From IMG/VR virus record IMGVR_UViG_3300031088_000737, positions 32,001 to 96,000 of that record: a stretch of 64,000 bases of DNA. The stretch is one strand, 5' to 3'. Of this stretch, positions 1 through 64,000 are shown in pieces. Source of the stretch: a virus. The notes below the pieces were generated by a model, which made no database searches, was not told the origin of the DNA, and was given only the letters and a program-made list of their open reading frames with translations. The position numbers and the translations under genes were made by a program. Within the stretch, counting starts at the first letter, position 1. The number at the start of each line of letters is the position of its first letter.

Positions 1-33
1 CGAATTCAATCGAGTTTTTTTGTTTTCAATAGA

Positions 34-405
34 TTAGATACTCACTTTACAAATATGGTAACGAGCATAATCACCAAAGTTACCGATAAAGTCTCCGCGA
101 GTATATTTTACATTACCAATGATATGAGTGGTATTGTAAATATCTTTACCATCATATACTTTTATATTGTTATCGACAACATGAACAATACTGTATGCTG
201 TATTTCGACCGTTTAACCAGTAATTGCTAGGGTAATCATATTGACAAGTTGGCTTTGGTGGTTCAGGAGGCAATTCAGGAATTGGTGGTGTTTTGTCTAC
301 AAATTTAATAGACTCAGTAGGCATACCTTTACCTATTACTACATTGTAATCTGCAAAGCTGTTTGTGATCAGCAGAGAGGTAATTATTATCATTATTTTT
401 TTCAT
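34..405 (-). CDS. Small secreted hypothetical protein, paralog of 22459..23106
   Basis: ORF track 34..492; start moved to MKKIMIII (signal peptide ending SFA/DY). C-terminal CxY...KYxRG...YxIC pattern shared with 22459..23106. Confidence 0.7.
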   Translation of the reverse strand: MKKIMIIITSLLITNSFADYNVVIGKGMPTESIKFVDKTPPIPELPPEPPKPTCQYDYPSNYWLNGRNTAYSIVHVVDNNIKVYDGKDIYNTTHIIGNVKYTRGDFIGNFGDYARYHICKVSI

Positions 406-569
406 ATTCTTTTTATAATTGTTGTGTATTATAATATAACTTACCATGTAAACGTGGCTTGTAAATATAGTATTTTGCTTTAATAAAAGCAATATTCAAG
501 ATATTGTATATTTATGTTGCAGTAAATTTTCTTTTTTGTTATAATCTAATATATTTTAGGAGAACCACT

Positions 570-1808
570 ATGGGCACACCCGCAACCACAAGAATTGCTA
601 ACGAAGACGATTACATTGAACACCATACTCGTTGGGATGGTTTTCCTGAAGAGATTATAGGTTATATGCAAAATTTGTCTTCTAAATGGGAGACGGCTAT
701 CGAACTTTTTAAAGATAAAATCACTGATGATAGTCAAGGAACAGTTGGCCTTACTGAATGGGCTAGTAATTTTGAGAAACTACTCGAACAATACAAAGAA
801 TCCCCAACTATTGAAATAACAAGCTTATTGTTATGTTTCCTTTCTTTTACTCATCACCATGTGTTGCCACATAAAGCACCTGATGATTTGTTAAGTTACT
901 GGGGTGAAGGAGAACCTGATGTTACTGCTCAATTGATTAATGGTGGGTTTACTTATACCAAATTAGATGAAGATGATGAAGAACCAGAAGATGGAGAAAA
1001 TAGACCTTCCCTCAAACAGCCAGATATTACGGTAGTTGTTAAACCTATTCCAGATGATTTCAAGGTCATGAGAATTTATAATCTTAACAAAGAAGGTCAA
1101 TTGGTAGAAGATGATTATGTTGACTTTAAATATAAAGACATTACCGAAGAAGAACTTTTTGCTAACGTTCTACATCTACCATTGTTTTTAAGAGATGTAT
1201 ACACATTAACTAAGACAACAAGAACAGAAAGAAAGAATAATGACTATAAGGATGACTCACTCACCAGATTGTTTCAAAAAATAGCAGAATTCTATCAGCC
1301 TACCACTGAATACATACGCTATGGTAGGGATAGCCATGATAAAGTTCGAACACTGGCTGAGCGGAAAAAATCTATTTCTGATTCTTTAGATAATGCTGAG
1401 TCTATGATTCCCTTTGATCTTTATACGTCTTCATTAGGTAATCACATTGCATTAGCAAACCCCGGAAAAGTTTTCCCATTGACGAAAGGTGAAAGTTTGT
1501 CTGAGTATACTGTCTCTTTCAAAGTTGCTATGTTTGATAATCGGCTTAATTCTATTTATTGCAATATTCCTAATAAAAGCGAAGAAGAAATGCTTTCTTT
1601 ATTGAACGATGTCACTTTGAGATTCGATTTTAGAATGCATCGTTTTAATACTTATCATAAAGTTGATAATATCAGTGAACAAATAGAGTTTTTACAGTTG
1701 ATTTGTGATGAACCATATTTAGGTATTCATTATGAGGAAGCACTTATTAGCTTAATGGAAAATCAATATTCTATTGAGATGAACAATCTATTGGAAAGCA
1801 ATGAATAA
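570..1808 (+). CDS. Acidic hypothetical protein
   Basis: Long ORF (track 504..1808); AGGAG SD before ATG at 570; ends at a bidirectional terminator. Confidence 0.75.
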   Translation: MGTPATTRIANEDDYIEHHTRWDGFPEEIIGYMQNLSSKWETAIELFKDKITDDSQGTVGLTEWASNFEKLLEQYKESPTIEITSLLLCFLSFTHHHVLPHKAPDDLLSYWGEGEPDVTAQLINGGFTYTKLDEDDEEPEDGENRPSLKQPDITVVVKPIPDDFKVMRIYNLNKEGQLVEDDYVDFKYKDITEEELFANVLHLPLFLRDVYTLTKTTRTERKNNDYKDDSLTRLFQKIAEFYQPTTEYIRYGRDSHDKVRTLAERKKSISDSLDNAESMIPFDLYTSSLGNHIALANPGKVFPLTKGESLSEYTVSFKVAMFDNRLNSIYCNIPNKSEEEMLSLLNDVTLRFDFRMHRFNTYHKVDNISEQIEFLQLICDEPYLGIHYEEALISLMENQYSIEMNNLLESNE

Positions 1809-1834
1809 GTATCCACAGATTAAGATTGTAATAG

Positions 1835-1858
1835 AAAAGAGCCTTATGGCTCTTTTTT
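1835..1858. terminator. Bidirectional intrinsic terminator
   Basis: aaaagagcc-tat-ggctctttttt between convergent genes. Confidence 0.8.
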
Positions 1859-2528
1859 ATATTTTTTTGTTTTTTTCCTGCTCTTGGAATAGTTTCCATT
1901 CCCTTTCAATAATTTCAGTTTGCATTATATAGGAAAGTTGATCATATTTTTTTAATTCAGGGTTACTATTAATCTTTTCATCATTTAATAATGATTTGAT
2001 GACAAACCCCAAAGTAATGCCAACTACTTTACCATCATTAGCATACACTGGACCGCCTGACATGCCTTTTGTAGTTGAATTACTGGTTAATTTGTAAAAC
2101 TCTTTTTTTACCTTATGACTAGCATTTTCAGAAGTTTGAATGAACTTGGTTTTCATGACATAACCTTCTGATTTTGCTGTTACATAAAGAGATGTATTTC
2201 CATATGATGTAACCTTTTCATCAATTATAGAATGTCTCCATTCAGGAATTTTACCAGTAGCTTTGGCCTTGATAAATACAAGATCGCAACCAGTGCTGCA
2301 TCTGTACACGACATTGCTTAAAAAAGGTGTGTGTGCTGCTGAAACAGCGTAATCTTCATTCCATTGAACTGATGAAGCAGCAAATATGTAAGGTAGTGGA
2401 AATCCAGAATAAATAGGTTTGTAGCCAAGAGCTTCATCTGAAGATGAAACCTTTACAAAACCATTGCAACCAGTTAGCAATGATAACGAAAAAGCAATGG
2501 CAGCAGATTTTACTAATTTTTTCATCAA
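1857..2528 (-). CDS. Lipoprotein trypsin-like serine protease
   Basis: Lipobox LTG/C; catalytic motifs AAH (His), CDLVF (Asp), GMSGGP (Ser). Confidence 0.8.
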   Translation of the reverse strand: MMKKLVKSAAIAFSLSLLTGCNGFVKVSSSDEALGYKPIYSGFPLPYIFAASSVQWNEDYAVSAAHTPFLSNVVYRCSTGCDLVFIKAKATGKIPEWRHSIIDEKVTSYGNTSLYVTAKSEGYVMKTKFIQTSENASHKVKKEFYKLTSNSTTKGMSGGPVYANDGKVVGITLGFVIKSLLNDEKINSNPELKKYDQLSYIMQTEIIEREWKLFQEQEKNKKI

Positions 2529-2664
2529 ATATAACTCCTTTGTGATAATACTATTATACTAAAATTATAATATTAAGGCAATTTATCTATTAAATAAACG
2601 ACGAGTGACATTTTTAAAATTTTAAAAATAAATGATTAATGGTGAAAATTTATCAAATTATTTT

Positions 2665-3338
2665 CTATATTTTTTTTTCCTGTTCTTGGAATATTTTCCA
2701 TTCTCTTTCAATGATTTCAGTCTGCATCATATACGAAATAGAGCTAGGTTCTATAAGTTCTGGAACCTTTGCCAACTTTTCTTTACTTAGTAATGTTTTA
2801 ATTACGAATCCTAATGTAATTCCGACGACCTTGCCATCTTCTCCATAAATCGGACCACCTGACATGCCCATTATGCTGGATATGTTATTAAGTTTGTAAA
2901 GTTCTACCGATTTTTTGTTATTTATTTCAACATCTTTCTGAAATCTTGTTAAGAGCGATACACCTTCTGTTTTAGCTGGTATATACAGTGGGGAAGTACC
3001 ATAAGCGGTTAATTTTTCATTCGGAACGGAATGTCTCCACTCAGGAATATTACCAGTTGCTTTTCTTTTGATAAAGACTAAATCGCATCCTGTACTGCAG
3101 GTGTAAGCGATGTTTCTTAACAAGGGCGTATGTTTGGCCGTCACACAGCATAATCTTCGTTCCATTGAACAGATGACGCAACAAAGAATAAAGGTAAAGG
3201 AAAGCCAGAAAATACAGGCTCGTAGCCTGTTGCTTTTTCAGCAGATGTTAATTGAATGGTGCCATTACAACCAGAAAGTAAGGTGACAGCCGATATCACA
3301 AGTCCATACTTGATACATTTTGAAAGTCCATTTAACAC
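2665..3338 (-). pseudogene. Frameshifted paralog of the lipoprotein serine protease
   Basis: ORFs 3141..3338 and 2665..3165 join into a full-length paralog if one TG is removed from GCT GTG TG ACG GCC AAA CAT (3142..3147). Confidence 0.75.
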
Positions 3339-3406
3339 AAAATTCTCCTAAAAACATTTAACTCATATTCAGATTGCGTCAAAAAAATATTTAGTCAACT
3401 TTAAAA

Positions 3407-3422
3407 TTGACCAGTTGGTCAA
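3407..3422. promoter_or_regulatory. Perfect RutR-type operator palindrome
   Basis: TTGACCAGTTGGTCAA matches the E. coli RutR consensus TTGACCAnnTGGTCAA. Confidence 0.5.
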
Positions 3423-3592
3423 TAAAATGACGAATGGTTTTATCATTTGTTTATTGTATAAAATATGTTTTACTGTTGTTATAGGACATTAACTGCCTTG
3501 CCAAGCACACTGGCGAAATCTTTATGATAAGTGATTCAAACAAATCAACAGTAAATTAATTAACTAAGTGCTTATAGTTAAAGGAGACTAAA

Positions 3593-5116
3593 ATGAGTAA
3601 TTTTGACATTGCCAAGAAAGACGCTGCACGTCTATTAAAAATAGCTAAAGAAAACCTATCCGGTGATATGCCGACCATTCCTATCAAAAATCTAAGTCAA
3701 GCTAAAGAATATATTGCTAAAATAAAAGGATACAAAACATGGTTTGAATATGAACGTGAATTAAAAACACAAGATGCTCAATACATTAATTTTCATAAAA
3801 ATGAAAAATTAGCCGAAATTAAACGTGTTCTTGAAAACATTGATGACCTCACGAAACAAATACCTTTTAAATTTATCCCATCTGATCGTATAGTCGATGA
3901 GTTTAAATACTTTGAGAAAAAAGAAAGACAATCGTATGTCATAGCTAAAGAAATACAGGATAAAACATTTTTTTCTTCGCCTGAAAAACCTTGGAACATT
4001 AGTCAATATCCGCTTTATATCAGTGGTTCTACAGGATCGGGAAGTGATGAAAGTATATTTTCATTGTTGAATAATTATGTGAATAACCAAGAAGGGGCTA
4101 TCATCCTCAATGGTGATGGTGGTCATTCAAGCTTCTGGAAATTATATTCATCCGTTACTCATGCCAAACGAAATGATGACTTTTATATCTTAAATTTTAT
4201 GAGTAGAGATGAAAGTGCATCTAATACCATTGATCCGATTAACGATATCATCGGTGATGAAGCACTCTTTATGATATTGTTTGGTCAAAAAATGGGAGCA
4301 TTGATTAATTCTCTATGTGAATGTATTAAAAATGCAGATGGTTTAGTGTCCTTTGACAATTTAGAATCCTTTTTAAATTTAGACAACTTAAAACTTTTTT
4401 TAACCGATGATTTATTCAAATCTGCATGGTTGCAAATTGAAAGCTACCTTGCTGAGTTAGTAGACTTCGATGAGCGTAAAGCGATTAAAAAACATGTTAT
4501 CAATTGCATGCAAGCTCGAAAAACTGTTGATGTTATACTCAATCATCCTTTTGTTTTTTCTATTCAGCCACAAGTGAAAATGGATAAAGTGTTTTATCAA
4601 CGTAAACTATTGAATATTATGTTTCCATCTTTAGAGAAATCCCCAGATTACTGCTCTAATTTAGTTGCTTTGATTGTGGGAAATATTGAACATGTTGCTC
4701 GCAAATTTAAAGGTGTTCAAAACATTCAAAATATTATTTATAAAGAAATAGATTATTCTACATCTCATCAGTTAGTCGATTATATTTTCAAAGAAACAAA
4801 TCATGAGGCTATCAATTATATTTATAAATTTTATGGTCACTGGCAGCGATCATTGATGATTCCTAAATGTGTTGCTGAATCAAAAACATTTGCATTGATG
4901 AAAGAATATGATGAATACCCAGATGCTTTAAAGATAAAAATTTTTGACTATATGGTGGATAAGAAAGGAATATTTAGTAAAAAAGCCTTAAAAGATCTTG
5001 ATTGTGGTGAGGCATTTATATTCAGTACACTGCATCGACCAGTCTGTAAAGTTAAAATGATATATACGAAAATAGAAAGTGTTCATAGCTCTCAGTTAAA
5101 TAGAAAAAAAATGTAA
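3593..5116 (+). CDS. Degenerate DotL/IcmO-like type IVB coupling-protein homolog with an N-terminal helical domain
   Basis: GSTGSG, RNDDFYILNFM, SNTIDP and PSLEKSPDYCSNLVALIV resemble DotL motifs (from recall); Walker A lysine absent (GSDE). Confidence 0.6.
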   Translation: MSNFDIAKKDAARLLKIAKENLSGDMPTIPIKNLSQAKEYIAKIKGYKTWFEYERELKTQDAQYINFHKNEKLAEIKRVLENIDDLTKQIPFKFIPSDRIVDEFKYFEKKERQSYVIAKEIQDKTFFSSPEKPWNISQYPLYISGSTGSGSDESIFSLLNNYVNNQEGAIILNGDGGHSSFWKLYSSVTHAKRNDDFYILNFMSRDESASNTIDPINDIIGDEALFMILFGQKMGALINSLCECIKNADGLVSFDNLESFLNLDNLKLFLTDDLFKSAWLQIESYLAELVDFDERKAIKKHVINCMQARKTVDVILNHPFVFSIQPQVKMDKVFYQRKLLNIMFPSLEKSPDYCSNLVALIVGNIEHVARKFKGVQNIQNIIYKEIDYSTSHQLVDYIFKETNHEAINYIYKFYGHWQRSLMIPKCVAESKTFALMKEYDEYPDALKIKIFDYMVDKKGIFSKKALKDLDCGEAFIFSTLHRPVCKVKMIYTKIESVHSSQLNRKKM

Positions 5117-5206
5117 TGTATTAAATAATATTTATCTTGATTAAAACACATGACAACTTTATTATTTTGATAGAAATGTTATAATAAAAAAAACAATAAA
5201 ATTGTC

Positions 5207-6970
5207 ATGAATCAAGAATATTTAGATATAGCCTCAAATTACTCAAGTTCTTCAAGATTTAGTCACTGTATTGGCTATATTAAGATCCTTCCCTTTAAAG
5301 ACCCTACTGATGGTCTTCTCAATAGTTTAAAAACAAATTCTAAAAATATACTATTACCTTTTGGATCAATCAAACAATATTTAGAAGCTGAACAGTTTCA
5401 TATGATTGCTATTCAAGACAATGAAGAAATCACAGCTCGTTATCGTCTATTAAATGATATGAATATTATAAAAAAAATAAAACCTAACTTCACACAATTA
5501 AGTGTATTAGCACAAGAGGCTGGTGTTGATTATGGCGATCTTTTGGCTGATGTTAACCAATTAGAGCAAATAAATGAGCAATTGTTAGCCCCATTTAGAC
5601 GAACAATAGACTATTCACACGAACTATTATTACTCTGTCCTTATTTAATTAAAAGCAAATCATTGCCAACTTATGATAATTATTTGAACATGTTAAAAGA
5701 CTTAAATGAAGAATATGACGATATATTACATAATGGTTTCTATGACAAAATAGAAACACTCAAACATGAAATGGCTCACCATATGATCACTTTTCACAAT
5801 ATATTGGATAAAGTATTGGAAAGAATCCAAGAAAAAAATCCAGAAATTTTGTCTACAATGAGTTCTCGATATTCGACTGAATTAAATAATTCCACTGGGG
5901 ATATTTCACAGTTCTTATTGGATAAAACATTTGATGAAACTATTCAATCTTCTATAAAACTTGAAGACAATCAAAAAGTTCAAGCCTATATCGTATTTAA
6001 AGATAACAGTATTGCAGTGAAAACAAAAGGACAATTTTCAGCTATCAATACGATGTCTGAATTGGATAATTCTTTTGTTGGATTAAAAGAAAGTATTGTG
6101 GCGTATAAATTAAAAAAACGACCTCAAATAGCCAAGTTATTCATAGAGCTTGCAAGAGAAAGCATTCATTTTGACAAGTGTCTTATTGCTATTGATACGT
6201 TTATCAATAATGAACAAATTCTTAAAAATATGAAAATGGATTTAAACATATTTACAAATAAGTCATTTGAAGTTATAGATGACCACATGAATAGTTTAGT
6301 AAATGAACATAAAACTAATCAGTATGCGAACAGTATATTAAGTAATAAAAATAAACACCTATTAACACCCGCAGCAATAGCTTCTTTTAAATTATTAAGA
6401 GAAATGAATGTCACTGAACAAGAATTACAAAAGGCTGTTGGCAAAAAAATGGCGGCTATTAAAACGTCTGATGATTTGGAAGCTTACTTGGTTAAAGTGT
6501 TAGGACAGTATACAGGTTTTAGTCATGAAGCTGTATCTTCTAAATTAGAGCGTGCATCCATTATACCTGTTTATGATAATGGTGATGTATTAGTATTCCC
6601 AGTTACTGAGTATAAACATTCAAAAGAGCTAGGAAGTCCAAGCTGGTGTATTGTTCGTGAAGAAAGTTATTTTAGAACTTATACTGATTACAATCAAAAA
6701 CAATATTTTATGTATGACTTTTCTAAAAATGAAAAGGATAATGATTCTTTAATTGGGTTCACACTCACAAAAGATGGTAATTTTCACACTCAACATCTTA
6801 GAGATGATGATTACCTAAGTGTTGATGAAAAATTACAATATATTGCTGATAATATCATGTTTAACCACAAAGATGAATTTAATCTCAGTGAAAAGAAAAT
6901 AGCCAGCTTGGATAAAATGTTTGAGAAGACATTAAAAAAACAAATAAATAAAAATAAACAGGGTCTATAA
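5207..6970 (+). CDS. Hypothetical protein with GSPxWCIVR motif, paralog of 49688..51472
   Basis: Shared blocks KKRPQ, FxxKSFExIDD, VGKKMAAIK, GSPxWCIVRxESYF. Confidence 0.8.
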   Translation: MNQEYLDIASNYSSSSRFSHCIGYIKILPFKDPTDGLLNSLKTNSKNILLPFGSIKQYLEAEQFHMIAIQDNEEITARYRLLNDMNIIKKIKPNFTQLSVLAQEAGVDYGDLLADVNQLEQINEQLLAPFRRTIDYSHELLLLCPYLIKSKSLPTYDNYLNMLKDLNEEYDDILHNGFYDKIETLKHEMAHHMITFHNILDKVLERIQEKNPEILSTMSSRYSTELNNSTGDISQFLLDKTFDETIQSSIKLEDNQKVQAYIVFKDNSIAVKTKGQFSAINTMSELDNSFVGLKESIVAYKLKKRPQIAKLFIELARESIHFDKCLIAIDTFINNEQILKNMKMDLNIFTNKSFEVIDDHMNSLVNEHKTNQYANSILSNKNKHLLTPAAIASFKLLREMNVTEQELQKAVGKKMAAIKTSDDLEAYLVKVLGQYTGFSHEAVSSKLERASIIPVYDNGDVLVFPVTEYKHSKELGSPSWCIVREESYFRTYTDYNQKQYFMYDFSKNEKDNDSLIGFTLTKDGNFHTQHLRDDDYLSVDEKLQYIADNIMFNHKDEFNLSEKKIASLDKMFEKTLKKQINKNKQGL

Positions 6971-6971
6971 T

Positions 6972-8600
6972 ATGAATTTAAAAGAATACAGTAAAATATT
7001 AAACGATACCTTAGAACGAGTTGAAAACGAAACTGGTCAACAGTTTAGTAAAGATGTTGAAATGTTAGCCATTAATAAATATTTGAATACTCCTATTATG
7101 AAATCAGCTTATCCAAATATTGGACTCATTCATGATATTAAAAATGATGCTTATATGTTGGAATACAATGCAGATGGTTTTCATAAATTTTTTGGTTTGA
7201 TGACAGAAGACGGTTTTGAATTTAGATCAAAATTTGGTAACTACTCCAATATCTTGAGTGGACTAAAACCCATGATCAGTGAAGCTGTTCAATCATCAGC
7301 CAACAACATGAAAGAATTATTGCAACCAGCAAGCACTTTTAAAGATTTCATAAAAAATATTAGTGATAACGATCTTAACAATATTATTGCTGTTTCTGAT
7401 CGATCCTATGCTGAGTTTTTCAAAGTTGTTAAAATGATTAAACAAGAAGACCCGCTCACTCGTGATTTCTTAAAGCTTGCTTTAAAAGTAATGAATAAAT
7501 CCAATCAGAATGCTAAGTTTATTGATAATTATATGGAAGACAGGGTATATGAAATTATAAAAGAAGGGTTTGCAGAAGGTAGTGATCGATTAGGTCAATT
7601 AAGAAGATTACTTCACATTCAAGATTTTGACATTGATAATTATGATTTTGATGACACTGATGATGATCGTCAAGTTGAGTTTCTTACAAATATCATCAAG
7701 GAAGGATTTCCTAAGAACAGTATTGGGTATTTGTTATTAAATGATCATAAAAACTTCATTCATAACGTATTTGAACAACTCGTTTTTGAGAACCTAAAAA
7801 AACCCTTATGTTTTAGTATGAAATTAATCAGCAATGATTTAACAGTTGAACAATTATATAAAGCTAATCCTATTGTGGATATTGTCTTTAATGAAGCATT
7901 AAAACAAGACCCATTGCTAAATGAACAACCAGAAAACCTATTTAAACACAGTGTTATAAAAGATAATGATATATTTACATACGAACAAGGTGTTGATTAT
8001 TTTGCTTATCTCGATCATATTTTAGAAGAAACCGACAGATCATCCGTCATGATGGAACATTTTAAAACGCCACCACATAGACGTTCATATGCAGTCATTG
8101 ACCCAGAACTAGATGTGGATGTTGTTCGTTTTATCGGTACCGCTGGGCCTGATGTTCGATATCTCTTATGTGCCAGTGTTGATAAGAAATCAGAATCTAA
8201 GTATAAGACATTAAATCTAGATACCTATCTTCTTACAAAAAATGTATCTCCACAACAATTAGAAGACGCGGTTAAAAATGTGATTGACTACTGTAAAAAA
8301 AATGAACTTATATTATGTTTAGACCACAAGTCCATGCAACAAGGTTTAAATTATGATGAAGATGATATTGTGTGTAATATAGTTGATAAATTTAAAACTG
8401 AAATCTGTGCTGTTCTATTACCGTCATCATCAGAAAAAAAACGTCATACTTTGATTTCAAATTTGGATCTCCCTTATGCTGATATTGTTAAACTTGATAA
8501 CAAAATTGGAGAGATGATTGAAGCTAATATGAATGTAGATGATATGAAAACCATGTTAAAAAATGGAAATAAAACAATAAAATTAAAAATGTTAAAATAA
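6972..8600 (+). CDS. Hypothetical protein, likely distant paralog of 51469..52845
   Basis: Long ORF translationally coupled to 5207..6970; same arrangement as the 49688/51469 pair. Confidence 0.75.
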   Translation: MNLKEYSKILNDTLERVENETGQQFSKDVEMLAINKYLNTPIMKSAYPNIGLIHDIKNDAYMLEYNADGFHKFFGLMTEDGFEFRSKFGNYSNILSGLKPMISEAVQSSANNMKELLQPASTFKDFIKNISDNDLNNIIAVSDRSYAEFFKVVKMIKQEDPLTRDFLKLALKVMNKSNQNAKFIDNYMEDRVYEIIKEGFAEGSDRLGQLRRLLHIQDFDIDNYDFDDTDDDRQVEFLTNIIKEGFPKNSIGYLLLNDHKNFIHNVFEQLVFENLKKPLCFSMKLISNDLTVEQLYKANPIVDIVFNEALKQDPLLNEQPENLFKHSVIKDNDIFTYEQGVDYFAYLDHILEETDRSSVMMEHFKTPPHRRSYAVIDPELDVDVVRFIGTAGPDVRYLLCASVDKKSESKYKTLNLDTYLLTKNVSPQQLEDAVKNVIDYCKKNELILCLDHKSMQQGLNYDEDDIVCNIVDKFKTEICAVLLPSSSEKKRHTLISNLDLPYADIVKLDNKIGEMIEANMNVDDMKTMLKNGNKTIKLKMLK

Positions 8601-8624
8601 AAAAGAGCTTCTAAAAGCTCTTTT
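8601..8624. terminator. Bidirectional intrinsic terminator
   Basis: aaaagagctt-ct-aaaagctctttt between convergent genes. Confidence 0.7.
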
Positions 8625-8640
8625 ATTTTTAAATCTTATA

Positions 8641-9456
8641 TCAATAATTAAAACTTTCTTGATATATTTTCTCTAGAACATCTTCAATACGCGAAACCAT
8701 CTTAAAATTAGCTTCTATACTGACACGATCTTCTTTTGATACGTTATCACCAATCCATACCCATGTGGTCTTGTTTGGAACATCAAGAAGCGTTAAACCT
8801 TCACAACATTCAATCGCATCTTCAATCATATGATTTTCAATACAAAAATCTCCAACAAGTGCTACTGAGTAACCAATGTTAGGTTCGTAGTCATTATAAA
8901 AGCTACTGAACAGAATAGATTCATCCAAGAAACCTTCGTTATAGAGAAAATACATGACTTGATTACCATGTGTGCTGGAATCTCGACCAAAATACAGATT
9001 ATCAATCAAATGACAGTCATCGTAACAGAAAAAAGTTTCCATATCTTCTTGATTGACTGAATTTAGCTTCAAAAACTCATTGAGAATAGTATCAATAACA
9101 GAATCCATATCGCGTTGTGTATCCACAAAAGCAATACCTGTTTGAGTATAAGAGTATAAAAGAATATTTGATAATCCAGAAGCCGTCATATCATCAGTCA
9201 AAGTTGTATAATTATTTTCAAACCATTTATCAGCATATTCGATGAAGTCTTGACCTAGCTCAGCTTTAAACCAAAAAATAGCTCCATCCCAAGAAAAGTT
9301 AGTGTCTTCTTCAAGAAAACTAATAGGTTGGTTATCTTCGATAAGATTAGCATGTCGGCTATTGTCTAGATTGAGCACCATCAGTACGCCATCAAAATGA
9401 TGGAACACTGGAGCATAACTGAGTTCAAATTGCTCTTTTGTGTGTTTGTAATACAT
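8641..9456 (-). CDS. Acidic hypothetical protein
   Basis: 271-aa ORF with GGAG SD. Confidence 0.75.
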   Translation of the reverse strand: MYYKHTKEQFELSYAPVFHHFDGVLMVLNLDNSRHANLIEDNQPISFLEEDTNFSWDGAIFWFKAELGQDFIEYADKWFENNYTTLTDDMTASGLSNILLYSYTQTGIAFVDTQRDMDSVIDTILNEFLKLNSVNQEDMETFFCYDDCHLIDNLYFGRDSSTHGNQVMYFLYNEGFLDESILFSSFYNDYEPNIGYSVALVGDFCIENHMIEDAIECCEGLTLLDVPNKTTWVWIGDNVSKEDRVSIEANFKMVSRIEDVLEKIYQESFNY

Positions 9457-9473
9457 GTTAAACTCCTATTAAA

Positions 9474-10040
9474 TTATACATCTTCTTCTTCTTTAAAGCG
9501 TTCAACAAAATCTTCTGTTTCTGGCAAACTTTCTAAACCATAGGAAGCCACCAATTTAACAGGATAATAATCTGTTACTGCATAGTTTGGGTTTTTCTTT
9601 TTAGGTGGAAGCTTATATTTCATAAATAATTCAGCCGATTCGCGTTCATCTTCAACAAAACCTTCATATACACTGAATGTCATCTTATCTAAATCGAGGA
9701 CATACACCCATTCGCAATAAAGAGAGTCACCTGCAAAAGAAACGCTGTTGATTAAATGAATTTCATCATCTGAATCAAAAATATATTGTAACAGTTCATG
9801 AGCTGCAGGCTGATGATGTTTGGGGGTGTCATATAAGTTTTTCTCTTGAAACTCTTTTTCACTGTGTAACCGAACATTTCTTAATTTCTTCTTGAATATA
9901 GCCATTTTTTTTGCATCAAGTGTGCGAACAAAATCTAAAACGTCGATACCAGTCCCACCGGGATAGCCATCAGAACGACCATATTGTGCGGCTTGAAACC
10001 TTTTATTTGCATAAACGCATACCAAGTGTCTTGTGCCCAT
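9474..10040 (-). CDS. Hypothetical protein with MGTR...YxxxDGYP N-terminus, a pattern common in phage proteins
   Basis: 188-aa ORF, AGGAG SD; family resemblance from recall only. Confidence 0.7.
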   Translation of the reverse strand: MGTRHLVCVYANKRFQAAQYGRSDGYPGGTGIDVLDFVRTLDAKKMAIFKKKLRNVRLHSEKEFQEKNLYDTPKHHQPAAHELLQYIFDSDDEIHLINSVSFAGDSLYCEWVYVLDLDKMTFSVYEGFVEDERESAELFMKYKLPPKKKNPNYAVTDYYPVKLVASYGLESLPETEDFVERFKEEEDV

Positions 10041-10136
10041 ATAAATCTCCTAAAATAAGTATCGTCTATATTATCATCTTTATCTTGAAATTACAATAAA
10101 ATAATGATAGTCTATTGTGAGAAAAATGGAGAAATC

Positions 10137-10877
10137 ATGAATATTCAATTGATTTTAGATAAAACTAAGTTTACCGATTTAGAGAAAATAAAAGTAGGTG
10201 CATTTATTACACCACTGACTAATAACATGAGTATCGTGTCGATTGAATATTCAGACTTAGATAAATATGAAATGATTAGCATCCATTTACATGACATTGT
10301 TTATTATTTTGGAAAGTCAGAAGTTGGACAAGTCTTAACATTGACATCATTTGAACGTTCAAAAGAAACTTATACAGAATACCAATTTTTTAGTAGTTTT
10401 ATCCCTACGATTGTTTACAAATTTAAGGAAGGTAAATCATTAGGCATGGGTAATGGAAGAAAAGAACGAAAACGAACCACTTTATACAATACTGCGTATG
10501 TTGATCCCATGATCAAAGTCGATATCGGTTATGCGGGTGGATCTGAAAAGCCAAAACAGATTACTGTTTATGTTCAAAAAAACGATTTGGTCAAGGTCAA
10601 CAAAGGTTTCACATTGGATCTCGTTAACTATTATTTTACGATTGACATGAAAACAAAAGAAGTTTTAGAAACACACTCGCATGGTGCAAAACGTTACAAC
10701 ATGTTATTTTCTGATAAACAATTTAAAAATCATACAAAATATAAATACTCAACAGAACTGGCAGAAAATTTTCTCGGATGTTTTAGCTCTTTGAATGATG
10801 TTCAAGATGTTTATTCAACGATAGGAAGGGAAGGGATACAGAATTTTGTTTACCTCAGTAAAATGATTTTAATTTAA
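10137..10877 (+). CDS. Hypothetical protein (C-terminal M-4 family)
   Basis: GGAG SD before ATG 10137; ends LSKMILI. Confidence 0.7.
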   Translation: MNIQLILDKTKFTDLEKIKVGAFITPLTNNMSIVSIEYSDLDKYEMISIHLHDIVYYFGKSEVGQVLTLTSFERSKETYTEYQFFSSFIPTIVYKFKEGKSLGMGNGRKERKRTTLYNTAYVDPMIKVDIGYAGGSEKPKQITVYVQKNDLVKVNKGFTLDLVNYYFTIDMKTKEVLETHSHGAKRYNMLFSDKQFKNHTKYKYSTELAENFLGCFSSLNDVQDVYSTIGREGIQNFVYLSKMILI

Positions 10878-10891
10878 AACCACCAGATAAC

Positions 10892-10914
10892 AAAAAAGCC
10901 CTTTCGGGCTTTTT
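10892..10914. terminator. Bidirectional intrinsic terminator
   Basis: aaaaaagccc-tttc-gggcttttt. Confidence 0.85.
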
Positions 10915-10920
10915 GTCGTT

Positions 10921-11895
10921 TTAACTTTCGTCATTACTGAGAATATGACTGTATATTTGTTTCATGGTAATAGTGCTGATAGGTGTTTTTGTTTCTTGAT
11001 CAACAACAATACCAAGGGCAGTGTTATTTTCTCTTAATTCAACAATCACATCCATCAAGTTATCATCAGTTTCCAAAATGATAGCTGGTCTTGTAAAATC
11101 AGCCACTGTTGCCATTGTGACACCTTTAACAAATTCAGGAGCCACATCACGGTAAAACACGATACCAATCATTTGATCATTGTTCATCACGAAGAAACGT
11201 TTGTTATTTACGTCTTCAAATGCTGAACGATATGTCATCACTGGTTCATTGTAATCCATAATAACGGGATGAAAATGTTTATCAATAACATCCCCTATCT
11301 TAATTTGTTTAATATTGAAAATCCTTTCCAGCATTTTTTGTTCTGATTTATCAATAATACCATTCTTTCTATAATGCTTGATAGTCATTTTCAACTCGTT
11401 GAGACTCATCAATCGTTTGGATTCCAATTTGAAAATCTTAACCCAAACATAGGTTAGTAAAATGAATGGATAGTTAACAAAGTAAGCATATCGAGGAATC
11501 ACACTGAGTTTAACCAATATCTTTTCATAATTATAGTTTGCAACAATTTTTGGTAATGTTCTGGCGAATACAAGCATGAAGTATGTTAATAGACCAGTGA
11601 AAATTAATACATATTGATGTGGTAAGTATTTTGAAGACATTGCACCCAAAAGGGAGCTACCTAAAATACTACTTAATGTGCTAGAAACTGTCATCGCAGT
11701 AATATGCCAGTCCTTTTTATTCATTATTTTTTCAATACGTTTTTTTTTCTTATCTGGGATGTCGTCTCTGTTCATTAATAGATTTAGTTTTATATCATCC
11801 ATAATCACAAGCGATGATTCAATAAGAGCAAACATACCAGAAATGGCTACGATACCAATAGAAGCAAGTATAAGCAATCCAATTTCTATGTACAT
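10921..11895 (-). CDS. CNNM/DUF21 plus CBS-domain membrane protein (HlyC/CorC family)
   Basis: SGMFALIESSL N-terminal TM, LVFARTLPKIVA, followed by a degenerate CBS pair. Confidence 0.8.
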   Translation of the reverse strand: MYIEIGLLILASIGIVAISGMFALIESSLVIMDDIKLNLLMNRDDIPDKKKKRIEKIMNKKDWHITAMTVSSTLSSILGSSLLGAMSSKYLPHQYVLIFTGLLTYFMLVFARTLPKIVANYNYEKILVKLSVIPRYAYFVNYPFILLTYVWVKIFKLESKRLMSLNELKMTIKHYRKNGIIDKSEQKMLERIFNIKQIKIGDVIDKHFHPVIMDYNEPVMTYRSAFEDVNNKRFFVMNNDQMIGIVFYRDVAPEFVKGVTMATVADFTRPAIILETDDNLMDVIVELRENNTALGIVVDQETKTPISTITMKQIYSHILSNDES

Positions 11896-12000
11896 AAAAG
11901 TCTTCCTTATTAGCGTTTATAATCATCAGTTTAGCACACATATTATCAAAATAAAATGATTATTTTTTTATTTTTTTACAAAATTATTTCAAAATAATTT

Positions 12001-12957
12001 TTAATACTCATACATGCGATACACTTCAAAATCTTTCTCTGTTAAATTGTTGGCGTCTAATCCAAATTCATTGAACAAACTATCAATACTTTCAGCATTA
12101 AATATCTTATTTTGTTTAAAATAATCCAAAGAATATTTAGACAGTAATTCATTCAATGAAAATTCTTTATCTGTCCCGGCTACTCTGATTGTATTTTGAC
12201 CAGTTTTTAATACATAAATATATTGACCAAGACAATTAGCTAAAAAGCCGGTGCAATTGTTGGAAAAGTCTGCAATCAAAAACCATTCATCGTAGCTAAT
12301 ACGTTTTGAAACAAAATACGGCGTTTTTACTAATTTTTGTTTTAATACCATATGTTCGTCAATAAAGTCAACGCCTTTATTTTTATGAATTTCTCTCAAT
12401 TGTCCATTATACAGATGATAGAGATCTGGTTCTCCTGCTTTATCAGCCGCGTAACATTTGTAGACCGGACTATCTCGATCATTATTTACACTGAAATCCA
12501 TCGTTGATTTAATAAAATGATAGTAATTCTTTACACCATTTTTTGACAACACTTTGAAATCCTTTCTGGTTGCATAGATAAATGGGCAGCTATTAACAAT
12601 TTCAACAATGTGGCGGCTAGCATGCTCCAACTTATTTTTTTTACTGGCAGTATCTACTTCTTCCATATAGGTTTTCATATCATCGGTTGGTTTTGGGGTC
12701 ATTTTGAGATTGAATTCATAGACCAGCTTCTTGAAAAAATAGCCGAAATAAAACGCAACATGAAATTGTTGATGTTCGGGTTGAAACTGAATTTTTAGTT
12801 TAAGTTTTCCGCTCACAATTATTGTAAACATGCAATTTTTTTTATCGTAAGCTAAATTGTTTGCTTGATAATGATAAGGGATATCATCTCGATGTTTATT
12901 TGATTCTTGAGAACGTGTGTGCATTCTTAATTGATTGTAATGTTCCCAATAATTCAT
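12001..12957 (-). CDS. Hypothetical protein (C-terminal M-4 family)
   Basis: 318-aa ORF, GGAGG SD; ends VYRMYEY. Confidence 0.75.
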   Translation of the reverse strand: MNYWEHYNQLRMHTRSQESNKHRDDIPYHYQANNLAYDKKNCMFTIIVSGKLKLKIQFQPEHQQFHVAFYFGYFFKKLVYEFNLKMTPKPTDDMKTYMEEVDTASKKNKLEHASRHIVEIVNSCPFIYATRKDFKVLSKNGVKNYYHFIKSTMDFSVNNDRDSPVYKCYAADKAGEPDLYHLYNGQLREIHKNKGVDFIDEHMVLKQKLVKTPYFVSKRISYDEWFLIADFSNNCTGFLANCLGQYIYVLKTGQNTIRVAGTDKEFSLNELLSKYSLDYFKQNKIFNAESIDSLFNEFGLDANNLTEKDFEVYRMYEY

Positions 12958-13139
12958 GATGACCTCCTATAAAGTAGACAAATTATACCACTTATTATAA
13001 TACTTAACAAGGATTATTAAGCAATTTTAAGCTAAGAAACAATTAAAAATGATTACTTTTCAATGATTAAAAAAAAGTATTTGTTTTTTCTTGGAAAGCC
13101 TCTATACTTAGAGATAGTTTATACATAAGGAGTTTAAAT

Positions 13140-14150
13140 ATGATAAAAGTAGCAATTAATGGATTTGGTAGAATTGGCAGAAACGTTTTAAGAGCTTTTC
13201 ACGAGCATCCACATTATAGAAGCTCGATTGAAATCGTCGCCATTAATGATCTTTCTCCCATTGAACATTCCGTTCACTTACTAAAATATGACAGCATTCA
13301 TAAACAGTTTGATAAAATTGTTAAAGCCCACGACGACGAAATTCACATCAATAATCATAAAATTAAATACACATCTATCAAAGATGCTAAGTTGCTGCCT
13401 TGGGCTGCATTAGATGTTGATATCGTATTTGACTGTACAGGTAAATATACCAAGCATGAAACCGCTTCTGACCATTTGGTGGCTGGGGCTAAACGTGTTG
13501 TAGTTTCAGCACCTTGTGATGGAGCTGATAAAACCATTGTCTGGGGTGTGAATGAGAATACATTGGTTGCCAGTGACAAAATCATTTCAAATGCATCCTG
13601 TACCACCAACTGTCTTGCTCCTATTGTAGCACTTATCCATAGAGAGTTTGATATTAAAAATGGCTTAATGACCACTATTCACTCTTATACAGGTGACCAA
13701 CGCTTGGTGGATACTGATCATAGTGATCTTTACAGAGCACGAGCCGCCGCTCTTTCTATGATTCCGTCTAAGACAGGTGCAGCAAAAGCTATCGGCCTGA
13801 TTATTCCAGAATTAAAAGGCAAGATTAATGGACTATCTGTTCGTGTTCCAACCCCTAACGTTTCATTGGTTGACTTTACTTGTAATGTTAATAAAGAAGT
13901 GACTGCAGACGCAGTAAACAATCTCTTCAAGACAGAAGTTGCCAAAGGCGTATTTAACGGTGTATTGGGTTATAACGATGAACCACTAGTCTCTATTGAT
14001 TTCAATCATAATAAGCATTCAAGTGTCTACGATTCCACTCAGACCATTGTGCATGATGGTATGGTCAAAGTGTTTGCATGGTATGATAATGAATGGGGTT
14101 TCTCAAACAGAATGCTTGATTTGGCATTAACCATTTCTAAATTGAAATAA
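13140..14150 (+). CDS. gap: Type I glyceraldehyde-3-phosphate dehydrogenase
   Basis: VAINGFGRIGRN, catalytic ASCTTNCLAP, WYDNEWGFSNRM. Confidence 0.95.
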   Translation: MIKVAINGFGRIGRNVLRAFHEHPHYRSSIEIVAINDLSPIEHSVHLLKYDSIHKQFDKIVKAHDDEIHINNHKIKYTSIKDAKLLPWAALDVDIVFDCTGKYTKHETASDHLVAGAKRVVVSAPCDGADKTIVWGVNENTLVASDKIISNASCTTNCLAPIVALIHREFDIKNGLMTTIHSYTGDQRLVDTDHSDLYRARAAALSMIPSKTGAAKAIGLIIPELKGKINGLSVRVPTPNVSLVDFTCNVNKEVTADAVNNLFKTEVAKGVFNGVLGYNDEPLVSIDFNHNKHSSVYDSTQTIVHDGMVKVFAWYDNEWGFSNRMLDLALTISKLK

Positions 14151-14152
14151 TT

Positions 14153-14175
14153 AAAGGCTCGAAAGAGCCTTTTTT
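14153..14175 (+). terminator. Intrinsic terminator of gap
   Basis: aaaggctc-gaaa-gagcctttttt. Confidence 0.85.
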
Positions 14176-14228
14176 GTTGACATCTACCTATCATTTTTGA
14201 TATCATAGTTCAAATTTAGGAGAATGCT

Positions 14229-15170
14229 ATGTCAACTGTTATCTATAATGCTTATCGTTTTAAATCAAACAGAGCTTCCACTGTTGAAAAAAACAATACG
14301 CTCATTCGTGAAGTGTTGACTAAAAAACTCAAGTCTACTATTTATAAAAAAATGACAGACCTTTTTATTGAATATAAATTTTATCTGATGAGAAATCCAG
14401 AAAAAAAGAATGAACTTAATAGCATTCATAGCTTTTTGGACTTATCTAGTTATGACACACCTAAACAGCAATCAGTTTTTTTGAAAGACTTGATTAATCA
14501 ACGAGTCTATTCTGATACTAAATTTTATAAATTATTTGTTGAAATGACCACTGAATCGACTAGATTTAATCTCAGCAATAACTTTAACCATAAAGTTACA
14601 GTTTATTTTAGAACAGTAGGTGAATATACTTATTATCTTTTTATGAGTAATATGAGTGATGTTACTTTTGATTTTAGGAATGACTTCGAAAGCTACATGC
14701 CTGCGACATTTACAACTTATGATTACTGGAATAATACTGATGGGCCAGATGATATGACCTATGAAGCATGGAGTGGTCGTGGCCGTAAATGGGATAAGGT
14801 ATTCAAGCATAAACCTTCTAATGAAATGAATAAAATTGAAATTGAACTTGAAAATTATTCTTTAATGGATTATCAAAATTGTATTGATTCAATTCCTGAT
14901 GATTATAACCTGTTTAAGCTCTATTATGATGAAATTAGATCGGAAATCTATTTCTCAGAAATTACTGAAAAGTATTTGAAAGAAACTGGTAAACGAAGTG
15001 ATAGTAAAACTTTCCGTGAGACAGTTGCTCGGATTCGACAAGATTTTGCAGATGGCTCTGCGTTAGAACTCTACCCAGAATTTGAGGCAAGTCCTTACAC
15101 TAAGGATAGAATTCTAAATTCATTGTTTTATGACAGCATTCCAAAATCCACTGAAATTCAAATGTGCTGA
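14229..15170 (+). CDS. Hypothetical protein, paralog of 15229..16167
   Basis: Shared YFxTVG and Y(D/E)YxxNTDxPD...AW..R...W motifs. Confidence 0.8.
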   Translation: MSTVIYNAYRFKSNRASTVEKNNTLIREVLTKKLKSTIYKKMTDLFIEYKFYLMRNPEKKNELNSIHSFLDLSSYDTPKQQSVFLKDLINQRVYSDTKFYKLFVEMTTESTRFNLSNNFNHKVTVYFRTVGEYTYYLFMSNMSDVTFDFRNDFESYMPATFTTYDYWNNTDGPDDMTYEAWSGRGRKWDKVFKHKPSNEMNKIEIELENYSLMDYQNCIDSIPDDYNLFKLYYDEIRSEIYFSEITEKYLKETGKRSDSKTFRETVARIRQDFADGSALELYPEFEASPYTKDRILNSLFYDSIPKSTEIQMC

Positions 15171-15228
15171 TTTTGATTGATTTGAAACATAGTAACGTGT
15201 ATAATTGCAGTTAAAATAGGAGAAATAA

Positions 15229-16167
15229 ATGTCAACATGTATTTCAAATGGTTACATACTTGAAACTTCAAACTCTAAAAAAGTGAATAAAGTGAACGAA
15301 CGGCTTCGCCTCATTTTTAATCAAATTTTAAAGGATACATTAGTTTCTAATATGGTTTCCATTATGTCTCCTATTGCTAACTACACCTGTAATTTAAAAT
15401 CTGATTGTGCTGAGCGTCATGATTCTTATTTGGAATGTATTCAGTCTAAAAACCATGAACTACAAAATATAGCATTTGAAACGAGTGTTCGTCATAAGTT
15501 TAGGAATGATGAAGGCACACTTTTTGATTTCACTAAAGATGTCATTGAGTTGATGTCAAACCAAAACATTTATAGTCAATACAGTCTTAATTCGGAAAAA
15601 ATTTATTTCAAAACCGTAGGTCATGTGACTTTATATTTCTTTGCAGTATCCAATGCCGTTGCAGAACAATTTGAAAAAATTAACCAACGTCATAATATTT
15701 TAAAAAAATATGAATACTATGACAATACGGACAAACCCGATGAAGTTACTACAAAAGCTTGGGAACATCGTCGTCATACATGGAATCGTGTATTAGGCCA
15801 TTCTATGAATATTTCCGAAGTTATGTATAATATTCCTATCAAGGTTGATTTTTATGATATTCGTGAAGATACTGTTATGGCTGAACTTCCAGATGAAGCG
15901 GAACGACTTCGTAGTGTTTATAAGCGAAGCCGTCTCAATGAAATATGCCAAGCTCAATTAGCTGAATATGAAGCAAAGCATGGAGCAGCACCTGCTATGT
16001 CTGAATATTCCAATATCTACTTTGAAGCTGCAGAAGCTGTTGCAGAAGAAATTAAACAAGGTGTCTATCTTACGTCTCAAAAACATCTTGATATGATGAT
16101 CAATCAAGAAGATTTCTTTAACGCCATTTTTTACAAAGAAAGCAACTATTTTAAAAAAGAAGATTAA
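15229..16167 (+). CDS. Hypothetical protein, paralog of 14229..15170
   Basis: Same motifs as 14229..15170; AGGAG SD. Confidence 0.8.
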   Translation: MSTCISNGYILETSNSKKVNKVNERLRLIFNQILKDTLVSNMVSIMSPIANYTCNLKSDCAERHDSYLECIQSKNHELQNIAFETSVRHKFRNDEGTLFDFTKDVIELMSNQNIYSQYSLNSEKIYFKTVGHVTLYFFAVSNAVAEQFEKINQRHNILKKYEYYDNTDKPDEVTTKAWEHRRHTWNRVLGHSMNISEVMYNIPIKVDFYDIREDTVMAELPDEAERLRSVYKRSRLNEICQAQLAEYEAKHGAAPAMSEYSNIYFEAAEAVAEEIKQGVYLTSQKHLDMMINQEDFFNAIFYKESNYFKKED

Positions 16168-16168
16168 T

Positions 16169-16852
16169 ATGATTGTAAATGAAATTTATGAACCTGATGA
16201 ACCTGAAATGATTGAGCACATGGACATTTTTCGTGAGGCTCTGTTACCTTACATGTCGGAGGATGCGATTGTTAATATTGAATACATTGGTAATCGTTAT
16301 GATGTCGATATCTCAGAAGGTCGTTTCGCTGGAGTTAGTTTTCTAGGTTATTATTACAATGATTATATCAGCATTGAATTGAAAAGTAAGCAAGCATTTT
16401 ATAAACTATTTGAGCTTTTTCCACAATCTACACCTATTGATTATGAGACTTTAAATAAAAACTTAACTCGTTTTAAATTTTTATATGCGTTTGCTTTTGG
16501 ACGTAATCTTAATATAAAATCCATTAAAAATGAGGATGATTTGCTGAATCATCATACCTATGATGGCCCTAATTATTATCATCTTATAAAAGAACCTGAC
16601 ATGGAAAATTCCAGATTTTCAGTGGGTATGGGTATCGGTATTGATACTCAACCCATTTTGTTGAATAATCATATTTCTTACAATTATTCCACTGAAAAAG
16701 ATTTTTCAAAAGATAAAAATGCTATTCGTAAAAGACACTATAAAGAGTTTGAGGATGCTTTTATTGAGAGATTTATCACAAATCGACTGGGTATTTCAAA
16801 AGCTGATGTGACGTTGGCACATTATAAAATCTTGCGAATGGTAAATATTTAA
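16169..16852 (+). CDS. Hypothetical protein (M-4 family), paralog of 18945..19649
   Basis: Shared YIxIExKS..F...FExFP...IDxExLN block; ends YKILRMVNI. Confidence 0.75.
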   Translation: MIVNEIYEPDEPEMIEHMDIFREALLPYMSEDAIVNIEYIGNRYDVDISEGRFAGVSFLGYYYNDYISIELKSKQAFYKLFELFPQSTPIDYETLNKNLTRFKFLYAFAFGRNLNIKSIKNEDDLLNHHTYDGPNYYHLIKEPDMENSRFSVGMGIGIDTQPILLNNHISYNYSTEKDFSKDKNAIRKRHYKEFEDAFIERFITNRLGISKADVTLAHYKILRMVNI

Positions 16853-16947
16853 AGAACTCCTATTTTGTTATTTTATTTTTTTTTAATGATGTTATAGTTT
16901 AATCAAATCGAGTAAAAAATTTCTAAACTATATAAGGATAACTAAAT

Positions 16948-18804
16948 ATGAGTGGAATTATAGGTCAAATATCATTTGATAAGCAAACAGATAAGCATTT
17001 TATAAAAAAAGGGTTACGTCTTATTGGTCATCGTGGTGAAGATGACAGCGGTTATATGATGACAGACTATGTAGGTATTGGTCATAATCTATTGAGCATT
17101 ACTGGCGATAAAACCAGACAACCCGTAAGTAATAAAGAACGTACTATCTTTGCAGCAGTAAATGGTGAGTTTTACGATTATCAAGATATCATTAAAGAAT
17201 TCAACATGAGTGTCGAGACAAATTCAGATTCTGAAATGATTATTCAACTCTACCAGAGAGGTTTGTTGTTCAAGTATTTAGAGAATGGCAAATTGAATGG
17301 TGAATTCTCATTCTTCCTTTATGACAGTATTAAAAACAAAGTCTACCTTGGAAGAGATTCATTTGGTATTAAACCCCTCTATATTTACCGACACAATGAA
17401 AATGTATATGTATCTTCTGAAATTAAAGGCTTTTTGGCTCTACATAGTTTAGCTTTCGATCCAAACTCATTATACAGTGTGTTAACCATGCAATATCACG
17501 ACACCTATAACACCTTATTTGATGAAGTGAAGCAAGTTCAACCCGGCACTGTATTATTGATTGATGTCAATAAGCGAACGTTCTCTGAAATTACTTATTT
17601 CAACATGAATTTTGAAGAAAACACAAATACCTTTGAAGAAAACAAAATCATCTTGCTTTCCACCCTAAGAAACAGTGTCAGAAGACGCATTGAAAATACT
17701 AAGAAAACAGGGATTGCACTCAGTGGTGGTATTGATTCTGCCTCGGTTCTGGCGTTAGCAGCAGAATGTAGACAACATCTCAATGCCTATACCATTAGTT
17801 TTAAAAATGGAGATGACTATGATGAATTGAAAGCAGCAGAAGAAATGGCTAAACGTTACTCTGCTAATTTTACGCCTATCATTGTTGATGAAAACATGTT
17901 GTTGAAAAACTTAGAGCAGTCTTTGTATCATTCCGAAAACGTTTCAATGAACATGCATGTTGCTTCTAAATATTTGTTGTTTAAGAAAATGGCTGATGAT
18001 GGTTGTAAAGTCTCACTAAGTGGTGAAGGGGCTGATGAAATACTCTTAGGATACCCACATTTTAAAATGGACATGGGATATGGACTTAATATTGAAAATA
18101 ACAAGTACATTTCAGGACTTGATAACTTGTCAGAGATTTTAAACACAGCTAAAATTGAAAAAGAATTAGGTTTTGTACCTACGTTCTTAAAAACTAAATA
18201 TGCATTAGGGTTTAAAATGCATACGCATACGTTGCGTAATGATTACTTAGCTCATTATGTAAACCATGATCCAGCCAGTTATATTATCCGTTTGTATGAA
18301 TTATCGAAAAAGAACAAACCCGTCTTTAATTCAAGTATTCTATGGAGTAAAATAGGCATGAGTAACTATGTGCTCAATGCCCTATGTGATAAAGTCGAAA
18401 TGGCTCACACGATTGAAGGCCGAGTGCCTTTCTTAGATACTGAGTTTTATAACTTTGCTCGCACTATTCCACTTGACCAGAAAATTCATATGGGTCAAGA
18501 AAAATATATCCTTAAAGAAGCTATGAAACCGTTCATTACTGATACAATTTACAATCAGGAAAAACAACCTTTCATTTCACCACCTTTGTTTAACTGGCAG
18601 AACAGTAAGTTTGTGTATGAGCACTTAATGGATGTTGTGCATTCCTCTACTATTCTTAATAGTCATTGTTTTGATCAAGCAAAGATACTGAATATGATTG
18701 ATTTGATTAAGGCTGGAAAACTTGAAGCCAGTAGTTATGACCAAGTGATTATGATGATATTTAGTCTTTATTATTTAGATAAAAACTTTTGTAGAAATCC
18801 TTAA
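16948..18804 (+). CDS. asnB: Asparagine synthase (AsnB)-like amidotransferase with Ser in place of the catalytic N-terminal Cys
   Basis: HRGED, VNGEFY, GRDSFGIKPLY, LSGGIDSA, SGEGADE, EGRVPFLD; N-terminus MSGII. Confidence 0.85.
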   Translation: MSGIIGQISFDKQTDKHFIKKGLRLIGHRGEDDSGYMMTDYVGIGHNLLSITGDKTRQPVSNKERTIFAAVNGEFYDYQDIIKEFNMSVETNSDSEMIIQLYQRGLLFKYLENGKLNGEFSFFLYDSIKNKVYLGRDSFGIKPLYIYRHNENVYVSSEIKGFLALHSLAFDPNSLYSVLTMQYHDTYNTLFDEVKQVQPGTVLLIDVNKRTFSEITYFNMNFEENTNTFEENKIILLSTLRNSVRRRIENTKKTGIALSGGIDSASVLALAAECRQHLNAYTISFKNGDDYDELKAAEEMAKRYSANFTPIIVDENMLLKNLEQSLYHSENVSMNMHVASKYLLFKKMADDGCKVSLSGEGADEILLGYPHFKMDMGYGLNIENNKYISGLDNLSEILNTAKIEKELGFVPTFLKTKYALGFKMHTHTLRNDYLAHYVNHDPASYIIRLYELSKKNKPVFNSSILWSKIGMSNYVLNALCDKVEMAHTIEGRVPFLDTEFYNFARTIPLDQKIHMGQEKYILKEAMKPFITDTIYNQEKQPFISPPLFNWQNSKFVYEHLMDVVHSSTILNSHCFDQAKILNMIDLIKAGKLEASSYDQVIMMIFSLYYLDKNFCRNP

Positions 18805-18835
18805 AATGAAATGAACACTACAATTTGACAAATAT

Positions 18836-18857
18836 AACAGCCGTCAGGCTGTTTTTT
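18836..18857 (+). terminator. Intrinsic terminator
   Basis: aacagcc-gtca-ggctgtttttt. Confidence 0.8.
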
Positions 18858-18944
18858 GTTGTTATTTTAATATTGATTTGATATAATCGTTAGAATTTAA
18901 TAATATTTTTAAAAAATATTACCCACTATTGAGAGTTAATAATT

Positions 18945-19649
18945 ATGGAATATGACGAAGCAGCAATAATGAAAATGATTGAAGAATCTGACATTAAAAC
19001 GAAGGACGTAATGAAAATAATAAAACCAGTATTTGAAAAAATAGTTAATTTAACTCATTCATCTGATTTTCATTCAAATGAATATGAATTTGTTTTAAGT
19101 TATGATATACCTGAAAAACCTTTTTATGGTTCTTATTTCATGGGAACCTATAACAAAGATACCAATTATATTGATATTGAAATTAAATCAGAAAATGGAT
19201 TTAATCAGTTTTTTGAGATTTTCCCATCAGCACCCAAAATAGATTTTGAACACCTTAATCATGTTATTCATGAATTTCGTTTAATGTATGCTTTTATGTT
19301 GGGTGAAGATGTTGTATTCACTGTTAATTCAATGGAAGATGTTAAAGACCATTTCTACTGGTGTGGGAACAACTATCGTTTTTCAGTAAGATTATTTGAT
19401 GAGCATATTCATGACGATAATCATTTTGTTATTAACATATTTTATGGAATTTGTACGGAAACCTGCCAGATGACGCAGACGTATAAGTATGATTTTAAAC
19501 ACCCGAAAATTGGTTTCTCTTGTGAACGATGGGATTCAATTGATGAAATCAAAACAGAGTTCTTTAAATATGTCGCTAAAATGTTAAATAAACCTGTCAG
19601 TGAGATAACATTAATGGATTATAAACTATTGCCTATGTTGAATGTTTAA
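18945..19649 (+). CDS. Hypothetical protein (M-4 family), paralog of 16169..16852
   Basis: Ends YKLLPMLNV. Confidence 0.75.
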   Translation: MEYDEAAIMKMIEESDIKTKDVMKIIKPVFEKIVNLTHSSDFHSNEYEFVLSYDIPEKPFYGSYFMGTYNKDTNYIDIEIKSENGFNQFFEIFPSAPKIDFEHLNHVIHEFRLMYAFMLGEDVVFTVNSMEDVKDHFYWCGNNYRFSVRLFDEHIHDDNHFVINIFYGICTETCQMTQTYKYDFKHPKIGFSCERWDSIDEIKTEFFKYVAKMLNKPVSEITLMDYKLLPMLNV

Positions 19650-19658
19650 GGAGTTCTA

Positions 19659-20291
19659 ATGTTATATGTTGATTATGAACAGTTCATGCAAGACATGCAG
19701 TCAGAAACAAATATAAAACTACCAGAACATAATAGATTCTCAGGCTACTATGATGAGAAAAACTTTATTTCATGTAATCGTAAATCAGATGACTTGGTAT
19801 TGTTTGAAGCGTCCTTAAGACACAATGAGAATTACAGTAAAAACGAAGTCAGTTTGAAAATCCCTTTTGAAATCATTAATAAAAAAATTGTTTTAAACTA
19901 TCCAATTGACAATGTTCAAATTATGGATGGCATTGCCCGCACTAATGAGTATTTGCCTGTCTACCATTCCGTTGAGATTGCTGGCAAAAGCAAGACTGAC
20001 TTATTTGAAGATTATTATACGTCAAATTTATTGATTTCTGCCGATTTAGTGATTACGACTGACATCCATCGAAATGTGTCTTATATCTTAGATGACATTC
20101 ATTTTGATTTTCAAATACAATATAGACTGTATGGTGGTTACAAAGTCATGAGTATACAAAATATATTTAAACACGTTGATGATAAGCTTAAATCAAAATT
20201 CTATACAAACAACCAGCATTATGAACAACTCAGTATGAATGAGCGTGTGTGGTTATATAACATTGCAAATAAATTGTCAGCTAACTTTTAA
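19659..20291 (+). CDS. Hypothetical protein, distant paralog of 20361/20964
   Basis: AGGAG SD; similar size and ...IP...N... layout. Confidence 0.7.
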   Translation: MLYVDYEQFMQDMQSETNIKLPEHNRFSGYYDEKNFISCNRKSDDLVLFEASLRHNENYSKNEVSLKIPFEIINKKIVLNYPIDNVQIMDGIARTNEYLPVYHSVEIAGKSKTDLFEDYYTSNLLISADLVITTDIHRNVSYILDDIHFDFQIQYRLYGGYKVMSIQNIFKHVDDKLKSKFYTNNQHYEQLSMNERVWLYNIANKLSANF

Positions 20292-20360
20292 ATCAGTAGA
20301 TTTATCGTTAAAAATTTGCTATAATATGGCATTAGAAAATTATAGAGAAGGTAAACTACT

Positions 20361-20963
20361 ATGAAGACATTTGACAGCGATAAGTTCCTTAATACTTTTC
20401 AAGCGTATTTTGATTTAAAGGTCGAGAAAGGCCGCACCACTTATTACTATGGTAAAAAAGATCTCACGATTTATTACAATACTGAAAACTATCTGACATC
20501 CAACGATCTTCGTATTATGGTTATGGATTTTAAATACACTGAGCAAATTGAAAATCTTTCGTTGTTTGTTCGTATTCCTTTGGACAATGGTTTTAATAAA
20601 GCGAATGGGATGACAATTAACAGTGGTGTTATTAAAAATCATATTAAAAAAGCAAAAGATTACCTCCCAATCTTTAAACAAATTACAAAAGCATCTTATA
20701 ATGGAAAGCCTTACTTGCTGATTAAATGTAATGTTGATCAAGTGCATGATGAACGTGGAATTCTTCGTCATAAAATTAGCAATGTGAGCTATCAGTTTGA
20801 AATTTCTTTTAACGTCAAAGAAAATGGTCAATCGGATAGTTGCACTGACTATATTAGTTATGTGGATCGCCATCTTGATGATTATTTCTCTAAAACAGAT
20901 GTCGATGTGAGTGGAGCAGACTACAAGCGTAAATTAGACCTTTATAGCATGATTGTAATTTGA
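20361..20963 (+). CDS. Hypothetical protein (M-4 family), paralog of 20964..21548
   Basis: Ends DVDVSGADYKRKLDLYSMIVI. Confidence 0.75.
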   Translation: MKTFDSDKFLNTFQAYFDLKVEKGRTTYYYGKKDLTIYYNTENYLTSNDLRIMVMDFKYTEQIENLSLFVRIPLDNGFNKANGMTINSGVIKNHIKKAKDYLPIFKQITKASYNGKPYLLIKCNVDQVHDERGILRHKISNVSYQFEISFNVKENGQSDSCTDYISYVDRHLDDYFSKTDVDVSGADYKRKLDLYSMIVI

Positions 20964-21548
20964 ATGAAAAAAATTAATTTTGATATTTTTTCCAAAAGCT
21001 TTCAAGACTATTTTGGATTTAATATGAGCATCGGCACTGCAAAACATTATGATGGTCCAGATAGATTAATCGTTATCTATGAATATAATCCATCATTTTT
21101 AAGAAGAACTGGTTTTACGATTAAAGAAAATAATGGTTTATTGAAAGTTTATGCAGAAATACCAATGGACTACACATTCAATAAAAACAATCCGTTAATT
21201 TTAAACGGTCAAGAAGTCCAAGAAAAAATTGATGAAGCTATTCACTATTTTTCTGTCTTTCGTAAAATAGTTGATGTGGATGAATACTATAAACCTTATT
21301 TGAATATTAATTTCATTATTGATGAAGTGACAGAAGGTGACGAAATTGTTAAATATAATATATCAACTGTCACTTATAACTTTGAAATGACGTATAACAG
21401 TAAAGTAAATGGACGAGAGGACAATTCTAAAAACTTTTTGGTAGTGGTTCAGGACTATCTTGATAAATATTTCCAAAAGAATGACATTGATGTTACAGGA
21501 TCGAGTTATAAAGAAAAAATTGACTTATATAACATGATGGAGATTTAA
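20964..21548 (+). CDS. Hypothetical protein (M-4 family)
   Basis: Ends DIDVTGSSYKEKIDLYNMMEI. Confidence 0.75.
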   Translation: MKKINFDIFSKSFQDYFGFNMSIGTAKHYDGPDRLIVIYEYNPSFLRRTGFTIKENNGLLKVYAEIPMDYTFNKNNPLILNGQEVQEKIDEAIHYFSVFRKIVDVDEYYKPYLNINFIIDEVTEGDEIVKYNISTVTYNFEMTYNSKVNGREDNSKNFLVVVQDYLDKYFQKNDIDVTGSSYKEKIDLYNMMEI

Positions 21549-21549
21549 T

Positions 21550-22392
21550 ATGCAGTATCAACCCACAATGATTACTTCATTTGACGAAAATGAAGTGGCA
21601 GTAAGTCGTATCTTTAAATTTATTAAAGCTTTTGCTGCACAAACATTATTAGTAGATTGCTTTTCGTTAAGTGTCAGAAAAGATGATCCTACTCCAGATA
21701 AGGCGAAAATTAATAAAAATAATTGGAAAAATACAAATACTTTTAAGTCATCTGCTATTACTGTTTACAATTATTCATTTAATATAAAAAAAACAACGGT
21801 TAAAAAAATGTCATTTTTTTACAAGAAATATAATGACTACAATAAATCTATTCAGGGACAAGTTTATTATCAAGATGGTAATATTTTAAGAATTGTTGTT
21901 TCTTTTTATGGCGAGAAAGATGAGTTGCTTAATTTTATAAAATATCATCCAGAAAGTTATTTTATGATTGATCGCTATTATAGACTGTCATTGGCGGCAA
22001 TGCATGATGTGCATCCTAAAAACAAATCAATTTCAGGTCGTATAGAATGTTCCTATAAGATTAAACAGGAACAATGTAAGCTAGAATATGTTTTGAGTGA
22101 TGAAAAAACGAGTCAAATTACTAATTCGCAAGGTTTTACAATAGTGCAAGGTCTTACATCACAAGGTTCAGCCATTTCACTATCAAATCTTTTGTCAGCA
22201 TTTGTTGGTAATCGTACTAATAGTTACAGTAAATTTATGATACGTTTTGAGAATGAACATTTTCAATCATTAACTTCAACTAGATTGGTTGAATTACAAA
22301 AATGTTTTGTAGATTTCCCAATATTAAGTGATTTGATTAGATCTGATAATTTTGACGACTATGTTTTAGTCTTAGAAATGGAACAAATTTAA
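21550..22392 (+). CDS. Hypothetical protein (M-4 family)
   Basis: Ends YVLVLEMEQI. Confidence 0.75.
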   Translation: MQYQPTMITSFDENEVAVSRIFKFIKAFAAQTLLVDCFSLSVRKDDPTPDKAKINKNNWKNTNTFKSSAITVYNYSFNIKKTTVKKMSFFYKKYNDYNKSIQGQVYYQDGNILRIVVSFYGEKDELLNFIKYHPESYFMIDRYYRLSLAAMHDVHPKNKSISGRIECSYKIKQEQCKLEYVLSDEKTSQITNSQGFTIVQGLTSQGSAISLSNLLSAFVGNRTNSYSKFMIRFENEHFQSLTSTRLVELQKCFVDFPILSDLIRSDNFDDYVLVLEMEQI

Positions 22393-22458
22393 AAAGTCAA
22401 TTTATTGACATATTGTTTGTAAAGTATTATAATAATAAAAACAATAAAAATAAAATAT

Positions 22459-23106
22459 ATGTTCTTAAAATTATCCCTACCTATTATCATCAGTATCATA
22501 GGAATAAATTCCTTAGCTGATTATACTATTATTTATCCAGTAAAATTTGTAAACTTTAAAGACATTCCTAAATGGGAAGAAACCGATTCACAATATTCTG
22601 AATGGACTAATGTTGGATCTCCAAGCAATTGTAAATCAGCTACACCATTAGAAAACACGGTCACACTAGGGCAGAGTTATGAAAAAACATTTTCTCAATG
22701 TGATATCAATCAAGAAAGAATTGAAACAAAGTATTTAATTAGAAAAGATACTGGTGCTACAAAGCCTAATGGCGAAGTAAAAGAAACCAGAGTGAAAAAT
22801 GATTATTCTTATAAAGCTCAAAGTATAGGAACATTGCCAGCAGAAGAATGTAGATACTCAATGTCTGGTAAGAATTTCCATTGGTATGATGTATCAAGGT
22901 CCGTTGGTGCTACTGATGGTAAAGGTTCAGTGTTGACGTGGGATGGCGTTCAAGTTAAAAGCACTATGGGTGTAAGTGGCGGAAATCAACCAACTGAATT
23001 TGTGGTTGGATCTTATAAGTATAAGAGATCAACATTCCAATATAAATCATTATATAATGATAGCTTATGGTATCACTACTATCAAATATGCAGAACACCT
23101 ATTTAA
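22459..23106 (+). CDS. Secreted Cys-containing hypothetical protein, paralog of 34..405
   Basis: Signal peptide ending SLA/DY; C-terminal YQICRTPI. Confidence 0.75.
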   Translation: MFLKLSLPIIISIIGINSLADYTIIYPVKFVNFKDIPKWEETDSQYSEWTNVGSPSNCKSATPLENTVTLGQSYEKTFSQCDINQERIETKYLIRKDTGATKPNGEVKETRVKNDYSYKAQSIGTLPAEECRYSMSGKNFHWYDVSRSVGATDGKGSVLTWDGVQVKSTMGVSGGNQPTEFVVGSYKYKRSTFQYKSLYNDSLWYHYYQICRTPI

Positions 23107-23124
23107 ACGAATAGAGTAGACAAT

Positions 23125-23154
23125 AAAAAGCCTGACATTATATCAGGCTTTTTT
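23125..23154. terminator. Bidirectional intrinsic terminator
   Basis: aaaaagcctga-cattata-tcaggctttttt. Confidence 0.85.
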
Positions 23155-23172
23155 ATTGGTATTGGTTCTTAA

Positions 23173-24123
<951 letters not shown>

Positions 24124-24281
24124 TTATTTGATTACATAATTATACGTTGAAAAATAAAAATAATCAATAAGTCATGAGATTTATTATGATTATACTTTCA
24201 ATAGTCAAAAACTATAATGTTTAACAAACAACTAAAAAATCATTCATTTAAAATAAAATATTAAAAAGTTAAATACGTTTA

Positions 24282-24310
24282 TTGACAATGATATCATTGT
24301 GCCTTATTAT
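24282..24310 (+). promoter_or_regulatory. sigma70 promoter overlapped by a 16-bp palindrome
   Basis: TTGACA-17-TATTAT; ACAATGATATCATTGT at 24285..24300. Confidence 0.7.
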
Positions 24311-24316
24311 GAAAAT

Positions 24317-24396
24317 ATGTAACGTTGGTTACGTTACAATGCATGTTGTTCTCCTTGGGTTAGAAGAAAAAATTACAGAAATGTAGTTTTTTTTTT
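24317..24396 (+). ncRNA. Candidate ~80-nt sRNA with an anti-SD seed
   Basis: Promoter, 8-bp hairpin, unpaired CTCCTT, terminator AATTACA-GAAA-TGTAGTT plus T tract; no ORF. Confidence 0.5.
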
Positions 24397-24498
24397 CCTG
24401 TTATTTAACAAATTACATAATACAAAAGCACCTTTTCAAAAAAAAGTGTCATTTTTTTGTGGTCTATGCTATAATAATAAAATAAACATGAGGAAGTA

Positions 24499-25335
24499 AT
24501 GATGAGCACTGAAATGACTCCAATGAAAAGATACAGCACAGGTCTAACTACTCTAAAAAATAACCTGACTAGCATTTGTGAAAAAACTGAATTAAATAAA
24601 ACCGCTCCCAAGAGTAATTATGATGGTGGATATTCAAAAGGTGTTGCATCAGATTATGTGCTTATTTTTAAAGACAAGTACTCAGATGCTTCTTTTGCGT
24701 TGGTATTTGAATACATGGGACTTTCAGCAGATAAGCAACGAGTAGTGGGGTCTGTTAAACTTTCTAATGATGGCGATATCAAAAATAGCTTTAATATGAC
24801 ACTTGAAGAGTTTAAGACGAATCTTAATGCGTTGAATAAAGATATGGATGTCGCCAGAACAAACCGTATGAAAGTTGACTTTGGTTTTCCACAAGCTCTA
24901 GCTCTCTTTTCCAAGCATATGTTAAAAGAAGTCATTGACCTTGCGAGTGATCTTAAAAGTGCAACCAGTGATGTCAGCAAATTTTTAAGCAAAAAACTAA
25001 AAGAGCTTGAAAATGAAGGTCTTGATGAGAAAATTGTAGCGGCTGAAAAAAGTCTGGATAAAGCTCAACGTTCGATTAATAAAAAAATAGCAGATTCTCC
25101 ACTCACCGCTGAAAGAGAGCAATTATTAGAACGTATTAAAGAAATTGATAAGCAGCTTAAAATTGAGCGTCAAAGCCTGACTTCAAAAGCAGATATTGTG
25201 GGTAAAAAGCAGGCTGTTGTTGATACTCGTAAAGCATTAGCTGATAAACAAGCTGAAATTTCAAAAGATGTTGATGAGCAACTTGAAAAATATCCAGTCG
25301 CTGTTCGTAAACGAGTTAAACAAGGTTTGAATTAA
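24499..25335 (+). CDS. Coiled-coil hypothetical protein
   Basis: 278-aa ORF, GAGG SD (start may be 24502). Confidence 0.75.
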   Translation: MMSTEMTPMKRYSTGLTTLKNNLTSICEKTELNKTAPKSNYDGGYSKGVASDYVLIFKDKYSDASFALVFEYMGLSADKQRVVGSVKLSNDGDIKNSFNMTLEEFKTNLNALNKDMDVARTNRMKVDFGFPQALALFSKHMLKEVIDLASDLKSATSDVSKFLSKKLKELENEGLDEKIVAAEKSLDKAQRSINKKIADSPLTAEREQLLERIKEIDKQLKIERQSLTSKADIVGKKQAVVDTRKALADKQAEISKDVDEQLEKYPVAVRKRVKQGLN

Positions 25336-25350
25336 AGACAACACGATAAT

Positions 25351-25377
25351 AAAAAAGGAGCCTAGGCTCCTTTCTTT
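25351..25377. terminator. Bidirectional intrinsic terminator
   Basis: aaaaaaggagcc-ta-ggctcctttc. Confidence 0.7.
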
Positions 25378-26083
25378 ATTTTATTTTGTTAGTAAAATTT
25401 TCAATATCTTTTTCTTTTGATGATTGGAGATATATTGAACCACCTACAACGACTAATGCTGATATAAATCCCCATGTTGTGGTTGATGATGTAAATGTAT
25501 GTAGACTTAATATACCATGAGTAATCACAAGTTTTACAGTGAAAAATATTGGCATAAATCCACAGATAGCACAAATTAATCTTACCATTTTAACATTTAC
25601 TTCTGGATAATTCTCTTTTGTTGATTTAAAATCATGTTTAAAAGCTAATTTAAAGTTCATAAATGTTGACACCACTGGAATTAGAAATCCAATAAACGCT
25701 ATAATAGCAATGATAATATCTTTTGTTCCAAGTTTTTTTAGTGAGCTTACTATTTTTATATTTTCAGGTTGTCCTTGGATATCTGCTGATTCATCAATGC
25801 TTATCTTTGAGTAAGTGACTATTCTATTATTTTTTTCACCAATGTAGAGGATATCGCCAATTTCTATATCATTTTCTAGTGCTTTTAATGAAAAAAGTTG
25901 TCCAGTTTCTTCAACTTCAATAGTATAATGGTATACTAGCTTTCGTTCAGTTGTGTTATTATCAACTTCTTCTTTTTTATCTCCCACCCATGTTTTACGG
26001 TAATAAACTGAAGTTATATGCTCACCTTCAGTAATTCTATGTGTTCTTTTCTCTCTAACTACAGTTTTATTAATTTTTAGCAT
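25376..26083 (-). CDS. Membrane protein, distant paralog of 26088..26795
   Basis: Soluble beta-rich N-half plus three hydrophobic segments. Confidence 0.7.
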   Translation of the reverse strand: MLKINKTVVREKRTHRITEGEHITSVYYRKTWVGDKKEEVDNNTTERKLVYHYTIEVEETGQLFSLKALENDIEIGDILYIGEKNNRIVTYSKISIDESADIQGQPENIKIVSSLKKLGTKDIIIAIIAFIGFLIPVVSTFMNFKLAFKHDFKSTKENYPEVNVKMVRLICAICGFMPIFFTVKLVITHGILSLHTFTSSTTTWGFISALVVVGGSIYLQSSKEKDIENFTNKIK

Positions 26084-26087
26084 AATA

Positions 26088-26795
26088 TTAGACTCCTTTT
26101 AACTGTTTTTTTATTTTATAAGCATATTTTTTTATGTTTACACAATTAATAGCTCTATTAATTGTGACAACAGAAGCAATTATTATGCCGCCTGTAATAT
26201 ACCCTAGCATACTCATTAAAAATACTTTAGATCCACCATTGTACCAATAATAAGTAAAATAGACATGAAATATTATTAAAATTAAATACAATAAAGTTTT
26301 TAATAAACTTCTACTTTTAAGATGACCATCAGAATAATTGTATAAATTAAATTTTTGGGGTTCAAGTATGCTTAATAGTGATACTACTGGGATACTAGAA
26401 ACTGCTGCTCTAGATACAAAATCTCCAAGATCAAAAAGAGATAGTCTAGGAAAAGCATTTTTTATTAAGATGGGATCAGCATTTTTATAAGGGACGTAAC
26501 CTAATATCTCTTTATCATCATTCACATAACATTTTATTGTACTATTTTCGATAGGCAAAAAGTCATCTTCTAAAATAATGCCTTTATATTGCTCATTAGT
26601 TTTTTCGTCAATGCAATCTATTTCTGTTTTTGTATAATTTTCATAGGTTGTTTTACTACCACCACCAGCATATTCAAAACTTTTGTCACCATTTTTTTCA
26701 GTGTCATTGTAATAGGTCGTAGACTTTGTTTTAGAATCTGTCACCATTTGTACAGTTTTACGTACTATTTTTAAGTCTAATAGTTTTCCGTTCAT
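26088..26795 (-). CDS. Membrane protein
   Basis: GGAG SD before ATG 26795; C-terminal TM segments. Confidence 0.7.
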   Translation of the reverse strand: MNGKLLDLKIVRKTVQMVTDSKTKSTTYYNDTEKNGDKSFEYAGGGSKTTYENYTKTEIDCIDEKTNEQYKGIILEDDFLPIENSTIKCYVNDDKEILGYVPYKNADPILIKNAFPRLSLFDLGDFVSRAAVSSIPVVSLLSILEPQKFNLYNYSDGHLKSRSLLKTLLYLILIIFHVYFTYYWYNGGSKVFLMSMLGYITGGIIIASVVTINRAINCVNIKKYAYKIKKQLKGV

Positions 26796-26903
26796 AAAAA
26801 CTCCCATTTTAATAAGTTAAAAATAGGATAGATCTAAAATAAATAAAGTCAATAGCATAAAATCAAATAAATGCTTAAAAAAAGCCTAAATTTAAAATAT
26901 TTT

Positions 26904-27332
26904 TTAACCCCAACTAAAATAATCAAACTGTAATTGATTGTTTTCATCTAATCGGGCTTCACTGTCCAAAAATTCTTCAAAATTATAATATTGAATGTCT
27001 ACTGAGTCTGTTTCTGGATCACCGGGATAAATAATGGTACCATAACTGCCATCGTTAATAGGACGTGTATCTATAACAAGTCGATCATTTACGCTGTTTG
27101 TATACACAACAACTAATTTTGAGCGTATTTCTGGTGTGCTGTCATCAATATCAATGTTGAAGTCATTGCCGTCTCCTAATTCTTCTAATGTCAACCATTT
27201 ACCAGAACATTTGTCATCTGAATGTTCAACACCTTCAAATCGTTTGATAAATTTTACATAAGAGATAGGCAACTTAATTCCTAATCTTTTTTCAGCTATC
27301 TTTACACGTTTGGCAAATGTTAACTTTTCCAT
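26904..27332 (-). CDS. SMI1/KNR4-family protein
   Basis: AEKRLGIKLPISYVKFI signature; ...NFEEFL C-terminus. Confidence 0.75.
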   Translation of the reverse strand: MEKLTFAKRVKIAEKRLGIKLPISYVKFIKRFEGVEHSDDKCSGKWLTLEELGDGNDFNIDIDDSTPEIRSKLVVVYTNSVNDRLVIDTRPINDGSYGTIIYPGDPETDSVDIQYYNFEEFLDSEARLDENNQLQFDYFSWG

Positions 27333-27469
27333 ATTGAACTCCTAGTCTTTCAAATAGATTATCATTAAAAATATTGATTGCCATTTTGAACTAAAAGTGT
27401 TACTATAATGTTTAAAATTTTGATATTGTCTCATTATGAGGTTAAATCAATATCTAGGAGCGAATTCAT

Positions 27470-28531
27470 ATGTTGAGTTTAATTAAAGATAAAAGTGAAG
27501 ATATTTATTTAAAAGAAACATTAACGACAGTTTTAGATAACTTAGGTGTAAGTCATCAAGAAATTGCTAATCTCTTATGCTCAGTTGATGATAAAATTGA
27601 ATATCTTGAAAACATAAACTTATTTAAGTTTAATAACAAAGAAATAGTATTTGATTTTGGTATTGAGATTAATAAAAAAATTACATCATCATCTATCATG
27701 ATTTATTTGAATAATTCCTTAGAATTTAAAACAATTGAAATACATTTTTTGATTGATACTAATGAACTTATTATTGTCTACTATAACAACAATTTTGAAT
27801 TTATTAATTTCAAACATAAAGATTTTAAAATGAATGAAAAAAGAGAATTGCTTATAATTGCAGCAGAACAAAAGAAAAAAATTGCAATGGAGGAAGAAAA
27901 GAATAAAGAAGAAAACGAAAAAAAATTACAAAACGATTTAGTTGTTAAACGCACTGCTGATAATCGTAAAATTATTAAATCATTACAAGAAAAATTGCAT
28001 CTTTTTCAATATGATGTAAGAGATTTTGATTATATTTGCAATAAATTTTTGTTAACTAATGTTCAATATGATAATTGGAAAATAGACAGTGATAGAACCT
28101 TCATGTTATATGATAATACTAAGAAACTTTCAACTACAATTTTACGATCAGGCATTGTTCCTATTTCATCAAAATCATTTTGGGAAAAATGTGATATAGA
28201 ATTTGATGATAACCTGAATATTATTGGTGTTGAATTTAAAATAAAACAAATAACACTGGGTGATTATCATATTTATGTATTTAAACTTGATACTAATTTT
28301 AATATAAAAGATTTTTGCTTGATTGAAGTTATTAATAAAAAGATAAGATCATCAGATTATAGTTATAATAAATTCGTATTCAAAGATCTAGTTTCTATTT
28401 TAAAATTTAAATTGAGTGGGAACCCATATATTTATGAAGTTATCCCAGAAGTTATTGTTCCTTCGGCATACGATTTTAATTCAGAAGACTTTAAAAAACG
28501 ATTGTTAATTGCTGAAATGCTACTTGTTTGA
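27470..28531 (+). CDS. Hypothetical protein with internal duplication (M-4 family), paralog of 28562..29551
   Basis: Ends PSAYDFNSEDFKKRLLIAEMLLV. Confidence 0.8.
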   Translation: MLSLIKDKSEDIYLKETLTTVLDNLGVSHQEIANLLCSVDDKIEYLENINLFKFNNKEIVFDFGIEINKKITSSSIMIYLNNSLEFKTIEIHFLIDTNELIIVYYNNNFEFINFKHKDFKMNEKRELLIIAAEQKKKIAMEEEKNKEENEKKLQNDLVVKRTADNRKIIKSLQEKLHLFQYDVRDFDYICNKFLLTNVQYDNWKIDSDRTFMLYDNTKKLSTTILRSGIVPISSKSFWEKCDIEFDDNLNIIGVEFKIKQITLGDYHIYVFKLDTNFNIKDFCLIEVINKKIRSSDYSYNKFVFKDLVSILKFKLSGNPYIYEVIPEVIVPSAYDFNSEDFKKRLLIAEMLLV

Positions 28532-28561
28532 TAATTAATTGATAACCATTGAGGATTTTTT

Positions 28562-29551
28562 ATGCTACAAAAAAAATATGACAATAAAGAAGAAAACCTT
28601 CAAATCATAAAGAATAGTTTAACCTATGTTTTGACCACATTAGGAGCATCTGAGTCTTTTATTGAAAGCTCGTTGAATGACATTATTTCTTCTGAATTAA
28701 GTTATTCTTTCGTTAATGATTTTATGAAGGTAGATTTTGGTGATGATGTTAATCAATCAGTTTCTTCATCTACTATTGTGACACACTTCAACGCATCAGC
28801 AGCCTTATATAAAGTCCATGTTGAATTTAGAGATGAAGTTAAAAAGTCAACAATGGTCATGATTTACAATGCTGATATGGATTTTGTTGATTATCAATTT
28901 AAAGAAGACATTCCTAGTCGCCATAGATATTATCAAAATTTATGTGATCTTGAATTTGAATTAAAACGCTCATTGATTTCACAGTTAAAAAGACTTCCAT
29001 CTGTATTTAAATGTGATGAAAACCTCCTTGATAAGTTTTTTAACCAAATCTATTTAACTAAACATCATGATTACCATTCAGTGGGCGAAAACACGAAAAA
29101 TATGAAATTCTCGTTATCGTATAGCTCTCAAAAGTTCGCAATAAAAACCAACATTTTTTCAATAAATGTTGATTACTTTAATCATTCAAAATTTGACATA
29201 ATTTGCGAAATAGAATTTGATACATTAACAAAAATAAAAGATATAACCTTTATCTTTCAATCAAAATCAGTAGATAGATATAAGATAACACAAGATATTA
29301 TTTCATTTGACTCTGATCTCAGTCTTTGGCGTTATCAGAAAAAATATTTTGCAGACAAGCATATAAAAATAGATCTCATTCCAACCAATGGTTTAAGCAA
29401 TGAAGACTTTTATTTTTTGCTTAATTTAAAATTTTGTCCACATCCTGAAATTCATGATATCTTACCTGAGCTGATGAATCCATCAGCTTATAACTTCAAT
29501 TCAATAGATTTTAAAAATAGGTTGAATACTGCAGAGATGTTATTGTTTTAA
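28562..29551 (+). CDS. Hypothetical protein (M-4 family)
   Basis: Ends PSAYNFNSIDFKNRLNTAEMLLF. Confidence 0.8.
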   Translation: MLQKKYDNKEENLQIIKNSLTYVLTTLGASESFIESSLNDIISSELSYSFVNDFMKVDFGDDVNQSVSSSTIVTHFNASAALYKVHVEFRDEVKKSTMVMIYNADMDFVDYQFKEDIPSRHRYYQNLCDLEFELKRSLISQLKRLPSVFKCDENLLDKFFNQIYLTKHHDYHSVGENTKNMKFSLSYSSQKFAIKTNIFSINVDYFNHSKFDIICEIEFDTLTKIKDITFIFQSKSVDRYKITQDIISFDSDLSLWRYQKKYFADKHIKIDLIPTNGLSNEDFYFLLNLKFCPHPEIHDILPELMNPSAYNFNSIDFKNRLNTAEMLLF

Positions 29552-29611
29552 ACGAGTTTAAAACTAGATATAAAAAAATCCGCTTTTTCTGGCGGATTTT
29601 GTTGTTATATT

Positions 29612-30073
29612 CTATTCATCTGTTTCTTCTTCAATAGTTTCAAGAACTTCTTCGATAAAGAATGTTAAATCATTAATCAATTCTGTTTTATAGTTATCAT
29701 CTTCTATATTGACAATATTATAGATAGATACAATAAATGAGACAAAGAACGGTTCTTGTTGTTCATATTGATTTATCTCTAATGATGTTTGAGCATTAAA
29801 AATATCATTAACATTTTTATCAATATATGGTTTTAAAGCTTTAAAACTGCTGGTTATCTGTGTAATGGTTGTTACACCTTCAAAATCATTAATTTCGCAT
29901 AGTTCGTATAATTTGTTGAGATAGATATCTAATGCTTCATCAATTTTTTCAACACTGTTGTTTTTTATGAATGCTATCATGCCTTTTCGAAGTCTGTCTG
30001 CATCTTTGGAATCAATGTCACCAATTTTGTAATTTTTAACTTTTTTGATTAGTAGTTCTTTAAGATTGAGCAT
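29612..30073 (-). CDS. Helical hypothetical protein
   Basis: 153-aa ORF, GAGG SD. Confidence 0.7.
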   Translation of the reverse strand: MLNLKELLIKKVKNYKIGDIDSKDADRLRKGMIAFIKNNSVEKIDEALDIYLNKLYELCEINDFEGVTTITQITSSFKALKPYIDKNVNDIFNAQTSLEINQYEQQEPFFVSFIVSIYNIVNIEDDNYKTELINDLTFFIEEVLETIEEETDE

Positions 30074-30168
30074 GAAAACACCTCATTATGAGCTGATATT
30101 TTAAATCAGTCATGATGAAATGTCAATTGATTTAAAGAGACTTTTAATCTATTATTTTAATAATAAGC

Positions 30169-30197
30169 TTGCTAAATTCAAAAAAATAACGTATAAT
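30169..30197 (+). promoter_or_regulatory. sigma70 promoter of the proS leader
   Basis: TTGCTA-17-TATAAT. Confidence 0.75.
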
Positions 30198-30222
30198 TTA
30201 AAAATACATAGGAAAATACAAA

Positions 30223-30285
30223 ATGAAAACTAATATTGCATTATTCAAAACTATTCGACCTCTACCGCTCATGTTGGGCGTCTAA
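30223..30285 (+). CDS. Putative proS attenuator leader peptide MKTNIALFKTIRPLPLMLGV
   Basis: AGGA SD; 20 codons with CCT and CCG; its 3' end is complementary to the 5' arm of the downstream terminator. Confidence 0.65.
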   Translation: MKTNIALFKTIRPLPLMLGV

Positions 30286-30312
30286 GACTCTATTTACTTT
30301 TAAATTGACCTT

Positions 30313-30337
30313 AACGCCCAATATGGGCGTTTTTTAT
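30313..30337 (+). terminator. Attenuator terminator upstream of proS
   Basis: AACGCCC-AATAT-GGGCGTT-TTTTATT between the leader ORF and proS. Confidence 0.8.
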
Positions 30338-30395
30338 TGCTCAAAATAAACTATTACAACACAATAAAATAAATCAATTTAAGAGGATACACATC

Positions 30396-31526
30396 ATGAA
30401 ATTTTCAAACATATTTTTTAACAACAGTTCATTCGCTAAAGATAACCAATCATTGAACTTGGTAGACTTAACTAAAAAAGCGTGCTTCTTTAACCAAGAC
30501 TCATCTGGCATTTACTCCACTTTGTCACTGGGCTATATCTTAGAGAAGAAGATAGAACGAATCATCGAAGATGAGTTATCAGAGATAGGCTTTTCACAAA
30601 TGCGTTTAAGTTTAATTCAAGACGCTGATTTATGGAAAGAAACAGGTCGATATGACCAATACGGTGAAGAATTATTCAAATTGAAAAATAGGGCTGGCAA
30701 AGAGCTTGTTTTGAGTGCTACATGTGAAGAATCCATCACTAACATTGTGAAGTCTTACTACAATTTCACGAAAACAAATTTGAAGATGTTTCAAATTGGT
30801 AATAAATACAGAGATGAGTTAAGAGCTAAATCTGGTTTAGTGCGTGGTCGTGAGTTTTTAATGTCAGATGCTTATCATTTCTCTAATAGCAAAGAGAATA
30901 TTGTGACGACTTACAATGAAGTGAAAGAAGCCTATATCAGAATATTTACACGTTTAGGATTAGAATTTCATATTCAAGGTTCTGATGTTGGTGAGATGGG
31001 TGGTATAGCCTCAGAAGAGTTCCGTTGTATCAGTGAGTTTGGTGAGGATATCGGTGAAGATGGTAGCAAAAACCTTGAAATAGGACACATCTTTAACTTG
31101 GGCACTCACTACTCTAAAAAAATGGGCTTATTGGATAATATCAAACAACATGTGAATATGGCATGCTTTGGTATTGGTGTATCCAGAACATTGATGGCTT
31201 TATTAGAAAAACAACGTGATGAAAAAGGTTTCTTTGGCACTGCAGCTTTCAATACCTTTGATTACATTATAACGGCTATTGATTATGAGAAGAATAAAGA
31301 AGTCGCTGATGGTCTTTATCAATCATTAAAGAAACAAGGTTATTCAGTCTTGTTAGATGATAGAAATGTTTCTGCTGGCAATAAGTTCAATGACAGTGAA
31401 TTGATTGGTGTTAGCAATCGCATTATTGTCAGTAACAAGAGTATTGTTAACAATCAATATGAAGTGTTGAACAGAGAAACAAACACGGCGAAAACGGTCA
31501 GTATTGAAGAATTACAACAATTGTAA
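30396..31526 (+). CDS. proS: Minimal prolyl-tRNA synthetase lacking the editing insertion
   Basis: LWKETGRYDQYGEELFKLKNR, motif 2 FQIGNKYRDELRAKSGLVRGREFLM, EIGHIF, motif 3 GIGVSR, anticodon-binding domain; only 376 aa. Confidence 0.9.
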   Translation: MKFSNIFFNNSSFAKDNQSLNLVDLTKKACFFNQDSSGIYSTLSLGYILEKKIERIIEDELSEIGFSQMRLSLIQDADLWKETGRYDQYGEELFKLKNRAGKELVLSATCEESITNIVKSYYNFTKTNLKMFQIGNKYRDELRAKSGLVRGREFLMSDAYHFSNSKENIVTTYNEVKEAYIRIFTRLGLEFHIQGSDVGEMGGIASEEFRCISEFGEDIGEDGSKNLEIGHIFNLGTHYSKKMGLLDNIKQHVNMACFGIGVSRTLMALLEKQRDEKGFFGTAAFNTFDYIITAIDYEKNKEVADGLYQSLKKQGYSVLLDDRNVSAGNKFNDSELIGVSNRIIVSNKSIVNNQYEVLNRETNTAKTVSIEELQQL

Positions 31527-31547
31527 TAACCATGTATAGAGACAACG

Positions 31548-31568
31548 AAACCGCCTAGGCGGTTTTTT
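31548..31568. terminator. Intrinsic terminator after proS
   Basis: aaaccgcc-ta-ggcggtttttt. Confidence 0.75.
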
Positions 31569-31586
31569 GTTTTACATTTTTTTTAA

Positions 31587-32300
31587 TTACAATCTTGATA
31601 GAAATCTAATTTGATCGGATGTCATTTTTAAACCTTTGGTCGTTGTGAAGGCATATCTTTTGAAATCTTCATATTCTTCGAAGGTTACGTACTTGTCTGC
31701 ACGAATCATTTTAAATCTTTCTATAATCTCTGGAACACCTATTTCGTTCACAAGTGCAAGCTTATCTATCATATCATTAGCTGAAAGACCATTAACTTTA
31801 TTATTAATGCCCTCTCTACTACCTTTTGGATAATACACATTGAGTGTTGCATAATCATTTGTATCAATAGCCATTCTTAAATTTTTACCTACATTAGAAT
31901 TTTTAAAATAGATATTTGCCTCAGCTAGTTTATCGTATTTTTCATTAAATTCTGTTTTTACATATTTTTCTGATGATGTTGAATGTATGTATGTAAAAAA
32001 AGCTACCAAAGGAAGAATAATAAAAAGAATCCCCGCTATTTTTTTTAGAAATGAATTGAACACTTCATTTACAAAAATAGGTGTTGAGTACAGCAATACT
32101 AATATAGCGACAATAATCCATATGATAACTGTTTGGTCATGATACATAGCGATTTGTGATGACATGTTTGTTTCTTGTATGAACGACATCAAATGATACG
32201 GTAAAAAATATAACAATCCATAGCCAATGACTAAACCTAACGCGATTGAACCTACAACTGGCCCACCTAAAATAATTAACTCAAACAACAACTCTAACAT
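31587..32300 (-). CDS. Membrane protein (about three N-terminal TM segments)
   Basis: Hydrophobic N-half, AGGAG SD. Confidence 0.75.
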   Translation of the reverse strand: MLELLFELIILGGPVVGSIALGLVIGYGLLYFLPYHLMSFIQETNMSSQIAMYHDQTVIIWIIVAILVLLYSTPIFVNEVFNSFLKKIAGILFIILPLVAFFTYIHSTSSEKYVKTEFNEKYDKLAEANIYFKNSNVGKNLRMAIDTNDYATLNVYYPKGSREGINNKVNGLSANDMIDKLALVNEIGVPEIIERFKMIRADKYVTFEEYEDFKRYAFTTTKGLKMTSDQIRFLSRL

Positions 32301-32362
32301 AACAAAACTCCTTTTAGTTATGAATTTTTACATTTATTCTTTTTCAAGTCAATCCTATTTAG

Positions 32363-33361
32363 TTAAATTTTAAGCATAGTGAGTGATATCAGATAACTTT
32401 GAAAAGCTTCTGGTGTTTGAAATTCTCCAATTGTTGGATCTATTTTTAATTTTGTTACATCTTCAACAAAGGATGTAAATATTGGATCATAAAAATCTTG
32501 ATAATTATCAGAAATATATTTTAAAATAACTGTATCCATTTCAGTTTGACTAATTGAATAATTTTTTTGAATATTGACATTGATTATATTGTCCCCCATA
32601 TATTCTAAAATAAATTTCATTTTTTTATCTAGACGTGACTTCATGCCATTATTAAAGGATGCAAATAGAGTATGGTTTTCAAATAAATGGTGGACAGCAT
32701 TAAACATTTTTGAGAGGTTAGCATTATATAGCTCTACTTTTTGTTTAATTTCAGTAGGCAATGTAATAGATGAATTACAAGTCAGTAGATCATTTATAAA
32801 ATGAGCTTCACCCACGTAAACTGGATTCTCTTTAATATGTATGATATTGCTATCATGACTAAACCCATAATCTGTTTTTAAAATTCTTACAAGACCATCA
32901 TGACCACTAGCTACCTTTCTCAATCTGAAATTGCCAAAGATAGGAATGCTCACATCAGTTACAAAATCGTAAGACTCTCCACTTTCCATTGAGCTTCTTA
33001 TAATAATTTTTTCAAAAATGTCTTTAAAATATTTTGTTGAATAAGACGTTTCACTATTTTCAAATCGAGCGGTTGTATAATTGTCTTTTGAATCTATTGT
33101 CAATGAAGTATTATTCAAATTCCCATTTTTTCTCACTCTTAAACCTATAGTTTTGTTTCTACTATCAAAGTAAAAATGAAGGTCAGATGGATGTTGATAG
33201 TTGATTAAGATATAAGTCAAGAGGTTGTCGATAGGTTCAAAGGTTTTAGAATTATAAAAAACGCCATCTTTTTCTATATATTCAAGTGAGCTTAATTCAC
33301 ATCCAAGAAGACTTAAAAATTTAAGGGCGTTGTCTAATTCTTTTGTTTCAAAGTTCAGCAT
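32363..33361 (-). CDS. Hypothetical protein (M-4 family)
   Basis: Ends LISLTMLKI. Confidence 0.75.
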   Translation of the reverse strand: MLNFETKELDNALKFLSLLGCELSSLEYIEKDGVFYNSKTFEPIDNLLTYILINYQHPSDLHFYFDSRNKTIGLRVRKNGNLNNTSLTIDSKDNYTTARFENSETSYSTKYFKDIFEKIIIRSSMESGESYDFVTDVSIPIFGNFRLRKVASGHDGLVRILKTDYGFSHDSNIIHIKENPVYVGEAHFINDLLTCNSSITLPTEIKQKVELYNANLSKMFNAVHHLFENHTLFASFNNGMKSRLDKKMKFILEYMGDNIINVNIQKNYSISQTEMDTVILKYISDNYQDFYDPIFTSFVEDVTKLKIDPTIGEFQTPEAFQSYLISLTMLKI

Positions 33362-33417
33362 GGGTTTTAGTCCTTTTTATATTTTTTAGCAAAAAGACCT
33401 TTTCAAAGGTCTTTTAT

Positions 33418-33606
33418 TTAAACGTAAACGTCTATGCGTTGATGTACTGTATTATTTTGTTCTTGTTCTATCTTATTAGTCTCGTAGACATGCTTTTGGA
33501 TTTCAACGTCTGTGTTCACTTTTCTGTTGATGACATCACGTTCATGAACTACTTTGGTAACGCTGTAAGTGCAATGATTGTTTACATTAAAATTAATAGT
33601 GCTCAT
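33418..33606 (-). CDS. Small hypothetical protein
   Basis: AGGAG SD; followed by hairpin aaaagacc-ttttcaaa-ggtctttt. Confidence 0.6.
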   Translation of the reverse strand: MSTINFNVNNHCTYSVTKVVHERDVINRKVNTDVEIQKHVYETNKIEQEQNNTVHQRIDVYV

Positions 33607-33927
33607 AAGTAAATCTCCTATAGATTTTTTACAATGTGATTATACTCTTTTTCTTGTTTGTTTTCAAGTCTTATTTGATATTTTAATCGAAGCCCCGTAA
33701 AAAAATAAAAAATATATTTTCTTTATTTAATAAGTAAATATTGATTTTTAAATATTTTTAATAATTATTTATTGAACTGTAATTGCAATTTATCATTCAA
33801 ATGATATTCTGTATTAAAATATATTATTCGTTTTTTGAATACAATCATAAATTAGAAATAAAAAATAGTCTTCAATTATTAATATATATGCTAGTATATA
33901 AATAATTTACTAATAAAGGAGTTCACC

Positions 33928-34521
33928 ATGATTAAAAAAATTACTTTATTTGCAGCATTACTAACTTTATCTGGATGTAGCACTTATTATGAAATGAAAA
34001 ATTGTGATCCAGAAAAAAATTACATTAATTCCAATCCAGAGGCATTAGAAAATTATAAAAAAATTGTTGCTGCTGGTGAGGTTAACAGTTATTATTTAAA
34101 AATTATTCCAACTCCATCATGTGAAAATAATAAATGTATATCATATGAAATTAATAAATATGATTTTATAGAAATGTATTTTAATGATAGTTCACGACAA
34201 GGAATTTATACAATTAAATTAAGCACAGATCCTTTGGATAAAAACTGTATTAAAAAGCAGTATAATTCTGATAAAAATTGTTATTCTGTAACAAAAAACC
34301 TTGATAATAAAATTCGTTCCCGTTTTTATTTAGAAGCAAATTTTACAGGAAACTTATTTTATCGAAAATTTGTCGATCTTCAAGAGAATGTTGAATTATT
34401 TACATCATCCTATCAGGTATATCATATACCAACAGCATTAGACAACCCGTCAGGGGGCATCTGTAAAACAAAGAATACACCAGAAGAATACATTTTTGAC
34501 ATTACAAAATATCCAAAATAA
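33928..34521 (+). CDS. Lipoprotein, putative immunity protein for the downstream lipase-RTX (copy 1)
   Basis: Lipobox LSG/C; four further Cys; immunity role inferred from position. Confidence 0.75.
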   Translation: MIKKITLFAALLTLSGCSTYYEMKNCDPEKNYINSNPEALENYKKIVAAGEVNSYYLKIIPTPSCENNKCISYEINKYDFIEMYFNDSSRQGIYTIKLSTDPLDKNCIKKQYNSDKNCYSVTKNLDNKIRSRFYLEANFTGNLFYRKFVDLQENVELFTSSYQVYHIPTALDNPSGGICKTKNTPEEYIFDITKYPK

Positions 34522-34920
34522 AAATAAATAGACCCAAGTTAAATAACTTAATGAGTTTACCATGATTAATAAAATTACTCTACTGACAGTATTATTGGCT
34601 TTATCTGGATGTAGCACTTACTATGAAATGAAAAATTGTGATCCAGAAAAAAATTACATTAATTCCAATCCAGAGGCATTAGAAAATTATAAAAAAATTG
34701 TTGCTGCTGGTGAGGTTAACAGTTATTATTTAAAAATTATTCCAACTCCATCATGTGAAAATAATAAATGTATATCATATGAAATTAATAAATATGATTT
34801 TATAGAAATGTATTTTAATGATAGTTCACGACAAGGAATTTATACAATTAAATTAAGCACAGATCCTTTGGATAAAAACTGTATTAAAAAGCAGTATAAT
34901 TCTGATAAAAATTGTTATTC
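33966..34920 (+). repeat. 321-bp near-identical direct repeat (33966..34286 and 34600..34920)
   Basis: Offset 634; one mismatch seen (TAT/TAC). Confidence 0.85.
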
Positions 34921-35152
34921 AGTTACGAAAAATAATAATGAAATTAAATCAAGATTTTATGTAGAATCAAATTATAATAATCATATTTTTTATAAGAAAT
35001 TTACAGATTTAAAAGAAAACATTGTTTTATTTGAATCTTCATATCAAGTTTATCATATACCCACATCATTAGATATTCCATCAGGTGGAGTATGCCATAT
35101 AAAAAACAATCCAAAAAATTATATTTTTGATATTTACGGATATCCAAAATAA
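34562..35152 (+). CDS. Lipoprotein, putative immunity protein (copy 2)
   Basis: Identical central region to copy 1, divergent C-terminal third. Confidence 0.75.
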   Translation: MINKITLLTVLLALSGCSTYYEMKNCDPEKNYINSNPEALENYKKIVAAGEVNSYYLKIIPTPSCENNKCISYEINKYDFIEMYFNDSSRQGIYTIKLSTDPLDKNCIKKQYNSDKNCYSVTKNNNEIKSRFYVESNYNNHIFYKKFTDLKENIVLFESSYQVYHIPTSLDIPSGGVCHIKNNPKNYIFDIYGYPK

Positions 35153-35178
35153 AAAAAATCAATTAAACTCGGAGTATT

Positions 35179-38100
35179 ATGTCATTAAATTATACAAATC
35201 AATATATTCAATCAATTTTATCATACATAGATTATATCACGTTTGATGGAACAGATGGTAAAGAAATATTGTTAAATAAAAATTATACGAACTTAACAGA
35301 TAAAACTTCCTTTTTAAATAGGGCTAAAGAATATATAGACAATCCAATAACTTATGCAGAAATGGAATCTAGTTTAGAGTTTTTTACATCACATTTTAAG
35401 ATCATTAATCAGGAAACAGCAGACAATTCTAATGGATTTACGGGAACAACTTACCAGTTGATAAGTCCAATTGAGGGATCTACTTATAATGTTGGAGAAA
35501 TTTTTGTATCTTACACTGGGACAGAGGCAGAGTCTGGTGATTATTTTACGGATTTAAAATTAACTTTTTCTGATTCTATTACTTTTACTAGATCATCACA
35601 AGAACCATTAGCTTTAGATTATTTAAAGAGAACATTAAACAACTCAAATGGAAATGTTGTAAATATTTCAGGACATTCGTTAGGTGGTTATTTAGCAGCA
35701 AGAAGTTATTATTATCTTACAACAGAAGAAATAAAAAAAATAGGTGAGGTGACAACTTTTAATGGAGCTGGTTTTTCTGTTTTAGACGGAGGTTTAGACC
35801 CAGTAAAAAGAGCTTTATATGAAGAAAAAATAAACAATATTTTTTCTTACAGGGGGCTGAATGTTACTACAAGCAATATTGGTGAAATTGATATTTCTAA
35901 TGCTTTGAAAGGTTCTTGGACACTTATTTCAACTTTTCAACATTTAGGTCCAAGAATAGGTGTATTTACTGAAAATCCGGGTGGATGGAAAGGAAATCAT
36001 AGCATGTCTATGTTAGTCAACACTATGGGATTTTATTCTATTTTAAGTAAAATAATTACTGATGTTTTCTATGTTGAAGATGATAACGGTGTCGAATATT
36101 TGGGTGATGATGCTGTTGTTTATTGGGTTAATAAGCTGTTGAGTGGTTCGTTTTATGACACTATTGATTTTGGACAAGCTTATAATACATTAGCTTCCAA
36201 AATAATGGAAATGTTTAATATACCAGAAAATGAGAGTTCAAAAGCAGGTTACCCATCAGCTCAATTTCTTTCTTTATTTGATTATTTTACAGAAAATAAT
36301 AATTTAAAAATTAAAATATTTGAAAATGTTCATTCAGAATCACCTGTTATAACTAATTTTGATAACAATAGTAATCGTGCTTATATGTATGCATTATTAA
36401 ATGACTTACCATTTACTGTTATTGTTCCTGAATCTTATAATACAGGGATATACCAAAAAACAAACCAAGATGGTTTTCAATATACATCAAATATAAAATA
36501 TAATGTAGAATATTATAGTGAGGATTATATAAGTCTAAGATCTATTTACAATAAACTATATACAAAGATACTATCTGACAAATTATCAAGTTCTTTAACT
36601 TATAATTTCACTGATGCTACTATTGTTATAGATGGTTTTGATAAATTTGCATTTATTGATGAAATCAATGTATCTGGAAGCCCAAATAATTACAACGTAA
36701 TTTATGTAAATACAACAAAAGATGAATACATTCCTGATAACGTTCCATTGATCTATTTTAAAGCTGACACTGGTCGTTATCTTGATGTAAAACTCGGTAA
36801 TGCTATTATATATGACACACCGGGTAACGACTCTATTAGGATATATTCAGATAATAATATAATCAACTCCACTTATGGCACAGATATTATTGAAATAGTA
36901 AGTGGAACTGTTGGCAATGTGATTATGCTGAAAGATTTAATAGCCACTGATAAAGAGCAATCCTTGATTGTTAGAAATAACAGTCAATTAGAGCACAGTC
37001 TTACTATCAGTGCTGATAATGTTAACATGGGAGATCTGATTGGAAGAATTAGTGATAACAAGGATTTCACATTAGATTTCGGTAATAAGGTTATAATTCT
37101 TTCAGGTAATACTGATTTAAATGTGGGTGGTTCTCAACATTCTTCGGCAGATATCAATGCTTTATTAAAAAACTTCCCTGAATTGTATTCAGTAGCGGCA
37201 GGACATAATTTTGTTTTTAATGAAAAATTTATTGATGATTACATAAAGATCACAGCCAAAAACTTTTCTGGTCAACTTGGATATGAAAACACACAAACAG
37301 TATCGTCAGAACATGCTGCTTATGTAATTGACAAGTTAACACAATATAGCCAAGACATGAATGATTCTTCATCATTATTCATACAAGAAGAAAAAAATAA
37401 ATTGAATAATAAAGTTACAAGTATCTCTTCATCATTAAATGTGAATGGATTACAAGAAGATATCTTAAATATGGTCATCCCATTAATAAAAAACAAAGTT
37501 GAAGCACAGTCAGTTGCTTTTATTCTTCAAAACAAGTTAGATGATTTTAAATATTTAGATCTTAGTCATCAAGTTAATATGGCAACAGAAGATGGCATGG
37601 CTAATAATAGAGCTGATAACATATATGGAAAAAAAGAAACGAAAAATTATATAGCACACTATACTTCTGAAGGTGATAAATATTGGGTATGGGATGGTAA
37701 ATATTATTATAATAGAGCTATTGATGGGGTTCAAGTATCTGCTTTTTATGATAGTGTTGAACGTGGTGAAGTAATGAATTATTATGTAGAGAATATTGTT
37801 TTGAAAAGCAGTTCAACATTTAGCAGTAATGTTCTTTCTGGATCTAATGGGTCGGATCTTTTAATTGGTGAACATGTTTATGGTCAAACAAACGATTTTG
37901 GAGTCGCAGGTGGAAAGACAGTCACAGAAGCAAACACCGTACAAAATGGAAATGATATTTTAATCGGTAAAGTAGCATCAGCATATTCAGGTAATAATTT
38001 TATATATGGTTCAGAAGGTGCCTATGGAGGATCAGGTAATGATTTGATTATTGGTGGTGGGACGATTATGGCAAATCAAAATTATAAAAATGATACAGAA

Positions 38101-41100
38101 AGCACTAATAATGAAAATGAGATAATAATATTATCATTATCAGATGTATATAGTTCTAATGGTAAAAATAATATTATAGATTTAGGCGAGGCAGGCAGCA
38201 ATATATTTGGAACTAGAAATGATACTTTTATTGGTGGTAGTGGACATTCTACATTTATTGGTGGTTATAATGCTTATTTTGCTTTAAGATATGGTGACAT
38301 CTCTTTTGGTTTGGATGGTGAGAATTTCTTAGAAACATTTAGAATGAAATTTAATATTCTTGATGATTTTTATAATTTACATAAAGTTAATCAATCTTTA
38401 GGTAAAAATATTATTTTAGCTGGCTCAGGTGGTGTGTCTGCTTCTCTTGGATATGGTGATTATATAGAGAATATGAAAGGTGGCGGTGGACAAATTATCG
38501 GATTAGGTGGTAATGATATATTTATTAAAGATCATACAGGTATAATATCAGGTGGTTCATCTAATATTAATATAACAGGAAATAATAATACAGTATATTT
38601 TGGAGTCAAAGATCAATATAGTTTATCTAATGCAAATAATAATATTTTGTATAGTAGAGGTTATCGAGATAATATTAATTTGGGTAATGATTACTATCAA
38701 ATTACTGGTATAGATAATACTCTATTATTAGGTAAATCTTCTTATAATATAAAATTAGATGGCGAAAGCACCCAAGTTAAATTTAAAGAAAATAACAATA
38801 ATAACAACATTGTTATAAATGAATCTAAAACTACATCTATTGATGTTGGCTTTCAAAATATCCTGACTATTGAAAGCCAAAATGAAATTTCTTTAAGATA
38901 TGGAAATCTTACTGAGCTTTTAATAAATACCAGATCACCATTAAGCCTTAATAGTATTATATCTGATCGCATTGTGTTACAAAATTATAATGGTATGAAT
39001 AACAGTGATATTTTTGCTTTATATAGTGTTACTGTTGACAACTTAACTGCTAGTAGTGGTATTATAACAGGCAGTGTAACTGATGTGTCAACAGCTAGTT
39101 TTGAAGGGACATTAGGCGGATTTTCTTTAAATGGTTCTGCTCTAGGAGCAAATGTTGAATTGAAAGGTTTTATTGAAGGTGTGAATACTTTATTTAATAA
39201 CGTCAAATCATTTAATTTTCAGCAAACAATTAGAACATACGAGCAAGCTATTATTGAAATTAAAGATTCCAATATTGATAATTATACATCATCAGGGAGC
39301 ACTAGATTTAGTGGACAAAATACAAATATTGATTCATTAACAGTTAGTGGCCTTAAAAACTCAATTTCTGTTGATGGATCTGTCAATTCAGCTATATTAT
39401 CATCAACAAGTGAACTATTTTTTAATGCAAAATCAATTAAGTCATTACAGGCAAGTTCTAATGGAGTAGTTGTCAAAGGTAATAATGTATTAGGTGCAAT
39501 ATCAGTAGGTATGGGCATTTATGGAAATTCTTTAATGGTCGATAATGCTAGTTTTATTGAAGTTTCAAATAGTGGCTATGGTTCAATGTTTTTATCAGTT
39601 ACAAATAGTGATGTCGTTAATATCATTAGTGGCTATTATAACGGAGCTGTTTTTACAAGTGTTAATACTGTAAATATAAATTTAGATAATGTTAATCCAT
39701 TAAGTTCTTTTAATGGCGATAATATACATTTAACATCTACAAAACCATTATCAATTAGATATTCTAACAATAAGTATTATCTTAATAATGTATCATTCAC
39801 TTTTATTCCTGATTCTGTTACTGTATCTGGTCGTCAATATAATTCAGAACAGTTAGCAGTATTATTTGAAGTCTTAAAGAAATCTAACTTAGTTCAAGCT
39901 ACTGCACTAATAGATTCAACTGGGATTGGTTATGACTCGATAGGTGATACTAATAATCAAGGTGTTCATGTTGATAGTGGTATTTACATAGGTACTGATA
40001 GTGATGATATTGTTTATGCTACTGATAATAAGGCTTATCGAATTAAAGCAGGTAAAGGTGATGATTATATTGATTTTGGAACAAAGCCAAGAGATTCTTA
40101 TACTCACATTATAGAGTACAATCGTGGTGATGGTTTAGATACTATTAACAGTAACAGTGAAAATATAGAAATACGATTGGGCAACATCGCATCAAATGAA
40201 TTGTCATTTAAAATGATTGATGATGTAGTTACCAATAATAAAGTCCTTAAAGTTTTTTTAGGAACTGAACAAATATTTACTATCAATGGCTTTCTAATTT
40301 CTAACATAATATTTAAGGCAAGTGATAAAAATATACTAAAAGCTGATATTATTAGTTTAACATCTACTATTTATGGTACTGATAATGGTGAAGTTATTGA
40401 AGGACTAACAACAGATACTTATATTGTTGCTGGAAAGGGTAATGATACTATTAATTTTATAGGAAATAATAAAAATGTTCTCTATTACAGTCGTGGAGAT
40501 GGTGTTGACATTGTTAATTCAGTTAGTAATTTTGAAATAAGATTTTCTGCTGATATTTTAAAGTCCAGCGTTCGATATAGTAAAGTAAGCGAAAATGTAT
40601 ATGACATCTATTTAGATGCAATTAAAATATTAACACTAACGAATACAAATCAATCTAAGTTTATTTTCTCAAATGGTGATGTGGTTGATGGATATTATAT
40701 TAATTCGTATCTGTCTGAACAGTTAGGTGGTAAACCTTTTTATGAAAATGGAATATATACAGGAAGCGACCTTCCCGATTATTATGATTTGTCAGAAGGT
40801 GGTGAATATCATTTAAAAGGTAATAAAGGTAATGATACTTTTAATTTTGGTGGAAATAATGAGCATAGTATCTTAGACTATACCGAAGGTGATGGTGTTG
40901 ATACTTTGGAAGGATATTCTAAAAATGTCGATATTAATTTGATTAACATGTCATCTGAATTTTTAACTTCTATTTATGAAAATGGTTACTTACACTTATA
41001 TTATAAAGGAGTTAAAATCATGAGAATTGATGATGTTGATAAATCAAATATTAATATTCACATGAGTGATAAGTCTTTTACTCAAACAGAAATTTTCATA

Positions 41101-42108
41101 TGGGCTTATGGTGAATCAGAAACTACCCCCACAGATCCAGCAAATACTGATGGCGATGATATTATTACGAATGACCCAACAATAGATAACAATATATATG
41201 CTGGTAAAGGTAATGACATTATTAATTTAACAAGTAATCCAGCTTATCCAAATGTTGTAAATAATATCTATTATTTTGATGGCGATGGACATGAAACAAT
41301 TAATAATGATTCAAATAGCAAATATAAAATTTTGTTAGCTAATACTATTGCAGAAGAAGATGTTTCTTACAACACTGGATTTGTAAATGGTTCTGTAATG
41401 CTTTATATTTCTTATAAAAACGATGTTATTTTCACGATCCCATCTTTCAATTTTAATGATTTCACAATTGATTATTTATCATCAGGAAATTCTATTGATA
41501 TGGATTCATTATCAGAAAATTTGATGATGAATTATGGAACAGATGGTGACGACATTTTAACATCAAATCAAGGAGTTGCTGTATTTTTTGCAGATGATGG
41601 TAACGATATTATTAATGTATCTTCTAACATTATGGCTGCTGATATTTATGCAGGCGGTGGTGATGATACGATAAATATTAATAATTATGGATTTAACAAT
41701 ATTAATTATAATGATGGAGATGGATACGATACTATTATCTTAAATAATCATGATAACACTATGATTTTAAATTTATATGACTATGATGAAGCTTCTATTA
41801 GATTCGAATATGATTTAACAAATCCAAATAATTTAAATATTTATAGTGATGAAACGAAAATTATTACAATTGAAAATTATGTGATTGATGATGTATCATT
41901 CGAGTCTATATCTATTGAGTTAAATGATAACACACTTGAAGGAGCTGATATTAATGCCAAAGCTGTTTCAGGTAGTGAGTCTTCTAAATTATTAGCGGAT
42001 TCCAACATTAATGGTCTTATTAGTTTCATGGCTTCTACACCAGATGATTCAGATACAGCAACCAGTGATACTCAATCGGCATCTAGTTATATAAAAAAGA
42101 ATGAGTAA
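35179..42108 (+). CDS. 2309-aa RTX-repeat protein with N-terminal alpha/beta-hydrolase (lipase) domain
   Basis: ISGHSLGGYLA nucleophile elbow; many GxGxD-type repeats (AGKGDDYI, AGKGNDTI, AGGGDDTI, GDGxDT); C-terminal LISFMAS resembling type I secretion tails. Confidence 0.85.
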   Translation: MSLNYTNQYIQSILSYIDYITFDGTDGKEILLNKNYTNLTDKTSFLNRAKEYIDNPITYAEMESSLEFFTSHFKIINQETADNSNGFTGTTYQLISPIEGSTYNVGEIFVSYTGTEAESGDYFTDLKLTFSDSITFTRSSQEPLALDYLKRTLNNSNGNVVNISGHSLGGYLAARSYYYLTTEEIKKIGEVTTFNGAGFSVLDGGLDPVKRALYEEKINNIFSYRGLNVTTSNIGEIDISNALKGSWTLISTFQHLGPRIGVFTENPGGWKGNHSMSMLVNTMGFYSILSKIITDVFYVEDDNGVEYLGDDAVVYWVNKLLSGSFYDTIDFGQAYNTLASKIMEMFNIPENESSKAGYPSAQFLSLFDYFTENNNLKIKIFENVHSESPVITNFDNNSNRAYMYALLNDLPFTVIVPESYNTGIYQKTNQDGFQYTSNIKYNVEYYSEDYISLRSIYNKLYTKILSDKLSSSLTYNFTDATIVIDGFDKFAFIDEINVSGSPNNYNVIYVNTTKDEYIPDNVPLIYFKADTGRYLDVKLGNAIIYDTPGNDSIRIYSDNNIINSTYGTDIIEIVSGTVGNVIMLKDLIATDKEQSLIVRNNSQLEHSLTISADNVNMGDLIGRISDNKDFTLDFGNKVIILSGNTDLNVGGSQHSSADINALLKNFPELYSVAAGHNFVFNEKFIDDYIKITAKNFSGQLGYENTQTVSSEHAAYVIDKLTQYSQDMNDSSSLFIQEEKNKLNNKVTSISSSLNVNGLQEDILNMVIPLIKNKVEAQSVAFILQNKLDDFKYLDLSHQVNMATEDGMANNRADNIYGKKETKNYIAHYTSEGDKYWVWDGKYYYNRAIDGVQVSAFYDSVERGEVMNYYVENIVLKSSSTFSSNVLSGSNGSDLLIGEHVYGQTNDFGVAGGKTVTEANTVQNGNDILIGKVASAYSGNNFIYGSEGAYGGSGNDLIIGGGTIMANQNYKNDTESTNNENEIIILSLSDVYSSNGKNNIIDLGEAGSNIFGTRNDTFIGGSGHSTFIGGYNAYFALRYGDISFGLDGENFLETFRMKFNILDDFYNLHKVNQSLGKNIILAGSGGVSASLGYGDYIENMKGGGGQIIGLGGNDIFIKDHTGIISGGSSNINITGNNNTVYFGVKDQYSLSNANNNILYSRGYRDNINLGNDYYQITGIDNTLLLGKSSYNIKLDGESTQVKFKENNNNNNIVINESKTTSIDVGFQNILTIESQNEISLRYGNLTELLINTRSPLSLNSIISDRIVLQNYNGMNNSDIFALYSVTVDNLTASSGIITGSVTDVSTASFEGTLGGFSLNGSALGANVELKGFIEGVNTLFNNVKSFNFQQTIRTYEQAIIEIKDSNIDNYTSSGSTRFSGQNTNIDSLTVSGLKNSISVDGSVNSAILSSTSELFFNAKSIKSLQASSNGVVVKGNNVLGAISVGMGIYGNSLMVDNASFIEVSNSGYGSMFLSVTNSDVVNIISGYYNGAVFTSVNTVNINLDNVNPLSSFNGDNIHLTSTKPLSIRYSNNKYYLNNVSFTFIPDSVTVSGRQYNSEQLAVLFEVLKKSNLVQATALIDSTGIGYDSIGDTNNQGVHVDSGIYIGTDSDDIVYATDNKAYRIKAGKGDDYIDFGTKPRDSYTHIIEYNRGDGLDTINSNSENIEIRLGNIASNELSFKMIDDVVTNNKVLKVFLGTEQIFTINGFLISNIIFKASDKNILKADIISLTSTIYGTDNGEVIEGLTTDTYIVAGKGNDTINFIGNNKNVLYYSRGDGVDIVNSVSNFEIRFSADILKSSVRYSKVSENVYDIYLDAIKILTLTNTNQSKFIFSNGDVVDGYYINSYLSEQLGGKPFYENGIYTGSDLPDYYDLSEGGEYHLKGNKGNDTFNFGGNNEHSILDYTEGDGVDTLEGYSKNVDINLINMSSEFLTSIYENGYLHLYYKGVKIMRIDDVDKSNINIHMSDKSFTQTEIFIWAYGESETTPTDPANTDGDDIITNDPTIDNNIYAGKGNDIINLTSNPAYPNVVNNIYYFDGDGHETINNDSNSKYKILLANTIAEEDVSYNTGFVNGSVMLYISYKNDVIFTIPSFNFNDFTIDYLSSGNSIDMDSLSENLMMNYGTDGDDILTSNQGVAVFFADDGNDIINVSSNIMAADIYAGGGDDTININNYGFNNINYNDGDGYDTIILNNHDNTMILNLYDYDEASIRFEYDLTNPNNLNIYSDETKIITIENYVIDDVSFESISIELNDNTLEGADINAKAVSGSESSKLLADSNINGLISFMASTPDDSDTATSDTQSASSYIKKNE

Positions 42109-42125
42109 GTTTTAAACTCTCTCAA

Positions 42126-42151
42126 AGAATCGCTTTCGAGCGATTTTTTTT
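42126..42151 (+). terminator. Intrinsic terminator of the RTX operon
   Basis: aatcgct-ttcg-agcgattttttt. Confidence 0.85.
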
Positions 42152-42213
42152 ATTTCTATTTTTTTAATATCTTAAACATGTTACAATATAATAAATAATT
42201 AACTTAAATAACA

Positions 42214-43401
42214 ATGAAACAAATACTCACTGATACTTTGCTTGGCTACCATGAGACACATCCAATTACATGTCCATTCATCAATCCACTTATCTTTCAA
42301 GGTAAAACATGTACACGAGTATTCGATGTAGCTCTTTATCAAAATCCAAGTGATTTAACCATATATTCATATGATCTCTTCGAAGCGGTTGATAACTTAA
42401 AGAAATGGGTTTCTGATGTGATTGCTAGCTATGAAAACCTTCCTGATGAAGTAAAAGCTCTTAAATCAGATTTAGAAATAGATGTGATGATTGATAATAT
42501 CAAAGAAATGTATCATTTCAACATTGATGTAGATTCACAAGAGCGTTATATCAATCAGATTATAAATCGTTGGGAGGAAGCTCATAATAAATACAATGAT
42601 CTTAATGATAAGATTGAATCGAAATCAAGAGAACTTGATGTTGCCGAATCTATGCTTGATATTGATGTGAATGATGATGACGTTAAGAATTATAGATTGT
42701 CTCAGAAAACAACTACAGCCAATGAATTACTAGCATTGGAAAACGAGTTATTGATTTTACAAAATGAATTTGATGATGATATTTCTGCTCAATTCGAAAT
42801 TGAAACAGAAACCTATTCACAAACATTAGAAACATTAAGAACCAGAAATGATAATATGCGAGTGGAAACTTACGCATTAATTGAATGCTTAACCATTAAT
42901 TTTAAGAATGAACTCAATATTGAACAACCTAATGACTACCTCACAAAAAGATTTGGCATTAAAGACAGTTTAAGTGGTATCAAAACTTTAAACATTGGAT
43001 TGCTTTATAACAACTCTGCGTTCAATGTGAACAGCTTAGATGAATACGAAACAAATGACAATGAATATGGAAAGCAATATTTTCTGAAGTTGGCTGATAA
43101 CTTGTATTCAAGAAATATTTTAACACATGCTGACAAAAGTGAATTCAAAGAAAAAATCAACCCTTTCATGTTATTGAAAGATGCTTATTTCGAAAAATAT
43201 GGTATATCAAAAGCTGAATCAAGAACTCCTGATTTTCAGAAGAAACTGTTATTCGATAAATTGAAAGAGTATGGATATCAAGTGGTCAGATTCTATGAGA
43301 CGATTGATGACTATAAATCAAGTAAGGACAATTTTAAGACACTTGAATTAAAAGATTGGGGAAACACCTTAAAACAGAAGAAAACAATAAAGCCAGTATA
43401 A
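42214..43401 (+). CDS. Coiled-coil hypothetical protein
   Basis: 395-aa acidic ORF with basic tail KQKKTIKPV. Confidence 0.75.
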   Translation: MKQILTDTLLGYHETHPITCPFINPLIFQGKTCTRVFDVALYQNPSDLTIYSYDLFEAVDNLKKWVSDVIASYENLPDEVKALKSDLEIDVMIDNIKEMYHFNIDVDSQERYINQIINRWEEAHNKYNDLNDKIESKSRELDVAESMLDIDVNDDDVKNYRLSQKTTTANELLALENELLILQNEFDDDISAQFEIETETYSQTLETLRTRNDNMRVETYALIECLTINFKNELNIEQPNDYLTKRFGIKDSLSGIKTLNIGLLYNNSAFNVNSLDEYETNDNEYGKQYFLKLADNLYSRNILTHADKSEFKEKINPFMLLKDAYFEKYGISKAESRTPDFQKKLLFDKLKEYGYQVVRFYETIDDYKSSKDNFKTLELKDWGNTLKQKKTIKPV

Positions 43402-43414
43402 ACTGGCTTTTGTT

Positions 43415-44038
43415 TTAAGGTTGAGATCTGAGTGATCCAGTTTTTGCTGGTCGTTGAATTTTAACTTGATTGTGCTCTGGGTCAAGTGCTGCTTTTTCAG
43501 CCATTTCCTCCTTTTGTTTTTTCAACATAAAGATAAAGCTTTTAAATTTAGGGGATTCTAATACTGCAGAGAGTTCACTTTTAATTTCAACAACACTTTT
43601 ATCCAGCATGGTGTTATCCACATTACCAAAATCTTCAACAGCTTGACCATCATTTCCTGCTTTCTTCATGTAGTCTTCAACACGTTCTTTGTAAGGGCGA
43701 AGATCGGATGTGAATGCAAACACTTTCTTTTTTTGTGCAGCAGCATAGCCCATTTCAAAGGCTGTACCCACATCAGTCGATGGGCCACGGAAAGGTGACA
43801 TGTTAACAATAAACAAATCAGCAGAATCCATCAAATTAGTATTCTTTTCATAGATTTCTTGGGATATCTGACTTGGCGTGTTATCAGTAGATACTTCATT
43901 ATCCAATGGAATTAAAGCAACGATACCATGCTTTTCACATAATAGTCTGGTCACTTCTGCATTTATTTTTGCGTCAGGGTGAAAGACATCAGGGCCAGCC
44001 ATATACGCTTTAATTACAATTTCATTCTTACTAGTCAT
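43415..44038 (-). CDS. Nucleoside 2-deoxyribosyltransferase family protein
   Basis: YMAGPDVFHPDA, PFRGPSTDVGTAFEMGYA. Confidence 0.9.
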   Translation of the reverse strand: MTSKNEIVIKAYMAGPDVFHPDAKINAEVTRLLCEKHGIVALIPLDNEVSTDNTPSQISQEIYEKNTNLMDSADLFIVNMSPFRGPSTDVGTAFEMGYAAAQKKKVFAFTSDLRPYKERVEDYMKKAGNDGQAVEDFGNVDNTMLDKSVVEIKSELSAVLESPKFKSFIFMLKKQKEEMAEKAALDPEHNQVKIQRPAKTGSLRSQP

Positions 44039-44194
44039 TTAATCCTCATTATATTCTATTGGTCAACTATATTATTATAATACAAAAGAGATAATTATAC
44101 AATCTTTTATTTTGATAATATTAATAAAGCAATATTAGTATACTTGCTGTTTTGAGCTTTTTTTAGTATAATTGAAATTATAAAAAAGGTATTA

Positions 44195-44836
44195 TTGATG
44201 AGAAATAACGAAAAACACTATAACATAAATAAATTATTTAAATTCGATGAACAATTATTAGAAGATTTTTCAAAAGAATCTGCGATTCCACTGGTCAAAC
44301 CCATTGGTATCTTTCATCTTGCGATTAAATTAAAAGAAGACGAATCTCCTTGTGTTGATGGTATTGGTTATCCCGCTCTCATTTGTCGCTATATCTTGAA
44401 AGATTATATGAAAGAAGATTATGACTTTTATTTACAAAATATTTTCGCTAAAATGAAACGTTATGGTAATTATATTAATGTCCAGTTTCAAAGACAAATA
44501 AAAAAAACAATAAGTATTACCTTATCTGATAATTATACTTCAATTAAGGATATTACCTCAATTAGTTTTGATTATGATATACACTTGCGTGATAAAAAAC
44601 ATCTCTATCCAGACGCCACAGTGACCATCGTTTTTAAAGGCGAATCAATCTATGAGTTCAGTATGGATGAAAATAATGAACCACACATTAAAATGGTTGT
44701 TAACTATAATGATTTAGATGGTTTCTTCGTTAAATTTATGGAAGCTTATAAAAATAAGTTTGCACGAAAAATAGGTGTACATCGATCAACAAATACTAGT
44801 CAACTTAAAACGTTGGTTGATATAGTTCTTTTTTAA
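44195..44836 (+). CDS. Hypothetical protein (M-4 family), paralog of 44901..45557
   Basis: Shared YMKEDYD, FxGESxY, NYNDLxGFF; ends LVDIVLF. Start may be ATG 44198. Confidence 0.75.
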   Translation: MMRNNEKHYNINKLFKFDEQLLEDFSKESAIPLVKPIGIFHLAIKLKEDESPCVDGIGYPALICRYILKDYMKEDYDFYLQNIFAKMKRYGNYINVQFQRQIKKTISITLSDNYTSIKDITSISFDYDIHLRDKKHLYPDATVTIVFKGESIYEFSMDENNEPHIKMVVNYNDLDGFFVKFMEAYKNKFARKIGVHRSTNTSQLKTLVDIVLF

Positions 44837-44900
44837 ACAAAAGCTTGTTTTTATGATATTTGTTTGTATAATTATTAGTCTACTATAAGGCGATATTACA

Positions 44901-45557
44901 ATGAAAAATGATGTAGATAATTTTTTAAATGTTGATGATTCTCTTTTAAAAGTAATAGAAGATGAAGTATCTCTTATGATTATTGGTACCCATGATGGTT
45001 GTTCTATTTTTAATATTCAACCAATGAATCATTCACGTTTAGAAATCAAATTACAGGAAAACCAAAAACCTTTTTTTTATTATATAGGCGATCCATCTAT
45101 TATATCTCGCTATATATTAACACAATACATGAAAGAAGATTATGATGTATTTTTACAATCTATTTTTCATAAAATTAAAAACTATGGCAAGTTTCTGAAT
45201 ATTGATTTTAATAGCTTCACAAAAATAAACATGAATATTACGTTAGCTAATGATTATCAATCTATTAAAGATATTATATCTGTATGTTTAGTCTATAGAA
45301 TCCTGATCAGAACACATCAATATTATGCCATACATACAGAGCTTACTATTGTATTCGAAGGCGAGTCTCTTTACGATTTTAATTTTACGCAGGGTGATTA
45401 TGCAACACTTAAAATGGTTATTAACTATAACGACTTAAATGGATTTTTTCTTAAATTTGGTGAGGTATATAGAACTGATATTGCAAAAAAATTAGAATTA
45501 CCCGTTTCAACAGACATGAATCAAATGCTCATATTAGCTGAAATGTCGGTAATTTAG
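44901..45557 (+). CDS. Hypothetical protein (M-4 family)
   Basis: Ends MLILAEMSVI. Confidence 0.75.
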   Translation: MKNDVDNFLNVDDSLLKVIEDEVSLMIIGTHDGCSIFNIQPMNHSRLEIKLQENQKPFFYYIGDPSIISRYILTQYMKEDYDVFLQSIFHKIKNYGKFLNIDFNSFTKINMNITLANDYQSIKDIISVCLVYRILIRTHQYYAIHTELTIVFEGESLYDFNFTQGDYATLKMVINYNDLNGFFLKFGEVYRTDIAKKLELPVSTDMNQMLILAEMSVI

Positions 45558-45613
45558 TTCAGTTTGTAATTTTAAAGATAAAAAAACCGTAAGTGAATAC
45601 GGTTTATTTTATT

Positions 45614-45697
45614 TGGTGCGGAAAGTGGGACTCGAACCCACACGCCTCTCGGCACTGGCTTCTAAGACCAGCGTGTCTACCATTCCACCATTTCCGC
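45614..45697 (-). tRNA. tRNA-Leu(UAG)
   Basis: GCGGAAA/TTTCCGC-A-CCA; loop CT TAG AA; long variable arm. Confidence 0.95.
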
Positions 45698-45704
45698 ATA
45701 GACA

Positions 45705-46049
45705 TTAATATTTCTTTTCAATATAATTTAAATCAACATTTTCAAAGATAAAATCTATATTATTATTTTTGCAACAGGTTATCAAATCTTGATAGTCTTC
45801 AAAATCATTGGCATCATAATCAGGAATACTATCTTCATGTTCATATAAATCAATTAAACTGTAACTCAACTCAGTTTCATCAACACCAGCAATATCGGAC
45901 CATTCTTTTCGAATAGAACGTTTAAAGACATAATCAGTAAAATCTTCTTTATGTGGCTCTGCAACCAGTTCGCCATCAAGGAAGATATTCCAATAACGAT
46001 TGTCATACAAATTAACGATAACAATTTTACCTTTCACTGAGTTTGTCAT
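45705..46049 (-). CDS. Small acidic hypothetical protein inside the tRNA operon
   Basis: Start moved to MTNSVKG; the track extension runs into a tRNA gene. Confidence 0.65.
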   Translation of the reverse strand: MTNSVKGKIVIVNLYDNRYWNIFLDGELVAEPHKEDFTDYVFKRSIRKEWSDIAGVDETELSYSLIDLYEHEDSIPDYDANDFEDYQDLITCCKNNNIDFIFENVDLNYIEKKY

Positions 46050-46084
46050 GTTTAAATACCTTTGTAAGAAATAAAACATAAAGT

Positions 46085-46168
46085 TGGTGCCCGAAGACGG
46101 ACTCGAACCGTCACTCCCGAAGGAAGGGGATTTTAAGTCCCCCGCGTCTACCATTTCGCCATTCGGGC
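46085..46168 (-). tRNA. tRNA-Leu(UAA)
   Basis: GCCCGAA/TTCGGGC-A-CCA; GGGGA CT TAA AA TCCCC. Confidence 0.95.
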
Positions 46169-46178
46169 ATAAAAAAGT

Positions 46179-46274
46179 AATTCAATATTTTAGAATGCAT
46201 TTCAGCAAACGTGTCTACCACTCCACCACCCCGTGCAAACACGAGAAAAGGATTCGAACCTTCGATATTGAATT
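46179..46274 (-). ncRNA. Circularly permuted tRNA-like RNA (T arm, loop-closed acceptor stem, D arm)
   Basis: AATTCAATAT/ATATTGAATT outer stem; GAAGG TTCGAAT CCTTT; TCTCGTG-TTTG-CACGGGG; TG GTG GAGTGGTAGA CAC. Confidence 0.75.
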
Positions 46275-46279
46275 AAATC

Positions 46280-46364
46280 TGGTCCCCGGAGCCGGACTCG
46301 AACCGGCACGCCTTTCGGCGGGAGATTTTAAGTCTCCTGTGTCTACCAATTCCACCATCCGGGG
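46280..46364 (-). tRNA. tRNA-Leu(UAA)
   Basis: CCCCGGA/TCCGGGG-A-CCA; GGAGA CT TAA AA TCTCC. Confidence 0.95.
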
Positions 46365-46382
46365 ATAAACACATGTACAATC

Positions 46383-46468
46383 TGGTACCCGAAGTCGGAC
46401 TCGAACCGACACGCTTTTCAGCGGGAGATTTTGAATCTCCTGTGTACTACCAATTTCACCATTCGGGC
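46383..46468 (-). tRNA. tRNA-Leu(CAA)
   Basis: GCCCGAA/TTCGGGT-A-CCA; GGAGA TT CAA AA TCTCC. Confidence 0.93.
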
Positions 46469-46479
46469 ATATCTAAATC

Positions 46480-46564
46480 TGGTACGGAAGATGGGACTCG
46501 AACCCACACGCCTCGCGGCACTGGTTTCTGAAACCAGCATGTGCTACCATTTCATCACTTCCGC
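46480..46564 (-). tRNA. tRNA-Leu(CAG)
   Basis: GCGGAAG/CTTCCGT-A-CCA; CTGGT TT CAG AA ACCAG. Confidence 0.93.
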
Positions 46565-46578
46565 ATTAACTCATAATT

Positions 46579-46664
46579 TGGTACCCGAAGTCGGACTCGA
46601 ACCGACACGCCTTTCAGCGGGAGATTTTAAGTCTCCTGTGTACTACCAATTTCACCATTCTGGC
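46579..46664 (-). tRNA. tRNA-Leu(UAA) with one acceptor-stem mismatch
   Basis: GCCAGAA/TTCGGGT-A-CCA (A4:G69 mismatch); GGAGA CT TAA AA TCTCC. Confidence 0.88.
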
Positions 46665-46675
46665 ATATCTAAATT

Positions 46676-46759
46676 TGGTGCGTTAGGTGAGACTCGAACT
46701 CACAATCCTTTCGGCACTGGCTTCTTAGACCAGCGTGTATACCATTCCACCACTAACGC
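46676..46759 (-). tRNA. tRNA-Leu(AAG)
   Basis: GCGTTAG/CTAACGC-A-CCA; CTGGT CT AAG AA GCCAG. Confidence 0.93.
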
Positions 46760-46768
46760 ATGATTTGT

Positions 46769-46915
46769 CGCTTAAAGTAGGAGTCGAACCTACAAGTCAT
46801 GGACTCAATGTCCATCGCGTCTACCGTTCCGCCATATTAGTAAGATACTAATAACAGGATTCGAACCTGTAATGACAGGGCTATCACCCTATGTCTACCA
46901 TTCCATCATTTAAGC
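46769..46915 (-). ncRNA. Fused double-cloverleaf tRNA-like RNA with swapped acceptor strands
   Basis: Outer GCTTAAA/TTTAAGC; internal TATTAGT-ATCTT-ACTAATA; two D arms, two T arms, two non-canonical anticodon arms. Confidence 0.75.
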
Positions 46916-46919
46916 AATC

Positions 46920-47003
46920 TGGTGCGGAAGGTGGGACTCGAACCCACACGTCTCTCGACACTGGCTTCTAAGGCCAGCACGTCTACCATTTCATCACTTC
47001 CGC
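46920..47003 (-). tRNA. tRNA-Leu(UAG)
   Basis: GCGGAAG/CTTCCGC-A-CCA; CTGGC CT TAG AA GCCAG. Confidence 0.95.
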
Positions 47004-47025
47004 GTGATATTTCTTTACATCAATT

Positions 47026-47109
47026 TGGTGCCCCGAGGGAGACTCGAACTCCCACTCCTTTCGGAAACGGATTTTGAATCCGCCGCGTCTACCATTCCGC
47101 CATCGGGGC
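47026..47109 (-). tRNA. tRNA-Leu(CAA)
   Basis: GCCCCGA/TCGGGGC-A-CCA; GCGGA TT CAA AA TCCGT. Confidence 0.95.
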
Positions 47110-47141
47110 TTATGTTGTAGCTACATATCTTACTATAAATC

Positions 47142-47225
47142 TGGTGCGATTGGAGAGACTTGAACTCTCAATCCTTGCGGCATTGGCTTCTTAGACCAAC
47201 GTGTATACCATTCCACCACAATCGC
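47142..47225 (-). tRNA. tRNA-Leu(AAG)
   Basis: GCGATTG/CAATCGC-A-CCA; TTGGT CT AAG AA GCCAA. Confidence 0.93.
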
Positions 47226-47232
47226 ATATCTT

Positions 47233-47316
47233 AATGAGTAAAGGGACTCGAACCCTTACGCCTTTATGGGGCATGTCTAAGCGAAGACATTATGGCTACC
47301 ATTACATCATACTCAT
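47233..47316 (-). ncRNA. Leu-type tRNA body with 8-nt anticodon loop and no encoded CCA
   Basis: ATGAGTA/TACTCAT; ATGTC TTCGCTTA GACAT; variable arm GCC..GGC; AAGGG TTCGAGT CCCTT. Confidence 0.7.
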
Positions 47317-47318
47317 CA

Positions 47319-47399
47319 GGGGTTTGACTTTGATAATAGTGAGTTACAAGCTAATAATTACTATGTTTCAAAGTTTCCAGTGGGAACCGGAGCAACCCA
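47319..47399 (-). ncRNA. Candidate structured RNA in the array spacer
   Basis: GGGTT/AACCC closing stem; TCCGG TTCCCA CTGGA hairpin (G-U favours minus strand); ACTTTGA/TCAAAGT and ATAGT/ACTAT stems. Confidence 0.4.
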
Positions 47400-47415
47400 A
47401 TTTTAAATCTTTATT

Positions 47416-47500
47416 TGGTGCGGAAGGTGAGACTTGAACTCACAATCATTATAGAAACTGTGTTTGAGACAGTCGCGTTTACCAGTTTCGCCACATCCGC
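47416..47500 (-). tRNA. tRNA-Leu(CAA)
   Basis: GCGGATG/CTTCCGC-A-CCA (one U-U pair); ACTGT CT CAA AC ACAGT. Confidence 0.9.
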
Positions 47501-47552
47501 ATATTTATTTCTTTAAGAGTGTTTGTTTGTTTCCTCACTCTTCATGTTTACT

Positions 47553-47581
47553 ATCTTACCAACTCTTTTCTTCTTTGTCAA
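47553..47581 (-). promoter_or_regulatory. Proximal sigma70 promoter (P2) of the tRNA array
   Basis: TTGACA-17-TAAGAT with AT-rich upstream region. Confidence 0.75.
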
Positions 47582-47671
47582 CAACTATTTTAAATTATTT
47601 TAAAATATTTTCCTTTTAAATCAATGATTTACGTTGTTTATAGTTGTAGTTAACCCTAGACATTCGCCCAT

Positions 47672-47693
47672 AAAAAAAGACCCTTTTGGGGTC
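47672..47693 (-). terminator. Attenuator terminator
   Basis: GACCC-CAAAA-GGGTC-TTTTTTT; its 5' GAC overlaps the antiterminator strand GCATCTGGAC. Confidence 0.8.
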
Positions 47694-47776
47694 CAGATGC
47701 GAAATGAGGCGAGTTTTTATATTCGAGGTCATCTGCATCTGGACAATCTAATTGTCCAAAATGCAGACAAATAGAT
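47691..47776 (-). promoter_or_regulatory. Mutually exclusive attenuator hairpins (protector, anti-antiterminator, antiterminator)
   Basis: ATCTATTTGTC/GACAATTAGAT; TCTGCATTTTGGACAAT/ATTGTCCAGATGCAGA; GTCCAGATGC/GCATCTGGAC. Confidence 0.75.
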
Positions 47777-47777
47777 G

Positions 47778-47840
47778 CTAGCCCAAGCTAAGTAATAGTG
47801 AGCTTAAGAGTAGCAGTGATAATCGAATAGTTGTGAACAT
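47778..47840 (-). CDS. Leucine leader peptide MFTTIRLSLLLLSSLLLSLG
   Basis: GAGGA SD; 9 Leu codons (TTA x3, CTA x2, CTG, CTC, CTT, TTG); missed by the ORF track. Confidence 0.8.
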   Translation of the reverse strand: MFTTIRLSLLLLSSLLLSLG

Positions 47841-47864
47841 AATTTCGTCCTCGTTAATTCTTAT

Positions 47865-47893
47865 ATTTTATCAAAGGTTCGTTTCAAAGTCAA
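47865..47893 (-). promoter_or_regulatory. sigma70 promoter (P1) of the Leu leader
   Basis: TTGACT-17-TAAAAT with extended -10 TG; back-to-back with a divergent TTGACT..TAAGAT promoter. Confidence 0.8.
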
Positions 47894-47967
47894 ATGATTT
47901 CGTGCTCATTGACTTTGATTTCAATCACTATAAGATAATAGAAATGTTAATATAATGGAGATGGTGC

Positions 47968-48681
47968 ATGACCAAAGAGACAGATATACTTAAGCTCTAC
48001 GAAAAAATTCTAAAACACTCACCTTATTCAAAAGCTAATGATGTTGTTCGTATAGAAGCCAATACTTATCCATCTCAATCAGTGGAGCAATACCTTATCA
48101 AATCAACCAGTAGTGATGAAACTCTGTTAAATGCCATCATGATACCCACTGGCATACACACTAGTCAGTATTTGTTAAATTTAAATTTTGAAGGCGTTAC
48201 TAATGTTAACAATATTAATAAATGGTTAGGTAAAATTCATTTTAATCATGTGGTTGATATTATTAATAGCTATGCTCTGACTGGATTATCTGTTGGACTT
48301 ATTAAGGATATCAGTTATCCAGCAAAAATATCGTTGTCGTGGTTTTATCAACACCAAGAGGTTTATCAATCCTTTGGAGCCTACTATCATTCTATTTATC
48401 CTGATTATAACAAACGTGTCGCTAAGGTTTCTTTTATTGATTTGACCACTGGTTTGGAAACACGTCCTTTAAAATTGACGGCTAATCTAGAACTCTTAAT
48501 TGTCGATGAAGTCTTAACACCGACCGTTGTGTTATCTGTTCCTTTTGTTAAGACCAAGAATAGAAAAGAATTGCGTATCAATCTCAATGAACCTTTGGAT
48601 CTTGCTGTTTACATATCATTGTTTAAAAATGAATTTCAGTCCTTGCTTGATGCCAAAGTAAAGAAAACAAAAAAGAAATAA
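47968..48681 (+). CDS. Hypothetical protein
   Basis: 237-aa ORF, GGAG SD, Lys-rich tail. Confidence 0.75.
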   Translation: MTKETDILKLYEKILKHSPYSKANDVVRIEANTYPSQSVEQYLIKSTSSDETLLNAIMIPTGIHTSQYLLNLNFEGVTNVNNINKWLGKIHFNHVVDIINSYALTGLSVGLIKDISYPAKISLSWFYQHQEVYQSFGAYYHSIYPDYNKRVAKVSFIDLTTGLETRPLKLTANLELLIVDEVLTPTVVLSVPFVKTKNRKELRINLNEPLDLAVYISLFKNEFQSLLDAKVKKTKKK

Positions 48682-48744
48682 ATGAGACAACAAAAAACCT
48701 ACATTGATAGTAGGTTTTAAGTATTGTATAGCTTGTAGATGTCA

Positions 48745-49548
48745 TCATGGACAGTTTTGGCAGATAGGGCAGTAATAGGTGCCACGACCACCTTGTTTGA
48801 TTCTGGTCACTGCATGACCTAATGAATCTTCTTTCTTACCATACACATGAAAATTATCTTGAAAGCTCCCTTCTTGGTCAAAAGCGTCACGGTAATCGGA
48901 AATAGAGGAACCACCTGCTATAATAGACTTGTTCAAAATGTCTTTAGTTTCCTTTACCAACATCTCTGATTGCTTCTGGGTTAAATCCATTGCTTTTGAA
49001 TATGGACTTATGCCACAGATATACATGAGTTCAATCACATAGATATTACCAAGCCCCACTACATACTTTTGATCCAGTAAAAACTGCTTGATGTTCTTTC
49101 TATTGTTTCTTGATAAGGAATAAAGATAATCCCCTGTAAAAGCGTCAGTTAAAGGCTCTATACCCAGATGCTTTATAAATTTGTTATCATTGGGTATGTT
49201 TTCATAAGTAATGAAACCAAATTTACGAATGTCATTGTAGACCAGATAGGAACCATCTTCAAACTGTATTGCTACTCGATTAAATTTGTCATCAATCTTT
49301 TCTGGCTGAATAAGAAACTTTCCTGTCATGCCTAGGTGAGCAACAAGGGAACCTTTGTCCAGATTGAAAATAATGCATTTAGCTCGACGTTCGACATTCT
49401 TAATAGTTCGACCATCTAACAATTTTCCTAAATTTGCTTGAACAGGTTCACGTAACTTATTGTCATAGACTTCAACGTTTTTTATTTTTTTGTTTCCTAT
49501 ACTGGCGAGCGAGTTGACCACACATTGTACTTCTGGTAATTCTGGCAT
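48745..49548 (-). CDS. mutM: Formamidopyrimidine-DNA glycosylase
   Basis: N-terminal PELPEV, HLGMTG, YNDIRKFG, LGIEPL, GLGNIY, C-terminal YYCPICQ (the first zinc-finger Cys pair is absent). Confidence 0.92.
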   Translation of the reverse strand: MPELPEVQCVVNSLASIGNKKIKNVEVYDNKLREPVQANLGKLLDGRTIKNVERRAKCIIFNLDKGSLVAHLGMTGKFLIQPEKIDDKFNRVAIQFEDGSYLVYNDIRKFGFITYENIPNDNKFIKHLGIEPLTDAFTGDYLYSLSRNNRKNIKQFLLDQKYVVGLGNIYVIELMYICGISPYSKAMDLTQKQSEMLVKETKDILNKSIIAGGSSISDYRDAFDQEGSFQDNFHVYGKKEDSLGHAVTRIKQGGRGTYYCPICQNCP

Positions 49549-49687
49549 TTGGATTCTCCTTTATTGGCAAAATTAATAGTATGATTGTCTCACAAAAAAT
49601 AATAAATTCAATAAAATTCTTTAATAAAGGATTCTTTATTTTTTAAAGATAATATGTTATAATGTTTATACAATAAAAGAAAAAATC

Positions 49688-51472
49688 ATGACTACACAAA
49701 AAACTCTTTCAGTGTTGAATAAAATAACTTCAAAATATTCAAAGAATCTTTATAATGAAACCTCATTTCATGATCACTTCAAAAAAGATAATAATAACTC
49801 ACTTGGAATATCTTTTGAAGATGTAGATTATGCTTTAAATAAGCTTATTTATGAAATTCAAGTAGATGAAGATAAATTCATTTACAACGATTATGATAAT
49901 CTAGAAACACCTGTAGACATTTACAATGGGGCAATATATGCAACCTATGCTCCAAGCACTAGAGGTGACTTTAAAAAATCATTGAACTCTATGTTAGACC
50001 ATTTAGATATTTTAATCAAAATGCCAGCTATTCGTGAATCAAAACAATATTATAATTATTTAAGTAGATTGGATTCAATGAAAACATTTTCTCAGCAGGT
50101 TATGGATGAATTTGAACCTAACACTTTATTTAAAACTAAAGTGCAAATAATCAATCAAAAACTAAAAATTAATAATCAGCATAAAAAAGAAAAAGATTTT
50201 TTAATCAGAAAACTTAAAAAACTAGCCAATGAGTATCCCGTAATAAACGAAACAAAAATTAGAGAACTTTTTTATAAATTTAATGAAAATTATATCAATA
50301 TAGAAAAAGAATGTAAAGAAATTATTAAATCTAAAAACCCCATTGAATTCGAATGTATGGCGGATAGATTTATTGAATCAATGAACTTGGGGGAAACTCC
50401 TGTTCAACAATTTCTTATTAACAAACAAAAAAATATTGAAATAATATGTGAAGAAAAATTTACAAAATCACAGATAAATCAAGAAGTTTACATATTTTCT
50501 GATCATAGCATTGTTGTTAATCATCGTGATGATGGATACAAAAAAATTGAAGGTTCAATAGCATTAAGACAATTCAATTTTGATTTACATCTTGATTCAA
50601 TAGATTATATGCTTAGAAAGAAACCACAAGTTAATAAATTTTTCAAAGCAAAATTTTTAGAAGAGAATAACTACAGTGCCGCAATCAATGCTATTGTTTC
50701 TTTCAATGAGAACGAAGTTATATTAAAGAATAGTGGTATAAAGTTGGCTTTATTTCAAGATAAATCTTTTGAAGCCATTGATGACTACATCAATCATATC
50801 AAAAAAATTCATAAAGTTGAACAGTTTGCTGGTAGTATTTTGAGTGCTAAGTATAAGCACCTTCTTAATATTAACACATTCCCTTTATTTGAAACATTGT
50901 ATGAGAAAGATTTTGGGCAAAAAGAATTACAAATGTATATTGGTAAAAAATTAGCAGCCATCAAATCAGATAATGATATGATTAATATACTAAAAGGAAC
51001 ACTAAATTTATTTAGTGGATTTTTAATTGACAACGTTATTGAAAAATTAGAAAATTTAAAAATAAAGCCAATAATTAATGAAAACAATATATTAGTTTTT
51101 GAAGTTGAAAATTATGCAAACTGCAAAGAAATGGGTTCACCTGCTTGGTGTATTGTTCGTAATGAAAGTTATTTTGAGCAATATACAAAAGATGATAGTA
51201 GACAATATATTTGTTATGATTTTAATAAAAGTGAAACTGATATAAACTCATTAGTTGGATTTACTTATGATGCTTTTGGAACTATTGATGCTGCACATTA
51301 TAAAAATGATGATGCAATAGATTATGAAGAAGATACTAAAGTTTTCAATATATTTCAACAGACATTATATTTAAATAAAAGTAGACATCAAATAGATAAT
51401 GAATTATTACAAAAACTAGATAATGAATATATAAAAATTAAAAATAACAAACATGGAGTAAAGTTGTCATGA
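49688..51472 (+). CDS. Hypothetical protein with GSPAWCIVR motif, paralog of 5207..6970
   Basis: Same shared blocks as 5207..6970. Confidence 0.8.
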   Translation: MTTQKTLSVLNKITSKYSKNLYNETSFHDHFKKDNNNSLGISFEDVDYALNKLIYEIQVDEDKFIYNDYDNLETPVDIYNGAIYATYAPSTRGDFKKSLNSMLDHLDILIKMPAIRESKQYYNYLSRLDSMKTFSQQVMDEFEPNTLFKTKVQIINQKLKINNQHKKEKDFLIRKLKKLANEYPVINETKIRELFYKFNENYINIEKECKEIIKSKNPIEFECMADRFIESMNLGETPVQQFLINKQKNIEIICEEKFTKSQINQEVYIFSDHSIVVNHRDDGYKKIEGSIALRQFNFDLHLDSIDYMLRKKPQVNKFFKAKFLEENNYSAAINAIVSFNENEVILKNSGIKLALFQDKSFEAIDDYINHIKKIHKVEQFAGSILSAKYKHLLNINTFPLFETLYEKDFGQKELQMYIGKKLAAIKSDNDMINILKGTLNLFSGFLIDNVIEKLENLKIKPIINENNILVFEVENYANCKEMGSPAWCIVRNESYFEQYTKDDSRQYICYDFNKSETDINSLVGFTYDAFGTIDAAHYKNDDAIDYEEDTKVFNIFQQTLYLNKSRHQIDNELLQKLDNEYIKIKNNKHGVKLS

Positions 51473-52845
51473 GAAAAGCTCGAAAAGATGATATTTTAGA
51501 TTTGATGGATTTGTTTAGTAAAAAATATGATGTCGATATAGATTATATTCAACCAATTATTCTTAAAGGAATTTTAAATCTCCCAGCATATCGTGATATC
51601 ATTTCTACAGCATTAGCAAAGACAAGCGATGGTCGCTTTATATTGTTAGTAGGAAATTCATATAACAAAATTTCAGATGAAAAAAATAAATCAAATTCAT
51701 TTTTTAATGATTATAAAATATCTAAAATTAAAAATTCTGATATTGAGATTCTTTTACACGAGTCTGTACCTGAATTGTTGAGTTCCGTGTTAAATATTAT
51801 CGAAAATAGCTCTAGTTTAAAAGATTTGATCGATGATTTTACTAAGACTTTCACATTGGAAGATCTCCATGCAATGAATACCATTCATAATACCCCATTA
51901 TTTGAGATGATGCTTTCTGTTCATTCTGCAGAACAGGAAAACGATTTTCACAAAATAAATATATTGAAAGAAAAAATTGTTAATTCTTTTCTTCATATTG
52001 TAAGACAAAATAATATGAATACAGATATTTTTTATAATTCAATTCTTCAGAACTCTAACTTTAAAGAATTTAAAGAACTTTTCTCAAACTTAGTTTCTAA
52101 CTATTTTGATTTATTTAAATATCATCATGAAATTAATTTGGGGCTTGCTGCCATTTCTGAAACAGAACAATCTTTGTTGAATAAACCTATTATTAATGAT
52201 TTTTTTGATTTATTATCTAAGGAATATCCAGAATATTTTTTTAATGATAACATTTCTTTACATGAATATTCAGTGGATGACCATGAATTGATCAATTCGC
52301 AAAAGTCAATTAATGATATCTTAAAACCTTTCAATTTATTTGATATTCGTTTTTTACCGCAACTGAATTCTGAAGGACTCTCAGGATTTTATAATATTCC
52401 TGAGCGTTCATCTGATGGATTAAATAGTGTGAGGTTTATTGGAGAGAATCCATTTTTTACAAAATATTATGTTTATTTAGAACATATTAAGTCAGCAAAT
52501 AAATTGGATGTATATAATTTAGAAACAATTGATTTCATTGAGAAAACATCAATTGATATAATTGAAAATGTTGTGAGAAAATGTTTAGAACTAGCTCAAG
52601 AAACAGGGTTCATTCTAAATATAAATAAACAATTTCAATTTATATCAACAGAGAATGATAATCATTTTAATATTGTTACCTGTTTTCATAAATTATCCAT
52701 AGAGTATCCGAATGTGGTGGTTATTAATACAGAGGATCGTGATCTAAAGATAGCCAACCATTCAAAAAATATTTTAGCATTTACGAATGATGATTTTAAT
52801 ATTAATAAAAAATCTTTGAGTAACAATTTCAAACAAAAAATTTAA
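51469..52845 (+). CDS. Hypothetical protein coupled to 49688..51472
   Basis: 4-nt overlap (ATGA) with the upstream gene. Confidence 0.75.
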   Translation: MRKARKDDILDLMDLFSKKYDVDIDYIQPIILKGILNLPAYRDIISTALAKTSDGRFILLVGNSYNKISDEKNKSNSFFNDYKISKIKNSDIEILLHESVPELLSSVLNIIENSSSLKDLIDDFTKTFTLEDLHAMNTIHNTPLFEMMLSVHSAEQENDFHKINILKEKIVNSFLHIVRQNNMNTDIFYNSILQNSNFKEFKELFSNLVSNYFDLFKYHHEINLGLAAISETEQSLLNKPIINDFFDLLSKEYPEYFFNDNISLHEYSVDDHELINSQKSINDILKPFNLFDIRFLPQLNSEGLSGFYNIPERSSDGLNSVRFIGENPFFTKYYVYLEHIKSANKLDVYNLETIDFIEKTSIDIIENVVRKCLELAQETGFILNINKQFQFISTENDNHFNIVTCFHKLSIEYPNVVVINTEDRDLKIANHSKNILAFTNDDFNINKKSLSNNFKQKI

Positions 52846-52921
52846 AAAATATCTATGTTTTGATTGCTTTTTTAAGGCTTGACTTATATGATATAACTAA
52901 TATTAACAGGAGTTGTAAAAA

Positions 52922-53923
52922 ATGCAATTAAGACAAAAAGTAGACGTTGGGGTTATATGCCTGATGGTAATAGGGTTTATAACGATTATGAAGATATCTT
53001 TACTCCCCGCATTACTGGCAGGTATGGTCACATTTCTGATGATGCGATTCTCGGAACAAATGATGAATAATTATATGAAGCTTGGTAATATGTCAAAATT
53101 TGTTTCTACTATATTCATATCGCTCATTATTATAGGGTTTTTAACTCTTATCTCCATGTATTCATTCTCTTGGCTCTATAAGACGGTTAGTAACCCAGAT
53201 ATGATTGTTAACGAAATTACGGTAGTATTAGATAAAACCATAAAAGACTTACCACCAAAAATATCTGGTTTCTTTCCTCAAGACATTCATAAGCTAAAAG
53301 TCAGCATTGTCGATTTCATGAAAGAGAACCTATTTGTACTAAGAGAATTCAGTCGTGGTGCAACACATACTTTAATTACTATGATTTTAGGTATGATTAT
53401 TGGTATTATGATTGCCGCTAGTGATTATGTTAAAACTGATAAGATGTTTCTTGATTCTCTAAAAACACGTTATGCACATTTAATTGAATCTTTCAAACAT
53501 GTAATGGTTGCACAAGCAGGTATTGCACTCTTTAATGCGGTAATGACTGCCTTGTTCTTACTTATTGCTATGCCACTCTTTGGTGTTGATTTCCCATTTG
53601 CAAAAACCATCATCATCTTAACGTTTGTTATCGGTTTAATCCCTATTGCGGGTAACTTGATTGTGAATGCGATTGTATTGCTTGTTGGCCTATCCGTTTC
53701 ACCGTATGTGGGTGTCAGTGCCTTTGCTTATTTAATTTTCATACATAAATTCGAATACTTCTTGAATGCTAAAATTATCGGTAGTAGAATAGAAGCTAAA
53801 GCATTTGAACTCTTGGTTGCAATGTTGATAATGGAATCTATATTTGGTGTCACTGGGCTTATCGCAGCTCCTATTCTTTATTGTTACTTAAAGAAAGAAC
53901 TCAAATATCACGAAGTTATTTAA
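52922..53923 (+). CDS. AI-2E family transporter
   Basis: Polytopic membrane protein; GLIPIAGNLI, HKFEYFLNAKIIG, FGVTGLIAAP. Confidence 0.85.
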   Translation: MQLRQKVDVGVICLMVIGFITIMKISLLPALLAGMVTFLMMRFSEQMMNNYMKLGNMSKFVSTIFISLIIIGFLTLISMYSFSWLYKTVSNPDMIVNEITVVLDKTIKDLPPKISGFFPQDIHKLKVSIVDFMKENLFVLREFSRGATHTLITMILGMIIGIMIAASDYVKTDKMFLDSLKTRYAHLIESFKHVMVAQAGIALFNAVMTALFLLIAMPLFGVDFPFAKTIIILTFVIGLIPIAGNLIVNAIVLLVGLSVSPYVGVSAFAYLIFIHKFEYFLNAKIIGSRIEAKAFELLVAMLIMESIFGVTGLIAAPILYCYLKKELKYHEVI

Positions 53924-53977
53924 AACAACATAAGAATGGAGGTCAAGTGACCTTCATTTTTTTTAGGAGCCAAAAAA

Positions 53978-54718
53978 TTGAAAAACCGAATACGATACGC
54001 TATGCCTCTCACCATTGATGAATTAGAGCATATCATTTTCAAAGTTGGTAAAACTGCAGTATTTGATGACAATGTAATAAAGTCATCACTCTTAGAGCAA
54101 GCTGGCTTTATTTCTATTCTTGATTTAGAAGCAAGCGAATATCTTTTTAAATCCTTTGAACATTACATCTTATTAATCAACATAGAACGTTTGATTAACA
54201 CAAATAAATTCTACATATCATCAAAATCTTACATATTAAACAATGAACGAAATATCAGCATCATTAAAAACTTAAATCGTGATAATTATCTTCATATTTT
54301 ATCAACTGTTGGTGATTCAGAAGAAACGTTGATTGGTAATAAATTTTACATTACGAATAACACAAAAGCCTATAAAGAAGTTTTTGATTTTCCTGAGCAT
54401 CTTGATATGGGAGTAACATATAGCGTATTTAAATATCAAGATTTCAAATATCGTATTGAACAAATTTGGATGGATGGTATGTTTGATGTTCAATATATTT
54501 CAAATGAAGATAATAACAATCTTATTGTAACGGACTTAACATTCTCTGAATACGGAACGTTGATAGCCTATTCTGTTGAAAACAAGAAAGGGTCAGTAAA
54601 ATCTAGTAACCTAAATTCATTGATTGATACCAGCCATGTTAACATAGACAACTATCATTCATTTTTCCAAAAAATCAATAAAGAAACGTTAACGGTTATT
54701 GAAATGCTTATTGAATAA
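53978..54718 (+). CDS. Hypothetical protein (M-4 family), paralog of 55534/56303/57116
   Basis: TTG start after GGAG; ends IDNYHSFFQKINKETLTVIEMLIE. Confidence 0.7.
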   Translation: MKNRIRYAMPLTIDELEHIIFKVGKTAVFDDNVIKSSLLEQAGFISILDLEASEYLFKSFEHYILLINIERLINTNKFYISSKSYILNNERNISIIKNLNRDNYLHILSTVGDSEETLIGNKFYITNNTKAYKEVFDFPEHLDMGVTYSVFKYQDFKYRIEQIWMDGMFDVQYISNEDNNNLIVTDLTFSEYGTLIAYSVENKKGSVKSSNLNSLIDTSHVNIDNYHSFFQKINKETLTVIEMLIE

Positions 54719-54775
54719 TATTGTTGAGTAATATTATAATTATGCTATAATAGAAATAAATAATATGAGAACATT

Positions 54776-55453
54776 ATGCAAAATATATTTAAACAAAGCA
54801 TTAGCAATCAGCTTTATAATGATATCTTTACAACTTATCAATATATAAATTATACTTCATTTTATAAAGATGAAAACGAACGCAATATTAATAAAAAAGA
54901 AAACCAAAAAAAAATAGCAATGATTGCTGCTGGTAGTTTAGGATTGCTCACGGTTGGTATGATGGCACTTAATCATTTTGATATTTATCAAATAAATCCT
55001 GAAAACATTAAATTTAGTGTGGTTGCAGCTATATCTGCTATTTCTATTAATGCAACAATTTCAAATACTTTAGATAGATTAAAAAACAATCGCAACAAAA
55101 GATATTTTGACGAAGCGTTGAATTATGACCAATTTGAAAAAAGATTGGTCGCTGATTTAAAATCTTATGGCATTCCAGTCCAATATAAAGAAGTCTCAAC
55201 ATTAAAAGAACATAATGATTTGAAAGACATTTGGAAAAACTCAGATAAAAAAGATTTTATTGATGATGTTCGTAGCAAAACTACCGAGTATGTTAAAAAG
55301 TTAATGGATACTTATGTTGAACCTGCTTTAGTAGAATCATCAGCAAAGTTAGATCAACAATACATAAAACGTATGCTAGATGGTTTCAGTGAAGAACCTG
55401 TTGCAGAGATAGCTTTACCATCAAAAACAAAACCTAAGAAAAATACACCATAA
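54776..55453 (+). CDS. Membrane-anchored hypothetical protein
   Basis: Two hydrophobic segments; N-terminus resembles 60152..60676 (FKQSISxxL). Confidence 0.7.
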   Translation: MQNIFKQSISNQLYNDIFTTYQYINYTSFYKDENERNINKKENQKKIAMIAAGSLGLLTVGMMALNHFDIYQINPENIKFSVVAAISAISINATISNTLDRLKNNRNKRYFDEALNYDQFEKRLVADLKSYGIPVQYKEVSTLKEHNDLKDIWKNSDKKDFIDDVRSKTTEYVKKLMDTYVEPALVESSAKLDQQYIKRMLDGFSEEPVAEIALPSKTKPKKNTP

Positions 55454-55533
55454 CAAAAAAGGCTTCGGCCTTTTTTTGTTGCTATTATTCTCAATAATGT
55501 GCTATAATACTGGCATTCTAATGAGGTCTGATT

Positions 55534-56292
55534 ATGCTGGATATTAAAAACATAGAACCTGACATTTTATTCATTACTAAAAGTATACCTACCGATATCT
55601 TTATGGCGGCTTTGACAACCATTGGTTCGACCGTATATTTTTACGAAGATGAATCTATTATTAAAGATATTTTGCTTTTTCATGGATTCAAAGATATCAG
55701 CTCAACATTACGAACTATCCACTATAAGGTTACTAATGGAAAGATACTTCTCATTCATATAGAAGATTTTTATGTCCGAGATAAATACTGGATTCAATTA
55801 ACGGATAAAAATATTAATTATATTGAAAATAATTTAAAAGAATACGATGACCCCTTGGACTCATTAGATTGTATTAATGAGGGTATTTATCAATTGTATG
55901 ATACAACTTTAGAAATTCCATTTAATGAAATGTTTGATGTTGCCCATATCATTGATGAAAAAATTAAAATTAATAAAATTGAACTTTCATTTAAATACGA
56001 AAAAGATAAAATGATGTCAATTAGAATTTTTCATCGAAAAGGCAGTTATATCCATATAAGTTATATAAATTACGTTGATAAATTTGATTATCTATATTCG
56101 GACTTTATTGAATTTGTTGCTGGCCGCATGAATGTCGCACGATTAATCAATAAAACAAAAAAAATAAATTTAGATATTACATCTGATTCTGATATTGTTG
56201 ATGTAGCCACTCTTACCTTGGATAACTTTCATTTATTCTGGAAGAATTTTACACCCGAACAAAAACTGCTTGTTGAAATGTCTGCAATATAA
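55534..56292 (+). CDS. Hypothetical protein (M-4 family)
   Basis: Ends TLDNFHLFWKNFTPEQKLLVEMSAI. Confidence 0.8.
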   Translation: MLDIKNIEPDILFITKSIPTDIFMAALTTIGSTVYFYEDESIIKDILLFHGFKDISSTLRTIHYKVTNGKILLIHIEDFYVRDKYWIQLTDKNINYIENNLKEYDDPLDSLDCINEGIYQLYDTTLEIPFNEMFDVAHIIDEKIKINKIELSFKYEKDKMMSIRIFHRKGSYIHISYINYVDKFDYLYSDFIEFVAGRMNVARLINKTKKINLDITSDSDIVDVATLTLDNFHLFWKNFTPEQKLLVEMSAI

Positions 56293-56302
56293 GGACTAGA
56301 TA

Positions 56303-57082
56303 ATGATTGACTTAAAAACCACTGAGATGAAGCTTATCACTGTAGATATTAATACCTTTGATGCTAACGAATTTGTTAGTCATGTGTATGAACCAGAAGT
56401 GTGTGTTGCTTTTATTAACTACAGTTATGAAATGCTAGACAATGTTTTTAGAAATGCCGGATTTTCAAAAATCAAAACGGCTGAAACTCCACATTACTTT
56501 CAAGTTTTAGGAGCGTATATTTTCGTTGTTTACTTAGAGGCGAGTGTCGATAACTTTGTAATGAGAGAAAAATATTACCTTTATAATTCTGAACAAAACC
56601 TGAAAGCTGTCGAAACCTTCAGTAATAAACGGGCCAGTAATGGTTCATTTAAAGATTTTCATAGCGATAGTGAAGTCTTTAAGCATAAACTCTTTCCAGA
56701 GTCTTTAGATATGCCATTTTACGTCAACTATCTTGTTCGCTCAGCTTATGAAACGCCGAAACTACTTAGATTAGATTTGGGTTTTAAATATGGTCAAGAT
56801 AAGTTTATGTTTGTATCTATTTTTGATAGAGCAGATAAACGTATACAAATTCAGTATGATACCTATACCCCTAACTGTCAGTATATGTATGCCGAATTTA
56901 TTCAGTTTATTAATGATGAATTAGTCGATTTAACTATCTTTAATCCAAAAAATCAGAAAAAGATGTCGATGATGAATCTGCGGGATGAATTTGATGCTCA
57001 CATTACACTCGACAACTATCATCTTTTCTGGGAACGTTACACGGCTGAACAACTCACATTGATTGAAATGTTAATGGTCTAG
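56303..57082 (+). CDS. Hypothetical protein (M-4 family)
   Basis: Ends TLDNYHLFWERYTAEQLTLIEMLMV. Confidence 0.8.
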   Translation: MIDLKTTEMKLITVDINTFDANEFVSHVYEPEVCVAFINYSYEMLDNVFRNAGFSKIKTAETPHYFQVLGAYIFVVYLEASVDNFVMREKYYLYNSEQNLKAVETFSNKRASNGSFKDFHSDSEVFKHKLFPESLDMPFYVNYLVRSAYETPKLLRLDLGFKYGQDKFMFVSIFDRADKRIQIQYDTYTPNCQYMYAEFIQFINDELVDLTIFNPKNQKKMSMMNLRDEFDAHITLDNYHLFWERYTAEQLTLIEMLMV

Positions 57083-57115
57083 TCGCTTACATATTTAAAA
57101 TGAGGATACTTAATT

Positions 57116-57880
57116 ATGATGGATTTGGAAAATACCGATATACACTTATTGTTTGTTGATATAGAAACAGAAAAAGAGACGCTTTGTCGTTATTTAAGCA
57201 CACCAGCAACTACTGTTTGGTTTGAAAGTCATCGTTCAGAATTATTTTATGATTTGCTTATAAAATCAGGTTTTCAACAATTTAAAAATTTAACAAAATT
57301 GTACTTTCAAGTTTTTGGTGAATTGATCTTGATTATTAATGTTTATGAGACAAATGTTAAAGAAAAATATTGGATTAAAAACACTGAAAGTAATCTGGAA
57401 TTCGTTCAGAAAGCAGATTTAAATTATGAAAGCTCCTTTCAAAGTTATTACAGTGATGCTGCACAACAATATAATCTGTATCCAGAAGCGGTCGATGTTC
57501 CGTTTTTTGAACACTTCGAAATTAGACAAACAGGTAATTTATTTTTAAATAAACCGAGCTTAATTCGTGTAGATATTGGTTTTAAATATGCTCCCGATCA
57601 ATTTATTATTGCTTCTCTTTTTAAAAATGATAAAAATACTGTTCATATTTGTTATGATGACTATAATGATAATTCTAAAAAAACATATCCTGACTTTATA
57701 GAATTTGAAGGTAACCAATTAAGTGTTGTGCAGATGTTAAATAGAAAAACTAGTAAAAAGATATCACTGCTAGAAGAAAACATGTTTGATAGCACACAGA
57801 TAACCTTATCGAACTTTCATTTGTTTTGGGAGCGAATGACAGCCGAAGAGAAAACACTATTAGATATTTTGTTAATTTAA
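57116..57880 (+). CDS. Hypothetical protein (M-4 family)
   Basis: Ends TLSNFHLFWERMTAEEKTLLDILLI. Confidence 0.8.
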   Translation: MMDLENTDIHLLFVDIETEKETLCRYLSTPATTVWFESHRSELFYDLLIKSGFQQFKNLTKLYFQVFGELILIINVYETNVKEKYWIKNTESNLEFVQKADLNYESSFQSYYSDAAQQYNLYPEAVDVPFFEHFEIRQTGNLFLNKPSLIRVDIGFKYAPDQFIIASLFKNDKNTVHICYDDYNDNSKKTYPDFIEFEGNQLSVVQMLNRKTSKKISLLEENMFDSTQITLSNFHLFWERMTAEEKTLLDILLI

Positions 57881-57908
57881 ACAGAAAGGAGCCTAAGCTC
57901 CTTTTTTG

Positions 57909-58388
57909 TTATTTAAAGAAAGGTGTTAGCGATTCTTTTTCAGTAAAAAGGCGAACTAAATCGATTCGTTTGACCGTGTATTTTGATTTTTTGAACTTTT
58001 CTGCGAGTATAATCAAAGCCGTGATGATATTGTTGTTATTCTTAGTTAAATCAAGTTCAATTAAATGAATACTACCACGTTCTTGGTAGTTAACCATATT
58101 AAATACACATTTACCTTCATGAAAGGCTTCTCTGAATAGGTTTAACAATACTTCTTTCCCGCAATCTACGTCAGTCTCAATTAAATAAGTTTTGTTGGTT
58201 TCGATATGTTTAACTTGTTCTGGATTGGTTATTGCCCCTTCCAGTGTATTCCAGTTCTTCATGAAGAACACTTTTGCGAGTGCTTCCAGTATTTTGTTAT
58301 TTGGTAAAGAGACACCTTGTTCAGCTAAATACTTGGAAAGGTTTTTGGCAGATGCTTTTATATTTTGTTTGGTGGTTTCATATTTCAT
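57909..58388 (-). CDS. Hypothetical protein sharing the N-terminal helical domain of 3593..5116
   Basis: K..AKxL.......LEALAK.FF.KNWNTL pattern; GGAG SD before ATG 58388. Confidence 0.65.
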   Translation of the reverse strand: MKYETTKQNIKASAKNLSKYLAEQGVSLPNNKILEALAKVFFMKNWNTLEGAITNPEQVKHIETNKTYLIETDVDCGKEVLLNLFREAFHEGKCVFNMVNYQERGSIHLIELDLTKNNNNIITALIILAEKFKKSKYTVKRIDLVRLFTEKESLTPFFK

Positions 58389-58562
58389 TTTTGAGACTCC
58401 TAATTGATGTCCAAAAAGTGCTTCCATTGCTTATAGGCAATTAGTAGTAGTTTAGTTTGAAAGATCCTTAGTTCGCCAAATTGGAAGCGGCTAGCCATAG
58501 ACACATGAAGTGGTAAAGGAGGCTGTTTGAATAATAACCTCCTTTTTATGAAAAATCAAGTA

Positions 58563-59450
58563 TTAAATTGCAATACCTTCTTTGTTTAGTGACAATTTTG
58601 CCTGAATTCGGAAGTTATCAATGAACGTATTCTTGATGTTTTGCTCAGCATCCAGTTGTTGTTTAATTTCATTGTGGTCATTATTAATCGTTTTCATAAT
58701 CTCTTCAACTTTGACGGCAACGTTATAAAGTTGACTATCTGTATTTCCCAAACTGTTTAAGACCATAAAACTTGAAAAGGTGTCCATAAAACCATTATCT
58801 GACATGTCAAAAACAAAATCCAATGTAGTCCATAAAGAATCGAGTTGGACTTCACTGACCTTTAGACGTGTGTATTCAAGTTCTTTCTTGAATTTATTGA
58901 TGGCAGGCATAACATCATTCACTTCTGAACGTGCCGTGCTGGTGCTCATACTCGACATCAGTGAAATTCCTTTGTTCTTAGTAAACATGTCTAGGGTTTC
59001 CATCGACTGAGCTGAACTGATGGCTGAGCGTGCTTCACTGATCTCTTTTAAGACATAATCGCCCGCTTTCTTGGTTTTATGAATGGTGTTGTATAAATCA
59101 GTGGCTAATTGCACTCGCTTGTTAATCTCTTCATATTTTGTATTGTTTTCTTGGTTGGACATAATGAGTTGATTGGTATAATTGTCATGCAATGATTGTT
59201 TTTTACTCAAAAGCTCTTGTGAATATCTTTTTGACAAGGATTCTTTTTCAGCAATAAAGGCTTTCAATTCTTTCAATTGTTTTCTTTTTGCAAAGGCAAA
59301 CAATCTTTTGAAAAAGTTAATGGCTTTGTATTCAGCCGTAAAATCTATCAAGATAACTTCATATTCCGAAATAACGGTTTTCGTCTTTTTAATTTCATCT
59401 TGTTTGTTATTTTCAAAGGTTTTGTAATCATTGATTAAATTTGACAACAT
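58563..59450 (-). CDS. Coiled-coil hypothetical protein
   Basis: 295-aa ORF, AGGAG SD. Confidence 0.75.
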   Translation of the reverse strand: MLSNLINDYKTFENNKQDEIKKTKTVISEYEVILIDFTAEYKAINFFKRLFAFAKRKQLKELKAFIAEKESLSKRYSQELLSKKQSLHDNYTNQLIMSNQENNTKYEEINKRVQLATDLYNTIHKTKKAGDYVLKEISEARSAISSAQSMETLDMFTKNKGISLMSSMSTSTARSEVNDVMPAINKFKKELEYTRLKVSEVQLDSLWTTLDFVFDMSDNGFMDTFSSFMVLNSLGNTDSQLYNVAVKVEEIMKTINNDHNEIKQQLDAEQNIKNTFIDNFRIQAKLSLNKEGIAI

Positions 59451-59561
59451 TGAGTAAACTCCTAAAAGAATACTTGATTATACCTTTTTCACATTCATAA
59501 ATCAATATAATTTTGAAAGCAAAAAAAACACATCAAGTGTTTTTTTATTTTGTTTGATTAA

Positions 59562-60089
59562 TTATCTCAAATTATCATTTTTCAATGTCTTTTTAACTTC
59601 TTTTAGTACATTGGATTGATGAGCGGGTGGATTTTTTATACTGTCGTCTACTATTGTTTTTATTTTGTTAAAGGTATCGCCTATGTCTAAATCTTCTAAT
59701 TTTTTCAAAAAATCATTACCATGTTTTTCATTATGTTTTGATTGCATTGTTTTTTCAAGATTTTTATCATTTTCAAGGTTTTCTTTAGCCCTATGGTTAA
59801 GATATGAAAGCATACCAGCACCAACGGCAAGGCCAACTGGTAAGATCGCTCCTAATGCACCGCCAGCTCCTATATTTTGAAGATAAAGCTTACCTAATAG
59901 CATACCAGTAGGAATGGTCGCCATGCCTGTTAAAAATGTGCTTAAAACAAGATTGTTAGAGAGTTCATTACGATTATCAATTTTTGTATCAACTGATTTG
60001 TAGTTTTTCATTTTTGTTGAAAAGTCTTCAACAAGTTCATTCACTTTATTTAAAAGAACATCTGAATTTTTATTTATGAAAAGCGTCAT
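59562..60089 (-). CDS. Glycine-zipper membrane protein, paralog of 60152..60676
   Basis: AxIPxGMxxGxxYL...GGAxxGAIxPxGL; VDxSIKNPP. Confidence 0.75.
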   Translation of the reverse strand: MTLFINKNSDVLLNKVNELVEDFSTKMKNYKSVDTKIDNRNELSNNLVLSTFLTGMATIPTGMLLGKLYLQNIGAGGALGAILPVGLAVGAGMLSYLNHRAKENLENDKNLEKTMQSKHNEKHGNDFLKKLEDLDIGDTFNKIKTIVDDSIKNPPAHQSNVLKEVKKTLKNDNLR

Positions 60090-60151
60090 GTGTTTATTAT
60101 ATAGTTGTTATTAATATATTATCATACTCTTGAAAAATAGAAATATATGCA

Positions 60152-60676
60152 TTAAAGTTTATTTTTTTTAAGCACTTCTCTAACTTCATTACCCACATCT
60201 TCCTGAAATTTAGGTGGATTTTTAATACTTTCATCAACAACTGCTTTTATTTCTTTAAAGGCATCATCAAGATTGAATTCGCTAAGTTTTTCTAAGAAAT
60301 CTTTTCCCACTACTTCATTGTGCTTGGATTGTAATGATTTATCTAAAGAATCACTGATAGCTAATTGCTGGGTGTCTTTACGATTTAAGTATGAAATCAA
60401 CCCAGAACCTAAGCCAAGACCAGCAGGGATTATTGCTCCTATTGTTGCACCGCCTGTTAAACTGTCCAAATAGGCTGATCCTATCCACATTCCAATAGGG
60501 ATAGCCGCAATAATAGACGCTGCAGCTCCACTTAATAGTTCTTCTGCAACTTCTTCACGATCTTCTATCTTTTCTGCTATTGATACATAATTTATTAAAT
60601 TTTCAGTGTAATCATCGACTAAACCATGAAGTTCATTCGACAGTTCTTCTGATATGCTTTGTTTGAATAGTGCCAT
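60152..60676 (-). CDS. Glycine-zipper membrane protein
   Basis: Same motifs as 59562..60089. Confidence 0.75.
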   Translation of the reverse strand: MALFKQSISEELSNELHGLVDDYTENLINYVSIAEKIEDREEVAEELLSGAAASIIAAIPIGMWIGSAYLDSLTGGATIGAIIPAGLGLGSGLISYLNRKDTQQLAISDSLDKSLQSKHNEVVGKDFLEKLSEFNLDDAFKEIKAVVDESIKNPPKFQEDVGNEVREVLKKNKL

Positions 60677-60819
60677 GTTGATATATTTTAATTATTATAA
60701 TAATTGTAACATGTTTTAATTGCTTGTGAATAAGTTTTAAAAAAAATATACGTTGTAATTCTTTTCAGGTTGCATTAAAAAACCCTCAATTGAGGGCTTT
60801 TAATTTATTTTTTTCTTTT

Positions 60820-61278
60820 TTAAGCGGTTTTAATGTAAGAATTGATACTGACATCAATAATTTTATCTACGTTAATAGAGGCAACCAGTTTTTTATCAGT
60901 AAAATGTTTATTAGCTTCAAATAACTCTTCTTTTATAATGTGTTTGGCTACTGTTTTTTTGTTCACTGATTTGGATAGTCTTTGTCTTTTCAAGTTGATT
61001 TGGAGTATCCAATCAATGAGTTTGAAATAGCATTTTTTTACATCTATCGTATTATTGAATTCGTTGACGAACAATTTAAAACAATTAGCATCAACTTCAC
61101 TGATTTGTTCTTTTATAAGTTTTATTGCATAACCTTCGTTTTTAACATTCGCATTGACGTGACCTTTAACAAATTCAATAACCTTTAACCAGTTATCTTC
61201 TTTAATTTTTAAGTCATAGATTATTTTAGCACTTAATGTAATCAATACGTTGTATGGGTTTTCAATTAGTTTAGACAT
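60820..61278 (-). CDS. Hypothetical protein
   Basis: 152-aa ORF, AGGTG SD. Confidence 0.7.
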   Translation of the reverse strand: MSKLIENPYNVLITLSAKIIYDLKIKEDNWLKVIEFVKGHVNANVKNEGYAIKLIKEQISEVDANCFKLFVNEFNNTIDVKKCYFKLIDWILQINLKRQRLSKSVNKKTVAKHIIKEELFEANKHFTDKKLVASINVDKIIDVSINSYIKTA

Positions 61279-61335
61279 ATTATCACCTTGTTATACTAAT
61301 ATTATACAATAAAAATTATATTAATAAAGTGCCAC

Positions 61336-61617
61336 TTAGAAGTATTCTGCGTTCATGTTGTCGTTCACTTTTTTCACAAACTCATCAACATTAATGAAAA
61401 TCTTTTTAACAAGCTCTTTGTTGTCTTTAACAAATTCAGCATTTTCTTCAATCACTAATTCAACCACTGTATTGATGTAAAAATTCAAAAGTTCTTCTAA
61501 TTTCAAGAGTTCTTCCAAATCGGATTTTAATAAGGCGTCTCTGTCCAAACCATCAAATTTTTCTTTTATTGCAAGTAGTTTAACAGATAAATCATTTACT
61601 TTTTCTAAAAATGTCAT
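61336..61617 (-). CDS. Small helical hypothetical protein
   Basis: 93-aa ORF, GGAG SD. Confidence 0.65.
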   Translation of the reverse strand: MTFLEKVNDLSVKLLAIKEKFDGLDRDALLKSDLEELLKLEELLNFYINTVVELVIEENAEFVKDNKELVKKIFINVDEFVKKVNDNMNAEYF

Positions 61618-61854
61618 ATTTTAATCTCCAAGATTTTTAATGTTATTCTATAAACTAATATCATAATTTATACAAAAAGGAAGACAGTGACAGTGTTTAT
61701 TATTATATTTTTTAATCATTATAATATATGACGCCATTCAACTGACGTTACTTATTGTTTGTCTATCATGTCTCATTTTACGAAGTATTTCGTCTATTAT
61801 TATTCAATATTGTGAAAGTTGGCACGTATTTTGGGGGTATGTTGAAGAATGCTT

Positions 61855-61872
61855 TGTAAGCTTCCTCTTACA
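61855..61872. promoter_or_regulatory. GacA/UvrY upstream activating sequence
   Basis: TGTAAG-CTTCCT-CTTACA, an exact match to TGTAAG-N6-CTTACA. Confidence 0.75.
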
Positions 61873-62124
61873 AGACTTGTAGCCGATTATTAGTAGAACC
61901 TTAAATTGAAATCATGCAGAATGCCGAAATATTAAAAAAAAATATTGCAAAAAACCATAAATATTTAATATTCGATGATAAATATTTTTATATTATATGA
62001 TTTTGCTTTCAACTCAAGGACTTATTGAAATATAATAACAACTTTATTTATGAAAAAATGATAAAAAAAATGGAGTTATTCCTTTGGCGTCAATAAAAAA
62101 CCATGCAAAATACTATAAATCTAG

Positions 62125-62152
62125 TTGACATAAAATAAAATACTGTTAGTAT
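62125..62152 (+). promoter_or_regulatory. sigma70 promoter of the CsrB-like RNA
   Basis: TTGACA-16-TAGTAT with extended -10 TG. Confidence 0.65.
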
Positions 62153-62158
62153 GTAATT

Positions 62159-62469
62159 GTCAGCAAGGAAACAACAATAATAACTGCATAAAAAATGATT
62201 TTGAGTGTGGGCTGATGATGTAATGGACGACAATAAAAAAGGAATAGTGACTCAAGGATGTAAGCGTATCAGGATGATGATTTAAGGATATAGGGTTATA
62301 TCAGGACGATAGGGAATCACTCAATAAAGGACTGTTACAAGGAAAAGGAAGAAGAATTAGAATGCACGATGGAATATGTTCTAGTTTATGTACACGGAGT
62401 GTTAATTTGTTTTAATGGATGTAAAAACCAAAGGAATGATAAGAGAGTCGAAAGGCTCTCTTTTTTTTT
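62159..62469 (+). ncRNA. CsrB/RsmZ-like CsrA(RsmA)-sequestering sRNA
   Basis: 15 GGA motifs in about 280 nt, several in short hairpin loops (TATC-AGGAC-GATA, ATC-AGGAT-GAT); terminator GAGAGTC-GAAA-GGCTCTC-T9; no ORF; 5' end approximate. Confidence 0.8.
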
Positions 62470-62510
62470 CTTCAATTTTTGTGGTATACTGAAAAGAAAA
62501 CGAGATCAGT

Positions 62511-63143
62511 ATGATAAATGAATTAAAAGAAAAGTATAACGCCATTGCTGTATTCCCTTATGGCTCCAATGTCTATAAAAATAAAACGCCTGAAGATTTT
62601 GATTTTATTATTGTCAGTGATAAGCCTTATTTCCAAGAACAATTTGAACAAGACAATATAAAATATGAAATCAGTAATTATAGCAAAGAAGAGTTCTTAG
62701 AACGTCTGAAAGAACATGAAATCTCCGTTCTGGAATGTTTGTATATTCCACATAAAGAAAAATACCTCTCACCCGCACTCAGTCGTGAAATAGAAGGGTT
62801 TACTTTGGATAAAGAAAAATTAAGAGAAAGCTGCTCACAAAAAAGTTCAAACAGTTATGTGAAAGCTAAGAAGAAATTGATTATTGAAGAAGATTTTAAT
62901 TTAAGTGTGTCTTACAAGTCATTGTGGCATTCTCTTCGTATCCTAGATTTTGGTCTACAAATAGCTAAAACTAATAAAATCAATCCAGAAAGTTGCAATG
63001 AATTATATGACCAAGTGATTAAAGACTATCTTATCATGAAAAATGATTGGTCTAAACTTCACGAGAAGTATAAACCACTTCATAACAAGATAGCTTCTGA
63101 ATTTAAACAGGAATGTCCTAAAAAGATTCACAAATGTATGTAA
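62511..63143 (+). CDS. DNA polymerase beta-superfamily nucleotidyltransferase
   Basis: FPYGSNVY...EDFDFIIV (GS plus DxD) followed by a helical domain. Confidence 0.75.
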   Translation: MINELKEKYNAIAVFPYGSNVYKNKTPEDFDFIIVSDKPYFQEQFEQDNIKYEISNYSKEEFLERLKEHEISVLECLYIPHKEKYLSPALSREIEGFTLDKEKLRESCSQKSSNSYVKAKKKLIIEEDFNLSVSYKSLWHSLRILDFGLQIAKTNKINPESCNELYDQVIKDYLIMKNDWSKLHEKYKPLHNKIASEFKQECPKKIHKCM

Positions 63144-63786
63144 AGGTTGCTAGAAATAGCAACAACATAAATCCTTCACCATCATAGGTATTATGATTAG
63201 CTACAGCAGTATCATAAAATTTATAAAACTTGTCCAATCTATCACCTACAATAGACTTAACAATGCTTTGGTTTCCTTTTTCAAAGCACTCTGCAATAGC
63301 AGCAATACAAAATTTGAGAGCCATTTTTCTATTAAGCCCTAAATTCATTAGTATTTCTTCGACTTCCATTACTTTTAAATCATATGGATTTATTTCAACA
63401 CCTGTTTCTTTATAATACATGTGCATAAATAATGTCACAGTCATTGAACAGTTTTCTAGAATAAAATATCTTTCAACTTCTGAGCTTATACAGTTTTTAT
63501 CATCCACCAGTTCATTGATCTCAAATAAGACAAGATCTCTGTATGGTGAAGATGAATTGTCAACATAATCGTTTAGATAGTTATATAAAGTCGCCATGTG
63601 GTTGTCTGGATTGGCTGAGTTATGAAATCTTTCTCTCAACTTTCTTTCAATGTTATAGATAAACATTCTTTGGTTTAAAATATTAGCAGCAAACATTTCA
63701 ATGTTATCATTGGAAAAAGTATCTTTAAATGCCTCTTCCATTCGATGTAGGTCTGCTACATAATTATTCAATGCGACTTGAGTCAT
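63118..63786 (-). CDS. Hypothetical protein
   Basis: GGAG SD before ATG 63786 (MTQVAL). Confidence 0.7.
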   Translation of the reverse strand: MTQVALNNYVADLHRMEEAFKDTFSNDNIEMFAANILNQRMFIYNIERKLRERFHNSANPDNHMATLYNYLNDYVDNSSSPYRDLVLFEINELVDDKNCISSEVERYFILENCSMTVTLFMHMYYKETGVEINPYDLKVMEVEEILMNLGLNRKMALKFCIAAIAECFEKGNQSIVKSIVGDRLDKFYKFYDTAVANHNTYDGEGFMLLLFLATFTYICESF

Positions 63787-63907
63787 ACACTCTCCTTTTT
63801 CACCAATTATATAAAATAAACGAAATAAAGTCAACAAAAAAACTTTTTAAAAATTGATTACTATGCTATAATAATCATATTAACGTACATACAGGAAATT
63901 TATTATA

Positions 63908-64000
63908 ATGAGAACAGTTTACTTTTTATCAGCGATGCCGGGAACTGGTAAATCAACTTTTATTAGAGAACATGGTTTAGATGCTCATAGCTTGTCTTTG
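63908..64000 (+). CDS. P-loop kinase/ATPase, truncated by the window end (polynucleotide kinase-like N-terminus)
   Basis: MRTVYFLSAMPGTGKSTFIREHGL; only 31 codons visible. Confidence 0.55.
   Translation, partial: MRTVYFLSAMPGTGKSTFIREHGLDAHSLSL

Follow-up and report, generated by a model that had tools for sequence, protein, structure and literature searches.

Does a 20-codon open reading frame (ORF) that lies between a promoter and a short gene for prolyl-tRNA synthetase (ProRS) let the supply of charged proline tRNA decide whether that gene is transcribed? The locus is part of a window of 64,000 nucleotides, the whole stretch of DNA that was analysed, which has a GC content of 30% and belongs to a 181-kb IMG/VR entry classed as a provirus. 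The source DNA is a giant AT-rich (30% GC) element and not enterobacterial, and the enterobacterial framing of an earlier, sequence-only reading of this locus was given up on the strength of the GC content and of the size and class of the record. We think it likely that the locus is a ribosome-mediated leader-peptide attenuator through which the supply of charged tRNA-Pro controls an accessory, editing-less ProRS. The leader would be translated, stalling on it would depend on Pro-tRNA-Pro, and the ProRS would probably be made only when charged proline tRNA is short.

Organization of the locus

The unit consists of a sigma-70-type promoter, a Shine-Dalgarno sequence, the 20-codon leader ORF, two alternative sets of hairpins, a U-tract terminator and proS, in this order, and the whole regulatory element measures ~110 nt. 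Its features are as follows.

30169-30197, + strand: sigma-70-type promoter TTGCTA-17-TATAAT (consensus scan, 10/12 matches)
30210-30213, + strand: leader Shine-Dalgarno AGGA, 9 nt 5' of the ATG (read from the sequence)
30223-30285, + strand: leader ORF of 20 codons, MKTNIALFKTIRPLPLMLGV and stop (translation)
30256-30261, + strand: conserved CGA-CCU (Arg-Pro) codon pair, with the Pro codon at 30259-30261 as the predicted sensing codon (relatives)
30266-30273, + strand: segment 1, CGCTCATG (folds, covariation, footprint scan)
30274-30281, + strand: segment 2, TTGGGCGT, antiterminator strand with segment 3 as its partner (folds, covariation, footprint scan)
30283-30312, + strand: spacer with a small apical hairpin (minimum-free-energy folds)
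30313-30335, + strand: intrinsic terminator (terminator scan; stem match 30313-30331, then T6)
30314-30321 and 30322-30329, + strand: terminator segments 3 and 4 (7-8 bp stem, 3-nt loop; U6 at 30330-30335)
30383-30387, + strand: proS Shine-Dalgarno GAGGA (read from the sequence)
30396-31526, + strand: proS, 376 aa, bacterial-type ProRS without the INS editing domain (Pfam, TIGR00409, alignment to solved ProRS structures)
31547-31566, no single strand: two-way terminator closing the proS transcript (terminator scan, both strands)

The promoter, the AGGA, the ORF with its two Pro codons (CCT as codon 13, CCG as codon 15) and the terminator before proS all lie where the earlier reading had placed them. 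Pro accounts for 2.6% of the codons of the element, and a binomial estimate for two Pro codons among 20 gives P ~0.1; promoter-like hexamers are no commoner in the window than in shuffles (consensus scan). Because the two Pro codons are not significant alone and the hexamers do not exceed the shuffles, the case rests on conservation in relatives. Contigs from RNA libraries overlap the leader at 29927-30319 in one run and at 30118-30259 in another, and others cover parts of the proS of one relative; these contigs carry information on neither transcript ends nor strand. One RNA run searched as raw reads gave zero reads on this stretch.

A ProRS without the INS editing domain

The 376 aa of the ProRS form a class II catalytic core and an anticodon-binding domain, with matches to PF00587 and PF03129 in Pfam, and TIGR00409 (proS_fam_II) is matched with 338 bits at a cut-off of 306.7. 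This match falls into two stretches, 1-219 and 407-563, and leaves profile positions 220-406 unmatched. In the alignment with solved ProRS structures the regions of motifs 2 and 3 are aligned, whereas residues 218-225 span residues 227-413 of a solved bacterial ProRS, so that INS is absent and its place has shrunk to ~6 residues. The profile gap and the structure alignment bear out the earlier description of a 376-aa ProRS lacking this domain. A PF04073 domain was found nowhere in the 181-kb record. The product presumably charges tRNA-Pro.

The ProRS of Rhodopseudomonas palustris (PDB 2i4l; NCBIfam NF008979), with its truncated INS, is built similarly, both enzymes consisting of a class II core and a C-terminal anticodon-binding domain without a full editing domain. 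The mini-ProRS is ~60 residues shorter than the NF008979 model (437 positions), and because its score of 311 bits falls below the cut-off of 550, it stands outside NF008979.

Sister leaders on the same element

Two more synthetase genes of the 181-kb record lie behind a leader ORF and a terminator. The gene for IleRS (TIGR00392, 644 bits) is preceded by a leader containing IIII, and that for an AspRS of the non-discriminating type (NF003483, 428 bits) by a leader containing DNNDN. An array of tRNA-Leu genes follows a leader with nine Leu codons that include all six Leu codon types. Because the sister synthetase leaders are rich in their own cognate codons, the Pro-sensing reading gains support.

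Conservation of the leader in relatives

We compared the locus with every distinct relative in the 370-385-aa ProRS family whose upstream DNA could be obtained, 13 in all (46-94% protein identity). Because these relatives are homologous, their agreement does not count as 13 independent events. Leader peptides were compared by lineage (n=10 lineages).

A promoter, a Shine-Dalgarno sequence, a short ORF, hairpins and a U-tract terminator precede proS in all 13 relatives, and the distance from terminator to proS is 15-60 nt (46-60 nt in 12 of them). By eye, L005, L006, L009, L090, L093, L099 and L100, all of them AT-rich, have TTGAYW-17-TATnnT at the matching place, and the leader Shine-Dalgarno sequence of AT-rich relatives, equally far from the start codon, is AGGA, AAGGA or GGAAA. 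The leader ORF has 15-31 codons and keeps the same register in 13/13 relatives, with unrelated N-terminal sequences. Its only invariant residue is a Pro, which we call the anchor and which is encoded by CCT or CCA in 10/10 lineages. The start codon always lies 10-12 codons 5' of the anchor, the stop codon lies five codons past it in 7/10 lineages, and in the window the anchor codon starts 7 nt 5' of segment 1. The residue before the anchor is Arg in seven of the ten lineages, always as CGA, a codon that makes up 14.6% of the Arg codons of the element.

Pro codons number 2-4 per leader, a modest enrichment, and Pro recurs at +3 from the anchor in 8/10 lineages. The earlier reading had named Pro codons 13 and 15 without ranking them; Pro13, the invariant anchor, would be the decisive one, whereas Pro15 is not conserved as Pro. 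The relatives have their Pro at the next-but-one position, inside a hairpin stem (CGCCU). Because this second Pro sits in the stem and may be fixed by RNA structure, the argument in effect depends on a single Pro codon.

Leader and proS are kept together from 30%-GC to 61%-GC genomes. At the upper end stands a Paraburkholderia genome (61% GC) with a chromosomal mini-ProRS behind a leader and, in addition, a full-length ProRS (768 bits), and because the full-length enzyme is also encoded, the mini-ProRS is a second copy there. Upstream of the canonical Paraburkholderia proS, a comparable leader was not evident by eye. That the element backs up charging on demand, as had been proposed, is supported only indirectly, by this genome with its two enzymes. 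The CGA-CCU pair is present in this copy as well, and its conservation at the nucleotide level over a 30-point difference in GC could reflect a role at the RNA level or of the nascent peptide instead of simple codon hunger.

A role of the nascent peptide is the core of an alternative in which the ribosome is stalled by the nascent R-P-x-x-P chain itself or at a Pro-Pro step for which it requires EF-P, and the switch reports EF-P activity, free proline or the general state of the ribosome and not the charging of tRNA-Pro. Proline-containing arrest motifs are established, such as the RAGP of SecM and the RAPP peptides, which have R-A-G-P or R-A-P-P/G at the stall site. The conservation of Arg-Pro as a dipeptide and the Pro at +3 would fit an arrest peptide, and some leaders do contain Pro-Pro (RPPKP in L093, RPPVP in L010, PQPPI in L099). 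However, most leaders lack Pro-Pro, among them those of the window and L003, which read RPLPL, and those of L009, L090 and L100, and no leader has RAGP or RAPP where they read R-P-x-x-P. Moreover, arrest usually requires that a longer stretch of the peptide in the tunnel be conserved, whereas the remainder of this peptide is unconserved, and the sister leaders are plain cognate runs (IIII, DNNDN and the Leu run), which fits codon hunger. We therefore regard an arrest peptide as unlikely.

Alternative folds and their covariation

In the minimum-free-energy fold, 16 contiguous pairs link 30266-30281 with 30314-30329 in one long hairpin of -33.4 kcal/mol (z = -5.85; 0/200 shuffles fold as well). 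The terminator hairpin by itself reaches -9.1 kcal/mol, with five G-C pairs in its 8-bp stem. The earlier reading had described the end of the leader as complementary to the 5' arm of the terminator; the complementarity holds and is longer, at 16 pairs, and its limitation to the 5' arm does not hold, since the whole terminator pairs. Because of this full-length pairing, an untranslated leader is also predicted to terminate. Segment 1 can pair locally with segment 2 or over a long range with segment 4.

The terminator hairpin and its U tract are kept in all relatives, and the spacer forms a hairpin at the same place with another sequence. Across relatives, the pairing between the 3' end of the leader and the terminator is 89.7% paired, and 8 of 15 long-range pairs are altered on both sides, across 19 cells. 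None of 500 shuffles matches the values for long-range pairing, one of 500 matches the count of pairs changed on both sides, and in a control in which the partner columns were slid, pairing falls to 29-59%. Bases in the loops of the two local hairpins are among the covarying pairs, and local self-complementarity is kept as well (1:2, 82% paired; 3:4, 83% paired). Mutually exclusive terminator and antiterminator pairings are therefore present, of which 2:3 with 1:4 is backed by covariation and 3:4 and 1:2 are conserved. Because a plain long hairpin needs no self-complementary strands, a switch between two conformations has apparently been selected.

These data also bear on the view that nothing is regulated here: the ORF would be an independent small gene or remain untranslated, the hairpin would be a plain terminator, and proS would have its promoter in the 60-nt AT-rich spacer. 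The minimum-free-energy fold, a single long hairpin with U6, does look like a terminator by itself, promoter-like hexamers are common in AT-rich DNA, and a weak internal promoter is possible in the AT-rich 60 nt before proS. However, the scan found no promoter-like pair at 30336-30395, and none is conserved in the spacers of the relatives by eye. A plain terminator would also leave it unaccounted for that both strands of the long hairpin stay self-complementary in all relatives, that the register of the Pro codon is fixed relative to segment 1, and that leader and proS travel together over the full range of GC content, and we consider this view quite improbable.

A switch that is independent of translation, in which a ligand, a protein or uncharged tRNA sets the folds in the manner of a riboswitch or T-box, would account for the conserved and covarying alternative structures and has a precedent in the T-boxes of Firmicutes synthetase genes (PMC1262725), but it is very improbable given that Rfam yielded 0 matches at 30100-30420 with E-values up to 1, the T-box covariance model included, and tRNA matches only in the whole window, that the ~110 nt have no conserved unpaired pocket, and that an SD-bearing ORF is conserved in presence and length but not in sequence.

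Ribosome position and the predicted switch

For footprint-constrained folding we assumed that the ribosome covers 11, 13 or 15 nt and moved its A site through the 16-32 positions that each leader offers. In each leader, the terminator base comes free at no more than 1-3 adjacent A-site codons, and in 12/12 leaders of the layout of the window this range includes the conserved Pro codon at all three footprint sizes. The base is paired when the leader carries no ribosome and when a ribosome has reached the stop codon. For the window and the relatives of shared layout, this model calculation reproduced the earlier proposal that a ribosome at the stop codon leads to termination and one stalled at Pro to antitermination. 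Applied to the IleRS and tRNA-Leu leaders, the same simple scan yielded no state in which transcription would read through; because of this result, the scan is not a general detector of switches, and these two leaders count only as pairs of leader and terminator.

In the switch that we propose, transcription would begin at the promoter at 30169-30197 and a ribosome would then translate the 20-codon leader. The four RNA segments would take part in three pairings, namely 1:2, 3:4 (the terminator), and 2:3 with 1:4 as one long hairpin, and the position of the ribosome would decide the outcome. Without a ribosome, either 1:2 with 3:4 or the long hairpin would form, and transcription would stop in both cases because both folds lead up to the U tract. 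A ribosome that has arrived at the stop codon would likewise stop transcription, because it would cover segment 2 and let 3:4 form. A ribosome held up while its A site contains the conserved Pro codon, the CCU that follows CGA, would cover segment 1 only; segment 2 would then capture segment 3, segment 4 would be left without a partner, and RNA polymerase would continue into proS. The locus combines the elements of an attenuator, with a short ORF behind its own ribosome-binding site, a cognate codon near segment 1, exclusive pairings, a U-tract terminator and a computed dependence on ribosome position.

The range of 2-3 codons over which read-through is predicted extends beyond Pro, and leader attenuators that sense drugs are known, for example that of bmrCD (PMC4191407), which would suit a general sensor of translation speed that responds whenever elongation slows, through antibiotics, a shortage of ribosomes or stress, and is not specific for proline; yet the invariant residue is Pro, the gated gene encodes ProRS and the leaders of the sister genes match their own amino acids, so that such a sensor has very little chance of being the correct explanation.

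Searches beyond the family

A scan of IMG/VR with the single ProRS protein found no relatives, and a query with an alignment recovered just three distantly related ProRS genes (36-39% identity), which lie on ~500-kb phage contigs and are preceded by tRNA genes or ORFs and not by a leader. Five matches to the leader motif in IMG/VR were discarded as chance, as they lie in 51-65%-GC DNA with no adjoining leader or terminator. Blastn of 29600-32400 against a phage collection found nothing. A screen for a terminator combined with a small ORF that contains Pro covered 121 distant ProRS loci (30-40% identity; Patescibacteria, Sulfurimonas and others); only three outside the family were flagged and, by eye, turned out to be 3' ends and terminators of upstream genes. 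Pairing of an anti-SD-like CCUC in the leader with the proS Shine-Dalgarno sequence was considered and rejected; it comprises 5 bp in the window and a mere 3 bp in most relatives (by eye).

Comparison with known systems

Few cases of leader-peptide attenuation of synthetase genes are documented: besides the classic, pheST, there are an experimentally tested one for an auxiliary TrpRS of Streptomyces and a few predictions. In the literature searched, we found no proS attenuator. Attenuators lie upstream of E. coli pheST (the pheM leader) and, as predicted, of Streptomyces trpS and leuS (PMC1262725). With these the locus shares a short ORF of cognate codons, alternative hairpins and an intrinsic terminator that gates a synthetase. 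It differs in the amino acid, in the lack of sequence similarity, in having one or two regulatory codons and in its occurrence both on a giant AT-rich element and on a chromosome. The pheM leader has five Phe codons. A further difference is that the terminator and the 1:2 hairpin are almost reverse complements of each other, down to their loops, and because of this the long hairpin of 1:4 and 2:3 can also terminate.

Leader ORFs with Pro codons that respond to Pro-tRNA-Pro are known from Salmonella, namely mgtP in the mgtCBR leader and mgtL in the mgtA leader, where, as proposed here, Pro codons at the base of a stem-loop tune downstream transcription to charged tRNA-Pro (PMC3641672). In contrast to our locus, these leaders control genes for Mg2+ transport and virulence instead of proS, mgtP carries a run of three Pro codons, the terminator architecture is another one and there is no homology. 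The auxiliary, antibiotic-resistant TrpRS of Streptomyces coelicolor is reportedly also under ribosome-mediated attenuation (Vecchione and Sello 2010, J Bacteriol 192:3565, cited in PMC4787780). It resembles our case as a second synthetase that a cognate-codon leader turns on once charging drops, comparable to Paraburkholderia with its housekeeping ProRS and leader-gated mini-ProRS, and differs in the amino acid and in its known resistance to an antibiotic.

A possible portable cassette

It is more doubtful whether leader, switch and mini-ProRS together make up a portable charge-on-demand cassette that has moved between giant AT-rich elements and bacterial chromosomes. This cassette might be one arm of an element-wide scheme in which each synthetase gene (ProRS, IleRS, non-discriminating AspRS) and the tRNA arrays stand behind their own cognate-codon sensor, and we put it forward tentatively. 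If it were so, the element would top up the translation of its host codon by codon. The double palindrome would be a feature not described for classical attenuators and, because the long hairpin of an untranslated leader still terminates, would keep the switch off in every state except the stall at the Pro codon. CGA-CCU in both 30%-GC and 61%-GC genomes, likewise undescribed for classical attenuators, would possibly be a deliberately slow pair of P-site and A-site codons that sharpens the response to Pro-tRNA-Pro.

More generally, the arrangement suggests that a giant mobile element may regulate the translation genes that it carries through the decoding state of the host and not express them constitutively. 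An editing-less ProRS made only under proline-charging stress would raise the question of whether its cost in fidelity (mischarging with Ala or Cys) is accepted only in emergencies. With ~110 nt and a single conserved sensing codon, the leader would be an easy system in which to study transcription decisions made on one hungry codon and their possible tuning by the CGA before it.

A complete expression unit around proS

By reading the sequence, we found that a complete expression unit fills positions 30169-31526 of the plus strand, with all the parts that the sequence-only reading had placed there (promoter, Shine-Dalgarno site, 20-codon ORF, terminator and proS). Because the upstream gene lies on the other strand, the terminator is situated between a promoter and the gene that it serves and does not close a gene before it.

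Features of the proS unit and its borders
29612-30073, minus strand: neighbouring gene upstream of the unit
30169-30197, plus strand: promoter TTGCTA-17-TATAAT (consensus scan)
30210-30213, plus strand: AGGA, Shine-Dalgarno site of the leader ORF (sequence)
30223-30285, plus strand: leader ORF of 20 codons, MKTNIALFKTIRPLPLMLGV* (translation)
30259-30261, plus strand: conserved Pro codon CCU, the predicted sensing codon
30266-30273, 30274-30281, 30314-30321 and 30322-30329, plus strand: segments 1 to 4
30313-30335, plus strand: G+C-rich hairpin followed by T6 (terminator scan)
30396-31526, plus strand: ORF of 376 aa (proS), preceded by GAGGA, 60 AT-rich bases after the hairpin and T6
31547-31566: two-way terminator closing the unit (terminator scan)

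Leader peptides of the relatives

Homologues of this mini-ProRS form a tight family (approximately 95 clusters, 370-385 aa, 46-94% identical), and the same unit precedes proS in all 13 distinct relatives for which upstream DNA was obtained. No such leader was found at the distant ProRS genes of 121 loci at 30-40% identity or on three huge-phage contigs. With the hairpin as the anchor of the alignment, the first 10-12 residues of the leader peptides have nearly nothing in common (starts include MKTNIALFKTI, MSIQIFVKVA, MSTQIFAQGK, MSKLTVVLRGK, MNYLNLLPQ and MTNFKVTFTSF), and one position is Pro in 10 of 10 lineages, encoded by CCT or CCA. This Pro is preceded by Arg in seven of the ten, every time as CGA, and followed by a further Pro three codons later in eight and by the stop codon five codons later in seven. 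Within the element, CGA is a minority codon (14.6% of Arg codons) and Pro accounts for 2.6% of all codons; CGA-CCT is also retained in the leader of the Paraburkholderia dipogonis copy, which lies in DNA of 58-66% GC. A drifting ORF with kept length and frame and one fixed codon is how a translated sensor should look, and, judged from the alignment, the fixed CGA-CCU codon pair is an unusual detail of the proS leader.

RNA structure and ribosome position

In the minimum-free-energy fold of every member, the 3′-terminal part of the leader ORF is base-paired with the terminator along its full length. On the leader alignment of the relatives, this long-range pairing is 89.7% paired, with changes on both sides in 8 of 15 pairs; the observed covariation score was reached by none of 500 shuffles, and shifting the partner columns cut the pairing to 29-59%. 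Because the covarying pairs include would-be loop bases of both local hairpins, the long-range pairing is itself under selection. The local hairpins are also self-complementary (82% paired for 1:2 and 83% for the 3:4 terminator), and because both strands keep this self-complementarity, which a simple long hairpin would not need, we recognize the four segments of a classical attenuator. Compared with the classical type, the additional feature is a 1:4 plus 2:3 form that also ends at the U tract. An Rfam search of the leader region matched no family, T-box included.

We then masked the mRNA under the ribosome, taken as 11, 13 or 15 nt starting with the first base of the A-site codon, and predicted the fold of the remainder as far as the U tract. 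If no ribosome is present, the foot of the terminator stem is base-paired, as part of the long hairpin or of the small terminator. A stop codon in the A site gives the small 3:4 terminator (-7 to -14 kcal/mol). When the A site holds the conserved Pro codon, segments 2 and 3 pair (-14 to -38 kcal/mol) and the final bases ahead of the U tract are unpaired. Scanning of every codon placed this read-through state at only one to three neighbouring positions per leader, and the conserved Pro codon was among them in 12 of 12 leaders whichever of the three footprint sizes was assumed; the earlier proposal that a ribosome at the stop codon leads to termination and one stalled at Pro to antitermination was thereby reproduced. 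The thirteenth leader (locus L102) has a different sequence with the same four-segment complementarity and departed from this outcome solely through a trivial 3-bp hairpin. An unusual detail of the modelled switch is its double palindrome, with which termination should occur unless a ribosome has stalled at the Pro codon.

The attenuator interpretation of the sequence-only reading is supported because of this conservation, covariation and geometry. On sequence evidence, a conserved translation-coupled terminator switch very probably exists before proS, and it is likely that this switch is a specific sensor of Pro-tRNA-Pro, with an arrest-peptide or EF-P-type stall as the main rival explanation. 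Attenuators of synthetase genes have been described for pheST and predicted for Streptomyces trpS and leuS (PMC1262725), and Pro-codon leaders sensing Pro-tRNA-Pro are those of mgtCBR and mgtA (PMC3641672). Our full-text literature search found no proS attenuator, and no account of synthetase genes under leader-peptide control in phages or giant elements.

A ProRS without the editing domain

The profile matches indicate that the 376-aa product is a bacterial-type ProRS, in which Pfam detects a class II core and an anticodon-binding domain. The TIGR00409 match (338 bits, cut-off 306.7) is split into two stretches, with profile positions 220-406 unmatched between them. In an alignment to solved ProRS structures, residues 218-225 take the place of residues 227-413 of the Pseudomonas enzyme; the INS editing domain is absent in its entirety, and the regions of motifs 2 and 3 are retained. 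Profile gap and alignment thus confirm the earlier description of a 376-aa enzyme without the insertion editing domain. Neither a free-standing YbaK/INS-type domain nor a tRNA-Pro gene was found in the 181-kb record, and because the record is a fragment, these absences need not hold for the whole element.

A Paraburkholderia dipogonis contig (NZ_JAQQEG010000019.1; L010 2303-3643) encodes a 380-aa mini-ProRS behind a leader (MDFLSILPQRPPVP...) and a terminator. This copy has native GC (~61%) and lies among chromosomal genes (M20 peptidase, aldolase, LysR regulator), and metagenome contig L103 has a nearly identical arrangement. Because the same 9.3-Mb genome also encodes a full-length ProRS (768 bits over the whole profile), the leader-gated mini-ProRS is an accessory copy, at least in Paraburkholderia. 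A parallel case is the auxiliary TrpRS of Streptomyces, reportedly controlled by ribosome-mediated attenuation (reference 57 in PMC4787780). The mini-ProRS may be a starvation backup, a copy insensitive to an inhibitor or the partner of element-encoded tRNAs.

Other leaders on the same element

Two further synthetase genes of the record each have a short ORF and a U-tract terminator upstream, behind a sigma-70-like promoter. The two genes encode an IleRS of 841 aa (TIGR00392, 644 bits, cut-off 621) and an AspRS of the non-discriminating type of 422 aa (NF003483, 428 bits, cut-off 353).

Further leaders (G000:C1, whole record)
L179 ~2984-3046, minus strand (G000:C1 ~116383-116445, outside the window): IleRS leader MKTLNTFVNSIIIIPKLPMS*, four Ile codons in a row, U-tract terminator, 162 nt before the IleRS gene
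L180 ~1776-1847, minus strand (G000:C1 ~6675-6746, outside the window): AspRS leader MTIRFIADNNDNFAQLSVGLSVA*, three Asn and two Asp codons, followed by a terminator
Window ~47778-47840, minus strand: tRNA-Leu array leader MFTTIRLSLLLLSSLLLSLG*, nine Leu codons comprising all six Leu codon types, then a U-tract terminator

The AspRS leader is rich in Asp and Asn, and the tRNAs for both are charged by a non-discriminating AspRS; the leader's predicted read-through range in the footprint scan is N-D-N. For the IleRS leader, a simple footprint scan gave no antiterminator or read-through state. The tRNA array (45614-47500, minus strand) comprises 11 tRNA-Leu genes with five anticodons, a tRNA-Gln-like gene and an odd gene whose anticodon has 4 bases. 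As read from their codons and terminators, the three leaders lend independent support from the same element to the proS attenuator. A second tRNA cluster, outside the window at G000:C1 156104-158247, contains six tRNA-Ala, three tRNA-Arg and two tRNA-Met genes, together with an odd gene whose anticodon has 2 bases.

The carrier element

The DNA is not enterobacterial, contrary to the setting assumed in the sequence-only reading: the window has a GC content of 30% and belongs to an IMG/VR record of 181,270 bp of class provirus (estimated completeness 58%). Promoters, Shine-Dalgarno sites and intrinsic terminators on the element are of the bacterial kind. The DNA of 29600-32400 was present (99-100% of sampled words) in nine runs; these come from six studies dated 2016-2025 and carry the labels of phyllosphere or plant metagenomes and of three coded organisms. 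Such an occurrence suggests that the carrier is widespread and plant-associated, although the record itself may derive from several of these runs.

The majority of ORFs in the window, the neighbours of proS included, have no Pfam or PHROG family, likewise in the related contigs L090 and L093. Neighbours with a family include GAPDH, an AI-2E transporter and the following:

16948-18804: asparagine synthase
26904-27332, minus strand: SUKH-1 (SMI1/KNR4) immunity-type protein
35179-42108, plus strand: ORF of 2309 aa, whose sole recognisable part is a Mbeg1-like (lipase-like) domain towards the N terminus (residues 77-200)

A SUKH-1 protein also lies directly upstream of proS at locus L009 (4271-4699, minus strand), where the ProRS is 67% identical. 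Some ProRS relatives are located on contigs of 1.0-1.36 Mb, again adjoined mostly by orphan genes, and we know of no phage genome as large as the largest of these. Genes for translation and RNA repair (SerRS, RNA 2′-phosphotransferase, an RNA ligase-like protein, thymidine kinase) are scattered over the related contigs of up to 1.36 Mb.

Follow-up and report, generated by a model that had tools for sequence, protein, structure and literature searches.

The window analyzed here, meaning the whole stretch of DNA, comprises 64,000 nucleotides (positions 32,001 to 96,000 of IMG/VR record IMGVR_UViG_3300031088_000737). On its minus strand lies an array of tRNA-Leu genes preceded by two predicted promoters, between which are found a short leucine-rich open reading frame (ORF), a set of alternative RNA helices, and an intrinsic terminator. 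In the order of transcription, the features are as follows.

47865..47893, minus strand: promoter P1, TTGACT-17-TAAAAT with an extended -10 TG, matching 10/12 consensus positions
47848..47852, minus strand: Shine-Dalgarno (SD) sequence GAGGA, 7 nt 5' of the ATG at 47840
47778..47840, minus strand: leader ORF, 20 codons long without its stop; nine of the codons are Leu and between them use all six synonyms
47765..47776, minus strand: segment A, forming the 5' side of helix A:B and beginning 2 nt past the stop codon
47746..47757, minus strand: segment B, which either pairs with A (about -8 to -9.5 kcal/mol) or contributes to the long hairpin
47731..47768, minus strand: long hairpin B':C with an energy of about -21 kcal/mol; masking of A allows it to form and lock up antiterminator strand C
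47729..47744, minus strand: segment C, 5' side of the antiterminator (16 bp, from folding)
47708..47728, minus strand: variable linker serving as the antiterminator loop, containing a CCUC to which the SD can pair when the RNA is untranslated
47691..47707, minus strand: segment D, 3' side of the antiterminator, sharing bases with the 5' arm of the terminator
47672..47694, minus strand: intrinsic terminator with a 6-bp stem GGACCC/GGGUCU (47694-47678), a 5-nt loop, and U7
47553..47625, minus strand: promoter P2 module, TTGACA-17-TAAGAT at 47553..47581 with an A/T-rich region upstream
45614..47500, minus strand: tRNA array of 11 tRNA-Leu genes, two odd tRNA-like genes, and some tRNA fragments
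45705..46049, minus strand: candidate gene within the array, a 114-aa acidic ORF kept in relatives
45578..45605, minus strand: terminator ending the array

The tRNA-Leu genes carry the anticodons CAA (three genes), UAA (three), UAG (two), AAG (two), and CAG (one), as identified with ARAGORN and Rfam, and A73 together with an encoded CCA is present in 11/11. An earlier reading of the DNA had placed nothing but 11 tRNA-Leu genes downstream of the leader. Their number was confirmed, but the two odd tRNA-like genes, the fragments, and the 114-aa ORF must be added to them. A protein atlas search with the 114-aa ORF gave no usable match. With 13 tRNA-like genes in 1.9 kb, the locus has the density (at least 2 per kb) but not the count (at least 20 tRNA genes) of a tRNA array unit as defined in PMC4758250. 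The P2 module is common to all arrays of the lineage. As the original prediction had cautioned, P2 is a near-consensus promoter lying 3' of the terminator; attenuation would therefore only add to a constitutive level of transcription, which limits its dynamic range.

P1, the SD, and the short ORF together occupy the predicted 5' end of a transcript, and the intrinsic terminator stands between this leader and the downstream genes. Leucine codons fall at positions 7, 9-12, 15-17, and 19 of the ORF and consist of three UUA, two CUA, and one each of CUG, CUC, CUU, and UUG. Given the genome's codon usage, at least nine Leu in 19 codons has a probability of 1.7e-5, and the presence of all six Leu codons among nine Leu has a probability of 0.039. 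Nine control codons for leucine thus precede 11 tRNA-Leu genes, and where the classical scope of attenuation would have amino-acid biosynthesis or aminoacyl-tRNA synthetase (aaRS) genes downstream, there are tRNA genes and one ORF. The RNA of the leader folds with a z-score of -5.4. In the antiterminator, a 10-bp GTCCAGATGC/GCATCTGGAC pairing joins 47744-47735 to 47700-47691 and is lengthened by six pairs between 47734-47729 and 47707-47702. The promoter, SD, leader ORF, mutually exclusive helices, and terminator were all found where the original prediction had put them.

In our equilibrium model of the switch, folding was restricted to RNA lying 3' of the ribosome. With a ribosome at Leu codons 7-17, the antiterminator had a probability of 0.84-0.99 (0.97-0.99 except at one position) and the terminator a probability of 0.01-0.23 (≤ 0.08 except at one position). 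With the ribosome at codon 20 or the stop codon, the probability of the terminator rose to 0.82-0.94. The combination of A:B and C:D amounted to -36.5 kcal/mol, versus about -30 kcal/mol for the long hairpin and terminator. The resulting shift in terminator probability was 0.87, compared to -0.02 ± 0.14 in 300 shuffled sequences (shuffle maximum 0.58), and 0/300 shuffles equaled the ribosome-dependent switch. In silico and at equilibrium, therefore, the position of the ribosome selects terminator or antiterminator. Folding with and without ribosome-covered RNA reproduced both branches of the logic that had been proposed from the letters alone, namely that stalling of the ribosome at a Leu codon lets A:B form and permits the antiterminator, and that a ribosome at the stop masks A and leads to the long hairpin and terminator.

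Untranslated leader RNA was predicted to adopt the terminator form with its SD paired. When the 5' UTR behind a stalled ribosome was also free to pair, the minimum-energy fold retained the terminator. This fold relies on long-range pairing between the SD and the linker, which is partly broken in relatives; the same pairing in untranslated RNA had no covariation support among them. Helix A:B is weak at -8 kcal/mol and would have to compete kinetically with the local hairpin.

Relatives of the locus were found in a protein collection and one metagenome pattern scan, while pattern and protein scans of viral and genome contig collections returned none. Conservation reaches 98-100% in the leader ORF and helices, in contrast to 63% nucleotide identity in the adjoining gene. 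The P1 hexamers are kept in all relatives (27-29/29 positions) and the SD is invariant. The ORF is identical at 62-63/63 nucleotides with changes only in non-Leu codons, and the two amino-acid changes observed are non-conservative (Ser to Cys and Phe to Ser). Nearly all substitutions among relatives fall in the antiterminator loop, where 17-23/23 linker positions are identical versus about 100% in the helices. The single substitution in segment B sits on an unpaired U.U position. It had been suggested to look for covarying leaders before such arrays in related genomes. The leaders proved to be conserved and codon-matched to their arrays, but compensatory covariation in the helices was absent among these relatives, which are too similar to one another and showed only neutral or one-sided changes.

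The record had been framed as viral, and this framing is not supported. Related contigs carrying the locus are 1.3-1.9 Mb in length and have gene content of a cellular type. Searches for the phage hallmarks Terminase_6N and HK97 capsid found neither, and the Gp23 test gave no match in any control genome. Two proteins searched for close phage homologues had none, and a DNA search against phages returned only generic tRNA-Leu matches. The record is probably not a phage. It also contains genes for an RtcB RNA ligase and PTH2.

Four more tRNA arrays, designated Ala/Arg-UCU, Ser/Tyr, Ile/Asp, and Glu/Arg-ACG, were located in this record or on related metagenome contigs. The same cassette, with leader codons fitting its own tRNAs, precedes 4/4 of these. 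The second array of the record itself encodes Ala-UGC, Ala-GGC, Arg-UCU, Arg-CCU, and CAU tRNAs, and the cassette upstream of it has a leader reading AUA-AGA-GCC-AGA-GCG-AUA. On related contigs, the Ser/Tyr array has an SSSYYYSYS leader with Ser taken from both codon boxes, the Ile/Asp array has a D/I-rich leader, and the Glu/Arg-ACG array has a REREER leader spelled with CGA, GAA, and CGU. Arginine is accordingly written as AGA before the UCU array and as CGA or CGU before the ACG array. Of a leader's codons, its own array could decode a fraction of 0.40-0.56, and the other arrays 0-0.2. Codons matched in 5/5 arrays, and the true pairing of leaders with arrays was the best among 120 permutations.

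The same record has an IleRS gene with an IIII leader and a non-discriminating AspRS gene with a DNNDN leader. Judging from their sequences, these two putative leaders show that the organism employs the grammar of leader-peptide attenuation. The Ala/Arg, AspRS, Ser/Tyr, Ile/Asp, and Glu/Arg leaders have strong terminators, and for this reason none of them switched in equilibrium folds that included the complete terminator. Folds truncated before the 3' arm of the terminator gave the expected switch for the AspRS, Glu/Arg, and Ile/Asp leaders, and no clean switch for the Ala/Arg and Ser/Tyr leaders.

We consider it likely that the element is a ribosome-mediated leader-peptide transcription attenuator gating P1 read-through into the tRNA-Leu operon. 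This is supported in silico by the anatomy, the switch, the conservation, and the match of codons to arrays over five arrays. Four codon-matched cassettes and two putative aaRS attenuators in the lineage strongly back the attenuator reading, and the original prediction of a leucine-sensing attenuator is supported. We further infer an active P1, translation of the ORF, and an effect of read-through on tRNA levels.

Under this mechanism, transcripts from P1 would be translated at once, and the nine Leu codons would sample every isoacceptor encoded downstream. A ribosome reaching the leader's last codons or stop would cover segment A, so that B and C form the long hairpin, D is freed, and the D:E terminator with its U7 ends transcription 170 nt before the first tRNA. 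Scarcity of the charged cognate tRNA would stall the ribosome on any Leu codon and allow A:B to form. The 16-bp C:D antiterminator would then preclude the terminator, and polymerase would continue through P2 into the array, adding P1 read-through to the transcription that P2 gives anyway. More array tRNA is probably transcribed when ribosomes read leucine codons slowly, and the outcome would be negative feedback on the supply of exactly the array's own tRNAs. Amino-acid starvation would also trip the switch, yet extra tRNA would be no help there. The original prediction had further offered tRNA cleavage by a host-defence nuclease as a trigger, but nothing ties the leader element to such a nuclease.

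We weighed three other explanations of the locus. The same parts could constitute a classical amino-acid starvation sensor before tRNA genes, which reports leucine supply and makes tRNA output a component of a starvation program. The mechanism is indeed blind to whether a tRNA is uncharged or missing, and the same genome has leaders of this kind before aaRS genes, where they are classically read as charging sensors. However, codon choice tracks the array anticodons beyond the amino acid, as the two Arg-containing arrays illustrate (AGA with UCU, and CGA/CGU with ACG). The use of all six Leu codons here and of both Ser codon boxes in the Ser/Tyr leader points the same way, and amino-acid starvation is not relieved by more tRNA. 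We regard a pure starvation sensor as unlikely.

Still less probable, in our view, is that the leucine-rich ORF encodes a functional small hydrophobic peptide, membrane-associated or toxin-like, with the terminator ending its transcript and the array expressed from P2 only. Although the peptide has a hydrophobic, signal-peptide-like sequence, and P2 is a strong promoter by itself, the four sister leaders are non-hydrophobic (RARA, SSSYYYSYS, D/I-rich, and REREER) and match their own arrays. Moreover, relatives carry non-conservative changes (Ser to Cys, Phe to Ser) while every Leu codon is fixed, and the alternative helices yield a ribosome-dependent switch that is absent from shuffles. Stable-RNA operons often have tandem promoters and insulating terminators in front of them, so the terminator might simply shield P2 from upstream transcription, with the ORF and helices being incidental. 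Conservation of the ORF and helices at 98-100%, versus 63% in the adjoining gene, argues against this absence of any regulatory link, as do the fit of codons to array in 5/5 arrays and the failure of 300 shuffles to match the switch. We find it highly improbable as well.

The attenuator reading can be extended to the organism as a whole, albeit tentatively and with slightly less than even confidence. In this extension, an uncultured organism of low GC content with a ~1.9-Mb genome would carry its tRNA genes, in large part or entirely, in amino-acid-themed, leader-gated arrays. If so, transcription of each tRNA set would be under servo control, adjusted to how fast the set's own codons are decoded, amounting to a general isoacceptor-resolved homeostasis. 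Such arrays might, in addition, make up for tRNAs destroyed by anticodon nucleases; the RtcB and PTH2 genes are in the same record.

Bacterial tRNA genes are a textbook case of growth-rate and stringent control exerted at the promoter. We know of no mechanism that measures codon-specific decoding capacity and corrects the supply of the matching tRNA. The cassettes described here would be a codon-specific control of tRNA supply built from classical attenuator parts, and the element would be a natural sensor of tRNA availability at the level of isoacceptors. It would also explain how redundant, fast-evolving tRNA arrays are restrained, and the tRNAs that an array is there to provide could be predicted from its leader alone. 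The cassettes would be directly testable with reporters in E. coli.

Several known systems share features with this element. One is the leu operon attenuator leuL of E. coli and Salmonella, which shares the promoter, the short ORF containing Leu control codons, the mutually exclusive helices selected by where the ribosome stands, and the intrinsic terminator. However, leuL controls leucine biosynthesis genes rather than tRNA-Leu genes, and it has a short Leu run, whereas the leader here has nine Leu codons, all six synonyms, and a second promoter past the terminator. There is no sequence or structure homology between the two, and Rfam leader families, including Leu_leader, gave no match at the gathering threshold or E ≤ 10. 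Multivalent leaders of the ilvGMEDA type, which mix Ile, Leu, and Val codons, resemble the sister cassettes in combining codons for two or three amino acids (Ala, Arg, and Ile-AUA; Ser and Tyr; Ile and Asp; Glu and Arg). The mixture in ilvGMEDA mirrors the end products of a pathway, while here it mirrors the downstream tRNA species to the synonymous codon.

T-box riboswitches likewise act in cis from the leader, monitoring the state of one specific tRNA and choosing between terminator and antiterminator. Their targets, however, are aaRS or amino-acid genes, and they recognize uncharged tRNA by direct binding, with no translation involved. The T-box model, with its specifier loop and T-box sequence, had no match in the leader at the gathering threshold or E ≤ 10. 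Our search for a published account of leader-peptide attenuation of tRNA genes found none. In Anabaena, a long tRNA array (the trn operon) is induced by translational stress (PMC8421152), and is similar in being an accessory tRNA array with increased transcription when translation is impaired. It differs in that a labile repressor acting on promoter direct repeats is proposed there, with no mention of a leader ORF, attenuator, or terminator. Finally, pheM-pheST is a leader-peptide attenuator over a component of the translation apparatus, and the record's IleRS and AspRS leaders are its direct analogues. In pheM-pheST a synthetase operon is regulated, whereas here the regulated product would be the tRNA itself.

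The window segment 45578-47893 (minus strand) comprises a single transcription unit with the following elements, of which helices A:B and C:D come from folding.

Features of the tRNA-Leu unit
47893-47865, minus strand: promoter P1, upstream of the leader terminator (TTGACT, 17 nt, TAAAAT; extended -10 TG)
7 nt 5' of the ATG at 47840, minus strand: Shine-Dalgarno (SD) sequence GAGGA
ATG at 47840 to TAG stop at 47780-47778, minus strand: leader ORF of 20 codons
Between leader stop and terminator, minus strand: highly structured RNA of ~100 nt
47776-47765 with 47757-47746, minus strand: helix A:B
47744-47729 with 47707-47691, minus strand: antiterminator C:D, 16 bp
47694-47672, minus strand: leader terminator, 6-bp stem and U7
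47581-47553, minus strand: near-consensus promoter P2 with an A/T-rich upstream region
First gene begins at 47500, minus strand: 13 tRNA-like genes
45605-45584, minus strand: final terminator of the unit

ARAGORN and Rfam concordantly identified 11 tRNA-Leu genes (three CAA, three UAA, two UAG, two AAG and one CAG), each with a long variable arm, A73 and a genomically encoded CCA. The original prediction that only tRNA-Leu genes lie downstream was nearly but not exactly right, because the array additionally includes a tRNA-like gene whose anticodon loop has 8 nt (47232-47317), a 76-nt gene called Gln(UUG) (46767-46842), truncated tRNA-like fragments (about 46850-46915 and about 46170-46280) and a 114-aa acidic ORF (45705-46049), all on the minus strand. 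The ORF lies between the last two tRNA genes, is kept in relatives, and had no match in Pfam, NCBIfam or the protein atlas. The acceptor stem of one Leu-UAA copy (46579-46664, minus) contains an A.G mismatch. An (AAAC)n repeat (about 47520-47545, minus), located between P2 and the first tRNA gene, ranges in length from 2 to 8 units across relatives.

The Leu-rich ORF of 20 codons was found where it had been predicted, and its composition exceeds chance. Leucine accounts for 9 of the 19 codons after the start (P = 1.7e-5 given a record-wide Leu frequency of 9.1%). These nine include all six synonyms, with P = 0.039 at local usage (UUA 41%, CUG 5%, CUC 6%), and the six are exactly those read by the five anticodons of the array. 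Folding of the leader RNA was much stronger than that of shuffled sequences (z = -5.4).

For RNA spanning the leader stop codon to the terminator, A:B and C:D together made up the minimum-energy fold (total -36.5 kcal/mol). The alternative fold, in which a long hairpin (47768-47731) locks up segment C and the terminator forms, totaled about -30 kcal/mol. We modeled the ribosome under the classical assumption by folding only RNA 3' of its leading edge. With the A site on codons 7-17, the antiterminator had a probability of 0.84-0.99 and the terminator 0.01-0.23 (0.97-0.99 and ≤ 0.08, respectively, at all positions but one), whereas a ribosome on codon 20 or the stop codon gave terminator probabilities of 0.82-0.94 with the leading edge set at 10-16 nt. 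The stall-versus-stop difference in terminator probability was 0.87, a value that no shuffle reached when the 83 nt between stop and terminator were randomized 300 times with dinucleotide content preserved (mean -0.02, SD 0.14, maximum 0.58). Untranslated leader RNA adopted the terminator fold with its SD paired to the linker CCUC, a pairing partly disrupted in relatives. A:B is a weak helix, and the minimum-energy fold retained the terminator when pairing was also allowed for the 5' UTR upstream of a stalled ribosome. Mutually exclusive helices set by ribosome position were borne out thermodynamically, with a stall favoring the antiterminator and the stop codon the terminator, and under equilibrium folding the proposed switch scheme holds as thermodynamically sound.

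For the divergent neighbor gene, homologues (52-98% amino-acid identity) adjoin the same Leu array in many metagenome contigs. Even where the neighbor gene had fallen to 63% nucleotide identity, the leader ORF remained identical at 62-63 of 63 positions with every Leu codon unchanged, and the leader helices were essentially invariant. Substitutions clustered in the antiterminator loop, where 17-20 of the 23 nt were identical, as well as in the U-run separating A from B and at the single unpaired position of B; no compensatory changes were found in the helices among the relatives compared. This distribution is the one expected of an attenuator and points to strong purifying selection on the leader.

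The 181-kb record (G000), of which the window covers bases 32001-96000, contains a second tRNA array and two leaders of synthetase genes. Three further arrays emerged when a pattern from the P2 module led to three contigs of one JGI metagenome (114, 520 and 678 kb), among which the same Ala/Arg array also occurred.

Further leaders and arrays in the record and related contigs
G000 156104-158247, outside the window (with leader, 155734-158247): array of Ala-UGC x5, Ala-GGC, Arg-UCU x2, Arg-CCU and CAU x2
G000 6799-6620, minus strand: leader with a DNNDN run preceding a non-discriminating AspRS
G000 about 116510-116330 (4330-4510 of locus L029), minus strand: leader with an IIII run (AUU x3, AUC) and strong terminator preceding an 841-aa IleRS
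Contig locus L031, minus strand: array of Ser-AGA, Ser-GCU, Ser-UGA x2 and Tyr-GUA x3; leader SSSYYYSYS
Contig locus L033 9290-10085, plus strand: Ile/Asp array; leader rich in AUU/AUC and GAU/GAC
Contig locus L033 6317-8350, minus strand: array of Glu x10 and Arg-ACG x2; leader REREER

The Ala/Arg cassette opens with a TTGACT-17-TATAAT promoter and a 13-codon ORF with core codons AUA AGA GCC AGA GCG AUA; hairpins that can fold alternatively and a strong terminator follow, and its P2 module is almost identical to that of the Leu array. The two leaders have no sequence relatedness to each other. In relatives, the Ala/Arg leader was invariant save for one G-to-A change that turns a U.G into a U-A pair in one alternative helix. 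A generic record-wide scan for a consensus promoter, SD, short ORF and T-run returned exactly three matches: the Leu, Ala/Arg and AspRS leaders. Non-discriminating AspRS charges both tRNA-Asp and tRNA-Asn, and truncated folding of its leader gave a clean switch between antiterminator and terminator. Together, the two synthetase leaders and the two array leaders indicate that this organism routinely employs leader-peptide attenuation for translation genes. Separately, a 20-codon ORF with an SD at about 30223 of the window (plus), followed by a hairpin and T-run upstream of ORF 30396-31526, lacks an obvious codon run and may be a further leader or a chance occurrence.

The Ser/Tyr, Ile/Asp and Glu/Arg arrays each carry the shared P2 module. 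Ser codons of the Ser/Tyr leader are drawn from both codon boxes, and the Glu/Arg leader is written CGA GAA CGA GAA GAA CGU. Leader Arg codons are AGA before the Arg-UCU array and CGA/CGU before the Arg-ACG array, which indicates that leaders track anticodons, beyond the amino acid alone. In a five-by-five table, 40-56% of leader codons were decodable by their own array and 0-20% by other arrays, and the true assignment was the single best of 120 permutations. Truncated folding showed a stall-versus-stop switch in the Glu/Arg and Ile/Asp leaders and no clean switch in the Ser/Tyr leader. The Ile/Asp leader also includes Met and Val codons, and its locus stops after three tRNAs; a TnpB/Cas12f-like (OrfB_IS605) gene (L033 4786-6159, plus) adjoins the Glu/Arg array.

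With its predicted anatomy confirmed and the reading backed by codon-matched sister arrays, conservation and folding, the Leu leader is probably a ribosome-mediated attenuator of the tRNA-Leu array. IMG/VR labels the record a provirus, 58% complete. However, several features speak against a phage origin. An identical neighbor protein sits on contigs measuring 1.28 and 1.86 Mb, with relatives on others of 1.84 and 1.92 Mb. Genes for ClpA, IleRS, AspRS, Fpg, an MFS-acyltransferase fusion and RtcB occur in the record, alongside ones for eukaryote-like kinase and HipA/LepB_N-like proteins; related contigs encode OmpA-family proteins, and transporter genes are also among the locus contigs. Pfam searches did not find the phage hallmark families Terminase_6N and HK97-capsid, and no close phage homologues turned up for the two proteins searched. 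A Gp23 family search told nothing either way, since it missed every control genome. Its ClpA shares at most ~42% identity with any named protein. The provirus label looks doubtful, and the record reads as a chromosomal segment of a candidate uncultured, deep-branching bacterium with low GC and many orphan genes. Because of this reading, the suggestion that the leader responds to tRNA cleavage by a host defense nuclease finds no support here. An RtcB-family RNA ligase gene (G000 8791-10227, plus) lies ~2 kb from the AspRS attenuator and fits a tRNA-repair theme; given this ligase, tRNA damage may be involved.

The Leu leader matched none of the Rfam leader families, nor the T-box family. No leader-peptide attenuator preceding tRNA genes came up in full-text literature searches. 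The nearest concept is a tRNA array of Anabaena that translational stress induces; its authors put forward a repressor, without mention of a leader or terminator (PMC8421152). In mechanism, the leader is of the same classical type as the trp, his and leu attenuators, and the terminator fold of its untranslated RNA, with the SD paired, resembles super-attenuation in the trp and his leaders. The mixed-codon leaders of the sister arrays recall ilvGMEDA, and the IleRS and AspRS leaders recall pheM-pheST. The switch itself is thus known, while the class of regulated gene and the predicted sensing at the level of isoacceptors are new.

Follow-up and report, generated by a model that had tools for sequence, protein, structure and literature searches.

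Why would DNA catalogued as viral carry a cluster of eleven tRNA genes that all serve one amino acid, leucine? The window studied here is the whole stretch of DNA analysed, 64,000 nt of a 181-kb IMG/VR record. The carrier of the array is apparently a large AT-rich bacterial mobile element; both a giant phage-like element and a cell were considered. We favour, with moderate confidence, the explanation that the array is a demand-sensing leucine tRNA supply module, that is, one stable-RNA operon with feedback control.

The eleven tRNA-Leu genes that a sequence-only reading had placed at 45614-47500 were found on the minus strand by ARAGORN and Rfam RF00005 (scores of 48.2-62.9 bits; gathering score, 29). 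Their anticodons are exactly those it had listed (CAA x3, UAA x3, UAG x2, AAG x2 and CAG x1), and the set reads all six leucine codons. The type-II traits that it had named (long variable arm, A73, encoded CCA) are present in all eleven genes, each of which has a 3-bp D stem and terminates in ACCA, and same-anticodon copies do differ in their anticodon-loop flanks (CTCAAAC and TTCAAAA in the CAA loops). All five CUN readers carry A37; the G37 (m1G37 site) seen in E. coli leuQPV, typical of CUN-reading isoacceptors though not strictly defining, is absent, and the anticodon loops are otherwise canonical. By cloverleaf, variable arm, A73 and anticodon, the eleven genes are bacterial type-II tRNA-Leu genes, predicted to be expressed and charged with leucine, a prediction favoured indirectly by the purifying selection and compensatory changes described below.

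The further claim that the cluster holds no other amino-acid specificity is correct for these eleven genes, but the span also contains a Gln(UUG)-like tRNA-like gene. In all, four conserved tRNA-like RNAs and one 115-aa ORF had been overlooked in the same span. ARAGORN makes 13 calls in 1.9 kb (~7 genes per kb), and the bias of 11/13 calls towards one isotype has a binomial p of ~6e-10 to 5e-8, a rough figure that assumes Leu to be 10-15% of tRNA genes. The array is not an assembly artefact, because 45560-47900 is present exactly in an independent 1.28-Mb ENA contig, and an NCBI contig from a 98%-identical lineage has the same 13 calls in an array that is 99.4% identical. The genes and the elements around them are arranged as an operon in the order P1, leader ORF, attenuator, P2, tRNAs and terminator, based on the sequence and on scans. 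Its features are as follows.

47865..47893, minus: promoter P1, TTGACT-17-TAAAAT with extended TG (consensus scan, 10/12 matches; hexamers invariant in 6 lineages)
47778..47840, minus: leader ORF, 20 codons and stop, MFTTIRLSLLLLSSLLLSLG (read from sequence)
47732..47767, minus: hairpin B, candidate anti-antiterminator, beginning 10 nt past the leader stop codon (minimum-energy fold)
47691..47744, minus: candidate antiterminator, in which the 3' arm of hairpin B (47729-47744) pairs with 47691-47704 (constrained folds)
47672..47694, minus: predicted attenuator intrinsic terminator, GGACCC...GGGTC then T7 (terminator scan and folds; invariant in 6 lineages)
47553..47581, minus: promoter P2, TTGACA-17-TAAGAT, with an AT-rich UP-like stretch upstream (promoter consensus scan)
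47416..47500, minus: tRNA-Leu(CAA) copy 1 (ARAGORN, Rfam 57.6 bits; 94% identical to orthologues)
47318..47415, minus: conserved spacer of 98 nt (94-95% identity between lineages)
47232..47317, minus: non-canonical type-II tRNA-like RNA (ARAGORN '???'; in all four lineages, 91-94% identity)
47142..47225, minus: tRNA-Leu(AAG) copy 1 (ARAGORN, Rfam; 100% identical to orthologues)
47026..47109, minus: tRNA-Leu(CAA) copy 2 (ARAGORN, Rfam; 99-100% identical to orthologues)
46920..47003, minus: tRNA-Leu(UAG) copy 1 (ARAGORN, Rfam; 93-94% identical to orthologues)
46846..46915, minus: degenerate tRNA-like RNA with a 6-nt anticodon loop (Rfam 28.4 bits; 100% identical to lineage L037)
46767..46842, minus: Gln(UUG)-like tRNA-like RNA (ARAGORN, Rfam 38.3 bits; 95% identical to L037)
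46676..46759, minus: tRNA-Leu(AAG) copy 2 (ARAGORN, Rfam; 100% identical to orthologues)
46383..46664, minus: lineage-specific insertion of three genes (by alignment, absent from L031, L033 and L037)
46579-46664, minus: tRNA-Leu(UAA), within the insertion
46480-46564, minus: tRNA-Leu(CAG), within the insertion
46383-46468, minus: tRNA-Leu(CAA), within the insertion
46280..46364, minus: tRNA-Leu(UAA) copy 1 (ARAGORN, Rfam; 82.6% identical to an E. coli tRNA-Leu)
46169..46279, minus: permuted-looking tRNA-like element (97% identity in 4 lineages; fold z = -2.0)
46085..46168, minus: tRNA-Leu(UAA) copy 2 (ARAGORN, Rfam)
45705..46049, minus: ORF115, 114 codons and stop, inside the array (81% nucleotide identity between lineages)
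45614..45697, minus: tRNA-Leu(UAG) copy 2 (ARAGORN, Rfam; 100% identical to orthologues)
45584..45605, minus: operon intrinsic terminator, 8-bp stem then T run (terminator scan)

The leader is the part of this operon that bears most directly on its composition. Nine of the 20 codons of the leader ORF are Leu codons, and all six kinds occur (UUA x3, CUA x2, CUG, CUC, CUU and UUG), behind a Shine-Dalgarno sequence (GAGGA) ~8 nt upstream. Across six lineages the ORF is identical in nucleotide sequence except at codon 13, a non-Leu codon (AGC or TGC), and between the leader ATG and the last T of the terminator run only a handful of columns vary. The fold of the 196-nt leader region is much more stable than that of shuffled sequence (z = -5.35). 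The partner strand of the antiterminator (47691-47704) overlaps the 5' arm of the attenuator terminator. In constrained folds, a ribosome masked at A-site codons 6-18 allows the antiterminator and not the terminator to form, whereas the terminator forms when the ribosome is absent or at codons 19-21; these folds are thermodynamic and in silico only, and near-invariance in the six lineages leaves no covariation signal. With a codon-enriched short ORF and predicted helices that are mutually exclusive and ribosome-dependent, the leader has the characteristics of an attenuator. Ribosome-coupled attenuation is plausible because the expression signals of the element are of bacterial type: a Shine-Dalgarno motif precedes 106/166 ORFs, and TTGAC peaks at -60 to -50. 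The second promoter, P2, is positioned downstream of the attenuator, so that leader control may extend to only a share of the transcription; its module of ~100 nt recurs before a second tRNA array, at genome position 156007.

That second array, on the same contig, comprises Ala x6, Arg x3 and CAU x2, and the leader ahead of these Ala/Arg/CAU tRNAs reads ATA AGA GCC AGA GCG ATA. In a relative, L049, a leader with ATA x3, AGA x4 and TTA x5 precedes an Arg-UCU/CAU/Leu-UAA array. Leader and array composition thus vary together in three independent arrays. It had been proposed that, if the replicon grouped all its tRNAs by amino acid, the leucine array would be simply one part of a sorted set. The tRNAs are indeed grouped, but each array has a codon-matched leader, which goes beyond simple sorting; in the Ala/Arg/Ile array and in that of L049 (Arg/Ile/Leu), the leader consists of precisely those codons that the tRNAs behind it read.

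Under the explanation that we favour, P2, which resembles an UP-rich stable-RNA promoter, would provide basal expression of the array. When charged tRNA-Leu runs short, a ribosome would pause on any of the leader Leu codons and the antiterminator would form, so that transcription from P1 would read into the array and raise the supply of tRNA-Leu. Each array would be a regulon tied to one codon sensor, and its tRNAs would have to match the leader codons. The all-Leu composition, and the sorting of tRNAs by amino acid more generally, would then follow because each array has its own sensor. The purpose could be to translate the Leu-rich, AT-biased genes of the element independently of the host tRNA-Leu pool, no matter whether damage to tRNAs, host shut-off or a mismatch in codon usage depletes that pool. 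Read-through would likewise follow if leucine itself ran short, a situation that additional tRNA could not relieve.

The element uses leucine more than any other amino acid (9.0% of codons). The suggestion that the array matches AT-rich Leu codon usage is borne out in part: gene shares roughly follow codon shares, with UAA and CAA making up 6/11 genes (TTR, 63% of Leu codons), AAG 2/11 (CTY, 24%) and UAG and CAG 3/11 (CTR, 13%). However, core copy number is not tightly tuned to codon use, because the core has exactly two genes for every anticodon, while TTR codons outnumber CTR codons ~5-fold. The Leu-UAA, Arg-UCU and CAU tRNAs, which are the classic rare-codon set of AT-rich genes, are amplified in the distant ORF115-carrying relatives L049, L051 and L055 and in huge-phage record G002.

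The closest regulatory likeness is to the enterobacterial attenuators of leuL-leuABCD and pheM-pheST, which also have a promoter, a short ORF rich in regulatory codons, exclusive antiterminator and terminator structures, and a hairpin with a U run behind it. In contrast to those systems, what is regulated here is a set of tRNA genes and not a synthetase or biosynthetic enzymes; all six synonymous Leu codons occur in the leader instead of a single repeated one, and an extra promoter lies downstream of the attenuator. Among gene clusters, tRNA array units likewise are dense and often located on mobile DNA, and they reportedly span many isotypes, whereas this array has a single isotype, 11-13 genes and a codon-matched leader. 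Such a unit is defined by at least 20 tRNA genes, at a density of 2 or more per kb (Tran et al. 2016, PMC4758250; for Mycobacterium arrays, PMC5966550); by this definition the leucine array is dense enough but, with 11 canonical genes (13 calls), falls short in gene number. The clusters of large and huge phages (T4, T5 and huge phages, the last reported with up to 67 tRNAs; PMC7162821) resemble it in that a large AT-rich element supplies its own tRNAs, but they mix amino acids. In the huge-phage records reached via PTH2 (G001-G003) the number of tRNAs ranges from 19 to 66, and one of these records has amplified Leu-UAA, Arg-UCU and CAU tRNAs. The three are distant relatives only, with 9/202 ORFs matched in ~217 kb compared, and served as a general comparison; the flanking genes are absent from them, and no convincing codon-matched leaders were seen.

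No description of a tRNA operon under leader attenuation turned up in a full-text literature search. In our judgement it is evenly balanced whether these loci represent an undescribed regulatory class, in which ribosome-mediated codon-sensing attenuators act on tRNA arrays as tRNA-supply homeostats, each array matching its own leader codons, in a clade of bacterial elements that are megabase-scale and apparently non-cellular and that also keep anticodon-less and permuted tRNA-like RNAs. The tRNA genes of mobile elements have been viewed as serving codon compensation or, more recently, escape from tRNA nucleases, both of which treat the genes as passive cargo. In the present case, array composition appears to be dictated by the sensor, with a Leu leader containing all six codons before a Leu-only operon. 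If this is true, a mobile element could gauge decoding speed per codon family and adjust its own tRNA supply, leader-peptide attenuation would extend from amino-acid supply to tRNA supply, and single-amino-acid tRNA arrays would gain a simple, testable explanation.

How the copies have evolved weighs on the alternatives. Four related lineages share a conserved core of eight genes, in which each of four anticodons is represented by two divergent copies. Between lineages, tRNA orthologues are 93-100% identical and spacers 94-100% (93-100% for tRNAs and spacers together), compared with 81% for the embedded ORF115; within the array, paralogues are 49-95% identical (49-89% within the core). In the neighbouring genes for Fpg, the AI-2E transporter and NDT, identity between lineages is only 57-72% at third codon positions. 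Because the tRNAs are frozen while these third positions have diverged, the copies appear to be old and selected, and to be neither arms-race variants nor pseudogenes. The comparison points to long-term purifying selection, not diversification, of the tRNA-Leu copies. Recent transfer of the array between lineages is an unlikely source of the conservation: ORF115, which sits between tRNAs 12 and 13 of the array, has diverged to 81%, and the flanking tRNAs are 95-100% identical. Each of the three inserted genes is nearly a copy of a core gene in which the anticodon has been changed once: identity is 86-88% to the UAA gene at 46280-46364 and 87-92% to genes of the UAG copy-1 type. The CUN readers have all retained the A37 found in UUR-type loops. 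The array probably grew by duplication and anticodon switching. LeuRS does not read the anticodon, so for Leu such switching costs nothing.

These data also bear on the proposal that the cluster is a diversified Leu library evading a Leu-specific toxin, for which we found no support: the divergent copies are 93-100% identical to their positional orthologues and the changes are compensatory, as in tRNA-Leu(UAG) copy 1, where they lie in the anticodon stem and variable arm. In a broader form, the copies would survive or replace tRNA-Leu destroyed by a nuclease or toxin of the host or a competitor, with the leader as an alarm. We regard this as unlikely, although several features are consistent with it. 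Among the proteins encoded on the contig are RtcB, PTH2 and a Pnkp-like kinase-phosphatase-RNA-ligase fusion, all with roles in tRNA repair or rescue; each core anticodon has two bodies (67-89% identical); all CUN readers have A37 where E. coli has G37; and a codon-stall sensor would answer tRNA cleavage quickly. Phage tRNAs that defeat tRNA nucleases are established, and the examples given in the reports include T5 tRNA-Lys against PARIS, tRNA-Tyr against retron/PtuAB, and anticodon-loop variants (PMC11464382, PMC11555353, PMC10264068). The leucine array resembles them in having extra copies of particular tRNAs on a mobile element beside tRNA repair genes. It differs in that its copies, including their otherwise canonical anticodon loops, are nearly frozen across lineages with no sign of diversifying selection; fast, diversifying evolution as a mark of an arms race is our own expectation, not a published criterion, and the copies do not show it. 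The same architecture also serves Ala/Arg/Ile and Arg/Ile/Leu arrays that look like rare-codon sets, and in our non-exhaustive literature searches no bacterial defence nuclease that targets tRNA-Leu specifically came to light. Bacterial Schlafen nucleases were considered as a threat to Leu or type-II tRNAs, but their reported targets differ: RorSlfn5 shows enriched cleavage of Lys, Ala and Met tRNAs, and another paper gives the T-loops of 28 tRNAs as the target.

A supply module on a mobile element must also be weighed against a housekeeping operon, in which the contig would be part of an unusual bacterial chromosome of ~1.9 Mb with its own tRNA-Leu set clustered as in E. coli leuQPV. This is quite unlikely. 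The protein of a flanking gene occurs, identical or related, on metagenome contigs of 1.28-1.92 Mb, and IMG/VR classes the 181-kb record as a provirus, which means that it was excised from a longer contig. The promoters, Shine-Dalgarno sequences and terminators are of bacterial type, there are single housekeeping-type genes (class-I aaRS, Clp ATPase, Fpg and AsnB), and tandem tRNA-Leu operons are known in cells. Against this, two protein-pattern scans, one with a protein 93-96% conserved in the clade, found no relative in 185,579 GTDB species genomes; the 181 kb contain no rRNA or other Rfam RNA besides tRNAs, the 25 tRNA calls cover only five anticodon families, and for most of the proteins tested no Pfam or PHROG family was found. 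To our knowledge, eleven Leu genes are far above what is usual for a 1.9-Mb cell. Like the array, leuQPV is an operon of leucine tRNAs only, but it consists of three tandem near-identical tRNA-Leu(CAG) copies with one anticodon and G37, whereas the array has 11 genes, five anticodons, bodies 49-95% identical, tRNA-like RNAs, an ORF and an attenuator.

Other checks on the replicon concern its affiliation. A eukaryotic giant virus was rejected on account of the strong Shine-Dalgarno and sigma-70 signals. Matches to 'Acinetobacter phage MD-2021a' as a phage relative were rejected, being ordinary bacterial sequence with ftsH, folP and glpK nearby. Scans of IMG/VR with flanking proteins (single proteins and alignments) found no relatives. 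One class-I aaRS is present and no LeuRS-specific domain was found on the contig, which says little of a fragment.

The type-II tRNA-like RNA at 47232-47317 combines a fully paired acceptor stem of 7 bp with U73 and an anticodon loop of 8 nt, and lacks CCA; between lineages its stems are invariant and the loop is the most variable part. The Gln(UUG)-like RNA at 46767-46842 has A33, three acceptor mismatches and no CCA, and differs from L037 by a compensatory T-stem change. By alignment, the degenerate RNA at 46846-46915 is the positional orthologue of a tRNA-like gene with a CUA anticodon in L033. The element at 46169-46279 reads like a circularly permuted tRNA, with a closing stem (46265-46274 with 46179-46188, present in the fold), T arm, loop-capped acceptor stem and D arm, and its variation is limited to the capping loop. 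That some of the RNAs, above all the anticodon-less and permuted ones, are aminoacyl donors, decoys or processing or regulatory RNAs and not decoders is very improbable: the conservation of these four RNAs, an ARAGORN call with a 2-letter 'anticodon' in the second array and the established fact that LeuRS and AlaRS need no anticodon would fit, but the 11 canonical genes have normal anticodon loops, the leader appears to sense decoding, and U73 and the lack of CCA argue against charging of the type-II RNA by LeuRS. Together with the anticodon-less look-alikes, the eleven natural, divergent tRNA-Leu bodies could provide material for studies of LeuRS recognition, tRNA processing and tRNA-targeting immunity.

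ORF115 has no Pfam or PHROG family and no phage tblastn match, and Foldseek gave no PDB fold match for its AlphaFold2 model (pLDDT 86), with nothing below E = 0.18. It is predicted from its position to be co-transcribed within the array. Its homologues occur in this clade only and, at every locus with sufficient sequence, lie inside Leu-rich tRNA arrays.

The eleven tRNA-Leu genes on this stretch probably form a feedback-controlled, self-sufficient leucine decoding module. ARAGORN makes 13 tRNA calls in the whole window, all of them minus-strand and within 45614-47500, and 11 of the 13 are tRNA-Leu (CAA x3, UAA x3, UAG x2, AAG x2, CAG x1), with Rfam scores of 48-63 bits (gathering score 29). 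In all eleven cloverleaves the variable arm is long, as the sequence-only reading had described, and A73 and the encoded CCA it listed are there as well; the D stem has 3 bp. That reading was also right that copies with the same anticodon differ: the anticodon loops of the CAA tRNAs are CTCAAAC or TTCAAAA depending on the copy, and the bodies in the array share 49-95% mutual identity. Its claim that no other amino-acid specificity is present holds for the canonical genes, but a Gln(UUG)-like tRNA-like gene lies in the span (46767-46842). An assembly artefact can be dismissed: an independent ENA contig matches positions 45560-47900 exactly, and in a 98% lineage an NCBI contig yields all 13 calls again, at 99.4% identity. 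In many short-read assemblies the contigs break off at the array and end beside the flanking gene. Samples in which the element was encountered include ERR11479726, SRR8867410 and ERZ27247443.

The array has the anatomy of an operon, with the following elements.

47893-47865, minus strand: promoter P1 (consensus scan)
47840-47778, minus strand: Shine-Dalgarno site and 20-codon leader ORF MFTTIRLSLLLLSSLLLSLG (sequence reading)
47767-47732, minus strand: long hairpin downstream of the leader ORF
47694-47672, minus strand: intrinsic terminator of the attenuator
47581-47553, minus strand: promoter P2, behind an AT-rich stretch (consensus scan)
45605-45584, minus strand: operon terminator, after the tRNAs

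Nine of the leader codons are Leu codons, and all six Leu codon types are present. The long hairpin has an alternative partner for its 3' arm at 47691-47704, which overlaps the terminator's 5' arm. This antiterminator forms, and the terminator is absent, in constrained folds that place the ribosome A site at codons 6-18, a range that takes in eight of the nine leader Leu codons; the terminator forms with no ribosome, or with a ribosome at codons 19-21. The leader region folds far better than shuffled sequence (z = -5.35), and in these models it behaves as a classical leader-peptide attenuator would, in this case one that precedes tRNA genes. Ribosome stalling in the leader would drive read-through, P2 would be constitutive, and the benefit would be independence from the host tRNA-Leu pool. 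An Rfam search of the record found no RNA families other than tRNA.

The whole contig has 25 tRNA calls, which fall in the Leu array and one other array (genome positions 156104-158247; Ala x6, Arg x3, CAU x2 and one anticodon-less call). On the earlier question whether other amino acids have arrays of their own, the contig does group its tRNAs, the second array holding Ala, Arg and CAU, and the grouping follows the codons of the leader before each array. The second array has its own P1, leader MNIQLTIRARAIS and terminator (genome positions 155730-156104; 3730-4104 of L006, a piece of the same record), along with a ~100-nt P2 module near-identical to that before the Leu array. The central codons of this leader are ATA AGA GCC AGA GCG ATA, and the array encodes Ala-UGC, Ala-GGC, Arg-UCU, Arg-CCU and a CAU tRNA that plausibly reads AUA. 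A third array, at locus L049 (which carries a homologue of an ORF embedded in the Leu array), consists of repeated Arg-UCU, CAU and Leu-UAA genes. At L049:1550-1960 we identified a 32-codon leader (ATA x3, AGA x4, TTA x5) followed by a terminator and by a promoter that is AT-rich, the same upstream architecture as in the Leu array. The three arrays have three compositions, and each leader is written in codons read by its own tRNAs. This match is the strongest argument that the leaders act as sensors; the Leu array would be all-Leu because its sensor is all-Leu.

Syntenic loci were found in four further lineages via homologues of the flanking 237-aa protein, and the Leu array is present in all four. 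The shared core runs CAA, odd type-II RNA, AAG, CAA, UAG, variable slot, AAG, UAA, permuted-like element, UAA, ORF and UAG, and comprises four anticodons in two divergent copies each. Beyond this core, the window and its 98% relative have a UAA-CAG-CAA insert (46383-46664) whose genes closely duplicate core genes, with a single change of anticodon in each. Positional orthologues of the tRNAs are 93-100% identical and paralogues 49-95% (core only, 49-89%), and the array spacers are 94-100% identical between lineages, whereas the embedded ORF has a nucleotide identity of only 81% and third codon positions of the neighbouring Fpg, AI-2E transporter and nucleoside deoxyribosyltransferase genes are only 57-72% identical. 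The tRNA differences between lineages are compensatory: UAG copy 1, for instance, has one anticodon-stem pair and one variable-arm pair changed on both sides. Across six lineages, few columns vary in the stretch that starts at the leader ATG and closes with the terminator T-run, and the sole change in the leader ORF is at codon 13, a non-Leu codon. Conservation of tRNAs and spacers beside diverged neighbours, together with the compensatory changes, indicates that the divergent copies are probably old, functional and individually maintained, a state that fits poorly with pseudogenes or with a rapid arms race over tRNA sequence.

The same contrast between orthologous tRNAs and third codon positions gives no support to the earlier proposal of a sequence-diversified library that evades a tRNA-Leu-specific toxin. 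A counter-defence role in general is the best of the alternatives, though an unlikely one. It would fit the duplicated tRNA bodies and the tRNA repair genes nearby; however, the tRNA sequences are frozen between lineages, and literature searches gave no known Leu-specific bacterial nuclease. Counter-defence and a decoding module are compatible and not exclusive, because a stall sensor would respond to tRNA cleavage too.

As for demand, the element uses Leu more than any other amino acid (9.0% of codons), divided among TTA (40%), TTG (22%), CTT (18%), CTA (8%), CTC (6%) and CTG (5%). The suggested match to AT-rich Leu codon usage stands in that gene shares roughly follow codon shares, but the tuning is loose, since every anticodon of the core is represented by exactly two genes. 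All five CUN-reading tRNA-Leu (window 45614-47225) have A37, and CUN and UUR loops are one base apart (CTTAAAA vs CTTAGAA; TTCAAAA vs TTCAGAA). G37 occurs in E. coli leuQPV, and one huge-phage relative has it in its type-II genes for Leu(GAG) and Leu(UAG); in E. coli tRNA-Leu(CAG) it is the m1G37 site. Two of the CUN readers have A34 (anticodon AAG), which is not known to be common among bacterial tRNA-Leu. The A37 loops and the anticodon-switched recent copies suggest UUR-type genes as the starting point of the set, which would have expanded through duplication and anticodon switching; since LeuRS takes no account of the anticodon, this route is open. An E. coli tRNA-Leu shares 82.6% identity with one of the UAA genes, a hint of a gammaproteobacterial type. 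On a 543-kb huge-phage record (G003:153953-162014, L015), five class-I tRNAs of 77-78 nt with the Leu anticodons UAG, UAA, CAA, CAG and AAG are interspersed with Pro, Gln and His tRNAs; as their bodies lack the long variable arm, they are possibly anticodon-switched tRNAs.

Somewhat less probable than counter-defence is a housekeeping tRNA-Leu operon of a cell. Same-isotype tRNA operons occur in cells, as in E. coli leuQPV, and the expression signals of the replicon are bacterial: a Shine-Dalgarno motif lies at -18 to -5 of 106 of 166 ORFs vs 5-8 in control windows, and promoter motifs peak at -60 to -50 (TTGAC) and -50 to -30 (TATAAT). The window belongs to a 181,270-bp virus record of 31% GC, labelled a provirus in IMG/VR (CheckV estimate 58%). 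Its genes are mostly orphans, with scattered RtcB, Clp ATPase, AsnB, Fpg, Ser/Thr kinase, PTH2 and one class-I aaRS, and a Pnkp-like kinase-phosphatase-RNA-ligase fusion among the orphans. An identical copy of the flanking-gene protein is on metagenome contigs up to 1.86 Mb, with related proteins on 1.84- and 1.92-Mb contigs, and no relative turned up when 185,579 GTDB species genomes were scanned twice. We favour a giant non-cellular element over an unusual cell.

The fusion (783 aa; genome positions 95908-98259, L003:908-3259) joins a Pnkp-like kinase, a metallophosphatase and an Rnl1-type RNA ligase. Like the RtcB ligase (genome positions 8791-10227, on L001), it is a tRNA repair enzyme sharing the contig with the tRNA arrays. 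A 2309-aa protein (window 35179-42108, plus strand) has an N-terminal Mbeg1-like (lipase-type) domain; the protein is conserved in relatives (2325 aa in L037).

The single parts of the decoding module are all known, namely tRNA-Leu genes, same-isotype operons, dense arrays (already described on mobile DNA; PMC4758250) and leader-peptide attenuators. A full-text literature search found no leader-attenuated tRNA operon. What appears new is the combination of a one-amino-acid array covering every codon, a leader with all six codons and interleaved conserved tRNA-like RNAs. Non-translational roles are very improbable and would concern, if any, only the non-canonical RNAs listed here with the embedded ORF.

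46767-46842, minus strand: Gln(UUG)-like tRNA-like gene (38 bits; A33, three acceptor mismatches, no CCA)
46846-46915, minus strand: weaker tRNA-like gene (28.4 bits; 6-nt loop)
47232-47317, minus strand: type-II tRNA-like gene (perfect acceptor stem, U73, no CCA, 8-nt anticodon loop)
46169-46279, minus strand: circularly permuted-looking tRNA element (sequence reading and fold)
45705-46049, minus strand: embedded 115-aa ORF inside the Leu array; homologues at L049:3501-3845, L051:3501-3845 and L055:1351-1698

The type-II gene has orthologues at four array-bearing loci (L031, L033, L036, L037); all stems are invariant and the anticodon loop varies most (ttcgctta, taagctta, taagcgta), which suggests a non-decoding tRNA look-alike under selection. 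The permuted-like element, 97% conserved in four lineages, combines a T arm and a D arm of Leu type with a closing stem of 10 bp (46265-46274 with 46179-46188); the 4-nt loop capping its acceptor stem is the sole varying part (tttg, ttta, ttca). The variable slot (46767-46915, minus strand) holds two degenerate tRNA-likes in the window and in L037 and a CUA-anticodon (amber-reading) tRNA-like gene in L033 (4560-4723), and is empty in L031.

The embedded ORF encodes a small, acidic product of 114-115 aa, for which a confident AlphaFold2 model had no fold match in the PDB. Its homologues occur in this clade only and, at all loci having enough sequence, within Leu-rich tRNA arrays. The tRNA-Leu directly before it is UAA in the window and CAA in L051 and L053.

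Follow-up and report, generated by a model that had tools for sequence, protein, structure and literature searches.

We identify a discrete, independently transcribed noncoding RNA on an AT-rich replicon and consider it, with moderate confidence, to represent a new family of CsrA-titrating RNAs of the CsrB/RsmZ type, under Gac control in some of its lineages. The RNA gene lies in a window of 64,000 nt (the whole stretch of DNA analyzed here), which belongs to a 181,270-bp IMG/VR record classed as viral and labeled "provirus." The features of the locus are collected in Table 1.

A discrete and expressed noncoding transcription unit

The largest gene-free gap of the 181-kb record, an 893-nt interval, contains the RNA gene together with an upstream palindrome and an AT-rich spacer. 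The promoter of the RNA is the best promoter-like site found by scanning positions 61400 to 62700, and it matches the consensus at 10 of 12 positions in addition to its extended -10 element. The -35 hexamer TTGACA occupies 62125 to 62130 and TG-n-TAGTAT occupies 62144 to 62152, with the transcription start inferred at approximately 62159. At the other end, four of the nine base pairs of the terminator stem are G-C, and the T-run extends to 62472 (U9). Neither the ORF check nor the alignment of relatives reveals a conserved ORF inside the unit. The unit therefore has the form of the CsrA-sequestering small RNA class, a discrete noncoding transcript with its own promoter and intrinsic terminator. 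A preliminary description of this DNA had proposed an ORF-free unit of about 310 nt with 15 GGA motifs and a strong terminator, and the unit is present at that location, with terminator and motif count in agreement.

A 901-nt stretch around the RNA gene is matched in many public sequencing runs, and those that contain it at 100% include isolate and transcriptome runs. We examined four RNA sequencing runs, each from a different study: the transcriptome of one organism, two metatranscriptomes from wastewater, and one from a fermentation. Each run yields one assembled RNA contig at the locus (62165 to 62437, 62177 to 62411, 62181 to 62421, and 62199 to 62393), and all four fall inside the promoter-terminator unit, although contigs do not resolve the exact ends or the strand of the RNA; the first is assembled at a depth of 55. 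In none of the four runs does an RNA contig cover the flanking genes or the upstream gap, and beyond this result the parts of 61700 to 62600 lacking contig cover are not read as absence of transcription. Contigs confined to the same unit in four independent libraries argue for an abundant small RNA rather than for DNA carry-over or a long mRNA. Positions 62159 to 62472 are thus a discrete, independently transcribed RNA.

Table 1. Features of the RNA locus and its flanks, in window coordinates
Feature	Position	Strand	Basis or remark
Divergent 93-aa gene, left boundary of the gap	61336..61617	-	No family match
GacA/UvrY-type palindrome TGTAAG-CTTCCT-CTTACA (TGTAAGCTTCCTCTTACA)	61855..61872	.	Motif search
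AT-rich spacer, box to -35	61873..62124	.	Composition and alignment
Sigma70-type promoter, TTGACA / 16 nt / TG-n-TAGTAT (extended -10)	62125..62152	+	Promoter scan
Small RNA gene	62159..62472	+	Approximately 311 to 314 nt; motif counts, RNA-seq contigs, promoter and terminator scan
5' domain closed by stem GUCAGC/GCUGAU	62159..62216	+	RNAalifold columns 8-13 pair with 66-71
Small hairpin UAUCA-GGA-UGAUG/A, GGA at tip, core CAGGAUG	62267..62279	+	RNAalifold columns 129-133 pair with 137-141
11-bp hairpin, 12-nt loop with AUGGAA	62354..62387	+	RNAalifold columns 334-344 pair with 357-367
Intrinsic terminator, 9-bp stem, GAAA loop, T-run	62441..62472	+	Scan; stem 62441-62462
Nucleotidyltransferase gene, 210 aa (Pfam NTP_transf_2)	62511..63143	+	23.2 bits versus cut-off of 21

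GGA motifs and predicted fold

The window RNA has 15 GGA motifs in its 314 nt and lacks TCC altogether. A 300-nt stretch of the 181-kb record contains on average 2.19 GGA (standard deviation, 1.61), which puts the RNA approximately 8 standard deviations above the record mean; it is the single such locus in 181 kb, and the next-best locus reaches 9. Fourteen of the 15 motifs have the form A(N)GGA. This preference extends to the whole family, where among 178 motifs from distinct members an A stands at position -2 of GGA in 81% and CAGGA accounts for a further 15%, so that A(N)GGA fits approximately 96%. The commonest contexts in the family include CAGGAUG, the classic CsrB repeat, as well as AAGGAAG/U and AUGGAU/CG.

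In the predicted folds, GGA motifs have an unpaired probability of 0.58 to 0.73, compared to 0.28 to 0.43 for other G residues. This accessibility is only about 1 standard deviation above that of shuffled sequences and therefore comes mainly from the C-poor composition of the RNA, that is, from the avoidance of C and especially of TCC. The global fold is no more stable than that of shuffles (z, -0.38), which is common among sponge-type RNAs and lends no support here. RNAalifold, applied to 11 sequences, predicts four conserved helices (the 5' closing stem, the small hairpin, the 11-bp hairpin, and the terminator) and leaves the remainder open. Two pairs of the 5' closing stem show compensatory changes, including an A-U to G-C change in relative L011, and the small hairpin is kept in at least 10 of the 11 sequences. 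In the 11-bp hairpin, which also appears in the single-sequence fold, three pairs are changed on both sides, and the terminator stem pairs are kept throughout the 11 sequences with G-U and A-U changes. Two of the conserved hairpins present GGA in their loops. The many accessible A(N)GGA motifs that mark the CsrA-sequestering class are thus found here, with 15 in the window RNA and 13 to 22 in its relatives, their accessibility being predicted.

A family of related RNAs

Relatives of the RNA were found through homologs of a Pnkp-like neighbor protein and the contigs encoding them, and three more were added by a 17-mer scan of viral contigs and metagenomes. That scan returned 34 loci, of which only L025, L038, and L053 are true homologs; the other loci were rejected as chance matches. 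A 921-nt region searched against phage and plasmid records gave no match, and searches of viral contigs with the nucleotidyltransferase and the Pnkp-like protein recovered no relatives.

The resulting family comprises ten distinct RNA homologs, each directly upstream of an orthologous nucleotidyltransferase gene of 210 to 215 aa. All members contain 13 to 22 GGA and at most one TCC. Alignments show that the -35 element, the extended -10 element, the first transcribed bases, and the terminator are kept in all collected RNAs; in the 11 aligned relatives the -35 hexamer and the -10 region persist without exception and with only small changes in the -10, while the sequence upstream diverges or is replaced. 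Aligned RNA positions are better conserved than the adjoining coding DNA, with, for example, 81 to 83% versus 69 to 73% identity. Even the most distant member, L010, retains the same design at 67% identity, with 18 GGA. A family profile, which is an nhmmer profile and not a covariance model, finds one copy of the RNA per locus and one in 181 kb.

Three members have long forms of 419 to 423 nt with 21 to 22 GGA (L004:4144-4574, L005:4140-4568, and L013:4137-4569), and these carry an internal tandem duplication of approximately 110 to 145 nt of the GGA core. A GGA number that shifts by internal duplication is as expected of a modular sponge.

A GacA-type box upstream of the promoter

The palindrome TGTAAGCTTCCTCTTACA is the only site with zero or one mismatch to TGTAAG-N6-CTTACA in the window and in the entire 181 kb, for which base composition predicts approximately 0.02 perfect boxes by chance. 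It runs from -304 to -287 relative to the inferred start, and the earlier placement of an exact palindrome "about 290 bp upstream" is therefore fair. The AT-rich spacer described along with it is likewise confirmed, its 252 nt having 23% G+C compared to 30.5% for the window. A palindrome upstream of the promoter, the mark of the Gac/BarA-UvrY regulon, is thus present in the window. In characterized csrB and rsm promoters the box lies at approximately -70 to -200, and the box here is farther upstream, at approximately -300.

We observe a perfect box at -302 to -304 in six distinct sequences (the window, L004, L005, L013, L025, and L058). All 12 half-site positions are invariant among them and agree with the described GacA box consensus, TGTAAGN6CTTACA (PMC8523701), while the spacer occurs as CTTCCT, CATCCT, CTTCAT, and CTACCT. 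L025 keeps the box despite an RNA identity of only 81% and divergence of the upstream DNA around it, and the net length between box and promoter differs by no more than 2 nt from that in the window clade. The box of L004 is identical at 17 of 18 positions, one nucleotide apart, to the upstream activating sequence of rsmY in Pseudomonas fluorescens SS101, TGTAAGCATTCTCTTACA (PMC4353343). Invariant half-sites, with changes confined to the spacer, show that the box is under selection, and it resembles a genuine site for a regulator of the GacA/UvrY family.

Six relatives (L007, L008/L009, L011, L038, and L010) lack the box while keeping the RNA and its promoter, and several of these have only approximately 130 to 190 nt upstream of the promoter. 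The Gac wiring is thus lineage-specific rather than family-wide, and the proposal that the RNA is wired to a GacA/UvrY system probably applies to the six box-bearing sequences but not to the family at large. It is also possible to read the palindrome, from its sequence, as an RNA hairpin with a 7-bp stem and a variable loop; however, no transcript covers it.

The spacer between box and promoter contains conserved islands at 61905 to 61950 and at 62085 to 62115, with ATCTTGCAAAAAAC occurring twice and TTGGCGTCAATAAAAAACCATGCAAAA just before the -35 element. Further regulators or a DNA-bending protein might bind at these islands. Separately, a conserved block, TGGCACGTATTTTGG (61820 to 61834), lies approximately 20 nt upstream of the box and persists in L025 as well as in the window clade. 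It resembles the sigma54 promoter TGGCACG-N4-TTGC except in its last base, and the strict sigma54 motif is found nowhere else in the 181 kb.

Searches for known RNA families and protein partners

At the gathering threshold, an Rfam scan of the window matches no Csr/Rsm model (CsrB RF00018, CsrC RF00084, RsmY, RsmZ, RsmX, and relatives), and Rfam scans of the window together with seven loci that span the remainder of the record return only tRNAs. A permissive search of 61600 to 62600 brings up only CsrC, at 8.8 bits (E value, 5.9) against a cutoff of 61. Although it has the anatomy that defines the functional class, the RNA thus falls outside every filed family. On the protein side, the 181-kb record contains no csrA (PF02599) and no response regulator or GerE-type helix-turn-helix gene, and a rough tblastn search with E. 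coli CsrA finds nothing in 605 kb comprising the record and other sequence.

The preliminary description had called the RNA a CsrB/RsmZ-like sponge, naming Rfam and a csrA homolog on the replicon as places to look for confirmation. Neither provides it: Rfam has no match, and no csrA is found in the 605 kb examined. What stands is a discrete, conserved, and modular RNA whose A(N)GGA motifs are mostly unpaired in prediction.

The replicon that carries the RNA

Two contigs of one assembly (ERZ27247443) match the IMG/VR record at 100% identity, k141_1011963 (1,281,823 bp) over 22.4 kb and k141_408365 (283,008 bp) over 12.9 kb. Between them, the two contigs run beyond the record on either side and meet at approximately 66.1 to 66.8 kb of the record (G000; window, approximately 34.1 to 34.8 kb), giving a replicon of at least 1.56 Mb; contigs carrying relatives measure 1.46 to 1.92 Mb, among them Ga0247725_1000001 (1.54 Mb) and JGI contigs of 1.86 and 1.92 Mb. 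DNA beyond the left end of the record looks like the DNA within it. Terminase, T4-type capsid, and tail sheath genes were searched for in the 181 kb, and none were found. The record is thus only part of a replicon that measures at least 1.56 Mb and could be either the genome of a cell or a giant mobile element. The "provirus" label is doubtful, and the earlier wording in which the RNA is "element encoded" and answers to the GacA of a "host" is not established.

One reading keeps the function of the RNA and dispenses with the distinction between element and host, taking the replicon as the chromosome of an undescribed AT-rich bacterium that supplies both GacA and CsrA itself and that may be related to Gammaproteobacteria or carry a Gac/Csr module. 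We hold this reading tentatively, as possible but on the unlikely side. It agrees with the identical contigs running past both record ends, the related contigs of 1.54 to 1.92 Mb, the similar DNA outside the left end, the failure to find the three virion gene families in the 181 kb, and genes with sigma70 promoters and intrinsic terminators. Several features speak against it, however. The genes of the record are mostly orphans on alternating strands, accompanied by tRNA arrays, ClpA, Ser/Thr kinases, and phage-like RNA repair and tRNA genes (Pnkp-like, RtcB, and aminoacyl-tRNA synthetases), and the 181 kb show no operon context, rRNA, or response regulator. Its IleS-like gene groups with accessory second copies and not with housekeeping IleS, and IMG/VR classed the stretch as viral. 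The converse reading, in which the 1.5- to 1.9-Mb replicon is a giant mobile or virus-like element in a Gac/Csr bacterium, equipped with a CsrA-sponge RNA that answers to the GacS/GacA signal of the host, we likewise regard as unlikely and somewhat doubtful.

Taxonomic signals are sparse. The box is the one feature from which a gammaproteobacterial host might be suggested. Searching genome contigs with an aminoacyl-tRNA synthetase returns one 2.7-kb contig of a Bacillota MAG at 38% identity, and the nearest named homolog of the Pnkp-like protein, at 47% identity, is in a Silvanigrellaceae MAG. The G+C content of Silvanigrellaceae, approximately 30% (PMC11385108), matches, which is no proof of kinship. 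ClpA and Pnkp show at most 41 to 45% identity to phage records.

An IleS-like protein of 841 aa (G000 113758 to 116283; L060:759-3284, minus strand) forms its own clade on megabase contigs; among named proteins it is nearest, at 43% identity, to accessory copies from Achromobacter and Variovorax that are annotated as "class I tRNA ligase family," and not to the housekeeping IleS. A tRNA array lies at window positions 45614 to 47500, with eleven genes for tRNA-Leu, one resembling tRNA-Gln, and an odd tRNA-like gene for which a 4-base anticodon is called. Three tandem paralogs of approximately 255 aa at 55534 to 57880 have similar hydrophobic tails (…LLVEMSAI, …LIEMLMV, and …LLDILLI), and two adjacent paralogs of 174 and 175 aa at 59562 to 60676 share a central glycine-rich hydrophobic segment and have no family match.

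The adjoining nucleotidyltransferase and other possible functions

The gene downstream of the RNA encodes an orphan Pol-beta-type nucleotidyltransferase with no match in PDB, NCBIfam, or PADLOC. It has its own extended -10 promoter, TGGTATACT (62482 to 62490), within a conserved promoter block. On the opposite side of the gap, the divergent 93-aa gene is syntenic in most relatives. At all loci examined the nucleotidyltransferase gene adjoins the RNA, including L010 with its different upstream neighbor; the L010 ortholog of the nucleotidyltransferase is 68% identical, versus 52% for the Pnkp-like protein.

This adjacency, which survives the upstream rearrangement in L010, is among the points in favor of reading the RNA as a platform for a partner other than CsrA, either the 30S subunit, with AAGGA as a Shine-Dalgarno decoy, or an RNA-binding or RNA-modifying protein of the replicon, such as the nucleotidyltransferase. 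Eight of the 15 window motifs are AAGGA, and many (AAGGAA/G) are Shine-Dalgarno-like; in addition, no csrA appears in the 181 kb of the record or the 605 kb examined. Yet approximately 30% of the family motifs are AUGGA, which is not Shine-Dalgarno-like, GGAGG occurs in none, and the A at position -2 is a CsrA-type signature. The nucleotidyltransferase, with its own conserved promoter, matches no known RNA-partnered system or defense family, the RNA has no exact tandem repeats such as those of a type III antitoxin, and the GacA box would be left unexplained. We therefore consider such a platform improbable. A type III toxin-antitoxin (ToxI-like) RNA, which would consist of exact tandem repeats ahead of a toxin gene transcribed by read-through of the terminator, was considered and rejected on the same grounds: the RNA has no tandem repeat, and the downstream gene has its own promoter and no defense-family match.

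A cis-acting leader attenuating the nucleotidyltransferase, in which a protein on the GGA repeats decides whether the terminator forms, would fit the order of promoter, repeat-rich RNA, terminator, and same-strand gene conserved in all loci, but it is highly improbable given that no RNA contig from the four studies reaches into the gene, that a conserved promoter lies between terminator and gene, and that the consensus fold offers no alternative antiterminator pairing.

Comparison with known Csr/Rsm systems

Sponge RNAs of the Csr/Rsm type act as master switches for carbon metabolism, motility, biofilm formation, secretion, and virulence, and the families known so far are specific to particular lineages, almost all of them within the Gammaproteobacteria. 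The RNA resembles CsrB and CsrC of the enterobacterial BarA/UvrY-CsrA system in size class (250 to 370 nt), in its number of sites (13 to 22 in the present family), in its CAGGAUG-type repeats, and in being much more abundant than its neighbors. The activator site of CsrB and CsrC is also located far upstream across AT-rich DNA. In the window RNA, by contrast, fewer GGAs are predicted in regular hairpins and most are predicted to be single stranded.

With RsmY, RsmZ, and RsmX of the Pseudomonas Gac/Rsm system the family shares the independent small RNA, A(N)GGA in loops and linkers, the intrinsic terminator, and an upstream TGTAAG-N6-CTTACA. It differs from them in being two to three times longer (311 to 423 nt) with more sites, and in having no sequence or covariance-model similarity to them. 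Its box lies at approximately -300 and is missing from half of the family, and the surrounding DNA has 30% G+C. Where rsmX is amplified at the gene level (PMC7911923), the present family changes its module number by internal duplication.

The combination of features found here has served to recognize such RNAs elsewhere. In Marinomonas mediterranea, the Csr RNAs (CsrB/CsrC) were recognized by a GacA box, ANGGA/AGGA motifs, and a rho-independent terminator (PMC8523701), and the lineage-specific Csr RNAs of Pseudoalteromonas show the same three signs (PMC11882849). For Marinomonas and Pseudoalteromonas, however, the organism, the CsrA, and the two-component system are known and the dependence has been measured, whereas the window RNA is known from sequence and RNA contigs. 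Among mobile elements, an ICE of Legionella reportedly carries a CsrA-family protein, CsrT. Plasmid pQBR103 also carries one, RsmQ (PMC9928087). Those elements carry the protein, whereas the window replicon, if mobile, would carry an antagonist RNA; in that case it would, like them, be an element that intervenes in the Csr/Rsm network of its host.

Proposed mechanism and implications

We favor the reading in which the RNA acts as a CsrA sponge. Transcription would start from the near-consensus sigma70 promoter, and in the window lineage a GacA/UvrY-type regulator bound to the palindrome at -304 would probably boost it across the AT-rich and presumably bent spacer. The RNA would then present approximately 13 to 22 accessible copies of A(N)GGA, mostly in C-poor single-stranded stretches but in part also at the tips of hairpins. 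Dimers of a CsrA/RsmA-family protein would bind these sites, and its mRNA targets would thereby be freed from translational repression. Both proteins, CsrA and GacA, could be encoded on the replicon (at least 1.56 Mb) or be supplied by a separate host.

This analysis adds a new expressed RNA family, together with a textbook GacA box, to an AT-rich replicon whose genes are mostly orphans and which also carries arrays of tRNA genes. Of the features described here, the RNA with its box gives the clearest lead to the replicon's biology, and from it one would expect the cell to contain both a CsrA-family protein and a GacA-type regulator. Should the replicon prove mobile, it would be the first known to carry an RNA antagonist of CsrA instead of a CsrA homolog. 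If it is indeed a giant element, then whenever the host's Gac system fires, the element would multiply the release from CsrA repression, steering the metabolism, motility, or defense of its host.
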